Assembly (NCBI RefSeq): GCF_964355755.1
Contig: NC_092671.1
Location: 12,710,001 to 12,774,000, forward strand
Length of the DNA stretch: 64,000 bases
Source of the DNA: Antedon mediterranea
Lineage: Eukaryota; Animalia; Echinodermata
Reading direction: 5' to 3'
The notes under the pieces were generated by a model. That model worked only from the letters and a program-made list of their open reading frames with translations, had not been told where the DNA came from and ran no database searches. How positions within the stretch are numbered: the stretch's first letter is position 1; the number at the start of each line of letters is the position of its first letter. This document shows, piece by piece, positions 1 through 64,000 of the stretch. The position numbers and the translations under genes are program-made.

Positions 1-3000
1 TATTTCTTATTTTATTAAAAAAATCATGAGTCTCCTCTCCTTAATTGCAAACACAAAAAACGATCTGAGCATGTGCAAATGTATATAAAAGCACTCAGAT
101 AATGTACAGAGGGCAGTATAAAGATATAAGCAGTGAGTTAGGCAGATCATAGGTCAGCTCTCCTTAATTGCCTAAGCCACACAGCTGACTTAGGCAGAAA
201 CACAAAAAATATAGTATATTGATATAAGCAGTGAGTTGGGCAGAAAAAAAAATTATGACTTAGACACTTTTGTTATGAGGCTGTCGATATCACCTATATA
301 CAAAAAATGCTACCTTTAAGTAACAAAATTTAATAGCATCAGCTCTTCAAATTAAAATTAACACTGATGATTTTAGAAAAGGAAAGTAGCAATAAAAGAG
401 AAAGAATTTGTAACAAATGGGTTAAAAAATATACTATAAAAAATGTATTTCTTATTTCATTTAAAAAATCATGAGTCTCCTCTCCTTAATTGCCTAAGTC
501 AAACAGCTGACTTAGGCAGAAACACAAAAAAACGATCTGAGCATGTGCAAATGCATATAAAAGCACTCAGATAATGTACAGAGGGCAGTATAAAGATATA
601 AGCAGTGAGTTAGGCAGATCATAAGTCAGCTCTCCTTAATTGTCTAAGTCACACAGCTGACTTAGGCAGAAACACAAAAAATATAGTATATTGATATAAG
701 CAGTGAGTTAGGCATATCATAAGTCAGCTCTCCTTAATTGCCTAAGTCACACAGCTGACTTGGGCAGAAACACAACAAATATAGTATATTGATATAAAAG
801 GCAATATCGATCATTATGTATTAGAGGTAACTCTCTTTGTAGAAAATTTAGTAAATGCTCAACAGATGTTAAGATTACTTTGTTTAAGTCATACTGTATT
901 AGTATGTATTGTGCGGCCTTATGGTGCGATTTTAATGTAAAAACTATAAAGTCATTACAGGTCTGTTATAATAACGCAATTAAAAAGATTTTAAGACGCT
1001 CAAGGAGCTGTAGTGCTAGTGCTATGTTTGTTGATAACCATGTTCCCTCCTTCTATGAGTACATTCGGAAATCAATTTTTTGTTTCAAAACAAAAACTGA
1101 AAAAAGCTGTAATACTTTAATTACATGTGTTTTTTCTCGTATTCTAAAAGATTCAAAGTTGCATAGAAATGGACAGAACTTTTGTATATTTAATCTCATG
1201 TATACTTTTACGTGTGTTAACTAGTATCAGCATAGCCATAATAATGTGTTGTTTTTGTAAACTTTATGTGTTTCATATGGACAGTTTGTCTGAAATAAAG
1301 TTGAATTGAATTGAATTGATATAAGCAGTGAGGTAGGCAGAAAAAAAAATTATGACTTAGACACTTTTGTTATGAGGCTGTCGATATCATCAATATACAA
1401 ACAATTCTACTTTTAAGTAACAAAATTTAATAGCATCAGCTCTTCAGATTAAAATTAACACTGATGGTTTTAGAAAAGGAAAGTAGCAATAAAAGCGAAA
1501 GAATTTGTAACAAATGGGTTAAAAAATATACTATAAAAATGTATTTCTTATTTTATTTAAAAAATCATGAGTCTCCTCTCCTTAATTGCCTAAGTCACAC
1601 AGCTGACTTAGGCAGAAACACAAAAAAACGATCTGAGCATGTGCAAATGCATATAAAAGCACTCAGATAATGTACAGAGGGCAGTATAAAGATATAAGCA
1701 GTGGGTTAGGCAGAAAAACAAAAATTATGACTTAGATACTTTTGTTATGAGGCTGTCGATATCATCTATATACAAAAATGCTACCTTTAAGTAACAAAAT
1801 TTAATAGCATCAGCTCTTCAGATTAAAATTAACACTGATGATTTTAGAAAAGGAAAGTAGCAATAAAAGAGAAAGAATTTGTAACAAATGGGTTAAAAAA
1901 TATACTATAAAAATGTGTTTTTTATTTCATTTAAAAAATCATGAGTCTCCTCTCCTTAATTGCCTAAGTCACACAGCTGACTTTGGCAGAAACACAAAAA
2001 AAACGATCTGAGCATGTGCAAATGTATATAAAAGCACTCAGATAATGTACAAAGGGCAGTATAAAGATATAAGCAGTGAGTTAGGCAGATCATAAGTCAG
2101 CTCTCCTTAATTGCCTAAGTCACACAGCTGACTTAGGCAGAAACACAAAAAATATAGTATATTGATATAAGCAGTGAGTTAGGCAGATCATAAGTCAGCT
2201 CTCCTTAATTGCCTAAGTCACACAGCTGACTTAGGCAGAAACACAAAAAATATAGTATATTGATATAAGCAGTGAGTTAGGCAGAACAACAAACAAAAAA
2301 TTATGACTTAGGCACTTTTGTTATAAGGCTGTCGATATCATCTATATACAAAAAATGCTACCTTTAAGTAACAAAATTTAATAGCATCAGCTCTTCAGAT
2401 TAAAATTAACACTGATGATTTTAGAAAAGGAAAGTAGCAATAAAAGAGAAAGAATTTGTAACAAATGGGTTAAAAAATATACTATAAAAATGTATTTCTT
2501 ATTTCATTAAAAAAATTATGAGTCTCCTCTCCTTAATTGCCTAAGTCACACAGCTGACTTAGGCAGAAACACAAAAAAACGATCTGAGCATGTGCAAATG
2601 TATATAAAAGCACTCAGATAATGTACAGAGGGCAGTATAAAGATATAAGCAGTGAGTTAGGCAGAAAAAAAAATTACTTAGACACTTTTGTTATGAGGCT
2701 GTCGATATCATCTATATACAAAAAAATGCTATATAGTATATTGATATAAGCAGTGAGTTAGGCAGATCATAAGTCAGCTCTCCTTAATTGCCTAAGTCAC
2801 ACAGCTGACTTAGGCAGAAACACACAAAATATAGTATATTGATATAAGCAGTGAGTTAGTCAGAAAAACAAACAAAAAATTATGACTTAGACACTTCTGT
2901 TATGAGGCTGTCGATATCATCTATATACAAAAAATGCTACCTTTAAGTAACAAAATTTAATAGCATCAGCTCTTCAGAATAAAATTAACACTGATGATTT

Positions 3001-4341
3001 TAGAAAAGGAAAGTAGCAATAAAAGAGAAAGAATTTGTAACAAATGGGTTAAAAAATATACTATAAAAATGTATTTCTTATTTCATTTAAAAAATCATGA
3101 GTCTCCTCTCCTTAATTGCCTAAGTCACGCAGCTGACTTAGGCAGAAACACAAAAAAACGATCTGAGCATTTGCAAATGTATATAAAAGCACTCAGATAA
3201 TGTACAGAGGGCAGTATAAAGATATAAGCAGTGAGTTAGGCAGATCATAAGTCAGCTCTCCTTAATTGCCTAAGTCACACAGCTGACTTAGGCAGAAACA
3301 CAAAAAATAATATAGTATATTGATATAAGCAGTGAGTTATGCAGATCATAAGTCAGCTCTCCTTAATTGCCTAAGTCACACAGCTGACTTAGGCAGAAAC
3401 ACAAAGAATATAGTATATTGATATAAGCAGTGAGTTAGACAGAAAAAAAAATTATGACTTAGACACTTTTGTTATGAGGCTGTCGATATCATCTATATAC
3501 AAAAAAATGCTACCTTTAAGTAACACAATTTAATAGCATCAGCTCTTCAGATTAAAATTAACACTGATGATTTTAGAAAAGGAAAGTAGCAATAAAAGAG
3601 AAAGAATTTGTAACAAATGGGTTAAAAAATATACTATAAAAATGTATTTCTTATTTTATTTAAAAAATCATGAGTCTCCTCTCCTTAATTGCCTAAGTCA
3701 CACAGCTGACTTAGGCAGAAACACAAAAAAAACGATCTGAGCATGTGCAAATGTATATAAAAGCATTCAGATAATGTACAGAGGGCAATATAATGATATA
3801 AGCAGTGAGTTAGGCAGAAAAAAAAATTATGACTTAGACACTTTTGTTATGAGGCTGTCGATATCATCTATTTACAAAAAATGCTATATAGTATATTGAT
3901 ATAAGCAGTGAGTTAGGCAGATCATAAGTCAGCTCTCCTTAATTGCCTAAGTCACACAGCTGACTTAGGCAGATACACAAAAAATATAGTATATTGATAT
4001 AAGCAGTGAGTTAGGCAGATCATAAGTCAGCTCTCCTTAATTGCATAAGTCACACAGCTGACTTAGGCAGAAACACAAAAAATATAGTATATTGATATAA
4101 GCAGTGAGTTAGTCAGAAAAACAAAAACAAAATTATTACTTAGACACCTTTGTTATGAGGCTGTCGATATCATCTATATACAAAAAATGCTACCTTTAAT
4201 TAACAAATTTTAATAGCATCAGCTCTTCAGATTAAAATTAACACTGATGATTTTAGAAAAGGAAAGTAGCAATAAAAGAGAAAGAATTTGTAACAAATGG
4301 GTTAAAAAATATACTATAAAAATGTATTTCTTATTTCATTT
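1..4341. repeat. Satellite array A: irregular mix of ~373-bp and ~99-bp modules, running off the left window edge
   Basis: Motif GA..TTTTAGAAAAGGAAAGTAGC recurs at about 366, 1463, 1836, 2414, 2993, 3566 and 4246. The short module TCATAAGTCAGCTCTCCTTAATTGCC... repeats with a 99-bp period (e.g. 2088 and 2187). Both modules contain the hairpin TGCCTAAGTCA-cacagc-TGACTTAGGCA. Confidence 0.97.
798..1315 (+). mobile_element. 5'-truncated non-LTR retrotransposon (LINE) 3' end inserted in satellite A
   Basis: The frame reads RGNSLCRKFSKCSTDVKITLFKSYCISMYCAALW...YNNAIKKIL, which resembles the post-RT C-terminus of a LINE ORF2. It ends in AATAAAG plus a (TTGAA)3 tail at 1301-1315. Direct repeat TTGATATAA flanks it at 789-797 and 1316-1324. 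Confidence 0.85.
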
Positions 4342-4513
4342 GAGTGAGCGCCTAAAATTGCCTGAAACGTACTCTTATTTCACCGAAAATAAATTTTGAA
4401 AATTTTCGCATAGAGATACCGGACCGACAGACAGACCGACAGACCGACAGACAGACCGACCGACCGACCGACCGACATAGTGAACTATAGAGTCGCGTCC
4501 ACGCGACTAAAAA
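4342..4513 (-). mobile_element. 5' end of a Helentron-associated non-autonomous element (HINE/DINE-1-like)
   Basis: The minus strand reads TTTTT-AGTCGCGT-GG-ACGCGACT (inverted repeat 4491-4508), then a (GTCG/GTCT)n microsatellite (4421-4476), then a core similar to the 1.4-kb element at 23511-23575. T-run, inverted repeat, then tetranucleotide microsatellite is the known HINE 5' layout. Confidence 0.7.
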
Positions 4514-7030
4514 TTCCTGTACTATTTCAGTACAGGGATTTTTTTGAAAAATGCCCAAAATATTGACGTTTTAAAATGCAATTATTATGCGATATGCGCA
4601 TATATTGCTTTGTATCATTTATAGAGCGATAGTAACCAGTTTTGTCGAAAAATAAAAGGGTTAAAATTTGGGCATTTTCTGAAAAAATCCCTGTACTATA
4701 GTACTGGGATTTTTTTGAAAAATTCCCAAAATATCGACTTTTAAAAATGCAATTATTATGCGATAATATGGCTATATATGCGCATATATTGCTTTGTATA
4801 ATTTATAGAGCCATAGTAACCAGTTTTGTCGAAAAATAAAAGGGTTGACATTTTGCTATTTTTTGAAAAAATCCCTGCACTATAGTACAGGGAATTTTTT
4901 TTTTAAATGCTCAAAATATCGACGTTTTAAAATGCATTTATTGTGCGATAATATGGCTATATATGCGCATATATTGCTTTGTATAATTTTTGGAGCCATA
5001 GTAACCAGTTTTGTCGAAAAATAAAAGGGTCGAAATTTTGCTATTTTAGGAAAAATAGTACAAGGATTTTTTCGAAAAATTCCCAAAATATCGACTTTTT
5101 AAAATGCAATTATTATGCGATAATATGGCTATATATGCGCATATATTGCTTTGTATAATTTATAGAGCCATAGTAACCAGTTTTGTCGAAAAATAAAAGG
5201 GTTGAAATTTTGCGATTTTTTGAAAAAATGCCTGTACTATAGTACAGGGAATTTTTTTTTAAAATGCTCAAAATATCGACGTTTTAAAATGCATTTATTG
5301 TGCGATAATATGGCTATAAATGCGCATATATTGCTTTGTATAATTTATGGAGCCATAGTAACCAGTTTTGTCGAAAAATAAAAGGGTCAAAATTTTGCCA
5401 TTTTAGGAAAAATAGTACAAGGATTTTTTTCGAAAAATTCCCAAAATATCGACTTTTTAAAATGCAATTATTATGCGATAATATGGCTATATATGCGCAT
5501 ATATTGCTTTGTATAATTTATAGAGCCATAGTAACCAGTTTTGCCGAAAAATAAAAGGCTCGAAATTTTGCCATTTTTTCGAAAAATTCCCAAAATATCG
5601 GCTTTTTAAAATGCAATTATTATGCGATAATATGGCTATATATGCGCATATATTGCTTTGTATAATTTATAGAGCCATAGTAACCAGTTTTGTCGAAAAA
5701 TAAAAGGCTCGAAATTTTGCCATTTTAGGAAAAAATTCCTGTACTATTATTTAAAAATACCCAAAATATCGACGTTTTAAAATGCATTTATTGTGCGATA
5801 ATATGGCTATATATGCACATATATTGCTTTGTATAATTTATAGAGCCATAGTAACCAGTTTTGTCGAAAAATAAAAGGGTCGAAATTTTGCCATTTTAGG
5901 AAAAAATTCCTGTACTATTATAGTACAAGGATTTTTTCGAAAAATTCTCAAAATATCGACTTTTTAAAATGCAATTATTATGCGATAATATGGCTATATA
6001 TGCGCATATATTGCTTTGTATAATTTATAGAGCCATAGTAACCAGTTTTGTCGAAAAATAAAAGGCTCAAAATTTTGCCATTTTTTCGAAAAATGCCCAA
6101 ATATCGACGTTTTAAAATGCAATGATTATGCGATAATATGGCTATATATGCGCATATATTGCTTTGTATCATTTATAGAGCGATAGTAACCAGTTTTGTC
6201 GAAAAAATAAAAGGCTCAAAATTTTGCCATTTTTTGAAAAAATCCCTGTATAGTACAAGGATTTTTTCAAAAAATTCTCAAAATATCGACTTTTCAAAAT
6301 GCAATTATTATGCGATAATATGGCTATATATGCGCATATATTGCTTTGTATCATTTATAGAGCGATAGTAACCAGTTTTGTCGAAAAATAAAAGGCTCGA
6401 AATTTTGCCATTTTAGGAAAAAAGTCCTGTACTTTAGTACAGGGATTTTTTAGAAAAATTCCCAAAATATCGACGTTTTAAAATGCATTTATTATGCGAT
6501 AATATGGCTATATATGCGCATATATTGCTGTGTATCCTTTATAGAGCCATAGTAACCAGTTTTGTCGAAAAATAAAAGGCTCGAAATTTTGCCCTTTTTT
6601 GAAAAAAGCCCTGTACTATAGTACAGGGATTTTTTAGAAAGATTCCCAAAATATCGACTTTTTAAAATGCAATTATTATGCGATAATATGGCTATATATG
6701 CGCATATATTGCTTTGTATCATTTATAGAGCCATAGTAACCAGTTTTGTCGAAAAATAAAAGGCTCGAAAAAGTTTTTAAAATTCAATTATTATGCGATA
6801 ATATTGCTGTACATGATCATATATTGTTATAATTATATTATAGTACCATAGAAATCAGATATGTTGAAAAATAAAAGGGTTGAAAATTATCAAGTTTTTT
6901 AAATCCAATTATTATGCGATAATATTGCTGTATATGATCATATATTGCCTTATAATCATCTTAGGCCTATAGTACCATAGAAACCAGTCATGTCAAAAAA
7001 GTTAATATTTTGGCCATTTTTGAGAAAAAT
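4514..7030. repeat. Satellite array B, ~150-187-bp monomers, about 13 good copies then degenerating
   Basis: Recurring AATATCGAC...ATGCGATAATATGGCTATATATGCGCATATATTGCTTTG...CAGTTTTGTCGAAAAATAAAAGG. Many monomers carry the palindrome AAAAATCCCTGTACTATAGTACAGGGATTTTT in slightly varying form. Confidence 0.96.
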
Positions 7031-7320
7031 TGACAAATTTCGAGCAATTTATTTTTTAAGATATATAATAAATTTGTCAACATCAATTGGTCATGATACC
7101 ATAAAATAATAACGTGTACATATATTAGCGCATACTAAATGAATTTTGAACAGTGCCTATTTTTATCATGTTTTGAACAAATCCCTGTAAACACAAATGG
7201 TCATCTACACAATTTTACAGATATATATATATGTTTATATTTTAATTTCAGTAAATATATAAATATGTAACATAAATTACCATAATGTATTACTACATTG
7301 CGATTTCATACAAGAACACT

Positions 7321-10300
7321 TCAGGCTTCAATGATAGTGTCTTCTTTCAAACCTAAACAAAAATGACATTTGTTTTTATATAAACATATACAGTAACTAG
7401 AAAGCCACCTCCGCCTACTCTAAAATTTTCCTACATAAGATTTTTTCGGGAAAAAAATATATATAATATATTTGTGTGTGTCTTAATGCTGTTTGTGATT
7501 TAGGCTAATTTCACTACAAGCATGTATATGCGGGTTTGGTGTAATGGTTATGTAACAAGCCTTTCAATTAACAATAGCTTCAGTTGACTAACAATAGAAC
7601 AGCAACGCGAAAATCAAACAAGTGAATTTGAAAAGAAAAATAGGTTTTTTAAACTACTGGCATCAAAAAACCTGTACATTAAATCAAATTATTATACTCT
7701 TGGACAAGTAGTTCTCGAGAAAATGCAATTTCAGTTTACTTGTTACTTTAAGACTGCTCGCCGGCTTTTGGAAAATTCTGTCCTATCTTTTAACACTAGC
7801 AGGTCTGAAAAAAGTATACTAAAAAGTGGTCCAGAATTTGGACCATGGTCCCAAATGGTCCCAAAATTTAATGGAATGGTCATTGACCACATATCTATCT
7901 GTTTATTCATTTTGGTAAAGATCTTGTAATTACTTTTTGAGTAATAATAATTACAGAAATGTTATACGTGCATTCAAGCATTGTAAGACACTACTTACCA
8001 TTAATAATTCCTTTCAGAATACGTGTATCACCAACTTGATCAGCAATTTCACTCACAAAAAAACGAGCCACACCCATTAGCAAGCTCCCGTCATACATAA
8101 ACACATTGACGCTGTTAACGTCACTATATGGAATGTTCAGATACATCTCGAATCCACTGATACCACACCATTTATAAACGTGTATTTCATCGAACTGGCT
8201 AAGAACGACAAGATATGGAGTGCCTGCAAATATACAAACAACAAAAAACTAGTCTAAAATGTCCTATAGCATATTAATAGTTTTTCCCCTTTTGGGTGTT
8301 CCCACATTTATTTATTACACGGCAGTAGAATTAATTAAAATAATAGTCAATTCACCGTCTACACTGAAGCTATCTAGTCCAATAACGCCTTGCCCCTCGA
8401 ACTCGGTTATTTCCGCCCATTGCTCGTCCTCAAAACATACTGTTACGACAGGCATATAGTAATCTGTAGCATCATAATTGTTTCTTTCAGATGCGGACAC
8501 TACGCAAGGCTGACCATTTACCTTTATGCTAACGACATCTACTATGTATTCACCAGAAATCTGATGCTGTAGCTACAAAAACAAAACAAAATCTCAATTA
8601 AAATAAAACAAATCAAAATATGAAGTATGAGCACTTCCTTAACTCGATACATCTAAAAAGGATTGGAAACTTTTCCCAAGTTATTTTAAGCCTGTTTTCC
8701 TGTCGACGTTATTCAACGCTATCGTTAAAAAAAAATCGGCGATCTTCTACGTAAACATTGAAATGAATGATTTACAGGAAAAGGTATCGTTATCATTTCA
8801 ACTTGATCGTTTTCAAACGATCGTCATTGAACTGTTAACGATCAACGCCGATAGTGTCGAAAACGTCGACAGGAAAACAGGCTTAAAAGAGAAGAGGAGA
8901 CCAGTTGAAAAACATCGGTGAATTGCAGAAAACCATGAAAGAGTAAAATAACAATTACAATAGGGAGTTTTCGCAATCTTACGAATACGATAACGGATAC
9001 GTCCAGCACACGTATTCGTTTTTCGTAAGCCAGTAAAAATCTGTTTCGCATATGCAACGAAATATTGAGGGCGCCGTCCAAAATATGACTGCGGTAAATT
9101 TGAGCGAAGCGCAGGTACGTGTTGCTTGGCTGCCTAGGCCTAGCGTAACATCAAAGCGAGTAAGGATTTTAAAAACTGCTATTTATCAAAATTGACCTGG
9201 CATTTTAGTAAATTACTTTAGTAAATTACTTTCAATAAAAGTATAATTACATTATAATCATGAATCATTTCTGATTCAAATGCAAAATGTGCATGCAAAA
9301 TAGATCAAAAACTATATTCGTTTTGTAGTTACGAATATGACTGGTGATATTCGTCAACACGAATACGCTTTACGAATAGGAAATGGGGATCAGCTCAAAA
9401 GTTTCACAAATGTGTGACGTATCCGTTTTCGTTATTTCGTTGCGAAACCTCCCTATTGTTTGCATTTTTTGGTAAAACGTATACATAGGGCTTAATTGCG
9501 TAAAATAAAAAAAATAATTTAATAAATGAAATTAATGCAGATCTATATAAACAAAATATATAATTACCTCAAAATTATTTCCGGACCATTGATAAATATC
9601 AGTTGTTGTAAGACCAGTTTCCAACTCAGAATCGTAATAATTGGCAAACACTAACCAAGGATCATAATCATCATGCTCAATAAAGAGAACAGTGACGGCG
9701 CCTTGCGTTACAAATGACTGTTTTAAAACGAATGATTTATCCCTTCCTCTATATAGATATAATCCTGAATTTACAACACTTGATCCTGTTTCAAAATTAA
9801 AAAAAATATTATGCAAAATTAATGAATTTTTAATTAATAAAAGGGCTTGCAGAATAATATTGTGTAATGACTACATTATGACCAAGCACCCAATGATCTT
9901 TCTTTAGACACTTTATCTGATAGAAGGCGTAATCTATGCTATAAGTTTGCTCTGAATTGTTCAAAAAGTATTCATTTTGGAAAATGGTTTCCAGTGAAGA
10001 ATGTAAGTAACATGAAACTAAGACGTTTAAAGTATCAACAACCCAAATGCAGAGTTGAATTAAAGATATAGAAAAAGTGCAATACCATACCTTATCTCGC
10101 TTCTAAATGAATAATCATTATATATCACGCAGTAGGCCTACAGCTATGTGATTCTTTTATTAATTTTTTTTAAATTTTACTATTTTAAGCTAAACCTTTT
10201 GAATGTTCCTGTATAGTATTTCTTGTGTAAAATGCATCCTTTTTTTATATATAATTATCATTGGTTTTATACTTTTATACAAATTTTAATATTGAGAAAA

Positions 10301-13300
10301 TGTAAATATCTTTGTAATTCAGCTAAGGCTGCGATGATGATAGTGAAATAAGTGAAATGAAATGAAAAAAATTAAAACGGTAAATGTGAAATTTATTCCT
10401 AGGCCTATACACTACATTACCTGTAACTGTGTCTTTCGAGTTTGCAATTGCCAAATATAACCTTCTATTTATGTTGATCATATCGCTGTCAATTGGAGTT
10501 TCCGATGATATTTCAGCTAATATGAGATCCTCTTCAATCAGTATTACACGTGTAACATTATTGTAATCGACTCCTTCTGTGCAATATCCAGATTGGATAC
10601 TTCCAGTCAACACTAAGAAGGTACTCATTTTATCGAGTCTTTTAAATGTAAAGGAAAATAACTTTGCAGTTGAAGATGGAATTAAGCCTTCAGTTACCTG
10701 TTACAAAGATGAATAATTTGTACAGTATCATAGGCAGATTATATGATACAACGCCATATATCTATCGCATTTAATATAAAATATGTACCATGTGATCAAT
10801 ATTTTTTATTAGTACACTGTTTACAGAATGTGCGTATGATACTGGACACTACTAGACAGCTATATTTGAAGATACAGTAGGCCTACAGAAAATCGGGTAT
10901 AAATTACTAAACATTAACGCGAAGTTGAATAAGTACTTGGTTAGAAGGCACTCGTTTATGTTTTACAATCAATGAACAATATATCAAGTGCTTTTATTGT
11001 TATTTCCAACCAGATGGCAAGACTTCGGTTACTTGTGTTTCATTTTTTTAAAAGATAATGAAACACAAGTAAAATACTGTTTTAATTACTAATTAATGTA
11101 GACACAGTATACAGTTTCATATTATAATAAGACCTATCCAATCATTCTAATACCAGTCTGTTAGGCATACTAATTTCTAGTATTGTGTGCATATAGTAAG
11201 AAATGAAGATTATTACCAAAAAGCACGTGTCTTGGTCGTCATCGTACATGTATAGAGCAGATTGTATACATTGTTGAGAATATTGGTTTTCGGTAACGCT
11301 TATCAACAGCGTGTCTTCATACGTCACTGCATAGATTGTAGCAACATCGGTTCGGTTGATAGTCTGGTAGTTCTCAAAGTAGCCGAATCTGACTGCTTGT
11401 GCTTGAATAATAAATTAAGCAATATTTATTCGGGTGGTTCCTTTACAAGGACCATATAGGTTTTGAGAAAATGTGTGGTGTGTATATATAATCGTTTCGT
11501 TCCGTATCTTTATTCGACCAGTGTAAATAAAATCAACAAACCATAACATACAATACAACATATTATTAAAATGCTACCCAGATAATAATGTGACAAATAT
11601 AATATATAACATAACAGATCATCAAATAGTAATTAAACTCACTTTCATCATATGCTTCTTCGAGTAAATGTATTTGGAGACACTGAGTACGTAATGAAGA
11701 ATTTACTTGTATCAGGTCACTTTCAATCCTCTCCATGTTGCTGCCAAAATTGCTCAACATCTCAGACAGATCAACACCAAGTACATAACCCGTAACTGTA
11801 ATATTTCCCGTAAAGGTAAGACCTGAGCTTGTAAAGTACTGTAAACAAATACATATACTAGTTTATCAACGTATTTATTATTATTGTGTTGGATTTAGAG
11901 CTAACGAATAAATGAAGTTTAATGAGTAAATTCTGAGATTTACTTAAGACTTTCTGTGTCGTACCGTATAGCCTGAAATGTTAGTTGGTACATCCTCACG
12001 TACAGCATGTGCAGCGTAGTACACTGGGTTTAAGTAGCTAATGTTTCCGTAGTAGTCCGTATACATATCACCAAGAACATCCACATCAAGCGAAAAGTTT
12101 TTATACCCTCTGACATCTTGGTCACCGTATGTTAGAACTACATCAGTAGACAGGTTAAATGTATTCACCAGACCGTGTACAATCACATCATCTAAAACAA
12201 AAGGAACAACTTATTTTAAACACAAGGCGGCCTACACTGGCAACAACATTTGCAAATTAACTATCCCACTCAAATTATAAAAATTGAGAAAAAGCTGAGA
12301 GCTTGGACATATACTCACCAAATGCTGTGACATTACCGATTGACCACGTTCCTGTTATGGTTTGTGGCGTTGATAACGTCACCCGGTTTGCTACGGTTGA
12401 GTCAAATAGTACAGTATCCACATAATTCGTAACAGTTGTATCGTCGAGAAATGTAACACTTGTAAATGTGTTGAGCGAACCCGTTAACGTTTGCGTAACG
12501 TTCTGAATCACAAAATCGTTTGGCATGGAAAGGTGGTTTATTAAGCCTGAAATGGCGAAAAGCAACAGTTTTTATACAACTAATATTATAATTAAATAAT
12601 ACATTATCTTATCTCATACAACACCTCCATCAACCATCATTCAAGAATTTAAACATTTTACCTGTAACAAAGAGGTCACCGTAAACTATAATATCATGTC
12701 CAAAGATGACGCGTCCGTCAATTAATGCATTTTCAGATTGGAGTAGGAGTAGATCTAAAATCATTTTTAATGTCAAGTTTTCATAGACTATATTTCCTTC
12801 AAAATCACCTTCGATCCATAAATTATCAATTTCAACGTCTCCAGTTACACTTTTATTGCCAGTTATAGTCTAAAAATATATATAAATAGATTGTTATACA
12901 AAATGTCATATCAAGCCATATTCAGACTGCGCGAAAGGTAGGATCTGTAGCTTAAATTTGCAGTTTGCTTTCTTAGTTTTTTTAGTTACTTCACTTTAAA
13001 TTGGTAGTGAATTCTCAGGCTTATACTTGATACCAAAACAAAAAGAAAGCATTACGGTTGATTCTGAATATAAAACAGCATCATCAATTATGAAAGAAAT
13101 GTTTTCTCCGTTGACATGATCATTGAACCAAACGTCATCTTCAATATAAACGAATCCTTCGAATGTAACAGATCCTTCGATGATCACATTTTCGTTGCTC
13201 AATGCGTTGTTGAATAAATCTATAAATATTGAATAGTCTGACACATCACATAGTATAGATTTTGTTATACAGTATTAATACTTAAGTGTGTTGCCGCAGT

Positions 13301-16300
13301 AAAGTAAAATATTATAATATACGGTATGTTGATGAAATAACATTGTTCTTCTAACCTGATAGATCTGTTCCATTAACAATTCCATTCGAAACAAGATCAC
13401 CGTCGACATTCAAATCATAAAACTGTTTTATACCATCGATAACAATCAAAGAACCGGACACACGAACGGCCCACTCATCATACTAAATCAAAAATGCAAA
13501 TTAGAGTAAAAGTCAATTCATACCGTATGGTACTGTAAAACTCTTTCCACGAATATGGCGTTCCATACCAATTTAATATTATTCAATGTGATTGAATTAT
13601 ATGATTTTGCCGCAATATTACCGTACCATCATACCTCAGTGATATTGAATGCACCTATTAAACCTTTTATCACTAAATCACCATCTATCATGATGTTAGA
13701 AAATGTCATAGGAACTGGAATATTATAATCATGGTCGATTAAGATAACATTAGATATGTCAACTCCATCAACGAGAATACCATCTCCTAATGAAATAGCA
13801 CCTGTAAAAAATGAAAAATTAACTAGTGCATTATAATTATCCAAACTGTATTAACTAGCATCTATCACCTACGGAGGATATTACATACATAAATGAAGCG
13901 GGAAATTTAAATGAAGTACGGTACACGCTATCATAAACAGAAATGTTTACTGGAAGGCTCGAAATTGCCAAGCACGGGTAGGTATTGTAGGTCCAAGATA
14001 GGCCTACCACTTTTAACATTACTGAGCAAACCATTAATTGTATATGTACCTTTCATTACACAATGTTCTGGATGTAGATTACTCACCTGCGGAAACATTC
14101 ATAAGGAATACCTTACTACTATTAATATATTGGTCTTTGTACTTGGATAAGTGATTGGTATAAAGTTCATGAATGTATATATTATCTATCGTTCCATCTA
14201 CATACAGATCACCATCTATCGTAACATCACTATAAATTGTACATACAAATATTTAGTTATAACAAATCGTCTGTCCACATTCTTAATGAATGAAATAGGT
14301 AAGAATCATTGAATTTAAGGTATTGCGGTCTTAGATCATATAATAATGTATAGATGAATTAATCGGCGTATACTGGCAATAAAGGTATAAACCTTTCCTT
14401 TCATACCTCAAGAATGTCTTCCTTCCTCTAATTTCTTCATCTGTATTGGTATAAACTAATATTTGAGAAAATTCGTATAAATTTATCCGGTTGACTTCGC
14501 TCAATACCGAAATATTTCCGTAAAAATAGGCATCAGACTCAAATCTCAAATAGGCTGTAAAAATAATCAAGATAGGGCTACTTATGACTTAATAAAAACA
14601 AATTACAAACATCGGTGGGTTTTGAAATTCACAAACATGCACATAAAAAAACATACCGGTACTGCACACTTACTGATTTGTATTACAGATATTTCCTACA
14701 AGAAATGCATGCATTTTTTATAATTTCAAATTACCATCAAATGACTCGTCGACCGACAACTGAATTGCGTTTAGATACAAATTGTCTACATCCACATAAT
14801 TAATAGTGCCTTCGACCAGTACACAAGCATCAACTGAATAAGATAAATCAAGTAAAAGTAATCAATAAAACTACAACATCCATCAACATTATTAGGCTGT
14901 TGGGGTCTCCCGATGTGGTGACAGATACCATGGCTAAACCAAATTTCAATAAAATGAAATTCTCATTAATGGGTAATACCTGAAACATTCTGTGTAAACT
15001 CTTTGGTACCCTCGACGGTAATATTAGAATCTATACGGACAGCTTCCTCGTCCAGTTCTGTGATGTTCACTCCACTGACAAAACCATCAACGGTCACATT
15101 GTTGGTTGATAAATTCCCTCGAAATGTTGCATTATCCGTAATAATAATGTCCCCTGTAAAAGAGAAAGTAACGCGATAGCTTGAGTCGTCAACAGATATT
15201 TATATTGTTACAATATTGCCAGTAGATGGCTATTCAGAATGATTTTGAAATGTACCATGCTTATATACTTATACTACTTATGGAATACTAACCATATATG
15301 ACTTGATCACCGTTCAACGTTACAAAATCTTCAGAAATGTCGAACTGGTTGACCGTTTCACTAACATGGATGTTTTTGTAAACTGTTACGTTTCCTATAA
15401 TCTCTAAATTGCCTACTAATGTTTGATTACAGTTTACCTTTAAAGCCTATAAAAAAAACAAAGTACAAACGGATTTCAGTTGAGAGCTATACGTGTCGAG
15501 TCACATGCGCATGATCTAAAACATACTTGTTTACTCGAAAGCTGTGCAATTCGAGTGACGCGTCGTGAAAAAGACTTTCTTTAACGAAAAAAAGAATTGA
15601 ATTTGCTATCAGTACATACTTTGTCGTAAAATTCCGACACATCAACATAATCGACGGTCATGCCTTCTTCAAGAAACAAACTTCCATTTATGTGCAAGGA
15701 ATGATTAAAAATCAGAAACCCTGAAACAAAAATACAATACATTTTAGTTTTACATGGATCTAATTTTGATAAATTAATATGCAAGTGAATACATACGCAA
15801 TTGAAAACGAGGAGACCGTGTATAGGTTTACGGGCTAGTCTTATGAAGCATTTTAGTGAAGAACGCATTATCCTACCTGTGACGTCTTGAGGGGAATTAA
15901 GTGTTACAAAGTCTTCTATTCGTTGGCCATCAAAAGTGCCCACAAGACTGATACCGCCATCCATGGATATGACACCGTCTAAGATGACATCAGACGTAAA
16001 GGTTATGTTGTCCGAGACGCGAAGTGCTTCCTGATCTAGCGTGGTGATATTTATTTCGTTGATAAGTCCATCGACTATGAGAGATCTTCGAACTGCGGAA
16101 AAGTATGAAACAATAAGGATAAAAATACCGTTCGAATATAACTTTAATAGCATATTCAACAAATATGTTTTTTTTTTCATTTTTATTATATCACTGCCAG
16201 ACCTACAGCTGAAAAATAACGGCAGTTATGGTATGTGGTTAATTCATTTATTTAATTATTCAACCTGGTAAGTTTAGTTGGTTTCATAGCCACAGTTATT

Positions 16301-19300
16301 GTTAACTTTATGGGTGGGTAACTTACCGGGGTAAATAACTAAGCCTTAGTGGAAATGACAAACCAAAATTACATCTTACAATGAACGTCGTCTATAAAGA
16401 TCTTCAGTCCCACGATGTCGGCGTCTTCATCGATCAGGATAGTTTTGTTGTAAAGTTCACTTAAATCTTTATCATTGATTTTACTTTTATAAGGTAGAAT
16501 GATATCACCATTTACACTGAATCCACTTGTAAAGAACACCGGCCCTATAAGACGAATACATATTTATAATATTCAAAATGTTGTCGAGAAAAAAAAACGA
16601 TACGATTTAAATATACATAAAACTAATCATAATCAACTTTATTCGAATTTGGAATTTCAAAATATGTGTAGTTATAGGCTTCATTTTGTAATTATTTGCG
16701 ATAGAAACTAAAATCAGTCAATGGTAATAAATGACACTGTTCCTTACCTTCAATTTCTTGATCAGCATCGAGTAAAACAAAGTTTTCTGGGCGAACACCA
16801 TTTATTGTATCAAACAAAGTCACATTTGATTTAAATGCGATATAATTAGTTGCCAACAGATCACTATATATTGTTTGGCTACCGATCGTTCGAATAAGAT
16901 CTTCATATATATCTACACCATTTAGTTCATAAAGTAGATGGAGATTTTCGAATGTAGTAAGCAAGCCTAGTAGATTTTGAGATGCTGGAAAAGTAAACAT
17001 CGTGAAAATAATAACATTTTTTTTTATCGTATTAAGAAATGTAATTAAGCTAAGCTAAACAGAAAATAAAAGAAAAATTTAAACTGAAATATCACAAATG
17101 ACATCGACTTGAAAACTTATTTAATTTAAAAGTGTTTTAAATAATGGCGAATTGTTCAAATTGGAAACGTTTGCATACGCATGTAATTAGTAAACTCTCC
17201 GGTGCCAATAAAACAGTTAGCTTAACCAATTCAGGGTCATTTCGAAATGTACATTAGTAGTACACTGTTTAAATGCATTCTTTACCATTATTATTTACAA
17301 TATACACTTTTGAAAATTCTGCCTCTTTATAATGTTAAAATAAAGTACATAAAACGAACGATTGAGGCAGGATGGTCTTATTCCCAAATAGCCTTAATCG
17401 TGTAAAGTTGACATTTCTCATATTTAATCTTTTTTATCCTCGATAACCTTCTAAAACATAATCTAAATCATAAAACAAAATAATAATTGTTTTAATGTGT
17501 TTTATGTGTTTTAGATTTATATTCGTAAACAAATTGTAATATTTAAAAATCAATCGCAATTCCGTTTTACTGTGAAGATTATTTTTAATGAATATACCAT
17601 TATGAATGAATAATTTGCTTTTTTTGATGCCTCATTACGCGTCATTTAGGTTTAAATTAAAATATTCATGAATTTTGACAAACCTTCTATAACAACATCG
17701 CCGTGTGTCTTTACAACATTCTTAAATCTATTGATATTTGTTGAATCTATATGGCCATCCAGGATTAACAGATTATCAAAATATACCTCAGCTTCGAAAA
17801 CAACGTCATCTTCCAGTATAATATCATCCGATGTTAAGAATACAGAATTTATAAACTTGTAAAGGTCAATCTAAAAATCAAACATTTGTAATTATGTAAT
17901 TAGTGATTTATTTTCCACACACACCAACAGCCACACACCAGCCAATTGGATGGAGACAATCAAGAAATAGTAAATGATAAGAAAACGAAGCAAATAGCAA
18001 GTGTTATATTAAAATGTAAGCACAAAAATTAAATATATATTTGTAATATAAACATAATCTGTGTCAGGCCACTAATACCTTACCCCATTCATGGTTGTAC
18101 CTAGAAGCATATCAGCGCCGTTGAGGACTGTCACGTTACCCCAGAATGTTTTGTTGCCTTTAATGTATTGATGGTCCTTTGTCATTATGACCAAGTCTTC
18201 AGGAATATAAATCCCATTAAGAGTGCCATTCAGCGCAAGCTCGTCAACATGCACATCCATATCAAATTGTATATCGCCTTTGTACACCTGGCTACCATTG
18301 GTTATAAGTAGATAATCATCTGAAATTTTAGTTTACAATTTGTCATGATACTGTATAGGCAGAATGTAGTATGAACAACACAAATATTTCAAATTAATGA
18401 ATGAACTTTATTTAAAGTATAGAAGTATATATAGGGTGATTCAAACAATGTTTTTATATAACACATAGGCCTAATAGTAGGATTATGACGTAAAATATCA
18501 CTAGGCCTACAATGATTCTAAAGTAACGATAGCAGTGTTATTTTGTACGGTACTTTAAAAGTACATTACATGAATACACTTATTTCATCTGCATCAACAG
18601 TAAACAAAAACATTCATGTGTACTTTATTCTTTACGCAACTATTTCTAATTTTATTACAAAGAGTTGACAAAATAACAACCACAAAAATACAATAAACTA
18701 TATTTTAAACAATGCAAACGACCGCAAAAATTATACCTGGTATCTTATGTTCATTCGCCAACCCCAAAACGAAGACACTAGCACCTGCAGTAACCGTCTC
18801 CATAAAAGTTATATTTCCAAAAATAACAGCGTTTTCGTTCTTCTTAATTGAGACTGAGTCGATATGTTCTATGTTGACTCCATTTATAAGATCATTAGTC
18901 GAGATAACAGAATCATTAACATTTAGACTGGTTACATTTAATAATAAATGAAACGTGACTGTACCTTTGAAAAAAAAAATTAGATTTGAAGAAAAATGAT
19001 GGTGACTGAAGTGTGTGAAATACTTTTCATTTAAAACCGTCCGCTTTCACTGCATAAACACAATCGCCATCATATTGCGAATACATTATCCTCAATTATT
19101 TTTCTATAATTTTATGCAAATTACCAAATAGCTATTTTAAACTTTCCTGATATACATGCCATTCACAAGACATACATAATATGACCTACATAAACAAGAA
19201 AGTCGCACAGAATAAGTTGAGAATGGAGATTTTTTTCATACGCAAACCTCCTGCTATTTGACAGGGTTTGAACCAAGCCAAGTCAAGCAACAACTCATCT

Positions 19301-22300
19301 CGTCACCAGTTTCGAACCCCTGTTTTACACATCTATCTTCTATATATATAAAAGGCAAACACAAAAAGTTTATCCTCTATGCACGCCGCGGTACAACCTC
19401 CGATCGGAGATGGTCATGGTCTATATAGAAAGTTCATAAACAAAATATTTATTAAATTATGACTTCGATTGCAAATCTTGCATAATTATTATATTTACAT
19501 ACATTTCAAGTTTTCTCGGCGCGATGCTAGTCTAATATAATAGCTTACCTCTAACCAGCTGATCTTCAACGTACAGTGAAACAAAATCTAACATTTCGGT
19601 TTCAATAAAATCTAAATTTCTTTCATGTTTGTTGAGTAAATATCGCAACACGAATAAAGACTCAAGTTCAAAATAATCGGCAGTGAAATTTTCGACATAA
19701 AGCGTATTTTCAAATGTCACATTCTCTAAATATGAAAAAAAAATATTAGAAACATAAAATAATTATGTAACAAATAAAAAATTGCTGATTTAGCAACAAA
19801 CAAGAAATCGGTGTAATTTTAGATAAAAAATTAGTATTATATATCGAATTTTTACCGGTGAAACGGAGATTGCTGTAAATACTCTCGTTCTTCGATATAC
19901 TAGCCTTCGTCTCAAGCTCCGTACTTAATTCTCCCAGCCGTTCAATGTTTTCTCTCACTGAATCCTTAAGTTCAGGAATGCTGCTCAATATTTCATTTGT
20001 TTCTCTTATAATTTCTAAATAAATGAATAATTATCTTGTTTAAACACCATTGTCCTTGGCTAAAACTGTTTTATTTGCTTTGTCTCTATCATAAAAATTA
20101 TGCTACTTACCTTTACTCTCATTCATAAAGTTAAACCAATAGAAACTTGAGAAATCTGACAGGTTCGTCGAGTTTTCACCATATGTAAATAAAGTGTAGA
20201 CGTTGCCATCCAATTCAAACACAGACATGTCATGAATAATCGCTCCTCCACCAGAGCGCGCACTCCACTGGGGAAATTGCTGAGTAGATAATACCCAGTC
20301 ACCGGCATCATCGCATTCATATATGACTGCACCTACATAGGGCTAAAATAAAAATAGTAAATGAAGTATTAGACCAGGAAATGTTACCCACCCATACTAC
20401 CTTACCGTATATTAAGGCCTGTTAAAGCCTATACTAGTCGATAATGGCAAATAGGCCTATATAAATATACATTTCTACAGGGGAAAAAGTGTTGCCTAAA
20501 AAATTGAGTTTATTGTATAATTGAGATGTTTCATAAAATATTCTATGTTGTGAAAATAAAGTTTCTTGAATAAATATAATATATACGTACGTCTTCGTTG
20601 GCTACAATTAAAATGTCATCACCATTTGCCAAATTTACATATATTATTTCTTTGGCAGCCGTAGTCGGCAATGATTGGTATTCAAGTACGAGTTGCCCTG
20701 AAATTCAAAATGAGCACAAATTAACGGTGTGGTCGACGATGACGGTGTGGTCGACGATGACGGTGTGGCCGACGATGACGGTGTGGCCGACAATGACGGT
20801 GTTGTCAACGATAACAATTTGACCGACGGTGGACGGTGATAGTGATATGGAAGATGATGTGATATGGAAGATGATAGTGATATGGCAGGCGATAACGATA
20901 TGATTAGGGTAACAATGACAGAAAGAAGGTGAAGTACTTACCCGACCACCAGTAAATTGTAGAATAGGTTTCTTCATATTGAATTTGATCATTTTCGATT
21001 ACATTATTCGTGAAAGCAATAAACGTGTTATGATTCATCTTAAAAGCAGTCACACTTCTAGGAGCCGTAGTGGGTACAGTTTGAATAAGAGTGATGGATG
21101 GACTATCTATTTTAAAAACAAGTGTACAAGTATATTATAAAAAAAATCAACTATTCAGATGCGTAAATAGTGAAATTGTCCCGATATTCTAGCAGTCTAT
21201 TAAAACGAATTAACTTACAAAGGTCTATCTTAAGAATAAGACTACCAATGTCATACTCGAATTCATCATTAACAAACTGAGTCACTGCAACGTACAATTC
21301 CTCGCCAACTTTAAAAAATTCTATGTCCGTGGCACCATGCGTTTCATAAACTAAAATTTCATCGAAATAACTCTCCTTCCATTCGTAGATTCTAAAGAAA
21401 GATATATAACATTTCAATATTGCGTTATTAAGCTAATGTTTAAACAATATAGTTTAAGAAAAGGTGTTCATAAAAACAAAAAATGGTTTCAACACATTTT
21501 CACCTAATTATAGTACTTATTATCATTACAGCATCGATTGACAGGAGCCCAAACGGACCATTGAATATAATGTAGATATATTTTAAAAACTAACCTGATG
21601 TCATTTCTGTATTTAACATTTAGATCTGATCGAAAATTTGCCACACCAAAAATCAATATACCATGATATGTAATACAATCTATGGCCGATGCACCGTTAG
21701 TGGTAAATGTGAAAAAAGGTTCTGGTACTGAAGCTGTACCATCCCAGATATGTAAAGTCGACCTGCCTGTGTACGATAGAGTATTTCCAGAGTTGAACTG
21801 ACCAATTGCCGTAACTAAAAATACCGCGGTGTTGTTTAATGGCAGTATCAGTAAATCTTGAACGAAGGAAGCGTCATATTCCGATAATTTATTAGTGATC
21901 AGTCGACCGTTGTCATTAAAAAACAATGCTATCTCGGCTATATCTTCGTATGCATTAAGAATATAGGTGATACCATCCATAGTGAAACCCCTTGTTACAC
22001 CTTCTGCCCATGCGTCCATGTTACTTTGTTCTATCCTCCACTTATTGTTCGTTGATACATCAAATACTGCCAAATTCAAATATATATACATAAAGTAATA
22101 ATTGATGATGGAAAGATTTGTGGTGAATGTAATTTCGGTAGTTATTTTCTACGCCGTGGACATTAATTGTCCGTAAAGATAACCTTAAAATGTATAATTA
22201 TAACAAAACATTTTTGATTTAAGAACATACCGTCTATATTTCGTTTTTGTCGTGATCTCTCATTACTTAGCATAATCTTTGACAAATCGCGTTTGTATTC

Positions 22301-22474
22301 TTGCAGCTTTTCATCAAGAAAGTTACGAAACGATTTTCTAAACTCCATGGCTTCGGATTCAGTAAGTGTGACGGAGTGTGATAAAGTTGACATGCACATC
22401 GCAAGTAACACGACAAAGTTTAAGTACGTCATCCTAACAAAACAACAATGTTTACACTTACTTATTGACGCCAT
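7321..22474 (-). CDS. Large secreted protein (~2087 aa, 33 exons): signal peptide, RQKR site, N-terminal EAR/EPTP-like repeats, central beta-repeat region, C-terminal EAR/EPTP-like repeats
   Basis: Phase-consistent GT-AG exons: 22474-22231, 22066-21595, 21391-21219, 21106-20942, 20697-20587, 20332-20111, 20014-19856, 19725-19549, 18964-18737, 18319-18084, 17870-17684, 16966-16748, 16544-16380, 16092-15877, 15720-15620, 15446-15293, 15153-14980, 14833-14735, 14554-14407, 14229-14087, 13801-13635, 13482-13356, 13219-13056, 12869-12662, 12546-12319, 12191-11965, 11838-11643, 11401-11217, 10697-10421, 9785-9568, 8572-8356, 8223-7999, 7352-7321 (TGA). Hydrophobic leader YLNFVVLLAMCMSTLSHS. EAR-like motifs: IYEWKESYFDEILVYETHGATDIEFFKVGEELYVAV and QSFVTQGAVTVLF...WLVFANYYD...IYQWSGNNF. 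The start could instead be the next Met (MTYLNF). Confidence 0.9.
8686..8886. mobile_element. MITE (~200 bp), possibly PIF/Harbinger-type
   Basis: Perfect terminal inverted repeat TTAAGCCTGTTTTCCTGTCGACGTT / AACGTCGACAGGAAAACAGGCTTAA. Intronic. Confidence 0.8.
8962..9454. mobile_element. Non-autonomous TIR DNA element (~490 bp)
   Basis: Ends AGGGAGTTTTCGCAA...ACGGATACGTC and GACGTATCCGT...TTGCGAAACCTCCCT are inverted copies. AT flanks both sides (possible 2-bp TSD). Confidence 0.7.
9838..10366 (+). mobile_element. Degenerate LINE 3' fragment (CR1/L2-group-like), antisense within an intron
   Basis: Frameshifted peptide KRACRIIL...TLSDRRRNLCYKFALNCSKS...WFP...PKCR...RYRKSAIPYLISLLNE*, followed by an AT-rich UTR and a (TGAAA)n tail at about 10353-10366. 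Confidence 0.75.
19332..19530 (+). mobile_element. Short non-autonomous Helitron-like element
   Basis: Begins A|TCTATCTTCTATATATATAAAAGG and ends in GC-rich CGGCGCGATG-CTAG|T, i.e. 5'-TC...CTAG-3' between A and T. The subterminal hairpin is weak. Confidence 0.45.
20724..20812. repeat. Intronic 18-bp minisatellite (ACGGTGTGGTCGACGATG), about 5 copies
   Basis: Tandem copies are directly visible, followed by degenerate GAT-rich sequence. Confidence 0.9.
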
Positions 22475-23130
22475 ATTGCCTTGTAACAATGCAAAGTCTG
22501 TCAATATATTCATATAAAACTGTTTGTTTGATTGGCATTATAACCAACCAGATAACTAATATTAATCCAGCTATATCGGCCTAATTTGTAAGATTTATTA
22601 AAAAGTATCCACTTCTTTATATCTAAGAGCCTAACTCTTACCTTGCTCGATCCCAGAAGAAGAAGTTGGGTGTGTACGTATTGCACCAACTTCGCTGTCG
22701 AACCAAGTATTCAGCTTCCTCATAAATTGTCCAGTGGAGTTATTATGCAAATTAAGATTACCGCATGCCTTCCACCGTAACGCTATTTCACTGTTAGTTA
22801 GGCTTTAAAAATAAAATATCAATAGTAAAATGTAATCTATTTTGATGATTAAAATAATAAATAAACACATTATAACTCTTCTGATTGATCGAGAATATAA
22901 CGGTGAACAGTAAATTAATTTTCCTTTCTCAGAAAGACAAACAATCGTAATCCTTAGCAAAAAATGTAAACATCGCCCTCAATAATAATTATGAATAGAA
23001 AAGAAAACAATAGTTAAACAATCAGTAGTATCTTATTTACACATTAGTATCTTCTGCGTGTGCCATTGGTTAGTTGGAACCTATCCGAAAAGCAGTCCAT
23101 GACATTGTAGACATGGGTAAGTGACTAGTT

Positions 23131-24619
23131 TTATTAGGTTATATGCATGATATGCATATAACCTCTTGATTCTGTCAAAATCTTTATTTATTTATTTATT
23201 TATTTATTTATTCTTTCCTTAGCACTATTTGTCCGTGAATTATCTTGGCATCAGTTTCATCTATCTAAGTCAATTTTTCAGAGTATATTCCTTATGGCCA
23301 GGAATCGATGTGGTTATGTTTTCACGATGCGCAATCAAAAATTACGCGGTCTACGCGCGATTTAACGAAATCACGTTTGTAATCATATCTTCACAAACAT
23401 GAATCACTTTTAAACAAAATTTGGTACTCATAAATTTCAGGTCATATTTCATCATATGGCAATACAATTACGTGCGTAGCGCATATAACGCATGCGTACG
23501 CGCGCTTAAAATGTTGAAAATTGTCAGAATTTATTTTCGATGAAATTAGAGTACGTTTCAGGCAATTTTAAGCGTTTAAAAAATTGCCATGAGTGCGCAG
23601 ATTTTTGCACGCGCACTGCGCGTCAAACGTTAATGCGCACTCTTTTTGTCCGATTACTGTTGTGTAACCTTTCTTTAATAATATCATCATATTTTATTCA
23701 CTTTTCAACGCGAAACAGCGTTATACGAGCACGTCAAAAGTGACGGGCTACGCACGTGTAAGTTAACAAAATGGTGAAAATATGCTAAATTTTAAAATTA
23801 ATATATATCGTTAGAATGCTCGGGAACACATATTTTTTATTTAATTTTCTTGAAGTGTATGTATCTTATGTATGATTTATTATTAAACTAAGGGAACAAA
23901 AGTTGATTAAGCCATAATTAATTGCATATTAAATTAAAAAAAATTCATTTCGACAATCAAACAAATTATGACATTTTCTTAGGCCAAAATAACAAACTTA
24001 ACATTAACTTTCTTCCTTCAAAAGTTCATATATTAAAGTTAAAAGTATATAGTTTGACAGTGCATCATTTTTGTACATTTTTAGAGATGTCATCATAGTA
24101 AAAAATTATAATTCATTGCGGTATGTAATAATCTATCTGCACCAAAGTGGTTACTGCATAGTAAATACACGGAGGAATTTTTCTACAATTTTTAGTCAGT
24201 TGTGTATGGCTCGGTGGTGTGTGCTCGTGTCTATGGCACTCAAGGTACCGAGATCGAGTCTCACCTTGGGAAACGAAATAAAATTTTTTTTTTATTGTCC
24301 GTATTGTTTGTTCAAATTTATTTCTTAGTGTATATATTATACACATGATTTATAATGAAATCTAGATAAAAAATAACTTATGTCTTTATTATTATGTAAC
24401 AGCAAATGTGGTTTATGACATTATACGCAGAGGGATCTTTGATCGGATTGTGATACCGGCTATTGTATTCGCGTTAGCAAGGTCCTATCATATATTATAT
24501 ATTATTTAAAGAATCTGAGAAAATCAATGAATCAAAATATCTTTTAAAAATAAATTATCTTTATTTTAATTATCAATGCATATAACCTATAATTCGTCAT
24601 AGTGACGAATTAAATCTAG
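23131..24619 (+). mobile_element. Full-length non-autonomous Helentron/HINE-like element (~1.49 kb)
   Basis: 5' end: AGGTTATATGCAT-gat-ATGCATATAACCT inverted repeat, then (TTTA)n. 3' end: ATGCATATAACCT subTIR, hairpin AATTCGTCA-tag-TGACGAATT, then AAATCTAG|TT. No TSD and T-rich flanks. Confidence 0.85.
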
Positions 24620-24645
24620 TTTCTTTATTTATTTATTTATTTATT

Positions 24646-25027
24646 AGGTTATATGCATGATATGCATATAACCTCTTGATTCTGTCAAAATCTTTATTTA
24701 TTTATTTATTAGGTTATATGCATGATATGCATATAACCTCTTGATTCTGTCAAAATCTTTATTTATTTATTTATTAGGTTATATGCATTATCATGCATAT
24801 AACCTCTTGATTCTGTCAAAATCTTTATTTATTAGGTTATATGCATGATATGCATATAACCTCTTGATTCTGTCAAAATCTTTATTTATTTATTTATTAG
24901 GTTATATGCATGATATGCATATAACCTCTTGATTCTGTCAAAATCTTTATTTATTTATTTATTTATTAGGTTATATGCATGATATGCATATAACCTCTTG
25001 ATTCTGTCAGAATCTTTATTTATTTCT

Positions 25028-25066
<39 letters not shown>
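24646..25066 (+). repeat. Stack of six 5' heads of the HINE-like element, separated by (TTTA)n
   Basis: AGGTTATATGCAT...ATGCATATAACCTCTTGATTCTGTCA.AATC begins at 24646, 24711, 24776, 24834, 24899 and 24968. Confidence 0.95.
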
Positions 25067-28000
25067 TTCTTTCCTTAGCACTATTTGTCCGTCAATTATC
25101 TTGATATCAGTTTCATGTAACTAAGTCAATTTTTCAGAGTATATTCCTTATGGCCAGGAATCGATGTGGTTATGTTTTCACGGTGCGCAATCAAACATTA
25201 CGTGGTCTACGCGCGATTTAATGAAATCACGTTTGTAATCATAACTTCACAAGCATGAATCATTTTTAAACAAAATTTGGTACTCATAAATTTCAGGTTA
25301 TATTTCATCATATGGCAATACAATTACGTGCGTAGCGCATATAACGCATGCGTACGCGCACTTAAAATGTTCAAAATTGTCAGAATTTATTTTCGATGAA
25401 ATTAGAGTACGTTTCAGGCAATTTTAAGCGTTTAAAAAATTACCATGAGTGCGCAGATTTTTGCACGCGCACTGCGCGTCAAACGTTGATGCGCACTTTT
25501 TTTGTCCGATTACTGTTGTATAACCTTTCTTTAATAATATCATCAAATTTTATTCACTTTTCAACGCCAAACAGCGTTATACGAGCACGTCTAAAGTGAC
25601 AGGCTACGCACGTGTAAGTTAACAAAATGGTGAAAATATGCTAAATTTTAAAATTAATATATATCGTTAGAATGCTCGGGAACGCCTATTTTTTATTTCA
25701 TTTTCTTGAAGTGTATGTATCATATGTATGATTTATTATGAAATTAGGAGAAAAAAAGTTGATTAAGTCATCATTAATGGCATATTAAATTTAAAAAAAT
25801 TAATTATGACAATCAATCAAATTATAACATTTTCTTAGGCCGAAATAACAAACTTAACATTAACTTTCTTCCTTCAAAAGTTCATATATTAAAGTTAAAA
25901 GTATGTAGTTTGACAGTGCATCATTTGTTTACATTTTAAAGATGTCATCATAGTAAAAAATTATAATTCATTTCGGTATGTAATAATCTATTTGCATCAA
26001 AGTGGTTACTGCATAGTAAATACACGGAGGAATTTTTCTACAACTTTTAGTCAGTTGTGTATGGCTCGATGGTCTGTGCTCGTGTCTATGGCATTCAAGG
26101 TACCGAGATCGAGTCTCACCTTGGGAAACGAAATAAGATTTTTTTTTATTATCCGTATTGTTTGTTCAAATTTATTTCTTAGTGTATAGATTATACACAT
26201 GATTTATAATGAAATCTAGATAAAAATTAACATATGTCTTTATTATTATGTAACAACAAATGTGGTTTATGACATTATACGCATATGGATCTTTGATCGA
26301 ATTGTGATACCGGCTATGGTGTTCGCGTTAGCAAGGTCCTATCATATATTATAAATAATTAAAGATTCTGAGAAAATCAATCAATCAATATATCTTTTAA
26401 AAATCAATTATCTTTATTTAAAAATCAATGCATATAACCTATAATTCGTCATAGTGACGAATTAAATCTAGTTTATTTATTCTTTCCTTAGCACTATTTT
26501 GTCCGTGCATTATCTTGGCATCAGTTTAATCTAGCTAAGTCAAGTTTTCAGAGTATATTCCTCATGGCCAGGAATCGATGTGGTTATATTTTCACGATGC
26601 GTAATCAAAAATTACGCGGTCTACGCGCGATTTTACGAAATCACGTTTGTAATCATATCTTCACAAGCATGAATCACAATTAAACAAAATTTGGTACTCA
26701 TAAATTTCAGGTCATATTTCATCATATGGCAATAAAATTACGTGCGTAGCGCATATAACGCTTGCGTACGCGCGCTTAAAATGTTCAAAATTGTCAAAAT
26801 TTATTTTCGATGAAATTAGAGTACGTTTCAGGCAATTTTAAGCGTTTAAAAAAATGCCATGAGTGCGCAGATTTTTGCACGCGCACTGCGCGTTAAACGT
26901 TAATGCGCACTCTTTTTGCCCGATTTCTGTTTTACAATCTTTCTTTAATAATATCATCATATTTGATTCAGGTTTCAACTCGAAATTGCGTTATACGAGC
27001 ACGTCAAAAGTGACTGGCTACGCACGTATAAGTTAACAAAATGGTGAAAATATGCTAAATTTTAAAATTAATATATATCGTCAGAATGCAGGGGAACACC
27101 TATTTTTTATTTCATTTTCTTGAAGTGTATGTATCATATGTATGATTTATTATCAAATAAAGAGAACAAAAGTTGATTAAGTCATCATTAATTGCATATT
27201 AAATTAAAAAAAAATAATTTCGACAATCAAACAAATTATGACATTTTCTTAGGCCAAAATAACAAACTTAACATTAACTTTCTTCCTTCAAAAATTCATA
27301 TATTAAAGTTAAAAGTATGTAGTTTGACAGTGCATCATTTGTATACATTTTAAAGATGTCATCATAGTAAAAAATTATAATTCATTTCGGTATGTAATAA
27401 TCTATTTGCATAAAAGTGGTTACTGCATAGTAAATACACGAAGGAATTTTTCTACAACTTTTAGTCAGTTGTGTACGGCTCGGTGGTCTGTGCTCGTGTC
27501 TATGGCATTCAAGGTACCGAGATCGAGTCTCACCTTGGGAAACGAAATAAGATTTTTTTTTATTATCCGTATTGTTTGTTCAAATTTATTTCTTAGTGTA
27601 TAGATTATACACATGATTTATAATGAAATCTAGATAAAAATTAACTTATGTCTTTATTATTATGTAACAACAAATGTGGTTTATGACATTATACGCATAT
27701 GGATCTTTGATCGGATTGTGATACCGGCTATGGTGTTCGCGTTAGCAAGGTCCTATCATATATTATAAATAATTAAAGATTCTGAGAAAATCAATCAATC
27801 AATATATCTTTTAAAAATCAATTATCTTTATTTAAATCAATGCATATAACCTATAATTCGTCATAGTGACGAATTAAATCTAGTTTATTTATTTATTCTT
27901 TCCTTAGCACTATTTTGTCCGTGCATTATCTTGGCATCAGTTTCATCTAGCTAAGTCAAGTTTTCAGAGTATATTCCTTATGGCCAGGAATCGATGTGGT

Positions 28001-31000
28001 TATATTTTCACGATGCGTAATCAAAAATTACGCGGTCTACGCGCGATTTTACGAAATCACGTTTGTAATCATATCTTCACAAGCATGAATCACAATTAAA
28101 CAAAATTTGGTACTCATAAATTTCAGGTCATATTTCATCATATGGCAATAAAATTACGTGCGTAGCGCATATAACGCTTGCGTACGCGCGCTTAAAATGT
28201 TCAAAATTGTCAAAATTTATTTTCGATGAAATTAGAGTACGTTTCAGGCAATTTTAAGCCTTTAAAAAATTGCCATGAGTGCGCAAATTTTTGCACGCGC
28301 ACTGCGCGTTAAACGTTGGTGCGCACTCTTTTTGCCCGATTTCTGTTTTACAATCTTTCTTTAATAATATCATCATATTTGATTCAGGTTTCAACTCGAA
28401 ATTGCGTTATACGAGCACGTCAAAAGTGATTGGCTACGCACGTATAAGTTAACAAAATGGTGAAAATATGCTAAATTTTAAAATTAATATATATCGTCAG
28501 AATGCAGGGGAACACCTATTTTTTATTTAATTTTCTTGAAGTGTATGTATCATATGTATGATTTATTATCAAATAAAGAGAACAAAAGTTGATTAAGTCA
28601 TCATTAATTGCATATTAAATTAAAAAAAAATAATTTCGACAATCAAACAAATTATGACATTTTCTTAGGCCAAAATAACAAACTTAACATTAACTTTCTT
28701 CCTTCAAAAATTCATATATTAAAGTTAAAAGTATGTAGTTTGACAGTGCATCATTTTTTTAAATTTTTAAAGATGTCATCATAGTAAAACATTATAATTC
28801 ATTGCGGTATGTAATATATTCTATCTGCACCAAAGTGGTTACTGCATAGTAAATACACGGAGGAATTTTTCCATAACTTTTAGTCAGTTGTGTATGGCTC
28901 GGTGGTCTTTGCTAGTGTCTATAGCAGTCAAGTACCGAGTTCAAGTCTCACCTTGGGAAACCAAACGAAATAAGATTTTTTTTATTATCCGTATTGGTTG
29001 TTCAATTATATTTCTTAGTGTATAGATTATACACATGATTTATAATGAAATCTAAATAAAAACACCAATGTGGTTTATGACATTATATACGCAGACAGAT
29101 CTTTGATCGGATTATGATACCGGCTATTGTATTTGCGTTAGCAAGATCCTGTCATATATTATAAATAACTAATGATTCTGAGAAAATCAATCAATCAATA
29201 TATCTTAAATCAATCAATTATCTTTATTTAAATCAATGCATATAACCTATAATTCGTCATAGTGACGAATTAAATCTAGTTTATTTATTTATTCTTTCCT
29301 TAGCACTATTTTGTCCGTGAATTATCTTGATATCAGTTTCATCTATCTAAGTCAATTTTTCAGAGTATATTCCTTATGGCCAGGAATCGATGTGGTTATA
29401 TTTTCACGATGCGTATTCAAAAATTACGCGGTCTACGCGCGATTTTACGAAATCACGTTTGTAATCATATCTTCACAAGCATGAATCACAATTAAACAAA
29501 ATTTGGTACTCATAAATTTCAGGTCATATTTCATCATATGGCAATACAGTTACGTGCGTAGCGCATATAACGCTTGCGTACGCGCGCTTAAAATGTTCAA
29601 AATTGTCAAAATTTATTTTCGATGAAATTAGAGTACGTTTCAGGCAATTTTAAGCGTTTAAAAAATTGCCATGAGTGCGCAGATTTTTGCACGCGCACTG
29701 CGCGTTATACGTTAATGCGCACTCTTTTTGTCCGATTTCGGTTGTACAACCTTTCTTTAATAATATCATCATATTTTATTCACTTTTCAACGCGTAATTG
29801 CCTTATACGAGCACGTCAAAAGTGACAGGCTACGCACGTGTAAGTTAACAAAATGGTGAAAATATGCTAAATTTTAAAATTAATATAGATCGTCAGAATG
29901 CTCGGGAACACATATTTTTTATTTCATTTTCTTGAAGTGTATGTATCTTATGTATGATTTATTATTAAACTAAGGGAACAAAAGTTGATTAAGCCATGAT
30001 TAATTGCATATTAAATTAAAAAAAATAATTTCGACAATCAAACAAATTATGACATTTTCTTAGGCCAAAATAACAAACTTAACATTAACTTTCATCCTTC
30101 AAAAGTTCATATATTAAAGTTAAAAGTATATAGTTTGACAGTGCATCATTTTTGTACATTTTTAGAGATGTCATCATAGTAAAAAATTATAATTCATTGC
30201 GGTATGTAATAATCTATCTGCACCAAAGTGGTTACTGCATAGTAAATACACGGAGGAAGTTTTTCTACAATTTTTAGTCAGTTGTGTATGGCTCGGTGGT
30301 GTGTGGTCGTGTCTATGGCACTCCAGGTACCGAGATCGAGTCTCACCTTGGGAAACGAAATAAGATTTTTTTTTTATTAACCGTATTGTTTGTTCAAATT
30401 TATTTCTTAGTGTATATATTATACACATGATTTATAATGAAATCTAGATAAAAAATAACTTATGTCTTTATTATTATGTAACAGCAAATGTGGTTTATGA
30501 CATTATACGCAGAGGGATCTTTGATCGGATTGTAATACCGGCTATTGTATTCGCGTTAGCAAGGTCCTATCATATATTATAAATAATTAAAGAATCTGAG
30601 AAAATCAATGAATCAAAATATCTTTTAAAAATCAATTATCTTTATTTTAATTATCAATGCATATAACCTATAATTCGTCATAGTGACGAATTAAATCTAG
30701 TTTATTTATTTATTCTTTCCTTAGCACTATTTTGTCCGTGCATTATCTTGGCATCAGTTTAATCTAGCTAAGTCAAGTTTTCAGAGTATATTCCTCATGG
30801 CCAGAAATCGATGTGGTTTTTTTTTCACGATGCGTAATCAAAAATTACGCGGTCTACGCGCGATTTTACGAAATCACGTTTGTAATCATATCTTCACAAG
30901 CATGAATCACAATTAAACAAAATTTGGTACTCATAAATTTCAGGTCATATTTCATCATATGGCAATAAAATTACGTGCGTAGCGCATATAACGCTTGCGT

Positions 31001-34000
31001 ACGGGCGCTTAAAATGTTCAAAATTGTCAAAATTTATTTTCGATGAAATTAGAGTACGTTTCAGGCAATTTTAAGCGTTTAAAAAATTGCCATGAGTGCG
31101 CAGATTTTTGCACGCGCACTGCGCGTTAAACGTTAATGCGCAATCTTTTTACCCGATTTCTGTTTTACAATTTTTCTTTAATAATATCATCATATTTGAT
31201 TCAGGTTTCAACTCGAAATTGCGTTATACGAGCACGTCAAAAGTGACTGGCTACGCACGTATAAGTTAACAAAATGGTGAAAATATGCTAAATTTTAAAA
31301 TTAAAATATATCGTCAGAATGCAGGGGAACACCTATTTTTTATTTCATTTTCTTAAAGTGTATGTATCATATGTATGATTTATTATCAAATAAAGAGAAC
31401 AAAAGTTGATTAAGTCATCATTAATTGCATATTAAATTAAAAAAAAATAATTTCGACAATCAAACAAATTATGACATTTTCTTAGGCCAAAATAACAAAC
31501 TTAACATTAACTTTCTTCCTTCAAAAATTCATATATTAAAGTTAAAAGTATGTAGTTTGACAGTGCATCATTTGTATACATTTTAAAGATGTCATCATAG
31601 TAAAAAATTATAATTCATTTTGGTATGTAATAATCTATTTGCATCAAAGTGGTTACTGCATAGTAAATACACGGAGGAATTTTTCTCCAACTTTTAGTCA
31701 GTTGTGTACGGCTCGGTGGTCTGTGCTCGTGTCTATGGCATTCAAGGTACCGAGATCGAGTCTCACCTTAGGAAACGAAATAAGATTTTTTTTTTATTAT
31801 CCGTATTGTTTGTTCAAATTTATTTCTTAGTGTATAGATTATACACATGATTTATAATGAAATCTAGATAAAAATTAACTTATGTCTTTATTATTATGTA
31901 ACAACAAATGTGGTTTATGACATTATATGCATATGGATCTTTGATCGGATTGTGATACCGGCTATGGTGTTCGCGTTAGCAAGGTCCTATCATATATTAT
32001 AAATAATTAAAGATTCTGAGAAAATCAATCAATCAATATATCTTTTAAAAATCAATTATCTTTATTTAAATCAATGCATATAACCTATAATTCGTCATAG
32101 TGACGAATTAAATCTAGTTTATTTATTTATTCTTTCCTTAGCACTATTTTGTCCGTGAATTATCTTGATATCAGTTTCATCTATCTAAGTCAATTTTTCA
32201 GAGTATATTCCTTATGGCCAGGAATCGATGTGGTTATATTTTCACGATGCGTAATCAAAAATTACGCGGTCTACGCGCGATTTTACGAAATCACGTTTGT
32301 AATCATATCTTCACAAGCATGAATCACAATTAAACAAAATTTGGTACTCATAAATTTCAGGTCATATTTCATCATATGGCAATACAATTACGTGCGTAGC
32401 GCATATAACGCTTGCGTACGCGCGCTTAAAATGTTCAAAATTGTCAAAATTTATTTTCGATGAAATTAGAGTACGTTTCAGGCAATTTTAAGCGTTTAAA
32501 AAATTGCCATGAGTGCGCAGATTTTTGCACGCGCACTGCGCGTTATACGTTAATGCGCACTCTTTTTGTCCGATTTCGGTTGTACAACCTTTCTTTAATA
32601 ATATCATCATATTTTATTCACTTTTCAACGCGTAATTGCCTTATACGAGCACGTCAAAAGTGACAGGCTACGCACGTGTAAGTTAACAAAATGGTGAAAA
32701 TATGCTAAATTTTAAAATTAATATAGATCGTCAAAATGCTCGGGAACACATATTTTTTATTTCATTTTCTTGAAGTGTATGTATCTTATGTATGATTTAT
32801 TATTAAACTAAGGGAACAAAAGTTGATTAAGCCATAATTGATTGCATATTAAATTAAAAAAAATTCATTTCGACAATCAAACAAATTATGACATTTTCTT
32901 AGGCCAAAATAACAAACTTAACATTAACTTTCTTCCTCCAAAAGTTCATATATTAAAGTTAAAAGTATATAGTTTGACAGTGCATCATTTTTGTACATTT
33001 TTAGAGATGTCATCATAGTAAAAAATTATAATTCATTGCGGTATTTAATAATCTATCTGCACCAAAGTGGTTACTGCATAGTAAATACACGGAGGAATTT
33101 TTCTACAATTTTTAGACAGTTGTGTATGGCTCGGTGGTGTGTGCTCGTGTCTATGGCACTCAAGGTACCGAGATCGAGTCTCACCTTGGGAAACGAAATA
33201 AGATTTTTTTTTTTTATTATCCGTATTGTTTGTTCAAATTTATTTCTTAGTGTATATATTATACACATGATTTATAATGAAATCTAGATAAAAAATAACT
33301 TATGTCTTTATTATTATGTAACAGCAAATGTGGTTTATGACATTATACGCAGAGGGATCTTTGATCGGATTGTGATACCGGCTATTGTATTCGCGTTAGC
33401 AAGGTCCTATCATATATTATAAATAATTATAGAATCTGAGAAAATCAATGAATCAAAATATCTTTTAAAAATCAATTATCTTTATTAAAATCAATGCATA
33501 TAACCTATAATTCGTCATAGTGACGAATTAAATCTAGTTCTTTCCTTAGCACTATTTGTCCGTCAATTATCTTGATATCAGTTTCATCTAACTAAGTCAA
33601 TTTTTCAGAGTATATTCCTTATGGCCAGGAATCGATGTGGTTATGTTTTCACGGTGCGCAATCAAACATTACGCGGTCTACGCGCGATTTAACGAAATCA
33701 CGTTTGTAATCATATCTTCACAAGCATGAATCACTTTTAAACAAAATTTGGTACTCATAAATTTCAGGTCATATTTCATCATATGGCAATACAATTACGT
33801 GCGTAGCGCATATAACGCATGCGTACGCGCGCTTAAAATGTTCAAAATTGTCAGAATTTATTTTCGATGAAATTAGAGTACGTTTCAGGCAATTTTAAGC
33901 GTTTAAAAATTGCCATAAGTGCGCAGATTTTTGCACGCGCACTGCGCGTCAAACGTTATTGCGCACTGTTTTTGTCCGATTACTGTTGTATAACCTTTCT

Positions 34001-34922
34001 TTAACAATATCATCATATTGTATTAACTTTTCAACGCCAAACAGCGTTATACGAGTACGTCAAAAGTGACAGGCTACGCACGTGTAAGTTAACAAAATGG
34101 TGAAAATATGCTAAATTTTAAAATTAATATATATCGTTAGAATGCTCGGGAACACCGATTTTCTATTTCATTTTCTTGAAGTGTATGTATCATATGTATG
34201 ATTTATTATGAAATTAAGAGAACAAAAGTTGATTAAGTCATCATTAATGGCATATTAAATTTATAAAAATTAATTTCGACAATCAAACAAATTATAAAAT
34301 TTTCTTAGGCCGAAATAACAAACTTAACATTAACTTTCTTCCTTAAGAAGTTCATATATTAAAGTTAAAAGTATATAGTTTGACAGTGCATCATTTAAAA
34401 AAATCTTTAAAGATGTCATCATAGTAAAAAATTATAATTCATTGCGGTATGTAATAATCTATCTGCACCAAAGTGGTTACTGCATAGTAAATACATGGAG
34501 GAATATTTCCATATTTTTTAGTCAGTTGTGTATGGCTCGGTGGTCTTTGCTCGTGTCTATAGCATTCAAGGTACCGAGTTCGAGTCTCACCTTGGGAAAC
34601 GAAACAAAATAAGATTTTTTTTTATTATCCGTATTGTTTGTTCAATTGTATTTCTTAGTGTATAGATTATACAGATATGATTTATAATGAAATTTATTTA
34701 AAAACACAAAATGTGGTTTATGACATTATATACGCAGAAGGATCTTTGATCGGATTACGATACCGGCTATTGTATTTGCGTTAGCAAGATCCTATCATAT
34801 ATTATAAATAACTAAAGATTCTGAGAAAATCAATCAATCAAAATATCTTAAATCAATCAATTATCTTTATTTAAATCAATGCATATAACCTATAATTCGT
34901 CATAGTGACGAATTAAATCTAG
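25067..34922 (+). mobile_element. Seven consecutive headless ~1.4-kb bodies of the same HINE-like element
   Basis: Each body starts TTCTTTCCTTAGCACTAT after 0-3 residual TTTA units (a longer tract before the first). Each ends in subTIR + hairpin + CTAG, at 26471, 27883, 29279, 30700, 32117, 33537 and 34922. Confidence 0.93.
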
Positions 34923-36811
34923 TTTTTATTGTAATATATCAAATGGATTTGCAACCCTACACGGTTTGTTGATGTATTTTGATTAATTTGTTTGTGAGTC
35001 TATGTAATTATTATTATATTATAATTTTATTATAGTCTATAACCACAATATAACTACGTTTTTCGTATTATATTATTTATTCATTCATTTTATTTTATTT
35101 TCTTTATTTCGAATAGTACATCTAAAAAATCATACAAAAAAGAACAAAAAGAGAAACAATTTCACCAAAAAATTTACAATAAGCAACTTCCTCAAAACTA
35201 ACCTACAATATCCTAAAATACAGATTTACACCAACGCTGATGTAGGTTGGATTGTGGAAATTATGATTTATGCTTCTTTTTTTTTAATTTAGAGTCGTTA
35301 AAACGACTCTAAATTTTTTCTCGATATACAAACTTACCGCAAACTAATTAGGGTCATATATAATTTCAATTTCATAATAAATTACATCGAAACGACAGTT
35401 AAAATGTACATGGTAATTGCCGTTAAAAAGTAGTAATTAATTGTTATACAGTGTTGTTAAAATAATACAGTTCTTCATGTTGTTAACATGCTATGGTTCA
35501 CAAAACACGACATCTAAAGCCATACCACGCTTTTGACAATTTTAGAAATCGCAAATATTTAAATCAATAATGACAACAATAAAGAGCCTGAAACTAACGT
35601 TACCTTAGACAATATAGCAAGTGGGGTAAAACTAGACTGTGGGTATTATGTTTTACAGCTTATTGTGAATAAAGAAAATGAGATTATTTGCTTTAGGATT
35701 GTGTTCGCTTTAGCTGTTATTTCATTGAGCTTGAGTGTGTATTTGTGTTACGGGTATGGAAATAATACATCAAAGAAATAGTCAAATAGCGCATTTATGG
35801 AGAGGTTTTCACTCGATCTTCCCACATACTTTATACTTAGGCCTATACCAACCTGTTACGTCGTATGCTTGATTATTTTGGGGTAGGGTGGGGGAAGTTA
35901 ATGTTATGATAGGCCTAGAGATAAAAATATAAAAACTAATGACTTTTATTTCGTGTGGGAAAATAAACATAAGTATTGTGGGAATCTTAAAATGTGAATC
36001 ATCATTGTACGTAATGCCTATTCATTAAACCCTGGTCCTATTGAAATTCCAATAAATCATACACATCTCAGGTTGAAAACAAGGTATTCTCTGTGTAATT
36101 ACAATTGGTTATAGCCCCTGTTCACCCAGCCATTCAATGTTACAGAAAACAAAAATTGCTTTAGTCTATAAACAACGTCAGACCACAGTTATTTATAAGA
36201 TATATCTCCTATTACTAAGCATGAATGTCTGGTAAAAAAAACCCATATAAAGTAATAATAACAATACTACGACACCACACAAATTATATAAATGTAAGAT
36301 TTCATTTTGTTTAAATTAGTCAGTATATAATCTGTTAATTGACCATTATATTTCTAAGAAAAATCTTGATCGATGAAAGTGGGTAAACATTTACTTACTT
36401 TAGATAACAGGACCCACTTATGGTCAGACACAAATGATTTATTGATCTTAGTAAGTTTATTCAAACTGGATATACTAATCCTAATAAGTAGAATCCTTGT
36501 TATAGGCAAAGTGTCCACTTATCAGGGCTATATTTTTATTCTGGCTTACGAAAAGTGAAACAATGATTAGGCAACGCATGTAGAAATTAATGAATTAACT
36601 TTTTAGAGATATCATTTTAACTGAGTCTTACTGTTATACTGATTTTTTGAATTGTTTTATATGTTTATGATGTATGTATTTGTGTTAATCTGGTCAATCA
36701 TCAATAAAATATAAGAACCAGACGGAGGCCTATGTACTGGTTGCCCCTCGTTCGTTTCACATTAATATGGTGTCAACTGTTATAATAATCAATATTCTAT
36801 TTCTCGCAGAT

Positions 36812-39800
36812 ATGGATGAAGACGGATATAGGGCTAATTATATCGAAGTGAAATTATGTGAAGTCGACAAATACTATGATATTTTTGAAGAAATTGGGAA
36901 GTAAGTTTTCAAATACATCACAATTTAAAAGGAGAATGAATAGAGAGAACTGGCAAGAAAAATGCTAATATTAATCGCTGAAATGGTTATATATTTTAAG
37001 GGTGTACCTATGTCTATACTTACTAAAGATAAATCAAGGTCTCATTATTAACAGAATCTGTTTAACGTTTCGAAAATGAATAACAATAATCATTTGTACC
37101 GTTGTATTTAATTGGTTACATGTTCTTGTTGCATGACCAATTATGAAAAGAGTGATCGATCCACCTTGATTTACTATCGGACAGTGTTGATAATTAGGTA
37201 TTATACAAAGCCGATTAGTTGCATTCCTTATTAAACAAATTAATAATCGTTGTATCTTGAACAACCTTGGTGGATCGGCAATTGAGATCGAATGTGGGTT
37301 ATTGCTATATTTAAATCCAATGTATGTATGTAAGATATGTATTTTTAATCAATTTTTACATTATAGGTGTTTATACAGATTGTAAAATGTTAATAGTTAA
37401 GTTATGAATTTCAATATAAATCAGAATAGGTATAATTCAATTTATTTAATAAGTGAATTGCTTGGGTACCGACTGCCAATCATTATAAGACTTCCAAGAT
37501 TAAATTCAATACGGTAGGTCTCGTACATTTTGGCCTAATGAATAAGTTAGCTGCTTGGGTACCGTACCGCAGTAAACAAGTAATATTAATTAGGCAAAAT
37601 CTGTCAAACTAGCCCCCTCCTAAAATAAACATTTCAATAGGCTTAATTCGTTAATTAATAAGTATGTCATTTGGATAAAGAGAAAAAAGGGCATTGGTTT
37701 ACAAATGTAATCATTATAATGCTGAATTTGCAAAAGTAAACTAAATCAAAAGGTCAGGCTATTTTTTTAGTACAATACACTTATATTTTGCATTTTACAC
37801 CAAGATAATTCGTGACGCGATAAATGTTTTTATAGTCTGCCATGAATACCACCGCTTTGTTTTCAAATTGAACGAGCGCTAAGAAATAACCAATGATCGC
37901 ATTGTTACCGTATAATCTTTATGACAATGCTTGATTAGTGCAGAACAGGCTTATTCAGTATTATATTAATCAGATACGTATAGTTATATTTGTATTACGC
38001 ACAGGAATTAAATGTACAACCACAATGAAAACAAATTGCTGTTCTCCTGACGTTAATCGATGTAGATTATCATGCCCATGTCCATTAATTTCAATACATA
38101 TTTTTACTAATATGTTATGTATAAATACATCGTACTATCATATTATTAGATAGTAGGTTTAACTTAACAGTTGAAATCAAAAGAAGTTGCTAATGACTAT
38201 ATGTAATATATATGACATTAAAAGGGTTTTCTCGTGTGAATATTATGGCCTACTCTTAATGTTTCAACTAAATATCTGATACACAAACTACGTGTATGAT
38301 GCACAATATAGCATACCTAATGATACGATGCTGTGATTTTAATTAAGTATATAATTATGTGTTTATGGCAATGATGATATAACAAGTATGATGCTATACT
38401 GATGATGTGGGCGATGATGCTGATTCGAAGACCAATACCAGTGCTACGTACTTAACGAACAAGGATAATTCTTTTACTTTAAGGGGTAGGTTCGGAGTTG
38501 TCCATCGATGTGTTGAGAAAGCTACCGGCAAGACATGGGCAGCAAAATGCGTTCGTGCCCTTCGTCGAAAAGACCGGGATGAAATCAAGAGAGAAGTTGA
38601 ACTGATGTCAATACTAGAGCACCCAATGCTACTACAATGTGGGGGCGCTTTTGAAGGGCGTTCTTCAATGACCATCATACTTGAACAGTAAGTATTCTCA
38701 TGCAGTTACTTAATTGTATTCTGTATTAAGTTTTAATTTATTTCTTTCTTATATTGCACAATCAACACCGGTACCACAATTTGGCGATGGTACACAATGA
38801 ACAATATACAACAAAGATTTGAAAAAAGTTAGGCCTACTATTAATAAAATCTCACCTTTTCAGTTTATACTGAATTTATAATTAGATAATCTGGGATCCA
38901 ATTTATAAACCAATTTATCAGATTTGAAAGACAGAATCACCGTGTGAGTTTTTAAAACAATATTGAAAAGAGCTGTTTATCGTTCCACTTGGAATATTTT
39001 CAAGGATCTAATTGCTTCTAGTTTTAAAAAGTATTTATAAATGGGACAATATTGAATTCATGATCTTTTAGAATATAAAATTAATTATGCTTGTAATTAA
39101 TTTCAAAGATTAGCTGCAAATTTGTAATCCTATCACCGTTTTTTATGGATCGATATAGGCTATATGAACCAACGTTTAAAAAATCACAAATTTAACTTAA
39201 TTTTGATGGGATCAAGAAAAATACGTTTATTCAATTATGTTGATTCAGAATATTTCCAGTTGTTGTTAATGTACGAAGTGTTCAATACTCACTTTTGTGC
39301 AATTCACCCATCTTGATTTATGTGATGTTTTCAGCGTATCTGGTGGGGAGTTATTTGAACGCATCATCTCCGATGACTTCGAGTTCTGTGAAAGCGACGC
39401 GGTCATCTTCATGCGGCAGATATGTCTCGGGGTACAACACATGCATAAACTGAACATTGTACACCTTGATCTGAAACCTGAGAATATAATGTGTATGGAC
39501 AAACGTAGTAATCGAATCAAGATAATAGACTTTGGATTGTCTAGGAAGTTGAAACCTGGAGAGGCAATGAAAGTGATGTTTGGAACACCAGAGTTCATTG
39601 CACCAGAAGTAATCAACTACGACCCTATTGAAACATTAACCGATATGTGGAGTGTCGGGGTTATCTGCTATATTTTGTAAGATTTACCATTAACATGCAT
39701 ATTAAAATTAAATATAATAATATAATATATCACGTAATGCATACTTATGAAGAATTTATTATGAAGGTGTATGTGTCATACAAATATAGGCATATTGATA

Positions 39801-42164
39801 AGAATAATTATGACGTTCTTAATGATGGCGCTATTTTTAATAGTCTTTCACACCTGTTCCGGCACGGTTTCGGTCCGGCAAATCGAACAGCAATGTTTCG
39901 TTTTCACGACGCTCCACGTGGCTATACGCCAATCGATATTCGTGTAGCAGCGTGAAAACGAAACATTGACGTTCGATTGGATTTTCCGGCGCCGGACCGG
40001 AACAGGTGTGAAATACACTTTAAACGTGTTTTTATTGTGATAATTTAGCATATCCCAACACATATAGCACAATTATGTACAAATTAATTTAATAACTAAT
40101 ATTAGATACTAAATGGTGAAAAGAGACGTAACATATCTAGCTACATAAGCATGTCATGATTACGTATTTGTATATAAAATGTGTATGTAGGTTGAGCGGC
40201 TTTTCGCCATTTCTTGGTGACTTGGATACAGACACTCTGAACAATGTAACTCGAGCGGAATGGGACTTTGACGATCCAGCATTCGACACTATTTCCGAAG
40301 ATGCTAAAGCATTCATTGAAGCATTGTTGATTAGACTTCCAAGGTAATGTATATCACACAGTACCTCAATGAAAATGAAGTGGTTTTTATCCACCATTTT
40401 TAAAACGGTTTGGCTGTTTACTTTGCAAATATTGTGTCTTCAAACAACTATAATATAGAGATGTCGTCATCGTTTTTTTTAATTCTCCACTAATACTGAT
40501 TATTATTACTTTGCAACCCAGTATGTGTGTCCATTGTATGTATTAATGATAAACAGGTGACACAAAGGGTTAAATGTTATAGTAATATTAATTCATGGTA
40601 CAGGACATTTCTGCCTTCATGAGGAAAGCGACCTTGAAATATGTTGTCGATTTACTCTGGGGACAACCCTTGGGGATGTAGCTATATAGTTGCTGCTACG
40701 TGTACTTAAATCAAAGTCCCAACTTCACAGAGTAAATGATAATAAACTAACACATCAAGACTCTGTGACACATTAATTATATATTATGGTCGTTTATTAA
40801 GACTAGTATTCTAAAATAAGGGGTTTTATACTCACTTTTAACTGCCAATAATCAAAAACATTTAATTAATTGATTTATTTAGAATACGAACCTTTTCGTA
40901 ATTCCAGCAATCTTTATCAAGGTAAATTTAAATAGGTTTATAACGGTCAAAAGTCATGTATTAATTCATGGGTTCGTTGGTAAAGTGAAATGTGTTTTAA
41001 TATCAAACAAAAAAGGGTGAACTAGCGTCATAACTGTACAAATTTGATTTACGATCAAGTGGCTGGCCAGTACTTAGCGATGGAAGAGAACATTCAAACA
41101 AGTGACTCCTTTTATTTTTCAGGAAGCGTAATTGTGCTGAAGAGTGCCTAAGACACGGATGGTTGGCTGGGGACACAAGGCCAAAGGAGACGACTCGACT
41201 TTCTACCGAAAAACTAAAAAGATACGTTGCTAAAAGACGGTGGCAGGTAAGTGATTTCAAGGATTAGTATAGCTTATGGAAGGCAATCGCCGCCAAAAAT
41301 ACAAAAGTAAAACAAACAACGTACTTTCACAAACGAACAACGTGCTTTCACAAACGAACGATCTAAATTAAAACAAACAACGTACTTTCACAAACGAACA
41401 ACCAACTTTCACAAACAAACAACCTACTTTCACAAACGAACGATCTAAATTAAAACAAACATCGTACTTTCACAAACGAACGAACTAATGTAAAACAAAC
41501 AACGTACTTTTACAAACGAACAACCTACTTTTACATTAACAGCGTATTTTTTTCAAACGGACAACGTACATTGGTAAACGAACAACCTGCTTTACCAAAC
41601 GATGTAGATTGCCGAATGAACTAAGGACTCGTCCATTTTCTAAGTCGGGTAATAAAGGTTTATCGAAAATACCTTGATTTCGCGAGAAACGTCATTGCAC
41701 AATGCATGCTGGGAAGGGTTTGGGAGCATAGCGCCACACCGGCGTATAATACAAACTTTATATGTGCAAAAGTTTCGATAAGAGGATATGACGTAGAGGG
41801 CGCTTAAAGCGAGCATTGCGCGCGTAAGCAAAACTCATCCTGACAAAACGCCGTCAAAACTACACGTGTGTAGATAGTAGTAGCTACCTTTTTACTGCAA
41901 AACGTATGCAATATGGCCGGTAACAATTCTGAGACCCTGAGTGAAGCAATTAGACTGTTGAACAGAGCAGTTGGACTTCTGGTTCAACATCCTCCTGGTA
42001 AGTACTACCATTTATTTTTAATTTTTGGATCTATTTATTATATTATTCCCTCTAACTGAATCTATACCATACTTCTGCTCAGTGTGTTGTTATAGCGACG
42101 GCTTGCTAGCATACCCACGAGCAGTACGTGATGGCCAACATGGAAGACTAGACCTTATTCAATA

Positions 42165-42195
<31 letters not shown>

Positions 42196-45100
42196 CAATA
42201 ACGTATTAAGTCAACACAGTATTAAAGATGGCCGGCAATAACTCACACAACCCGGGGAGTCATTATTTGTTTAGGCATTTCGAAGCTCTTTTTATTTGTA
42301 CTAATAATACTATGATTTTATTGTTTGCAATTGTAAAATTATAAAAAGTATGTGTCATTTTACGTTTTAAAAATCAACACCCATTGCCCGCTGACAGTGT
42401 GAGGTCACTGTTTTACCTATTTTCTAAACCACCACAGTGTTTTTTACTTGTGATTTAAGATCACTTCAAGTAGGTCATCAATCATTTTCGATAGTTTCTT
42501 AAAATAAGCCGAATATTCATAGATTCCTTACATATTTTTCTTATGAGCATTGCAGACCGTTGGATTTTAGCTAACTTTAGGGTTAATTTTTCATTATATA
42601 ATTTAGGCCTAAATAGAATTTTAATTTTTATATCATTCTAATGTTTGATATAAGGAACAATTATGAGTTGTTATTTAGTTCTATAATCGTGTTTTATATT
42701 CACAATTGCCAAATTAAGATGTTTGAATGCTAGCCAGCTGGGATTTACCATTATCACTCGGATGATGGTTATGTTTATTTTTCTGTGACCTGTTTAATGT
42801 TCATAATATACTAGTTTATGTTATTTTAATTTCTTTGGTTAAAAACTGTAATCAATATTTGTGGAAATTATTTTTAGTCATAATATAGCATGACCCCGCT
42901 TTATAATGGACGATGAAAAGTTGCATATGAACTTGGTATAACAAATGTAGATGAACAGCTCACTATAGGTACATATTAAAAATCACTGTTTGGTTGCAAC
43001 ATTTGCACCAAGAGATTCATATTTTAATTACTATTATGTAAACTGTTTTGCTTTAGATTCTGGTCCACAAGACCGTTCCGATAACAATAGGGAGTCTACT
43101 ACTACTACTACTACTACTACTAGGCCTACTAGTAGTAGTGGTAGTAGGCCTACTTCTAACATCGTGGATGAGCACAGGAGGCTATTCCGAAGAACACCAA
43201 TCGTAAGGATATATATATATATACAGTAAATTAAAAATGTGCTTTATAAACCTCATTATATAATATACAAAAGGACGTTTGCAAAGACAGTGTTACATTT
43301 AATAATGTAAGAGGGATAGATACCGGTACTACGTCGCGTTAGGATTTTTATACACAAGTATACAGGAGGGCAATTACTAACTTATTGGGTAACGGATTGA
43401 TAGCTGGTTCTTTAAAACCAACAATTATATTAGTCCGAATTATACTGATAATTTATCCATTTATATTGCGCAAATTTCATTAAAATATGTTCAAATTACG
43501 CATTTGGCCTTTCTCATGCCCCAGCTTCCTACCTCCTCCTGGTCTAAAGGGCCTTTCACACCTGTTCCGGCACGGTTTCGGTTCGGCGAATTGAACGCCA
43601 ATGTTTCGTTTTCACGACGTTCGACGCGGCTATGCGCCAATCGATATGCGCGTAGCCGCGTAAAAACAAAACATTGGCGTTCAATTGGATTTGCCACTAA
43701 TTGGAGGCCCTCAAACTGTCATCCTTATTTATATTTATAAACAATACCAATCCAAACAACAAACAAAGCCCATGCTCACATTGGCAAGACTAGTGACCAC
43801 AGGAATGGTCGAATAAATAGAAGACAAAATGAAAAAGAATCAATACATTTTTGGTTTGGCTTATATTAAGGATGACAGAGATAATGTTATACATAATATG
43901 TACAAATATTACACTGCCAGCCGCACACACCATTGAATACATAGGCCTACATACATTAACCTTAGCAAGATTTTCTATAATGTACAAACTCACTCTCATT
44001 TTTATTCCAGAGATGTTTTTGGCCTCAGCCATTGTGCTAAATGGGGAAAACTGTTAATTTGTTAATGACATTTTTCATTTACGTGGGTTTATTTTCTATA
44101 GATTCAATCTCGACGTGCAGCAGTCCGGCCTTACGCAATTTCTCCACGCAACACAAGTAAGACTTTATTGTTGAAAGTTTAAGCAAAAAGAAAATAGGTC
44201 TAAGTCGTACTTCATTGATATATAATATAAACATATAGGTTTGGTCTACCATACTTTCAAGTTTTAGCAGTAGAACTGAAATGAACAATATAATTTTGTT
44301 TTCAGTAAGACAATGGACAAAAGAAATCGTGTGTTTGCCAACAAAGGACTGCATTGAGGTACCGTCCCTATCATACCAGCGTATACTGCAGGCGAACGGC
44401 ATTGGTAAGAAAAAGATACGGTTTACCTGTAATGCAGATGCCGAAGAGGTCCGAAGTATACTATATAGGTATAGATTTACATTCTGACTTTGGCATGTTA
44501 TTAAAATATTACCCTCGCCCGAAGAGTATTGCATTCAAGATGTGGTTATGTAGGTCTATGTCTGTTCTAAATTCTGGAACTTTGAATTTACTTTGAAACA
44601 TAACTTTGGAGACGACCTATAGTGTTTCAATTCTATAGCGGGGCCTTTTATTACATTTTCTGAAGTCGGTATTAGGTTTCAAAATTTGTAATCTTTCTCC
44701 ACAAAAATATGACAACAAAAACCTTATAGGTACACTATATTATTACATATAATATTGCAATTGAATTGAAAGATTCTTTTCTATAAACTGACGTTTTCTG
44801 TTACGGTATTCAATGGAAATGTTATGTAATGTACGTGTGGAATTAGCCGAAACGTTTTAGGCAATACATTATGATGTCAGAGCTTAATAGGATGTAAATA
44901 ATTACAATGATGAAGACATATCGACATTCGGTATTTTATTACACTTTCACAATATGAAATTAGTTAATTTCCCCATTTTAAATATTGTTGAAAATTAGGA
45001 AAATTTAAACATAGCAAAAAACTTCCAAAAGCGGGAAAATTGAAATCTGTAACTGGTGGTGTACATGCAAAAAATAAGATATACCTGGCATGCGAATGTA

Positions 45101-48100
45101 AACAGTAGTAGGGAATCTTTAATTATAACACTGTAACCGGTAAAATAACGTGGTTTGTTTTCCCCTCCCATTGAAGTTCTTTTCCGGTGCTGCGAGACAC
45201 TGGAGGAATAGAATATTTAAGGGCGAAGGAGATGTCCAGAACTCAGTTGGTGTTTGTGGTGTCCGGCTTTTTGTCGGTTGAAGAAATGCGGCCTCTCTCA
45301 ACGGGAAGACTGTACATCAGGCCGTTACAGAAGGACATACCAATTGACCCGCTGGCCAGGATCGAGGGATCTATGGAAGAGACTTGTCATGTGTGCGGTC
45401 AAAGTATGCTATCAAGTCAAATACGAGAACACCTTGTTGAGTGTACTCCGAGCACATCCTCGCATGAGGTAGGCTATGTATATAAAATACCACCATCACA
45501 ATCATAACATTTTGCCATCCAAATAGTTTGTTTGCCTTTCTCCGCCGCCTCTAAAATTTGAATTGATATGAAAAAGGTTGCTGGACGAATTTTTGCTGTA
45601 AAGTATTCGAAGCAATCGTCAATAAGGCATAGTTAAATATAAACAAAAATATAGATAATATATTGCCTGGCTGAAATTCGGAAGAACAATTAAACATGAT
45701 AGTCAATCGGGGAGGGAAAATGGGTATATTTAGGCCTTGCTGTCGTCCTAGCTGTCGACCGATTCAAATACACAAATTATTTAAATGAATGTATTATGAA
45801 TATTGATTCCTTTAGAATACTGCAAGCGTGCCTATTACAGTTCCTGACAGTGATAATGATGATGTTGATGAACTGCTAGATGTCATCATCGACGCTCCTA
45901 TACCGGTAGTAAATGACAGGTAGGTGCAGGCGTTCGTCTGATTGAATGAATAATAATATAAAGATTATTGTACTGTATTTGGCACATGCCTGAAACAAAG
46001 CCACACAATGTCAGTTTATAATACAATACACTGTACTACAAATAAAACAGCCAACTCCTCTTAGCAGATATGAAGACAATTCAATAGAAGGACACTCAGT
46101 CACAACAATACAACCAGTGACACAACCACCAGTCTCGTTACAGACACTTCAAGATGTGTTAGCTGAATGTCTGAGTAAAACGTGAGTAACTACTACTGTT
46201 TCTGAATTATGAATTTAGTCTTTATGTTTTGGTGCAAATATTATGAAATTGATGCTGGTGACAAATATTAAGAGAAGAAAATGTAGTTGATGCTGAATAT
46301 AATAATGATAGTGGTGGTGGTGTTGGTGGTGTTGGGAGTAATGATCAATGAATGATAATATTCATTATGTAATTTCCATTGGTTTTCGCGTAGAACACCA
46401 TGTAATGAACGTTTATGATTTCTTATTTTAATAGGAATGAGGTGAGCGATCCGGTGGAGGTATTAAGGGTATACCAACATACGTTTTTGCGTGGCCGACC
46501 ACTGGATCAACTTGTGGAGACAGAGGAATTGGAAGGGGAATCTCTTCCAATATATGCATCTAGAGATGATATTTTTGAAACCGGAATGGCAGAATTAATT
46601 GAACAGCCTGGCGATTGGCAGCCATTCCGGTTACCCTTAGATGTGACATTTTATGGTGAGGAGTCCATCGACGCTGGAGGTCCACGAAAGGAATTCTTCG
46701 TGCTGATGCTGCAGGAACTTCTGCAAGAAGAGAGGAGGATATTGCAGAAGGATGATGATGGCAGGTACACCATAACTCAGGACGTCACTCAATTGAGAAA
46801 AAAGTATTATTATGGTGCGGGTCTTGTATGCGGTGAGTATTACTATTGAACTCCACTACATAAGGCAAAATAGACTAGATTTCATGTGTCCGTATCATTC
46901 AGCAAACACCGATAGACTGCTTTTTATGTTGGAAGAGGGTGGAATTGGCAGAAGCAAGCTACAATAGCCTCTTAATGAAATGTTTTTTCAATAGCGAGTA
47001 TTGATGTCTTTTTCAGGTCTATCAATGTTACAAAATGGACCACTGCCTTGTTTCCTGGCGGAAACTGAAATCGAGGCCATGTTAAGTGATGACACTGCAC
47101 AACAATCGGAAAGTCAAACGCAGTTTAAGGAAGGCTTCAACAAATTGGGGCTGATAGATGTAAGTTTGAAAGACATAAGTGACAGATTGGGTATTGCAGT
47201 TTGGCTTTATTATGTTTGTGTATTTGTGTCCGCGCGGGCATCTCCATTGATCTCCGATTCACCCGGATATTTGTTCTTATTCAGAATATTGGCCTAGGTC
47301 TATTGCTGAAACAAGAATAAATAGATCCTTTTTCGTGTTCTCCTAATATTTTTTTTACCTACATTTACGAAATCGCATTATGACTATGCGCTGTGTCAAA
47401 TTAATGTATTAATTACATTAAAATCGGCCACTCGCGAACGTCAAATTATTTAGTGTTTATTCCACAACTTCGTTGGGACGATTTTTTTCCAAATCCCAAC
47501 ATGCGTGCGTTTTTAGGCCTAAGCCTAACACTAGAATTTATCGAGGATCTAGTACGCGAGCGCTAAATATTCTTTATACGCGTATACGATTCATCTCCGA
47601 CACAATCGGCAAAGTTGAACATGGTTGAACTTTGCCGATTTGACTGCGATGAATCAGGGAGCCTTCCCGATTGCGTCGGCGACATCTGCGCGTGTAGCGA
47701 TTTTAATGGAAACGCTGTAGCGATTTTAATGAAAACCAGGCTTAACGCGCTCTAATTAGATTCATTGTTATTTTGGTTGACACTCTGACAGGTTTCCTAA
47801 TAATATGTACCGTAGCCTCTCTATTCAGTGCTGCTCTCGATTGTCGTAATGCCATTCATTTTTACTATTTACAAAAAGCTGCTTCGGGCGAAACCAATTG
47901 TTGTATTCCTCCTGCGACCGACAGCACGAAAGGCCCTGACAAACAGGATGATTCTTTCAATACTGAAGCCGGAATTCTCAGAAAGAGGATCAAACCAACG
48001 GAAAAGAGAAGACGGTGTGTACACAAAATTGATCCGATATGTAAAGGATGTAGCTGGTATGCATAACTGTTCCTTCATTATTTCGTTTACAAACAATGAT

Positions 48101-51100
48101 AATTCTAATGAGATAGATACATTTCCATACAACACACCCACGCCAAACACACACACACCATGGTGGGGAGAGGGTATCGAAATGAACTTCATCCGTCTGT
48201 CTGTTTCACAAGGCAAAAACATTGGTCCAATTTACTTACAATCTTGAACTGTGTATAGTTACTATAAATAACTACTAAGTATGTATGCCCACGTTTAGTA
48301 CCCACATACGTATGTATGTATGTATATACAGTATATTGTAGCGTAGTTCATGGTTTATCCACATTTAATAGTATAATTATTTCTAACTTATAAATATACC
48401 TCATGTTATGATTATATTTGTATAATTATGTAGGCCTAATATTTGTGTTTTTAATCAATTAAAAGTGTAAATTATGTATGGTGATAGAGTTGCAACATTA
48501 AATGTTGTCTTGTCATTATAACCTGTATTTTTTATTTTATGTATAGCTGGTAGACGAAGGGGTGTATCTTTGGAGCGGATCCTTCGGTTTGTGACCGGGA
48601 CGACAGAGCCTCCAATTCTCGGGTTCGCAATGCAACCCAGAATCGTTTTTGTTGAGGGGAGAAGCATTTTCCCCTCAAGTTCAACTTGCACAAATACGTT
48701 GTACCTGCCTACAAACGTATCCGATGTGCAAGACGAACAGCTGTACGAAAGATATGACGAAGCCTTTCTTTCCAATTACTTTGGAATTGTTTAAGTGTAT
48801 ATACAGCAGTATAATGTTCGTATGTGTGAGTGATCATTTTCCACCGTCCGGTTGTAAAAATAATGACGCATAAATTAATTCAGTGGCGGACGCAAGGGTG
48901 TCGCCCCAGTTGCCCGGGCAACACCGTTAATTTCATACCAAATGTTTTTTTTCTGTCACTTAAATTTTAGATCCCATTTCATTATTTATATATATATATT
49001 AACCATTAATCTCCTTGCATTGATGATATAACAAAGTGCTTGTTTTACCTCTTAAATACATTGTATATAGTAATTGTATTATAATATAGTAATATGTCTT
49101 TCGGGTATGAAGCGTCTCACATACACACAGAGCCAAAATAATATCTTGGACCTGCACTGTGTATGGACTCTAACCTTACGGTTTTCATTAAACACATCAT
49201 TCCATGCTATCCATTCTAAACTTCTTATTTCAAACTTTTGCATTCCTCTCATTCATCTCATCCTTTTTTGTCTTGGTGAAAAGGGAGGGTATTTCATATT
49301 CCTCCTCTGAGTTTATAGCCTCTCTACCCGAACACGAACAGAATAGAATAATGACTACTGTCATAACTACGTTTTTAATCAATTTTTATCATCTTTTTAT
49401 TGTCATTTATATATTTTAATTAATTGTATTTTTAAACATGTATATGATTTATGGAACCTGATTTTGACAATGTATCATATAAATTAGCGAAAAACAATAT
49501 ATTTTAAAATAATATTTAAATGTACACACATATACTTATAACAGAGCATTATAAAAGTTGGACGAAGCCACACAAGAAAAAAAAAACCATTGACGTTATA
49601 AAAGTCCAGGATTGGGAGAGTCTATATGTAAATTTATGACTGCAGCGTAAAATTCAAAGACTATTGTGTATAATTATTTGTTTTTACTGATATTTAGCTA
49701 GTATTTCAAGAGCTCGTATGAACAATGACGGCTCCCAAATATTTACATTACTGTTAATTATTACATCCATTTCATTCCTGAACTGTAACAGTTGTTCTTC
49801 ACCGAGAGGACATACAGTTTCCGGTACAACAATGCCAATTTCATCACCACTATCTGAAGGAGCGCAATCCCTATCAAGCCCGAACTGATCTGCATCTTCC
49901 TGAAAGAATAATGCAGTACGGTATAGATTTGTGATGTCGGTATTTATTTTGATATATTGGTGTCTGTAAACCGACTTACATGCAACGGCGCAGATCCGTT
50001 TTTAATAGTGAGGGGAAGGGACTTATAAAAATGAAATACATTGCGAGCAAAGCGAGTAACTAGGCTGGGGGACAGGGGCGCCACTGGTTATATTCACGCA
50101 AAATGTATTCTTCTTATTACTGAAATTACATACGATATGTCGATTGAAGTCTTACTTTCTATTTTGTTTCACCCCAATTTAATGATTTTGCTGTTGAAAA
50201 AAAAGATGGACAATCCCCGGCCCCCACTAGTAAATATGTATCCCCTTCCCCTCCCCCAGGATCTGCGCCGGTGCTTACGTGTGAATCATTTTGGTAAGTT
50301 AGATGCAATAGAAACCAATGCTTGTATGCTTTACATTATTTCTCTAACCTCTGTTAACAACTCGAAGTACTCGGATGATATAATACTATCCTCGCAGGCT
50401 ATATTCTGCATTCCCATAATAAAGAGCTGATTTGGTGTTTTATGGTGCTCCGTTCGCAATTTGTGATTGTTCCACATGTTTACAAACTCTTGTAACATTC
50501 TGTTGATAATAGGGCAGTATATATAATGTAATAGAAAAACGTGACATTCGTCATCATTACATAATATGCCAAGGTGTTCAATGTTCTTGAAGAAAGTATA
50601 CCATGAGCCAATCACAGCATCGAATACATCTCTCCATAGTCGTTCAATTCTAGTGTTGTGAACGCTACGTCCCGTGATAAAGCTTCCCCTTCCTGGTCCT
50701 CTGGAAGGATGATGGAGCATGAACCGAGCAACATCCACATTCTCAACACCCATGTCTGCTCTAACACGTGACGGTAATCCCCACACCCGTACTGCTTCCT
50801 CAAAACAATGTAAAACCGTTGTTGCCCTATTGTCTGTGTTACATCTGAGGTACACAAGTGCTCGGCTATATCCATCTACGCCACCATGTATCACAAACCT
50901 CCACCTGTTTAAAAAGAAAAAAGGTGTAGTAGTTTGTTGGGTGTTTTTGTCTGGTCATGGTGCAAGAAGGTTATATAAAACAACGTATTACCTAATGAGT
51001 TTGTGATTTCCGTCAATGTGAAACAGACTCAAAGGCGAATGAACCGAATATCGTCTTACATTCAAGCATGATGTCAATGCTCGTCTTTCTGGGCGGACAC

Positions 51101-54100
51101 GATGTAGTGAATCCCGCACCCGGTTGCGCTGTACAATGGTTCCATTAGCTATTAAGTGTGCGAGTACACTTTTCCAGCCTATAAAAAAATTGAGTGTAAC
51201 ATATAAATAAATAAATATAAACATATGCAATATGAACGAGTATGGAGTATGGCGCAAATGTTTTTTTTTAAATTGAGAGTCTATCTCCCAACGTATTAGG
51301 CCTGCATACTATATACCGTATGTTATAATAGCAACAACATTTACTCATTTACTTTGTGAAGCGCCTTCTCCGAATAAGCGCCGCACTCAAGCCCTCACAA
51401 ACACGCGGTGACTACTATAGTATATTTTTTGGGAGGTCCATATAGTTCATAGCAACATAATAAATAAATTGTATCGGTTCGATACATTTATTAAACGTCG
51501 CGATGTTTACAACTTTACTATAATAAACTGAGGTAGTCATATAGTACTGTACGTTATATAATAATTTATGATAGGCCTAAGCCAATATGGTTTGGTGCGG
51601 CACTTATTAGGGCATTTACAACATCATTTATTGATTGATTGATTTATTTATTAAGAAAACAATGAAAACAATACAAAAGCAGAATGTGCAACTGTGATAA
51701 TGATGTAGACCTTGATCATTAAAACGATGCATTTATAGTAGGCCTATAATATCATTGTTTAAACTAACACACCTGAATTAGGAAATGAACCAAGTATCCG
51801 TTCAATTTTGTTGTCCAGGTGGTCATCGGTTATATTGCTGTACTTCATACTCATAGATATCCCTGCTTCTTGTAATCGTCGCTCTATCGTCCGCTTACTG
51901 ACACGCAGAAGACCACTCATATCTTTCACAGTGAACCCATTTTCTGTATATTGTATAATTATTAATACATTCAAGTTGACATGCCATTTATTTCAATGAT
52001 TGAATTGTGTAGGTAGATTATAGTTAAAATGTTATGAATACACACTCAAACCATAATGCCAATTGTCCAATCCGGTGTCTACTCTCTTATATAGATTTAT
52101 GCACCTCTGCCTTTGTCAGCTTTCTACAAGCGCAATAGGCCCAAGTTACTTAGAAACTCTAGAGAGTGCATTAATGGCAGTGTGTTAACATGCACGTTCG
52201 ACTTTTCACTCGCGAGCGCACATGTTACGTACTACGATTAAAGCGTCCTCTAGATTTTATATCGAAATGAAGGTCTCTAATTAAAGACCACTTTTGAGAC
52301 CGATGTTTTAATTGGGTTTAGCAGCTTTGGCCTCTAATTAACTTTAATTAAGGACTGCCTAAGTTTGGTTAGAAGAAAACTAATAGAACTACTGAAGCAT
52401 GCATACATGTAATATTTATGAATACATGAATACATGTAAACGCAGTTTATTTGACAAATTCATTGTTATGATGCAGACATAAATTGCTTTTGTAATTAAA
52501 ATTTGAGGTGTGCGACAAATTGAGGAAATTGGGGTTAACTGAGGACAATTTGGGGTTGTCGGTGACGGTGGTATCCAGAAATATATAAACTAAGTAAGGA
52601 GGGGCGAAAAAACCTCGGAAAATGCGATGCCTAAATTAGTTAATTAAATCTACTATAGTACTTCACACATGTCACGTGGGATTTTGCGGCCACTACAGAA
52701 GTATACATTTAAATTACACTAAACACATAAACGCATTACATACCAATAAAAAATAACAGCTGTACTTCAGTGATGAGTAATCTGGGTCTACCTGGAAGTG
52801 AACCGTGAACAGTCTCAGGCCTATAGCCAAAAACACTTGTAGGCCTAAAAGTATTACCATGCTGACTTTCTTTAAATATTCGAGATGCTTCAAAGATGAG
52901 TGATACAATTTCGTTTTCTATACCAAATGTCAGACAGTCCCTGCATATGCCATCAAGTAAATGCACAGACGGTTGAATAGCATTTTGTTGTTCAATCTCT
53001 AGCAAATCAATTACCTCAGTAAGGCGTATACGTATCCTGGTTCGATCCTCGTCGTCCATGTTTGTATAGTTGCTTGTTTGTTTTTTTAATTCTAAAAACA
53101 CCTTATTTTTTATACCCGACTTAGAAAATGGACGAGTCCTTAGTTCATTCGGCAATCCACATCGTTTGGTAAAGCAGGTTGTTCGTTTACCAATGTACGT
53201 TGTCCGTTTGAAAAAAATACGTTGTTAATGTAAAAGTAGGTTGTTCGTTTGTAAAAGTACGTTGTTTGTTTTACATTAGTTCGTTCGTTTGTGAAAGTAC
53301 GATGTTTGTTTTAATTTAGATCGTTCGTTTGTGAAAGTAGGTTGTTTGTTTGTGAAAGTTGGTTGTTCGTTTGTGAAAGTACGTTGTTTGTTTTAATTTA
53401 GATCGTTCGTTTGTGAAAGCACGTTGTTCGTTTGTGAAAGCACGTTGTTCGTTTGTGAAAGTACGTTGTTTGTTTTACTTTTGTATTTTTGGCGGCGATT
53501 GCCTTCCATAATAGCTAGCGTAGTTTATATAATTTACCTTTCTTTCATTATAGTTTACCGGTCCCGCGTAATGGTTTATGATGTAGGGCGAATTGTTGTT
53601 TGCATTGACGAGTTTGTTTCCGCTTTACCAAGATTATGGAAGGCAATCGCCGCCAAAAATACAAAAGTAAAACAAACTACGTACTTTCACAAACGAACAA
53701 CGTACTTTCACAAACGAACGATCTAAACTAAAACAAAGAACGTACTTTTACAAACGAACAACCTACTTTCACAAACAAACAACCTACTTTCACAAACGAA
53801 CGATCTACTTTCACAAACGAATGAACTAATGTAAAATAAACAACGTACTTTAAAAAACGAACAACGTACTTTTACGCGAACAACGTATTACAAACGGACA
53901 ACGTACATTGATAAACGAACAACCTGCTTTACCAAACGATGTAGATTGCAGAATGAACTAAGGACTCGTCCATTTTTTAAGTCGGGTATAAAAACACCAC
54001 ATGACCTGAGGAAAATAAAATGTTGTTAATAGTGAGCTCTCTATATAGAGTATACACTATATAACTACATACAGTGTAGCATAGGTAAAATTATGGGACC

Positions 54101-57100
54101 CGCCTTTATTTTAATTTTTATCATTATGACGTCATCAAAATGAACACGAAGATAGCAATTTTGGAAGGAATTTATCAACAACATATTAACGTGTAGAAGA
54201 ATTTGGATGCGTAGAATATAGATGCGCGCTATTTTAAATGAACTATGACGCAAAAGATAAAAATACGACTTTTATAATTCAACTGGCCATAAAATGATGT
54301 CACAACATCCGATACGCAACATTTTTACATGAATTCGTATCTAGAATTCAACATCTTCCAGAAAACGTTTCATGAGGGTCACTTTTCCTCCATTTGTCAG
54401 GATGAGTTTTGCTTACGCGCGCAAGATACAGGCTGCTCGCTTTGAGATCCCTCTAAGGCATATCCTCTTATCGGAACTTTTGCAATTACCCGACTTAAAA
54501 AATGGACGAGTCCTTAGTTCATTCGGCAATCTACATCGTTTGGTAAAGCAGGTTGTTCGTTTATCAATGTACGTTGTCCGTTTGTAAAAAATACGTTGTT
54601 CGCGTAAAAGTAGGTTGTTCGTTTTTTAAAGTACGTTGTTTGTTTTAAATTTGTTTGTTCGTTTGTGAAAGTATGTTGTTCGTTTGTAAAAGTACGTTCT
54701 TTGTTTTAATTTAGATCGTTCGTTTGTGAAAGTAGGTTGTTCGTTTTTGAAAGTAGGTTTCGTTTGTGAAAGTACGTTGTTTGTTTGTGAAAGTACGTTG
54801 TTTGTTTTACTTTTGTATTTTTGGCGGCGATTGCCTTCCATACAAGATACTGTATGCCAAGTTGATGTACAGTATAACATATCACTATTACTACTGAGAT
54901 TAGTTTTAAGCATTTGAGCATAAATAGGAGAATAGTAGGCCTAGTTTTAATTCTTGTAGGCCTACGATACAAACAGTTTTCAACACAAAAATGTATGAAC
55001 TTATATAGACTAAATCATTATTAGTTATTCACTTCTACTGAACCATTTTGAACATCCAGGTCCCTAATACAATATTACTCATTGGAATAAACCTGTATAT
55101 GATTTCCTTTCTGATAAAGCAGAGGATATATCAGGCACAGATTAAGCACATTAAAAACCCAATGTGCATTCTAATAACCCGGATTAGTCAGTGCCACCAA
55201 GAGGCATCGGCAATGATCTAAAAAAGTTATTTCGATGTTAGGCTTGCTATAATGCAATGTAATGTTATAACATGTCTTTTATTGCTATTGCTATTGTACT
55301 ATTGGTTAAATATACGTGTGTGTTATAAGATTGATGGTTATGATGTGCTTATAGTCTCCCAGGGTTAACAAAGTCTAACCTGTTTTTCCGACAACAACAA
55401 CTTCATTTCGATTCTAGAACGTAGTTAGACATTACTATTTTCGCTATTAATTATTAAGTCTTAAATATTTAAATGAAGTCGTATTAAAATGAAGTCTTAT
55501 TAAAATCAATAATATTGCAGTAGTAAACTACATGGTAAAAATATGTCCTTAGTAGGAGGAATGGCCTTCCAGACATACCCCTGTGTGTAATCTGTCTAAA
55601 CACCATTATACTCCATTGTATGTCAGTTGTTTTGTTCTCCAACAAACTCGAATACTGAAGGTACATTATTTTGTTTGTTAATCCACTTCTTTTTCTCTTG
55701 TATTTACATTGATACTGAGTTTGGTTCTTAAGTCAATTAGTAAAGTATTGTTAACCACTCGTGCATTTACCATTATTTACAAGGGAATGTGTCTCATAAG
55801 TGAGACATTTCGTTTATATGGTATCTCCAATCTAACCTCGAAAAAGAAAATCCCGTTATTGTATAAAACTAACAAGAGCAAACTTTAATACGTATATTGC
55901 TTTTATTAGATGGAAATGTATACTATTTTTAATTAGTGTAGCAAGTTATTTTGTTTTCATCGGTATGAATAAATGTAAATGGATATGTTTTATTAAAAGA
56001 TCATGAAATCAGAAATTCGGTTAGAGTCATTATTAATTATTAATTAATATTATTATTATTATCAATTTATAATTACAGAAAACAGCAATTGCATTACGAG
56101 CGATCCATCGAATGAACGTCTTAACGATGTTTGGAGGAAAGTCTGAATCTAATTCTGCTGGAAAATCAACCACACTGGAGAAACCAGACGAACTTAGTTC
56201 GACCGAAGAACAGAAACCATCCACTAAACGTGTATCGCGATTAAGACGACGAAACAGCATTGTTGATGAAGTCAGACAAAAGTTTGAACCGAATAACAAC
56301 GACCCATCCATTGGCATTGATGTTTTCAAAGAAACGATGTTTACAAAGGACAAAACAAGAACCATAATGGCAGAGAAAACACAAACATTTACAAAGTACC
56401 AGATGCCTTCGGCTATACTCGACACTTTGAAAGACCAATGTGTTTGTAAAGGAGACACTGTAAAGTTTATCTGCAAAATTAATGGCAATCCAAGGCCCGA
56501 AGTTTGCTGGTTTAAAAACGGTGACGTCATCGATGAAAATAATCATTTCAAATTCGAGTTTGATGATATATGTCGATATTCTTTGATAATCAACCATGTG
56601 ACTGAAGATGATTTTGGTCGGTATTCAATCAAAGCAAGCAATACACTAGGTGAATGTGAATCTTCAGCTAACCTGTGCAAAAAGGGTGAGTTTTTTTTAA
56701 TTAATTTAAACGAAATGTATTATTTTTAATAGCGCCCCCTATTTAAACTATGTTATAGTTGTGAAAAGTTTCCGCTTTTTTCAAGTAAACAGATTCAATC
56801 ATCATGCGTACGGTATTAACTTAAAGTGAAAAACACCACTAGAAATTCCTATTGACAACCTGATATTAATAATTTTTCTCTTTTTTTCTTCATTGGATTA
56901 TCACTACTGCTATGATTTCCGGGTTCAATCAATAGATCAGTGAATTGTAATTATCTACAAAATAAATACTAAACATATCAATTAGTTATTTTGCATTAGG
57001 CCTACAATTGACAAAAGAATTAACGTTTATATGCATAGCCATTGTCATAGATTCGAAAACACTAATTAAAATTAGTCTGAAACTTTGTATGTGAACTTTA

Positions 57101-60100
57101 GTAGTAGCATTGAAATTAAACAATTGTTCAAATGCATTGAGACACTTTTGAAATAATACATTGAGACCCTTTTGATACTAATCGATTCAGGATTAGGTTT
57201 GAAATGTGACCCGGCAGCAAGTGGTATAAAGGAACAAAGTGTTTTTTTGTTTACGCTTTATTATCAATATAGTTTTTTTCATAGTAATAGTCATATTCAT
57301 GTTTAGAAAGTACATACGAGCTCATTGTAGAAATAACATTTGCATGCTGAATTTTAGGAATAATAAAGAGCAGGGGAAATTTATCGGTGACAATAAATAA
57401 AAGTGTATTGAAGAAAACACACAAAGTTAGGATTAAAATTATTTTATCGGTTTCTTTGAAATAATTCACATAACAATACAATTATAAAACTTCTGGATTG
57501 CTATTGGTCCTAAAATTAAATACTCTATGTTCTTATAAAGTGATTTCTAGGATTTATGGAAAAACAAATGTGTAGTGAAACTATTGGACCTTTCACATTT
57601 CTAGGCCTAATAGTAAACTATATAACTTTGATTATTTTATGAGATAAACATTTGTATTAATGATGTCATGGAACATATTTCAAATTTTACCCGAAGGAAC
57701 CATTTTACTGTTGTACTAGTTTGATAGACATAAACTTAACATAACATTGTTCACCTTTCTTCGTGAATTTGTCTCTAAATCACTCAACTTTAGAACTTAC
57801 AATATACAATTGTATGTTAGAACTCCTTAACATATTTCATTTCAATAATCCTTGTCGTAAATCTGGGTGTCAAAGAGTGTTGTTGGTAGCGTGTATATAT
57901 TATTTATTTGTGTTTCAAGTTTGATCTTTGATTTAATCACGTAGATTCTGTAACAATGCCCAGTCTGTAACAATGGACCTAATGAATAAAGAAATTTAAA
58001 ACTTGCTGAGCATTTATAACTATTGTACTGAGCCTACCACGGTGCCACTTTTCTTTATAGGCCTATCATCAACATTTAATAGTTTGGTATCAGTAATTAA
58101 TTTATGTGGTAATTCCCTTTCGATCTCAATATTATAAAAATATTCAACAATATTTTGAAAACACATCTACAAAATAAATACTAAACATATCAATTAGTTA
58201 TTTGGCATTAGGCCTACAATTGACAAAAGAATTAACGTTTATATGCATAGCCATTGTCATAGATTCGAAAACACTAATTAAAATTAGTCTGAAACTTTGT
58301 ATGTGAACTTTAGTAGTAGCATTGAAATTAAACAATTGTTCAAATGCATTGAGGCACTTTTGAAATAATACATTGAGACCATTTTGATACTAATCGATTC
58401 AGGATTAGGTTTGTAATGTGACCTGGCAGCAAGTGGTATAAAGGAACAAAGTGTTTTTTTGTTTACGCTTTACTATCAATATAGTTTTTTTCATAGTAAT
58501 AGTCATATTCATGTTTAGAAAGTACATACGAGCTCATTGTAGAAATAACATTTGCATGCTGAATTTTAGGAATAATAAAGAGCAGGGGAAATTTACCGGT
58601 GACAATAAATAAAAGTGTATTGAAGAAAACACACAAAGTTAGGATTAAAATTATTTTATCGGTTTCTTTGAAATAATTCACATAACAATACAATTATAAA
58701 ACTTCTGGATTGCTATTGGTCCTAAAATTAAATACTCTATGTTCTTATAAAGTGATTTCTAGGATTTATGGAAAAACAAATGTGTAGTGAAACTATTGGA
58801 CCTTTCACATGTCTAGGCCTAATAGTAAACTATATAACTTTGATTATTTTATGAGATAAACTTTTGTATTAATGATGTCATGGAACATATTTCAAATTTT
58901 ACCCGAAGGAACCATTTTACTGTTGTACTAGTTTGATAGACATAAACTTAACATAACATTGTTCACCTTTCTTCGTGAATTTGTCTCTAAATCACTCAAC
59001 TTTAGAACTTACAATATACAATTGTATGTTAGAACTCCTTAACATATTTCATTTCAATAATCCTTGTCGTAAATCTGGGTGTCAAAGAGTGTTGTTGGTA
59101 GCGTGTATATATTATTTATTTGTGTTTCAAGTTTGATCTTTGATTTAATCACGTAGATTCTGTAACAATACCCAGTCTGTAACAATGGACCTAATGAATA
59201 AAGAAATTTAAAACTTGCTGAGCATTTATAACTATTGTACTGAGACTACCACGGTGCCACTTTTCTTTATATCATCAAAATTTAATAGTTTGGTATCAGT
59301 AATTAATTTATGTGGTAATTCCCTTTCGATCTCAATATTATAACAATATTCAACAATATTTTTAAAACACATCCGCGTTAATAAATAGTACTGTAAATAC
59401 AAATAAAAAACCATTCGGCATCCGGCAAGCCAGCCAAATAAACTAAAGAGGTACACTATCATTACACCTGCTAATTAAACCAGTGTTATACTCGGGCTCT
59501 ACAATCTTCTTCCTTTCCAATACCGATTAACGTCTACCACATACAAAAACAACATTAATGGGCAATTAAAACGAGATGAAAGAATGTGCATAGTAAACTC
59601 AATGGTTTTAAAGTATAGGGGTATAATGGTTAAGTGGATTCCAATACTATGACGATATCCTCTACCGTCTTGCTGTGCTTAAATTTATTCTATCATGGCC
59701 CCGGCGTGTTACTTTCCAAAAGCGGTGTATAACACTACTGTATAGGTAAATGCATTTTATATAGGCTACCGTAATTGGACAACAACATCAGAAAACTCTA
59801 TCAGTGTATTCGCAATTAACGCAGAAAATCAAAATTAGGCCTACTACAGTATATGTAATATAGGTCTCATTTATTTCATTGGGCCGTAGAGGCTGTTGAC
59901 GATAGAAAAGATTATATCACAATGTTATTTTGATCAGGTGTATTTACTTTTTAATTAGTTCAAATCTGTATGATTTATTGTTTCACCTGTTGAATAAAAT
60001 GTGACGTATTCGTTGAAAGCACATTCCAGCTCCAACCGAGAAATCAATGGAGCCACATCGTGATAAAAAACATCGGCAATATCTAAATTATTTAAGCAAA

Positions 60101-63100
60101 CAACTGTTACCATGGCAGCTACAGAAACTATGAATCCATCTATTGAGATTTATAGAATCCGATGAAGAAATACGGAATGGATTTCAGATTTGACAGGTTG
60201 TTCAGAGGGCATCTAAAGAGAGGGCATGATGATATTGTAGCTTTGTACAGACGTCTGATCTAAAAACAAGATTTCAAATTCTAATTAATCTCAAGCAATG
60301 CCTCAACATCATGCGTTGAAAAAAATACAGATTTAAAAGGATTATGTCTACTATGTGTATGACTATGATGATTGATATACAGAAAACATGTGAAAAAACT
60401 ATATTTTTATATTAATACTATTATTATTTAGCAATATAATAATTAGGCCTATTAATAATATATTTTAAACTATTTCGTAATGATACTGTAATAAAATAAT
60501 GTTATTAAAGAGCAATGGAGCTTAGTAACTTTACACAAGAATACGTTTAAATTTAAATCAATTAACTTTAATATAAATACTGTACTGTGTTGGTGTAATA
60601 CTGTAAATATACACTGATTAAAAGGAAAAAAAGAATACAGTAACTTATACATACTTTGTATATTGAAACAAAAAAAAACAATTATTGTCTTTTAAAACTA
60701 CATCTCTACCCTTAAATGAAAATAGAATCGTCCATGTTATCAAGTTACGCTTCATGGGAGTAGCTACTTGTATGAAATTAAGAAGCTCATAACACCATTC
60801 CATTCTGTTAGCAGTGAACTCAAACTTGTTTTGGCTCCTGTATCTAATATAGGGGATACGGTGAGTTGCCGTGGTTTGCTCGGATGTTTTATGCATCAAT
60901 TTATGTGAATACTTTTTATTGATCATTGATTAGAATTGTCAGAGGATATAAGAAAGGAGTTTTCTGAAGAGTCCCAATCAAGTTCACAGAAACATTCACC
61001 AGATAAACAAAAAAGGTAAGCAGTTAAAAATGGCTATATTTATAATTTGGTATAAAAATATATGAGTATGTTATTCTCAATTAACTATTATATTTTTCAT
61101 TTATATTATTTGAACAAACATTTCGCATGAATTTAGGTAAATTAAATACATAATGTTGATACTTGATACGGTAAACACGATCGTTCCACCCGATTATTCG
61201 AAGGTCCGGGTTCAAATCGTTGAACGTTCTAATATAACCTGACAAGTTATATGCGTAGAAGATTGCAATATAAGGGTTTTAACGACGGTAAAAAAGTGCT
61301 CACTTGGTTTTAAACGGACTAAGCTTGTCACTAGGTAATGTTAGCTATTATTAAAAAGTAGAAACGAGAGCAGGTTCAGTTAAAATATGTTTGTCATTTC
61401 GATCAAACTTTTATTTATGTCGTATCTTCAAAATCTGGTTTTGATTAAAATGAAGTTCTAGACCGCCACACCTTAACACTGATAATGCCATATCGGTAGA
61501 AAAATTCACAGCAGTGGTCCACATAAACTGATTCTAAAATAGGATGGAATAATTCTGGAAAAATTTGTTTCGACTGATTTGTCTGCGTCATCGCAATACG
61601 AGGGATCGCATTGTCAGTTAATACACTCTTCAAGGGTGGTGGGTGTCTTGGATTGTGTTTCATTTCGACTCGGATACCTACTGCTTATATATTAGTAACA
61701 TAATGCGACTTCGAATCAAAATTTAACCTGTTAAATCGGCATACCATTCGGATTTAACAATAAATAAAATCACGAAATATATTATATAAAATAAATTACT
61801 TTTTTAATGAATTGTTTGGTAAGATGATATGCATTCGAATCAAATACTGATACTCATGTATATAGCATAGCATACCATTCCGAAGTTGTAATAACAAATA
61901 AAATATTTAGCAATTAATTTATCTATCATGACGTACCGTACCGGGTAGTATCCATACTCTGTGTAACATAACACGCATTCAAATAAATAATAAAGCTATG
62001 AAGAAATTGGACTTTTTCATTCTTTGGTTATTTATGAGTTTTGCGGAACTTTTCAGAATAAAAGAAAGGATCGAAACATTAATTAAAAAGAAAACTAAAC
62101 GCATACTAATTATAAATTGAAATGTTCTTTCTAAATGCTATCTTAGGAATGTGAAGAATAAGGAAACCAATAGGGACCATCTTAACACTCTTCCCGATTT
62201 TTAAGGCCGAAATTTAGACACTTCATGGCCTTGACATTAATACGACTGTCATTGACATTACATATTCTATCTCCACACAGTTCAATAACATGTGGAGAAA
62301 TATTTTGCCCTCAAAATGCATAGTACTATCCTACTCGATCTGAAACACCGGATGCCATGCAATTCTGATCCATATTTGGTCATAGGGTAAACCGAGGCGC
62401 TTGTGTTTACATTGTGGTTGTAATTCTGCCTTACGGTCTTGTGCGCGAAACGAACATTACTGTTTTACTCGTCAAAATCACAGTGTAGTATTTACAAACC
62501 AAACATACGTAGTAGATTCTGTACTTCGAAACACAATTTACAGGGAATTTCTAGGGAGTTATCGGCTAATTTAGTCTTTGAGCATATTGCCCTAGTAAAG
62601 TACCATGCTATTTGAAAAGACGTAAATCTTTTATTTTAAAAGGTTTGGAATGCTCATCGGTGTAAATGTATACAGTTGATGATTAATGGATGTCGAAAAA
62701 TATTAACTGTCAATCTTTACCTAGAATAAGAAGTAATAAATCAGTTATTTTCTTGTTTCTTTTAAAATATATATTCTTATTTATTTCCTATTTTGTATGA
62801 AAATAGCAATCAGGTCTATAAAGGTCATGTCATTTTATATTTTAGTTATTAATCATTGTAGTTTAAACAAAGCTATTCATTTAGCATATAATATTTTAAA
62901 GAATATTTTCTTGTTATTTATCAGTTTCTGCAATTTAACAAGGGATTTTACTAAAGAACCGGTCATACCAAAATCTGAACAGTCTTCATATTGTGACGTC
63001 ACCGATCGTGCTGCGCCACCCAGCGTTTCAAAGACACCACCGTCGATACTTATATCACGGAATTTAGTCCCATCTAGTACTATAAAAGCCCTCGTATCAC

Positions 63101-64000
63101 GTTGGAGAGAAACTGCTAAATCACGATCATCAACACGACCAGTAGTTTCTCTATGCGCTCGGACACCTGGAAAATTATCCACCAACATAGTCAAACGCTT
63201 TTCTAATACAGAAATACAAGGTGCGAATACAGTAGATAGTGGTATTACTGAGAAAAAACAAGTTAATGAAGAAGAAAACAATTCACACAAAGAGCAACAC
63301 ACTCCCGAAGATTTAAGAAATACATCAAACATATCACCGCTTGTTATTCCAAAACGATCAATACCAGTTCGACATACATATTCAGCTCCTACAGCTTCTA
63401 GAAAAACAACAAACAAGGAACAGACCAAACCACAAACTAGTAGGAATAAAAATTCATCAATTAAAAGTCCCAGCAAAAGGGTACCGTTTGGTCAGGTTGG
63501 TGTTATTTCTTCGAAACTCGAAGCAAAGCCAAATAAGGAAGCTTCTGCGAACACATTTCAAAGAAAGATAATTAAAACCAATAAAGACATATCGGAGATA
63601 TCAAAACGATTTTCATTAACAGTACCTGAGAATCGAAGTAAAATTCCTGGACATCTGAAGCCTAAAGAACACGTCAATACATCAAAATCAAAAGACATAA
63701 ATAAGCCAAAACCTACGCGCCCTCGATCAGAAATTGTTAAAACTAAAACCGAAAAGTTAAGTCCAAAAAGACGGGGATCGAACCAAAGTTCTACCGGTTT
63801 GATTAAACCTACCCAGAACGGAGCCTCATTTAAGGAAATATCTAAGAACAAAGAAGCCGAACCGTCTTTGAAAAAGAAAAAGGAACCCCGACTATCATTA
63901 AAAGAACCCCCAGGACCAACGACAACAGAAAACAATCACAAATCAAGGGTTCCAGTGTCTCCTAGATCAAGTTTAGCATATGCAAAACAAAAACTACAAG
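36812..64000 (+). CDS. MYLK: Myosin light chain kinase-like protein (kinase, calmodulin-binding segment, Ig I-set domain, long S/T/K/P-rich tail); 3'-incomplete, possibly 5'-incomplete
   Basis: Phase-consistent exons: 36810(ATG 36812)-36900, 38484-38687, 39335-39676, 40191-40343, 41123-41246, 56079-56685, 60934-61015, 62925->64000. Motifs: [74 protein letters not shown]|[12 protein letters not shown], and Ig [15 protein letters not shown]...[12 protein letters not shown]. The symbol denotes the family, not proven orthology. Confidence 0.92.
39846..40013. mobile_element. Palindromic MITE in an MLCK intron
   Basis: TTTCACACCTGTTCCGG ... CCGGAACAGGTGTGAAA, with inner inverted arms CAATGTTTCGTTTTCACG / CGTGAAAACGAAACATTG. 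A related copy lies at 43545-43692. Confidence 0.8.
41275..41651 (+). repeat. Left TIR (377 bp) with internal ~21-bp tandem units AACGTACTTTCACAAACGAAC
   Basis: Reverse complement of 53113-53510, apart from a few substitutions and one 21-bp unit. Confidence 0.95.
41913..48794 (+). CDS. Transposon-borne HECT-type E3 ubiquitin ligase-like protein (G2E3-like HECT, C2HC zinc finger), ~641 aa, 11 exons
   Basis: Phase-consistent exons without stops: 41913-41997, 43057-43202, 44102-44156, 44306-44468, 45177-45468, 45816-45919, 46068-46181, 46435-46832, 47017-47159, 47879-48056, 48547-48794. HECT motifs: [48 protein letters not shown] (catalytic Cys), and terminal FGIV* (Phe at -4). Zinc finger CHVC-x11-H-x3-C. 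The first three exons are less certain. Confidence 0.88.
43545..43692. mobile_element. Truncated copy of the palindromic MITE, inside an intron of the transposon's HECT gene
   Basis: TAAAGGGCCTTTCACACCTGTTCCGGCACGGTTTCGG...AAACATTGGCGTTCAATTGGATTT aligns by eye with 39846-39984. The right end is missing. Confidence 0.75.
49684..53059 (-). CDS. DDE transposase/integrase (IS3/rve-like core with N-terminal HTH), ~481 aa, 5 exons
   Basis: Exons 53059-52744, 51943-51773, 51178-50992, 50904-50349 and 49899-49684 (TAA) join in phase. Motifs: [29 protein letters not shown], and catalytic [24 protein letters not shown] / VRADMGVEN / [11 protein letters not shown]. Confidence 0.93.
49983..50273. mobile_element. 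hAT-like MITE in the last transposase intron
   Basis: TIR CAACGGCGCAGATCC / GGATCTGCGCCGGTG, flanked by CTTACATG (49975-49982) and CTTACGTG (50274-50281), an 8-bp TSD with one mismatch. Confidence 0.75.
53113..53510 (-). repeat. Right TIR (398 bp)
   Basis: Inverted copy of 41275-41651 with one extra 21-bp unit (GTTGTTCGTTTGTGAAAGCAC duplicated). Confidence 0.95.
53635..54842. mobile_element. Non-autonomous 1,208-bp member of the same IS3EU-like family, in opposite orientation
   Basis: Same TATGGAAGGCAATCGCC termini, with its own perfect 6-bp TSD CAAGAT (53629-53634, 54843-54848). Segment ~54392-54485 is a diverged reverse complement of ~41765-41846. No transposase remnant recognised. Confidence 0.92.
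56953..59373. repeat. Two-copy tandem duplication, 1212-bp period, in an MLCK intron
   Basis: ATCTACAAAATAAATACTAAAC starts at 56953 and 58165. Near-identical spurious ORFs at 57251 and 58463 are offset by 1212. Confidence 0.95.

Follow-up and report, generated by a model that had tools for sequence, protein, structure and literature searches.

A HINE-type element probably stacked by repeated insertion into its own TTTA microsatellite in Antedon mediterranea

Introduction

How does a transposable element come to form an array in which its 5' heads follow one another in a row and its bodies follow in another row? The question is raised by a locus of about 11.8 kb in Antedon mediterranea, which lies in a stretch of 64,000 nucleotides that we analysed as a whole (hereafter the window, whose coordinates are used throughout). 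A sequence-only reading of the locus had proposed a HINE-like element that inserts repeatedly into its own (TTTA)n tract, each new copy landing in the microsatellite of a previous one.

Results

Organisation of the array

Parsing of the window gave the order H1 B1 H2-H7 B2-B8 on the plus strand, that is, seven heads (H, 47-48 bp) and eight bodies (B, 1382-1407 bp), all 15 parts in the same orientation. The succession claimed earlier, namely a head and its body, then six heads, then seven bodies, is indeed the one found. The heads start at 23136, 24646, 24711, 24776, 24834, 24899 and 24968, and the bodies end with their CTAG at 24619, 26471, 27883, 29279, 30700, 32117, 33537 and 34922. The linkers between consecutive bodies from B2 to B8 measure 10, 14, 14, 14, 14 and 2 nt, and the TTTA phase is kept in every linker of the array. 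All bodies have one common start base, and the 3' inverted repeat, the hairpin and CTAG are alike and intact in eight of eight. The individual parts are as follows.

23135..34923, plus strand: whole nested array H1 B1 H2-H7 B2-B8, with one T counted at each end
23135..23182, plus strand: head H1, a 14-bp subterminal inverted repeat in a palindrome with a 13-bp stem (23136-23164), then 18 bp
23183..23212, plus strand: intact H1-B1 tract (TTTA)7TT, 30 nt, with seven TTTATT sites
23213..24619, plus strand: body B1, unpaired; 3' inverted repeat 24576-24589, hairpin 24590-24612, CTAG 24616-24619
24620..24645, plus strand: B1-H2 linker, 26 nt, with a TTTC interruption; nesting makes it part of the tract of B8
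24646..25014, plus strand: stack of six heads H2-H7 with 18, 18, 10, 18 and 22 nt of tract between them; small variants in H4 and H7
25015..25068, plus strand: innermost intact tract (H7-B2), 54 nt, with a TTTC interruption
25069..26471, plus strand: body B2, innermost; 5' half B8-like, 3' half B3/B6-like
26482..27883, plus strand: body B3, 1.1% from B6
27898..29279, plus strand: body B4; 5' part B3/B6-like, 3' part sister to B8
29294..30700, plus strand: body B5, 1.2% from B7
30715..32117, plus strand: body B6
32132..33537, plus strand: body B7
33540..34922, plus strand: body B8, outermost, with just 2 T in front

If the order is taken as a set of brackets, H2-H7 pair with B7-B2 and H1 with B8, leaving B1 as the surplus. 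The extent given earlier for the array needs only refinement, to about 23135-34923; the unpaired body, B1, is none of the last seven. A BLAST search found no further copies of the element within the 64-kb window outside the array.

The element and its class

The repeated unit is a non-coding HINE-type element of 1.49 kb. Its 14-bp inverted repeats (23135-23148 and 24576-24589) are present in every head and body. The 5' stem-loop has a 13-bp stem and a 3-nt loop (DNA fold of 23128-23190, -12.8 kcal/mol), the left-module microsatellite is (TTTA)7TT at 23183-23212, and the 3' hairpin, with a 10-bp stem at 24590-24612, is placed 7 nt ahead of the end of CTAG. Among stop-to-stop frames only one in the array reaches 100 aa (104 aa, in B7 alone). 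Inverted repeats, 5' stem-loop, 3' hairpin, microsatellite, lack of coding capacity and lack of a target site duplication (TSD) support assignment to the HINE class (non-autonomous Helentrons, HLE2), and the HINE-like identity proposed earlier agrees with the HINE description in these features.

The anatomy of HINE and DINE-1 elements has been described in PMC4067079, with the oyster Cg_HINE in PMC7492417 and HLE2 in PMC11417382. The present element has in common with them the subterminal inverted repeats, the 5' inverted repeat, a left-module microsatellite, the 3' hairpin, the non-coding nature, a T-rich target and no TSD. In contrast to the usual GTCY microsatellite, the one found here is TTTA, and the tract itself is a row of targets; the passages on HINE and DINE-1 elements in these three papers describe no nesting in the microsatellite. 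The CTAG end recalls the proto-Helentron of PMC4067079, as does the insertion site if it is read as A^T. A canonical Helitron (HLE1) was considered and rejected: the element starts with (T)TAGG and has inverted repeats, only the hairpin and the CTAG end being common to both.

Over 59 bp, the body shares 91.5% identity with a second element at 4349-4407, which has the typical GTCY microsatellite. A Pfam scan of 11 of the window's 41 frames revealed no Rep/helicase partner. Kinase and I-set exons were found in the window's frames, also with Pfam, and point to an animal host. The 3' hairpin had 0 matches in a scan of metagenome contigs.

The empty site and the public runs

Four of nine public runs (X4-X7), all in the form of contigs, were compared with 22700-24640. 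X6 and X7 represent one sample, possibly of the assembled organism, and are not independent; X5 is from a related organism. The summed contig depth on the head is about 1,800 times that of the flank in X6 and about 2,060 times in X7, to be taken as an order of magnitude and not as a copy number, which suggests an interspersed, high-copy family of thousands.

One X5 contig (depth 8) differs from 22982-23126 at 7 of 145 letters, continues through 23127-23133 and passes from there directly into 34923-34935, so that the orthologous site is empty. Compared with this site, the array shows no TSD and adds two T on balance. The expectation of insertion without a TSD is borne out by this contig, and a target duplication, suggested by CTAGTTTTT-like text on both flanks, is ruled out by it. 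In both X6 and X7, a contig of 3,822 nt has 0 differences over 436 nt of flank, departs from the window sequence at 23135 and ends in 28 unaligned letters beyond that point. This is exactly the number expected from an empty allele with 30 letters of right flank, and we infer that such an allele probably exists in the species of X6 and X7 as well. In X7, at least one contig joins two bodies through a linker of 14 nt and at least two contain heads preceded by TTTA (24 of 710 loose ends). Run X4 gave 18 scattered matches with no junction among them.

Removing the layers one by one

The end rule provided by the empty X5 site assigns two T to the element, and on this basis the layers were removed from the inside out. 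The host tracts recovered in this way are perfect, with lengths of 30 (21+9), 30 (17+13), 22 (9+13), 30 and 30 nt; H1 has an intact tract that is likewise 30 nt long. For arbitrary linkers, the chance that two different splits (17+13 and 21+9) both sum to 30 is about 0.016. When the observed left and right linkers are re-paired at random, 20% of pairings also yield 30 four times, and the match of left with right taken alone therefore argues only weakly for nesting. Seven sites can be reconstructed, including the outer genomic one, and in each of them the cut falls within TTTATT; the six internal sites are all in tracts and none is in the 8 other plus-strand TTTATT motifs of the body. With one T counted at each end, the cut reads T^T at 7/7 sites, and with both T at the 5' end it reads A^T at 7/7.

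The TTTC interruption is confined to the tract before B2 and to the B1-H2 linker. The latter, given by nesting to B8, stands 8.9 kb away from that body; in the tree of 5' halves, B8 is the sister of B2 (100/99). The shared TTTC of B2 and of the linker assigned to B8 is a modest, independent sign of nesting, expected by chance in an estimated 1 case in 7 or so. The layers are also partly alike: four of the six body-side linkers have 14 nt (P 0.035 if each of 7 sites is equally likely to be chosen), and three layers have one identical split. Insertion into the element's own TTTA tract, as originally proposed, is upheld by the recovered tracts and by the placement of the sites in TTTATT. The accompanying notion of a separate jump for each layer does not follow, given these equal splits and two pairs of bodies at 1.1-1.2%.

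Divergence of the bodies

Pairwise divergence between bodies ranges from 1.1 to 8.2%, with no identical pair (at least 16 substitutions apart); the closest pairs are B3/B6 (1.1%) and B5/B7 (1.2%). Trees of the two halves conflict for B1, B2 and B4, which are mosaic, and incompatible site pairs (878/1503 among distant versus 52/541 among near ones) constitute a recombination signal. Neighbouring bodies are no more alike than in shuffled orders (P 0.45), and periodic similarity along the array is not significant at lags 1, 2 and 3 (P 0.45, 0.34 and 0.27). Private substitutions in B1-B8 number 8, 20, 3, 22, 8, 13, 6 and 30, without an age gradient from inside to outside. The flank diverges from that of the relative with the empty site by 7/145 (4.8%), less than the 5-8% between body types; the 95% interval of the flank value, 2-10%, overlaps body divergence.

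Among the best 40 of 250 variant rows, 34 family variants exceed 10% of X6 depth. As 31 of these 34 segregate among B2-B8, differences between body types appear to be family-wide subfamily differences; the three without a match among B2-B8 fall in gapped stretches. These variants point to at least four putative donors of the array, unless gene conversion imported the variants. The central variant of H4 was also considered as a family-wide one and dropped, as the letters differ.

How often self-landing is needed

Outside the array, the window contains 3.6 TTTATT motifs per kb. A rough model that takes genome sizes of 0.3-1 Gb and family sizes of 1,000-3,000 copies puts 0.2-2% of all TTTATT motifs inside the family, and the number of six-deep stacks to be expected is then 1e-7 or lower; for one such stack to arise, about 26-32% of jumps would have to land in own copies. 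If all tract sites at the locus are equal, five successive strikes on the newest tract have P 5e-4 to 7.5e-3. The motif is far too common for its mere presence in the element to be sufficient; what must be added is a preference for long intact tracts beside the hairpin, jumps of composites or duplication of layers. The idea that the element carries its own target holds in that its tract contains such sites; that the motif would be enough by itself does not, given its density elsewhere and the share of self-landing needed. The safe-haven benefit suggested along with it is hypothetical.

Discussion

We consider it probable that the array is a nest built by repeated self-insertion of copies from several donors, on a founder H1-B1-linker-B8 that arose by read-through or by loss of a head, with possibly one or two duplicated layers. 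The Rep/helicase of an autonomous Helentron would move the element. Each insertion would split the host tract, leaving the host head on the left and the host body on the right, and the incoming copy would bring a fresh full-length tract as the next target. Because TTTATT is so common a motif, we also assume that long intact tracts next to the hairpin are preferred. As to the founder, a start at an inner head with the terminator of B1 read past is likely; alternatively, an outer head may have been deleted. The single unpaired body anticipated by the sequence-only reading does exist, while the two origins offered for it, a lost head or a later unequal crossover, are not the sole options: a start at an inner head combined with terminator read-through also fits, as in maize, where Helitrons with surplus 3' ends were traced to nests transposing from the inner 5' end (PMC3288121). 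A local duplication, not a fresh jump, may account for one or two of the layers.

Could the same order have arisen otherwise? A head-to-tail tandem array, as produced by rolling-circle copying or double insertion, is excluded: the sole body-to-head junction holds 26 nt of tract, and the others are head-to-head or body-to-body. The array is accordingly not a head-body-head-body tandem, as had been argued from the order alone, and contains no direct head-to-tail junction. An assembly artefact might be suspected in so abundant a family (its contig depth adds up to about 2,000 times that of the flank), all the more as the runs compared, all given as contigs, showed no read that spans the array. 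It is highly improbable nonetheless: all bodies differ by at least 16 substitutions, body-to-body and tract-to-head junctions occur in read-derived contigs, and both flanks join properly in the empty site. The lack of identical bodies together with the junctions in X7 makes collapse or duplication by the assembler unlikely.

Two further scenarios start from the biology of the locus. After one or two self-insertions, unequal exchange might have multiplied the heads, as 65-bp units, independently of the bodies, as 1.4-kb units, with conversion from dispersed copies adding variation. Recurring linkers (18 nt three times, 14 nt four times), near-identical heads, the pairs B3/B6 and B5/B7 at 1.1-1.2% in an order that could result from a duplicated two-layer block, the mosaic B2 with a 3' part 1.1% from its neighbour B3, and the recombination signal among bodies (878/1503 versus 52/541) all speak for such a history. 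We nevertheless regard it as unlikely, since it predicts neither the 6:6 balance, nor the compensating 22/10 pair of linkers, nor a TTTC linker matching the clade of B8; it also needs wholesale conversion to account for 5-8% divergence at a site that postdates the separation from the relative, and neighbours are not more alike than shuffled ones. Somewhat less likely still is outward growth elsewhere, in which a nested composite was copied whole, from an outer head to a late terminator, into another copy's tract, and reached this locus with the last jump. It would yield strict bracket order without repeated strikes on one locus, would account for body divergence older than the site, for the likely empty allele and for the surplus body, and has a precedent in PMC3288121 and PMC5148889, where nested Helitrons are proposed to be mobilised as composites. 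On the other hand, up to seven intact terminators would have to be read through, all eight 3' ends being identical and intact, and frequent landing in the own tract is still required, so that the order of events changes and self-targeting stays.

Self-nesting of Helitrons is known from maize and Fusarium. The maize nests share with the present array both the nesting and the surplus 3' ends (PMC3288121), but they are formed by canonical Helitrons, whose internal 3' ends lack an intact CTAG in 99 of 100 cases, whereas all eight are intact here, and the sections of that paper on nests describe no fixed internal target. Self-insertion near the 5' end has been proposed to stack short 5' termini in Fusarium FoHeli (PMC5148889), and HelenXT233 of Xenopus has two left termini (PMC11417382); in these elements several heads go with one 3' end, whereas here six layers keep both sides. 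Preference for a site yields tandem dimers of transposable elements by double insertion (PMC5932611), and shuffled oyster Helitron loci have been reviewed (PMC12628747, which also cites Xiong 2016 on rolling-circle Helitron arrays). Site preference or rolling-circle copying seeds transposon-derived satellites in these cases, much as self-insertion would here, but the resulting units stand head-to-tail or combine many 5' ends with one 3' end, and the present array has neither arrangement. MuTAnT DNA transposons likewise insert into simple repeats (PMC4486113), but they are of the Mutator type and their target is a host repeat, not one borne by the element. The relevant portions of PMC12001565 and PMC4486113 contain nothing on self-nesting. 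Repeated nesting in the element's own microsatellite thus appears to be new, to the extent that no report of it in a HINE was found in open-access full texts, supplements aside.

It is tempting to go further, although we offer the following only tentatively and rate it as rather doubtful in its entirety. The transposase might be drawn to the resident 5' hairpin and insert the next copy in the adjoining tract in at least a quarter of jumps. The stack, read innermost first, would then log the order of subfamilies six layers deep, with an empty allele still segregating 0.7 kb upstream of a gene, and the route might be general to Helentrons with a target-matching microsatellite across animal genomes.

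HINE microsatellites have been described, but to our knowledge no role has been assigned to them. If the nesting is true, the microsatellite is the element's own landing site. The array would then exemplify how a dispersed transposon can turn into a minisatellite (the heads) and a macrosatellite (the bodies), in a way unlike that of rolling-circle concatemers or side-by-side double insertion. It would also supply the nested intermediates proposed for Helitrons with surplus ends, and it offers a sharp test of target choice by Helentrons. Such stacks would provide a relative chronology of subfamilies and give rise to large insertion polymorphisms in the vicinity of genes.

Neighbouring transposon-like elements

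Besides the nested array, the window holds a second element resembling a HINE (a non-autonomous Helentron), and a repeat array lies directly beside it.

1-4513, minus strand: second HINE-like element, with a T run, a hairpin and a GTCY microsatellite (4422-4477)
4515-7000: tandem-repeat array, units of ~149-185 bp, adjoining the above

A 59-bp stretch of this element (4349-4407) is common to the array's body, the ~1.4-kb part of each unit that runs from the TTTA tract to the CTAG end. It is followed by 98-bp and 374-bp tandem repeats, which extend beyond the window start and are broken by a presumably LINE-like frame (793-1224; no match in a Pfam search).

A large element sits between two exons that likely belong to one myosin-light-chain-kinase-like gene.

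39270-39680, plus strand: protein kinase exon (Pfam)
41271-53512: DNA-transposon-like element, 12.2 kb, with inverted ends and an integrase-core frame
42166-42193, minus strand: (TTTA)7 tract within it
50331-50954, minus strand: its integrase-core frame (Pfam rva_4, E 6e-70)
53631-54842: miniature element, 1.2 kb
56073-56729, plus strand: I-set exon (Pfam)

The inverted ends of the 12.2-kb element (~400 bp, 94% identical) are composed of 21-bp units, and the miniature element, 120 bp away, has the same ends. A further frame of the large element (46409-46849), which we take to resemble a HECT-type domain, gave no match in a Pfam search. Its (TTTA)7 tract carries no HINE copy; therefore, a long tract is not hit every time.

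The gene next to the array

A reading-frame scan pointed to a multi-exon gene beside the array.

22163-22432 and 9500-22150, minus strand: multi-exon gene

The coding sequence apparently starts ~0.7 kb from the array, where the ATG at 22432 opens a signal-peptide-like N-terminus; a Pfam search of six frames of this gene returned no matches. The upstream region of this gene contains the 11.8-kb array insertion, which is likely to be segregating.

Follow-up and report, generated by a model that had tools for sequence, protein, structure and literature searches.

The window, a 64,000-nt stretch of Antedon mediterranea DNA, holds a transposon of about 12 kb within an intron of a kinase gene, and inside it a DDE transposase gene converges with a gene for a HECT-domain protein. 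The exon junctions of both genes are predicted, on the basis of homology and GT–AG phase; contigs of run X8, a putative RNA run, read through introns and carry no information on expression. The features are as follows.

41269..41274, no strand: left TSD ATAGCT; empty-site joint with 6 ambiguous letters
41275..53510: IS3EU/GingerRoot DNA transposon, bounded by TIRs and TSDs
41275..41650, + strand: left TIR with TATGG terminus and 21-nt subterminal repeats
41913..48794, + strand: HECT gene, 11 exons, 641/642 aa, convergent with the transposase gene
41913-41997, 43057-43202, 44102-44156, 44306-44468, 45177-45468, 45816-45919, + strand: HECT exons 1–6
46068 (or 46065)-46181, 46435-46832, 47017-47159, 47879-48056, 48547-48794, + strand: HECT exons 7–11
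44306..45348, + strand: ubiquitin-like (beta-grasp) domain, about aa 97–205, exons 4–5; no Pfam family
45370..45450, + strand: C2HC zinc finger, about aa 222–239; weak Pfam zf_C2HC_14 match, E 0.06
46435..48794, + strand: shortened HECT domain with GGPR motif, catalytic Cys and −4 Phe, exons 8–11
49684..53059, − strand: DDE transposase gene, HTH and rva_4 core, 5 exons, 481 aa
53059-52744, 51943-51773, 51178-50992, 50904-50349, 49899-49684, − strand: transposase exons
53114..53510, − strand: right TIR with CCATA terminus
53511..53516, no strand: right TSD ATAGCT
53635..54842, no strand: non-autonomous 1.2-kb element with its own 6-bp TSD CAAGAT; termini as in the large element

DDE transposases cleave at the TIRs, and their target site becomes duplicated. 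At this locus 2 substitutions and a single 21-nt repeat unit distinguish the left TIR (376 nt) from the right (397 nt). Contigs from all four runs examined lack precisely the element and one copy of the TSD, which makes the insertion polymorphic. The element is intact and recently inserted, as the original prediction had proposed. IS3EU/GingerRoot elements are defined, in an excerpt of PMC12730594, by TAYGG..CCRTA termini, TIRs longer than 30 bp and a 6-bp TSD. The element has TATGG..CCATA termini, TIRs above that length, the same ATAGCT on both sides and an IS3/IS481-like DDE core (PF24764, E 6e-70; weak IS481/IS3 NCBIfam matches), features shared with the IS3EU/GingerRoot elements of Repbase and the literature (PMC10045372, PMC6839031, PMC12730594). 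Judged by these features, its predicted membership of IS3EU is close to certain, and the termini, TSD and DDE core are all as originally claimed. The TIRs of the neighbouring 1.2-kb element are 86–89% identical to those of the large one, whose transposase may also mobilise it.

The transposase model has a stop-free reading frame with GT–AG introns throughout and the catalytic residues D218, D275 and E312. Exon 4 matches Pfam rva_4 with E 6e-70, and across 464 columns the model shares 68% identity with a protein of Anneissia japonica. Its core motifs agree with Repbase IS3EU-1_CVi and IS3EU-4_DR in a comparison made by eye on sequences given as paper text. The closest Repbase entries, listed with a 12-letter protein string, are IS3EU-1_CVi, IS3EU-1_SK, IS3EU-3_CGi, IS3EU-6_CGi, IS3EU-3_DR and IS3EU-4_DR.

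The introns of the HECT gene are likewise all GT–AG, with no stop in frame. Exon 7 has two tandem acceptors, the first giving 642 aa and the second 641 aa; the copy in organism B has a base inserted within the first, and acceptor 46068 is therefore favoured. An upstream exon-10 acceptor at 47816 was rejected, as an Anneissia relative fits the short form. The protein has a catalytic Cys608 and, at −4, Phe639 (642-aa numbering). Its last exon matches Pfam HECT (PF00632) at 34.8 bits, above the cut-off of 23.9, and residues 63–642 align with an Antedon protein (33%, E 1e-90). Both models thus agree with the predicted pair of convergent, open multi-exon genes with D-D-E and Cys/−4 Phe. The ubiquitin-like domain is common to the whole HECT family. 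It is similar to UBX and other adaptor domains, and the domain family itself comprises 2742 clusters at 50% identity. In a homologue its predicted fold has a pLDDT of 93, and the top structure matches are all beta-grasp. No Pfam family common to the members' domain was found, and an ESM Atlas search with it returned unnamed clusters only. The C2HC finger, which we take to be UBZ-like, is matched by zf_C2HC_14 in the relative P0225 with E 1e-5, and the zinc ligands of the window protein also occur in the relative P0002.

HECT domains hand on ubiquitin via a catalytic Cys. The N-lobe of the window protein is about 65–90 aa shorter than in canonical HECTs and lacks their E2-binding small subdomain. 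From GGPR to LxFxTG the distance is 171 aa, versus about 248 in AREL1; the profile spacing in the lineage is 141, versus 223 in E6AP; and about 65 gap columns separate the lineage from a sister IS3EU-HECT subtype that is itself alignable end to end with HUWE1. We take the missing stretch to be the E2-binding subdomain of canonical HECTs. The absence of most of the canonical E2-docking region from this lineage had been overlooked in the original prediction. A bilobal fold common to canonical HECT E3s (HUWE1, UBR5, SMURF1, E6AP) is seen in the model of P0002, a fold established for that relative and not for the window protein (versus HUWE1: Z 21.6, rmsd 3.1, 272 residues; aligned range 307 versus 383 residues), whereas the N-lobe stretch of the E2-binding subdomain is lost. 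The C-lobe is the best-kept part: of the 93 protein relatives in which the column of the catalytic Cys is occupied, 91 have that Cys, and an aromatic residue stands at −4 in 86 of 93. Ligase activity is uncertain because the residues missing from the N-lobe lie where canonical HECTs dock the E2. We still judge it probable that the Cys becomes charged with ubiquitin.

Related elements also carry the gene. Downstream of the transposase and on the opposite strand, a convergent HECT gene was found at 37 of 80 related loci, a scan covering IS3EU other than the YDKL type, and at 23 of the 30 loci whose downstream sequence extends for at least 3 kb; the layout recurs in 31 of 64 transposase clusters. 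No HECT was seen at the other 7 of those 30 loci, in all of which the closing termini are absent. A HECT match lay upstream of the transposase in 1 of 18 loci, and downstream on the same strand in none of the related loci scanned. Pfam confirmed the HECT in 35 of 39 fragments (34 of 80 loci), and a reversed-fragment control of the HECT search gave 0 matches. All seven complete TAYGG..CCRTA elements, five from one assembly and all seven from three, contain the HECT gene. A HECT-first scan recovered a transposase in one of four loci, two of which are incomplete, and at one locus (L084) the two genes stand head to head. A search of viral contigs for relatives of the transposase and the HECT gene found none. 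The relatives of the HECT gene include dispersed copies that are ≥90% identical. Ostrea edulis has 10 gene ids spread over 6 long contigs, and such copies lie on 4 contigs in Dreissena (zebra mussel) and on 3 in Antedon. These scattered multi-copy gene models of oyster, zebra mussel and crinoid are consistent with the suggestion that 'G2E3-like' invertebrate gene models may be transposon genes, but none among those retrieved is named G2E3, and the window protein lacks the PHD/RING fingers of G2E3.

The transposase and HECT genes co-diverge in part: over 30 pairs the signal is modest (Mantel rho 0.28, 3 of 5000 permutations). All 30 HECTs of this set have the catalytic Cys. Given this modest co-divergence and the head-to-head locus, swapping or rearrangement of the two genes occurs. 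The HECT diverges much faster (mean identity 27%, versus 55% in the transposase), and added domains differ among its relatives. The window HECT gene shows 10 synonymous and 4 non-synonymous differences (pN/pS 0.12, p 1.4e-4) and no exonic indel; by these counts it is not neutral and is under purifying selection. For the locus pair L017/L023, pS is 0.21 and 0.20, equal in both genes, and pN/pS is 0.11 and 0.33. Five distant locus pairs were saturated, and in L004/L016, L044/L063, L068/L070, L072/L073 and L007/L009 which are near-identical or frameshifted, the differences were too few or frameshift-distorted; the HECT ratio of 1.9 in L004/L016 is one of these noisy values. The recurrent convergent layout, partial co-divergence and purifying selection together uphold the proposal of a dedicated accessory gene; the HECT gene is very probably one, selected and carried family-wide. 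Two outcomes named beforehand as refuting the proposal, absence of the gene from other members and neutral evolution, did not occur.

The superfamily is already known. Its HECT–transposase pairing is undescribed in the literature searched: the IS3EU/GingerRoot papers and supplement made no mention of HECT or ubiquitin, although Repbase may already note the pairing, and entry names ending in 1p/2p suggest an annotated second protein. In the part of PMC12730594 cited here, rust-fungal IS3EU elements carry an alpha-kinase gene on the opposite strand to the transposase, beside an anti-silencing TET (TET/JBP) gene. They thus share with our element a second enzyme gene opposite the transposase inside the TIRs, but here that enzyme is a HECT-domain protein, and the element holds neither a kinase nor a TET gene. 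Among animal HECTs, the class IV proteins G2E3, GL-Metazoa and GL-Bikonta are similarly highly divergent (PMC3673628, in excerpt); that excerpt of the survey does not mention transposons and reports the host G2E3 HECT as non-functional. Where G2E3 has three PHD/RING-like fingers, the window protein carries a ubiquitin-like domain together with a single C2HC finger, and it retains the Cys. In P0002 Pfam detects nothing but HECT, and in the exon from the window just one C2HC finger, weakly matched; the structure model shows a beta-grasp domain in the place of the G2E3 fingers.

We lean, at somewhat better than an even chance, towards the HECT protein being the element's own non-canonical ubiquitin ligase, which would help the element to spread, probably by tagging host proteins that silence or restrict it. 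The ubiquitin-like domain and zinc finger would recruit the substrate or, standing in for the missing subdomain, a ubiquitin-charged E2. Overall, a ligase directed at the host rather than at the transposase seems slightly short of an even bet; it is favoured indirectly by the faster divergence and variable added domains of the HECT, and by the alpha-kinase beside an anti-silencing gene in the same slot of rust-fungal IS3EU, as excerpted. The present data point to no particular host target.

Harbinger's second protein partners its transposase. By analogy, the ligase might be aimed at the transposase or transpososome of the element that encodes it, either adjusting turnover or setting off disassembly once integration is complete. 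The fixed convergent layout, the co-divergence and the family-wide, adaptor-like ubiquitin-like domain are consistent with such a role, but co-divergence is partial and the fungal slot, in that excerpt, is filled by a kinase; we regard it as rather unlikely. We give still less weight to a pseudo-ligase, which would not ligate but would serve as a decoy or scaffold by binding to ubiquitin, an E2 or host ligases: the lost E2-docking region and the reported inactivity of G2E3 (PMC3673628, in excerpt) would fit it, but the near-universal Cys, the aromatic residue at −4 and the well-kept C-lobe argue against it. That the gene is a recently captured host gene and neutral passenger is highly improbable. 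GingerRoot elements in Selaginella do acquire host gene fragments (PMC6839031, in excerpt), but the gene here is whole, open and constrained, and both its recurrence across transposase clusters and its co-divergence largely refute that reading.

More tentatively, a whole IS3EU branch across animals might regularly have, as second gene, one for a ubiquitin ligase of its own, one lineage having a minimal HECT without the E2-docking subdomain that uses a new ubiquitin-like domain family, and many dispersed 'uncharacterized HECT' models in corals, bivalves and echinoderms being these transposon genes; we hold this as a doubtful generalization. The literature searched describes no animal DNA transposon that has a dedicated ubiquitin-system enzyme. 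With this intact, polymorphic copy, the way in which a transposon employs ubiquitin, be it against its host or in concert with it, becomes directly testable. If a HECT retains its Cys but has lost the E2-docking region, it would represent either a new variant of the enzyme or a novel decoy. For gene counts, dispersed invertebrate HECT models may be transposon cargo and not expansions of host families.

The original prediction of one unit, bounded by terminal inverted repeats (TIRs) and a target site duplication (TSD) and holding two genes, stood up to closer analysis: 41275–53510 is a genuine and intact element of the known IS3EU superfamily. It starts with TATGG, ends with CCATA, is flanked on either side by ATAGCT and contains open gene models; its TIRs (376 and 397 nt) are separated by two substitutions and one 21-nt unit. 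In four of four runs compared, from three studies and two organism labels, contigs joined 41268 to 53511 with six ambiguous letters, although one run, X1, is possibly where the window itself came from and so would not be independent. Because contigs lacking the element are present in these runs, the insertion is polymorphic. Together with established knowledge of DDE enzymes, this empty site suggests that the transposase would move the element by cut-and-paste.

Features in and around the element
41275–53510: IS3EU element, 12,236 bp, TATGG start and CCATA end
53635–54842: smaller non-autonomous element (1.2 kb), ends as in the large element, own 6-bp TSD CAAGAT
38392–41247 and 56073–56726, plus strand: host kinase-gene exons, Pkinase upstream and I-set Ig exon downstream
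~41700, 42300–42900, 43545–43700, 47520–47745, 49200 and 50000–50270: repeats, recognized by high depth, nested within introns and the spacer of the element

Both elements sit in one and the same intron of the kinase gene, which we take from its motifs to be myosin-light-chain-kinase-like (MLCK). The smaller lies 124 bp from the larger, and its interior is at very high depth in the compared runs. Since the HECT gene and the host gene share a strand and the large element starts 27 bp past a kinase-gene splice donor, chimeric splicing between the two genes is conceivable. The contig of organism B (the second organism label) is ~200 nt shorter over 47511–48345, which fits the absence of one nested repeat. 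The element family predates the insertion in the window. Elsewhere, large tandem arrays occupy 1–4341, 4509–6980 and 23199–34925 (units of ~579, 185 and 1416 bp), and on the minus strand of 9535–22537 lie numerous open frames resembling exons, which would belong to a long protein rich in Thr, Asn and Val; neither of the two longest had a Pfam match.

The transposase gene is predicted on the minus strand, with five GT–AG exons encoding 481 aa without a stop. The D-D-E triad said to be intact is found at D218, D275 and E312, and the core matches Pfam rva_4 (E = 6e-70). Among 980 candidates, 476 proteins reached E ≤ 1e-30 against exon 4, spanning sponge, cnidarians, molluscs, brachiopod, nemerteans, echinoderms, hemichordate, tunicate and fish; the best was an Anneissia japonica protein (78%), which makes a crinoid the probable host. 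Convergent to it on the plus strand, the HECT gene is predicted to have 11 GT–AG exons and to encode 642 aa or, if exon 7 begins at the second of its two tandem acceptors, 641 aa, close to the length first proposed; the organism B copy speaks for this shorter form. An Antedon protein covers residues 63–642 in alignment (33%, E = 1e-90); the weak exon-10 acceptor is supported by an Anneissia relative. Splice junctions in both genes are predictions.

Next, metagenomes were scanned with a transposase alignment, using patterns for the HIDGNHKL subtype (Repbase also has a YDKL subtype), and the best 80 of 558 confirmed stretches were taken. With iterated profiles, HECT-family sequence lay downstream on the opposite strand at 37 of these 80 loci, rising to 29/40 with at least 2 kb downstream and 23/30 with at least 3 kb; it lay upstream at 1 of 18 loci and downstream on the same strand at none of the scanned loci. 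Since the iterated profiles contain their own hits, fragments were checked separately against Pfam: of 39 C-lobe fragments, 35 reached E ≤ 0.01 with HECT and 27 exceeded the curated cut-off, reversed fragments gave zero matches, and confirmed fragments account for 34 of the best 80 loci, including L071, whose HECT is 9.7 kb off and may belong to another element. HECT occurred in 31 of 64 transposase clusters (90% identity). Matching TAYGG..CCRTA ends enclosed the transposase at seven loci (5.9–10.2 kb), and all seven held a HECT gene; these elements come from three assemblies (five from one) and form seven clusters at 70% transposase identity, with 6-bp TSDs in four, a 5-bp match in one, none in one and a contig edge in one. 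At the seven loci that had 3 kb or more of downstream sequence but lacked HECT, no closing termini were present, and some of the frames scanned there were host genes or a BEL retrotransposon. Judging from sequence, the pairing is family-wide.

When prokaryote assemblies were scanned for HECT first, four contaminant-like contigs emerged, one with a transposase, head to head; two ended short. These contigs (L081–L084), labelled bacterial MAG, carry intron-split eukaryote-type genes and are probably host contamination. Head-to-head rather than convergent arrangements of transposase and ubiquitin-like/HECT gene occur at L084:4823–13645 and L059:759–1154. At L006:11490–16156 (minus), two long frames (945 and 604 aa; no Pfam match) convergent to the transposase occupy the slot of the HECT gene in sister copies L004 and L016.

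In the modelled protein relative P0002 (pLDDT 78.8), an ordered domain (111–209) is followed by a small finger, and a disordered linker leads to a HECT fold (against HUWE1, Z 21.6, rmsd 3.1, 272 aligned). When the first domain was modelled by itself from locus sequences (pLDDT 93), all its structural matches were beta-grasp domains (best Foldseek E 0.003; VIA Z 5–7); Pfam has no family for it, and at E 0.001 it matched 2742 clusters in the 50%-identity library. The HECT domain is short, 307 residues in the P0002 model versus 383 in HUWE1, and GGPR to LxFxTG spans 171 residues in the window versus ~248 in AREL1 (69 relatives have a median of 158). At other IS3EU loci (L050, L051, L076, L078 and L080), a sister subtype has a full N-lobe and aligns with HUWE1 end to end, so the loss is lineage-specific; against it, the window lineage shows ~65 gap columns directly past the QNGxxP loop, the stretch that forms the E2-binding small subdomain in the E6AP–UbcH7 structure. 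Among 93 relatives, the catalytic Cys is conserved in 91 and an aromatic residue (Phe or Tyr) at −4 in 86; the active site is thus retained while its usual E2 dock is gone. The predicted window HECT is thus a variant without the canonical dock.

Literature on IS3EU, GingerRoot, G2E3 and HECT with DNA transposons yielded no report of the pairing, and the accessible parts of PMC10045372 (including supplement), PMC12730594, PMC11934779, PMC4255032, PMC2837046, PMC3673628, PMC6839031, bioRxiv 2021.09.26.461848, PMC6431247, PMC4455052 and PMC8195603 contain no HECT–IS3EU link; the part of PMC11934779 consulted calls IS3EU structure and function largely unexplored. We thus did not find a published account of the accessory gene, a statement that covers papers rather than Repbase/Dfam entries. 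The second protein may be named in those entries, in the Kojima 2019 review or in the supplements to PMC6839031 and PMC12730594, and the chance that Repbase already notes HECT in IS3EU approaches even.

Across 29 loci and the window (six redundant loci dropped; L071 and L047 left out for want of a near C-lobe), transposase and C-lobe distances co-diverge modestly (Mantel rho 0.28, reached by 3 of 5000 permutations), a signal to which shared hosts could add; several clades, including L033 with the window, are common to both trees, and the catalytic Cys is present in 30/30. Of 41 differences from the organism B copy, 40 were compared, in the region of exons 5–9: 10 synonymous and 4 non-synonymous (pN/pS 0.12; binomial p 1.4e-4) and 26 intronic, as are all six indels. 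This argues against neutral evolution, and a neutral passenger is very improbable. Of 10 locus pairs, L017/L023 alone was clean (pS 0.21 and 0.20), with pN/pS of 0.11 for the transposase and 0.33 for HECT. In annotated genomes (six HECT clusters examined), the window's HECT lineage occurs as multiple scattered copies at ≥90% identity (Ostrea edulis, 10 gene ids on 6 long contigs; Dreissena polymorpha, 4 contigs; Antedon mediterranea, 3). Together, these results show that HECT gene and transposase are long-standing partners and that the former is under selection.

What the partner does is a matter of graded likelihood. A decoy or scaffold, which the missing dock might bring to mind, is unlikely given the conserved Cys and −4 aromatic; action on the element's own transposase, with which the C-lobe modestly co-diverges, is somewhat more plausible, at roughly one chance in four. 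The HECT gene evolves twice as fast as the transposase and gains and loses domains, and fungal IS3EU, according to PMC12730594, have another type of protein-modifying enzyme in this position, adjoining an anti-silencing TET gene. These observations point indirectly to a host-directed enzyme: the HECT product would most likely, if at slightly less than an even chance, be a working but unusual ligase acting against host restriction or silencing factors.

Follow-up and report, generated by a model that had tools for sequence, protein, structure and literature searches.

The window examined here, a 64,000-nucleotide stretch of Antedon mediterranea DNA (GCF_964355755.1, contig NC_092671.1, positions 12,710,001 to 12,774,000), encodes a HECT protein from which the entire E2-binding small subdomain is missing. 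In HECT catalysis the E2 docks on this subdomain of the N-lobe, and the docking is considered required. With roughly even confidence, we read this mini-HECT as the product of a conserved second gene carried by an IS3EU-type transposon and as a ligase that is likely still active; it would be loaded without the usual E2 groove, and its probable substrate is the transposase of the same element. The original prediction, which had seen a lone host enzyme at 46435..48794, captured the HECT part of the gene but only four of its 11 exons; as the companion gene of a transposon, the protein likely has a different substrate and meaning from those of a lone enzyme.

The mini-HECT gene occupies 41913..48794 on the + strand in 11 predicted GT-AG exons (41913-41997, 43057-43202, 44102-44156, 44306-44468, 45177-45468, 45816-45919, 46068-46181, 46435-46832, 47017-47159, 47879-48056 and 48547-48794), which a script joined into an intact, open 641-aa frame; this splice model comes from sequence alone. 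The protein is similar to P0002 and others across both halves. It begins with an amphipathic helix (41913..41997, +), in a position that a SAM domain occupies in other family members, and continues with a domain predicted to be ubiquitin-like, of the beta-grasp fold (44308..45339, +, within exons 4 and 5; aa 97-204; family profile E 6e-23) and a C2HC zinc finger (aa 220-239, 45385..45444, +). In a model of the L075 homologue the ubiquitin-like domain had a pLDDT of 92.9, and its top VIA match was the TBK1 ubiquitin-like domain at a middling score (Z 7.8, rmsd 2.5, 81 aligned), the rows listed by VIA being beta-grasp domains; Foldseek gave no match with E < 0.001, and the assignment is based on Foldseek together with VIA re-alignment. 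The domain profile scores nothing in 17 of the 73 long family proteins. The finger motif is present in 34 of these and absent from 39, and the UBZ-like match of the window's finger is weak (Pfam zf_C2HC_14 E 0.048, zf_UBZ E 0.13, neither reaching cut-off).

The last exon (48547..48794, +) scores above the cut-off for Pfam HECT (35.1 bits, cut-off 23.9) and carries the C-lobe with catalytic Cys607 (48687-48689) and, at the -4 position, Phe638 (48780-48782), the two residues that had been noted as retained. The N-lobe halves alone were unmatched, so Pfam could not place the gap, and we placed it using full-length HECT sequences as reference instead. In an atlas search the nearest clusters were HECT ones; an unnamed fungal cluster, at 0.92, was also among them.

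Two N-lobe HECT motifs, of 14 residues beginning at aa 453 and of 11 residues beginning at aa 488, are separated by a 21-residue linker (47058..47120, +) that stands in place of the small subdomain, very near the 20 or so residues first counted. Both motifs and the linker sit within exon 47017-47159, which rules out a missed exon, as the original prediction had argued. The corresponding interval in full-length HECTs is 94-102 residues or more, so that the earlier figure of over 100 was about right and the window protein is short by about 75-80 residues. Two flanking Gly anchors enclose 33 residues in the window protein; the same anchors are 106 residues apart in the full-length relative L083, 108 in L084 and at least 104 in L081 (exon joints of all three set by eye), and 112 in the HTD2-labelled HECT P0263, while for two UBR5-like proteins the distances are 114 and 144. 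Rsp5 E502 to G666 covers 164 residues and the window equivalent 86, and V591 and L609, described as E2-site residues of Rsp5 in the available text of PMC4965700, map by spacing into the missing part. The excerpted text of PMC3077247 is inconsistent on the location of E2 binding, assigning it once to the large subdomain and once to the small.

The deletion characterizes a family. In homologue searches all seeded with mini sequences, whose counts describe that family and not a fraction of transposon HECTs, 188 of 195 informative homologues (of 259 proteins) had a gap of 10-29 residues and none had the canonical insert; those with the deletion come from crinoids, hemichordates, bivalves and cnidarians. 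The anchors lie 33-43 residues apart in 120 of 125 aligned rows, the remaining five being without an anchor, and 70 of 80 metagenome loci cross the gap in a single match (26-38 residues), which rules out a deletion private to this copy; a scan of viral contigs found no loci. Ratios of dN/dS were 0.12-0.25 across six diverged pairs, indicating that mini-HECT relatives are under purifying selection; values of 0.48-1.6 in three near-identical pairs reflect very few changes and are uninformative. We give essentially no weight to decay of this one copy, or to an error in the gene model, as the source of the deletion, given the single exon, the open frame, the family-wide spacer and the purifying selection.

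Structure prediction agrees with the alignment that the subdomain is lost, with no intact version found. The model of homologue P0026 (pLDDT 90.7 overall, 95-98 over the junction), which is a model of a homologue and not of the window protein, has the bilobed HECT fold; a short helix-loop-helix bridges the gap, and strands are absent between residues 152 and 234. Its residues 44-220 correspond to E6AP 483-761, and its best match is UBR5 (Z 21.3, rmsd 3.4, 279 aligned). We conclude that the small subdomain with its E2-binding site is absent from the mini-HECT (33 vs 104-144 residues; no hairpin in the homologue model). Compared with E6AP, NEDD4 and Rsp5 (1c4z, 3jvz, 4lcd), the mini-HECT keeps the bilobed fold, the catalytic Cys, the -4 Phe, the acidic ligation residues and a hydrophobic C-lobe contact for ubiquitin, but lacks the elements on which the E2 site lies, helices alpha6-alpha8 and the beta5-beta6 hairpin, and has the His and Phe near the Cys replaced.

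Twenty mini rows, picked by hand, formed one side of a tree in which no row was a named G2E3 (91/90; monophyly below the starred threshold), and joined four full-length relatives (100/98), which may be G2E3-like. A single deletion in a full-length, transposon-borne ancestor would account for the mini-HECT. Full-length L083 and L084 each adjoin a transposase and share the ubiquitin-like domain; the pairing at L081 is not clean, as a second HECT remnant faces its transposase and the full-length HECT lies further out. Because full-length relatives carry the domain too, the predicted ubiquitin-like domain did not originate as a groove substitute. The mini-HECT resembles the class IV HECTs as outlined in the accessible part of PMC3673628 (UBR5/EDD, G2E3, GL-Metazoa), being a highly divergent animal HECT with UBR5 as best structural match and sharing an LQN motif with UBR5-like proteins; unlike them it is shortened in the small subdomain and transposon-borne. 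G2E3 has three N-terminal RING/PHD fingers, in place of which the mini-HECT family carries one finger along with a ubiquitin-like domain and, at the N-terminus, a helix or SAM; the 641-aa model holds a single C2HC finger and not the three RING/PHD-like fingers of a G2E3 orthologue.

Residues of the ligation step are strongly conserved. Rsp5 E491, D495 and E502, which act in ligation (PMC4965700), correspond by alignment to E395, D399 and E406 of the mini-HECT N-lobe (46658..46693, +), and are kept in 120/121, 123/125 and 123/124 non-gap rows, respectively; the catalytic Cys is kept in 113/115 and Phe or Tyr at -4 in 107/115. Across the alignment, conservation of at least 97% is limited to 32 of 312 columns. 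The residue preceding the catalytic Thr-Cys is Asn, not His, in 86 of 117 rows, and Ser in the window, and the Phe that follows the catalytic Cys of HECTs is not retained in the mini family; in Rsp5, F778A impairs transthiolation (PMC4965700). The HECT of human and mouse G2E3, from the same class, is reported to be non-functional (PMC3673628). The prevalence of Asn, the lost Phe and the G2E3 report count against an active ligase. These changes in the catalytic loop, together with the missing E2 groove and the partly missing exosite region, would suit a protein without catalytic activity, a scaffold or decoy that engages ubiquitin, the transposase or chromatin factors but passes no ubiquitin on; the G2E3 HECT would be a parallel. 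We regard this reading as rather improbable, because the Cys and the three acidic residues specific to ligation are 98-99% conserved over several phyla, and why a scaffold would need them is not obvious; the near-invariance of these residues likewise disfavors the decoy guess made at the outset.

The gene lies within a complete IS3EU/GingerRoot-type DNA transposon of 12,236 bp (41275..53510; termini TATGG..CCATA), flanked by 6-bp target site duplications, ATAGCT (41269..41274 and 53511..53516). The terminal inverted repeats, about 380 bp on the left (41275..41656, +; repetitive internally) and about 400 bp on the right (53109..53510, -), match each other at 94% across 403 columns, and at 98% over 347 nt. 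The empty site, with a single copy of the target duplication, appeared in four of four runs (joint 41268->53511, skip 12,242, 6 letters fitting either side); run X8, guessed to be RNA, covers introns as well as the empty site, with 0 splice joints among the rows listed. Convergent with the mini-HECT gene is an intact DDE transposase gene (481 aa; 49684..53059, -; exons 53059-52744, 51943-51773, 51178-50992, 50904-50349 and 49899-49684), with catalytic triad D218/D275/E312 and a Pfam rva_4 match (E 6.4e-70). The element is of IS3EU/GingerRoot type, assigned by its TAYGG..CCRTA termini, inverted repeats of >30 bp, 6-bp duplication and integrase-like DDE transposase; it is intact and recently inserted, making its HECT and transposase proteins suited to bench work. 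Described elements share the TA..TA ends, 6-bp duplication, inverted repeats and DDE transposase, and in fungi have a second gene in opposite orientation that encodes an alpha-kinase, in place of the HECT-derived gene found here (PMC10045372, PMC6839031, PMC12730594, as available); the words "HECT" and "ubiquitin" are absent from the main text and one supplement of these papers.

HECT and transposase are also paired in relatives. A transposase match accompanied 25 of the 80 metagenome loci, always on the opposite strand. Where the downstream DNA extended for 2 kb or more, a match was present at 20 of 27 loci (raw counts; 12 of 18 clusters) and absent from the other seven; L075 is a second complete element, with target duplication CTTTAG. 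Across 17 loci, HECT and transposase identities correlate (rho 0.51, p about 0.001), which could partly stem from shared hosts or decay. The N-terminal modules of the two proteins seem to vary together, and this favors the transposase as target; the mini-HECT may reach it through these matching modules, and the outcome would be to limit or time transposase activity. We consider it very unlikely that the protein is instead an ordinary E2-dependent ligase with a new E2 surface on the large subdomain and a host silencing or defense protein as target: conservation extends to many residues of the N-lobe and beyond the linker, and anti-silencing cargo (TET/JBP) is described for other transposons in the accessible text of PMC12730594, but the apparent co-variation indicates the transposase.

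If the mini-HECT is an active ligase, E2~ubiquitin would be positioned by something besides the usual groove, and loading may proceed via the C-lobe ubiquitin site, with help from one of the modules upstream (the ubiquitin-like domain or the zinc finger) or from a partner protein. Either of the two other original guesses, non-canonical charging or recruitment of E2 in trans, may apply. Alternatively, and in our view unlikely, the ubiquitin may come from a donor other than a canonically docked E2 (E1~Ub directly, or a host E3 carrying ubiquitin), or the reaction may run in reverse, deubiquitinating the transposase and so protecting it from degradation, with matched N-terminal modules coupling the two proteins by pairing SAM to SAM or a helix to a helical bundle. 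We know of no natural HECT that takes ubiquitin from a non-E2 donor or runs in reverse. The groove is wholly lost and the ligation site fully kept, which suits an E2-free role needing a HECT~Ub intermediate, and a stabilized transposase would presumably benefit the transposon; against reverse activity, a catalytic His for hydrolysis is not evident. Small thioesters load HECT cysteines without an E2, through the C-lobe site alone (PMC4965700). For E2-dependent loading of the mini-HECT, the ubiquitin-like domain of UHRF1, which grips an E2, is a precedent (PMC6242706), although UHRF1 keeps its canonical RING; in Smurf2 (PDB 1zvd), too, another factor anchors the E2 but the HECT groove is kept, whereas the mini-HECT is without canonical E2 module or groove.

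We found no report of a transposon-borne or E2-site-less HECT in the literature searched, as far as its available text extends, and the mini-HECT may expose a further route of E3 loading, likely one undescribed so far. Spread over several animal phyla, the mini family is a natural experiment on which HECT parts are essential, and IS3EU elements gain a testable accessory function. Many of the genes annotated in multiple copies as "uncharacterized HECT" in bivalves, corals and echinoderms may be transposon genes.

The mini-HECT gene has a predicted structure of 11 exons with GT-AG introns at 41913-48794 (+), splicing to an open 641-aa frame; its final exon scores above the Pfam cut-off for HECT. 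The original prediction placed two motifs unusually close together and held that a missed exon was not the cause; only 21 residues lie between them, and because both are inside exon 47017-47159, no exon is missing there. The C-lobe Cys and terminal Phe were said to be retained, and we found them as Cys607 and the -4 Phe638. The QNG glycine and the F-x-x-G glycine are separated by 33 residues in the window and by 31 in the homologue P0026; the same interval is 106 (L083), 108 (L084) and at least 104 (L081) residues in full-length HECTs from three other loci, and 112, 114 and 144 in the likewise full-length proteins P0263 (labelled HTD2), P0266 (labelled EDD1) and P0265.

The claim that the E2-binding subdomain is missing is borne out. 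In the alignment a single block is absent, from after the helix following QNG up to the helix bearing F-x-x-G. We modelled P0026, rather than the window's own protein, with AlphaFold2 from a 97-row alignment; the model has a pLDDT of 90.7 overall and 95-98 across the junction, where a short loop joins two helices, 176-183 and 190-202, and no strands were found between 152 and 234. The model matches HECT structures, best UBR5 (Z 21.3, rmsd 3.4, 279 residues aligned), and in the superposition on E6AP that had been proposed as a check, residues 44-220 cover E6AP 483-761 with ~100 residues fewer. Aligned to Rsp5 (offset 377), chain positions 114, 118, 125, 289, 394 and 400 correspond to E491, D495, E502, G666, L771 and C777, and the stretch from E502 to G666 is 164 residues in Rsp5 versus 86 in the window. 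By this spacing we estimate that the lost part would correspond roughly to Rsp5 577-655, and would thus include the E2-site residues V591 and L609 and the exosite residue F618, as described in part of PMC4965700. One passage of PMC3077247 places the E2 site in the small subdomain, formed by helices alpha6-alpha8 and strands beta5-beta6; a later passage instead assigns it to the large subdomain. Most family members show a second, shorter loss of ~15 residues after GGPRKEFF, on the exosite side; the window protein (46435-46832) and a few early-branching rows (P0001, P0185, P0227) retain a longer segment there. Several proteins of one subfamily (L021, L025, P0113-P0119, P0122) are cut short in gene calls, either ahead of the catalytic loop or directly behind it, apparently through an intron or insertion that splits the C-lobe.

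Homologues share the deletion, a point that the original prediction had asked to be checked: 188 of 195 informative proteins have a gap of 10-29 residues, and the remaining seven comprise internal deletions, a single read-through and a single tandem duplication. The informative proteins are drawn from 259, in a set that includes a representative search (420 proteins at E <=1e-30). The anchors stand 33-43 residues apart in 120 of 125 aligned rows, the other five being without an anchor. Because the searches were seeded with short forms (relatives with the same loss), they delimit a family and not its share among all HECTs. Its members occur in crinoids, hemichordates, bivalves and cnidarians, often several in a species; among named proteins the closest belongs to the feather star Anneissia japonica (60% over exon 8), which makes a crinoid the probable host. 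Six diverged pairs of intronless copies have dN/dS of 0.12-0.25, near-identical pairs being uninformative. An artefact is hardly credible.

In the portion of PMC4965700 consulted, Rsp5 E491, D495, E502 and F806 form a composite ligation site that serves transfer to lysine, not loading from E2. Among non-gap rows their equivalents are retained in 120/121 (E491), 123/125 (D495) and 123/124 (E502), with Phe or Tyr at the F806 position in 107/115, and the catalytic Cys in 113/115; only 32 of 312 columns reach at least 97% conservation. The L771 position is mostly hydrophobic. With the ligation site so well conserved, a silent scaffold is quite unlikely. Two changes tell against such conservation: the His at position -2 from the Cys is replaced, mostly by Asn in the family and by Ser in the window's protein, and no Phe is conserved directly behind the catalytic Cys. 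The mini-HECT is predicted to work like HECT ligases, but lacks one of their defining features. Our leading proposal, on which we are evenly divided, is that it would still form a Cys-ubiquitin intermediate and then ligate the ubiquitin, with E2~ubiquitin held at the C-lobe ubiquitin site together with an accessory part or partner. According to a section of PMC4965700, loading of HECT cysteines can proceed through the C-lobe without any E2 site. Another ubiquitin donor, or a reverse role removing ubiquitin, would also dispense with the dock, and we consider it unlikely. As for an accessory part, aa 97-204 are predicted to form a ubiquitin-like domain (model pLDDT 92.9), which on structural re-alignment (VIA) to the TBK1 domain gives a middling score (Z 7.8, rmsd 2.5, 81 aligned); of 73 long family proteins, 56 score for this domain and 34 contain a C2HC finger motif. 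The UHRF1 ubiquitin-like domain can grip the back of E2, as excerpted from PMC6242706.

The original prediction overlooked the transposon setting of the gene. A 12,236-bp element at 41275-53510 holds the HECT gene and a transposase; it has inverted repeats of ~400 bp, terminates in TATGG..CCATA, and is flanked at either end by the duplication ATAGCT. The ends and 6-bp duplication are those described for IS3EU/GingerRoot elements (TA..TA or TAYGG..CCRTA; sections of PMC10045372 and PMC12730594). The transposase, on the - strand and tail to tail with the HECT gene, is intact (481 aa, five exons; Pfam rva_4, E 6.4e-70), with D218, D275 and E312 present. Contigs from all four sequencing runs compared show an empty site, joining 41268 to 53511 and skipping 12,242 bases, six letters fitting both sides; the runs represent at most three samples, and X8's short side is only 27 letters. 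Interior pieces also occur in runs X1, X3 and X6 (1,734 bases without difference in X1), in a second comparison contigs of all four runs start at 41275 with other flanks, and summed depth, which is not a copy number, rises ~hundredfold there. The element is therefore mobile and its insertion recent.

The insertion lies within an intron of a host gene (exons 38392-40344 and 56073-56726, +) that encodes a protein kinase with an I-set Ig domain and that we take to be myosin-light-chain-kinase-like. The same intron holds, 124 bp to the right, a non-autonomous 1,208-bp element (53635-54842); like the main element it terminates in TATGG..CCATA, and it has inverted repeats of ~355 bp (89%) and a separate 6-bp duplication, CAAGAT. 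A small palindromic repeat of very high summed depth occurs at 43553-43695 (HECT intron 2) and 39845-39987 (host gene), 88% alike; further intronic repeats of high depth occur near 42300-42900, 47560-47730 and 49100-49400. A direct duplication at 56989-59245 (period ~1.2 kb) repeats the same short frames at 57230/58442 and 57745/58957.

The pairing of HECT gene and transposase is old. From 299 metagenome matches 80 loci were retained, and a transposase match is present in 25 of them, always on the opposite strand; by raw counts it is found in 20 of the 27 loci that extend 2 kb or more downstream, and in 12 of 18 clusters once near-copies are merged. Locus L075 holds another complete element, which shares these ends and has the duplication CTTTAG. 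Across 17 loci the identities of transposase and HECT protein are correlated (rho 0.51, permutation p ~0.001), which shared hosts or decay could inflate. The target is probably the element's own transposase; a new E2 surface with a host target is decidedly unlikely. HECT-protein N-termini carry a SAM domain or else an amphipathic helix. L075 has a SAM-like start on both the HECT protein (2627-3160, +) and the transposase (7542-7811, -), at Pfam scores below cut-off, and the helix pairs with a helical N-terminal transposase domain in the window and in L004, L007, L021, L026, L051, L061 and L083. No mismatched modules were seen among the loci compared. SAM/SAM versus helix/helical domain may be a docking code that links the two genes, but is only a lead because the SAM case is one family.

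Full-length relatives were obtained from five intron-containing loci in prokaryote assemblies. These loci (L081-L085) carry HECT and transposase genes with introns; their contigs belong to assemblies of bacterial and archaeal genomes, where they are most likely animal host contamination. L083 encodes a full HECT preceded by the helix, the ubiquitin-like domain and the finger, and a transposase of the same kind lies head to head with it; L084 has such a transposase in tandem with a full-length HECT. In a 28-row tree, 20 hand-picked short forms are split off together by a single branch (91/90, not starred) and group with four full-length relatives, presumably G2E3-like, at 100/98. The simplest history is a single deletion in a transposon-borne full-length class IV ligase, a class that includes UBR5, G2E3 and GL-Metazoa in the part of PMC3673628 seen.

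The conserved E2-dock-less form with an intact ligation site appears to be new. Among the papers listed in literature searches, none described a HECT carried by IS3EU elements or a HECT family that lacks the small subdomain, although Repbase records and subscription journals could mention one. "HECT" and "ubiquitin" are absent from the main text of PMC10045372, PMC12730594 and PMC6839031 and from the PMC12730594 supplement; the other two supplements could mention them. An atlas search (P0002 325-638) gave a Basidiomycota cluster with neither name nor Pfam match (447 aa, score 0.92), which resembles the mini-HECT feature-wise and may be a fungal counterpart.
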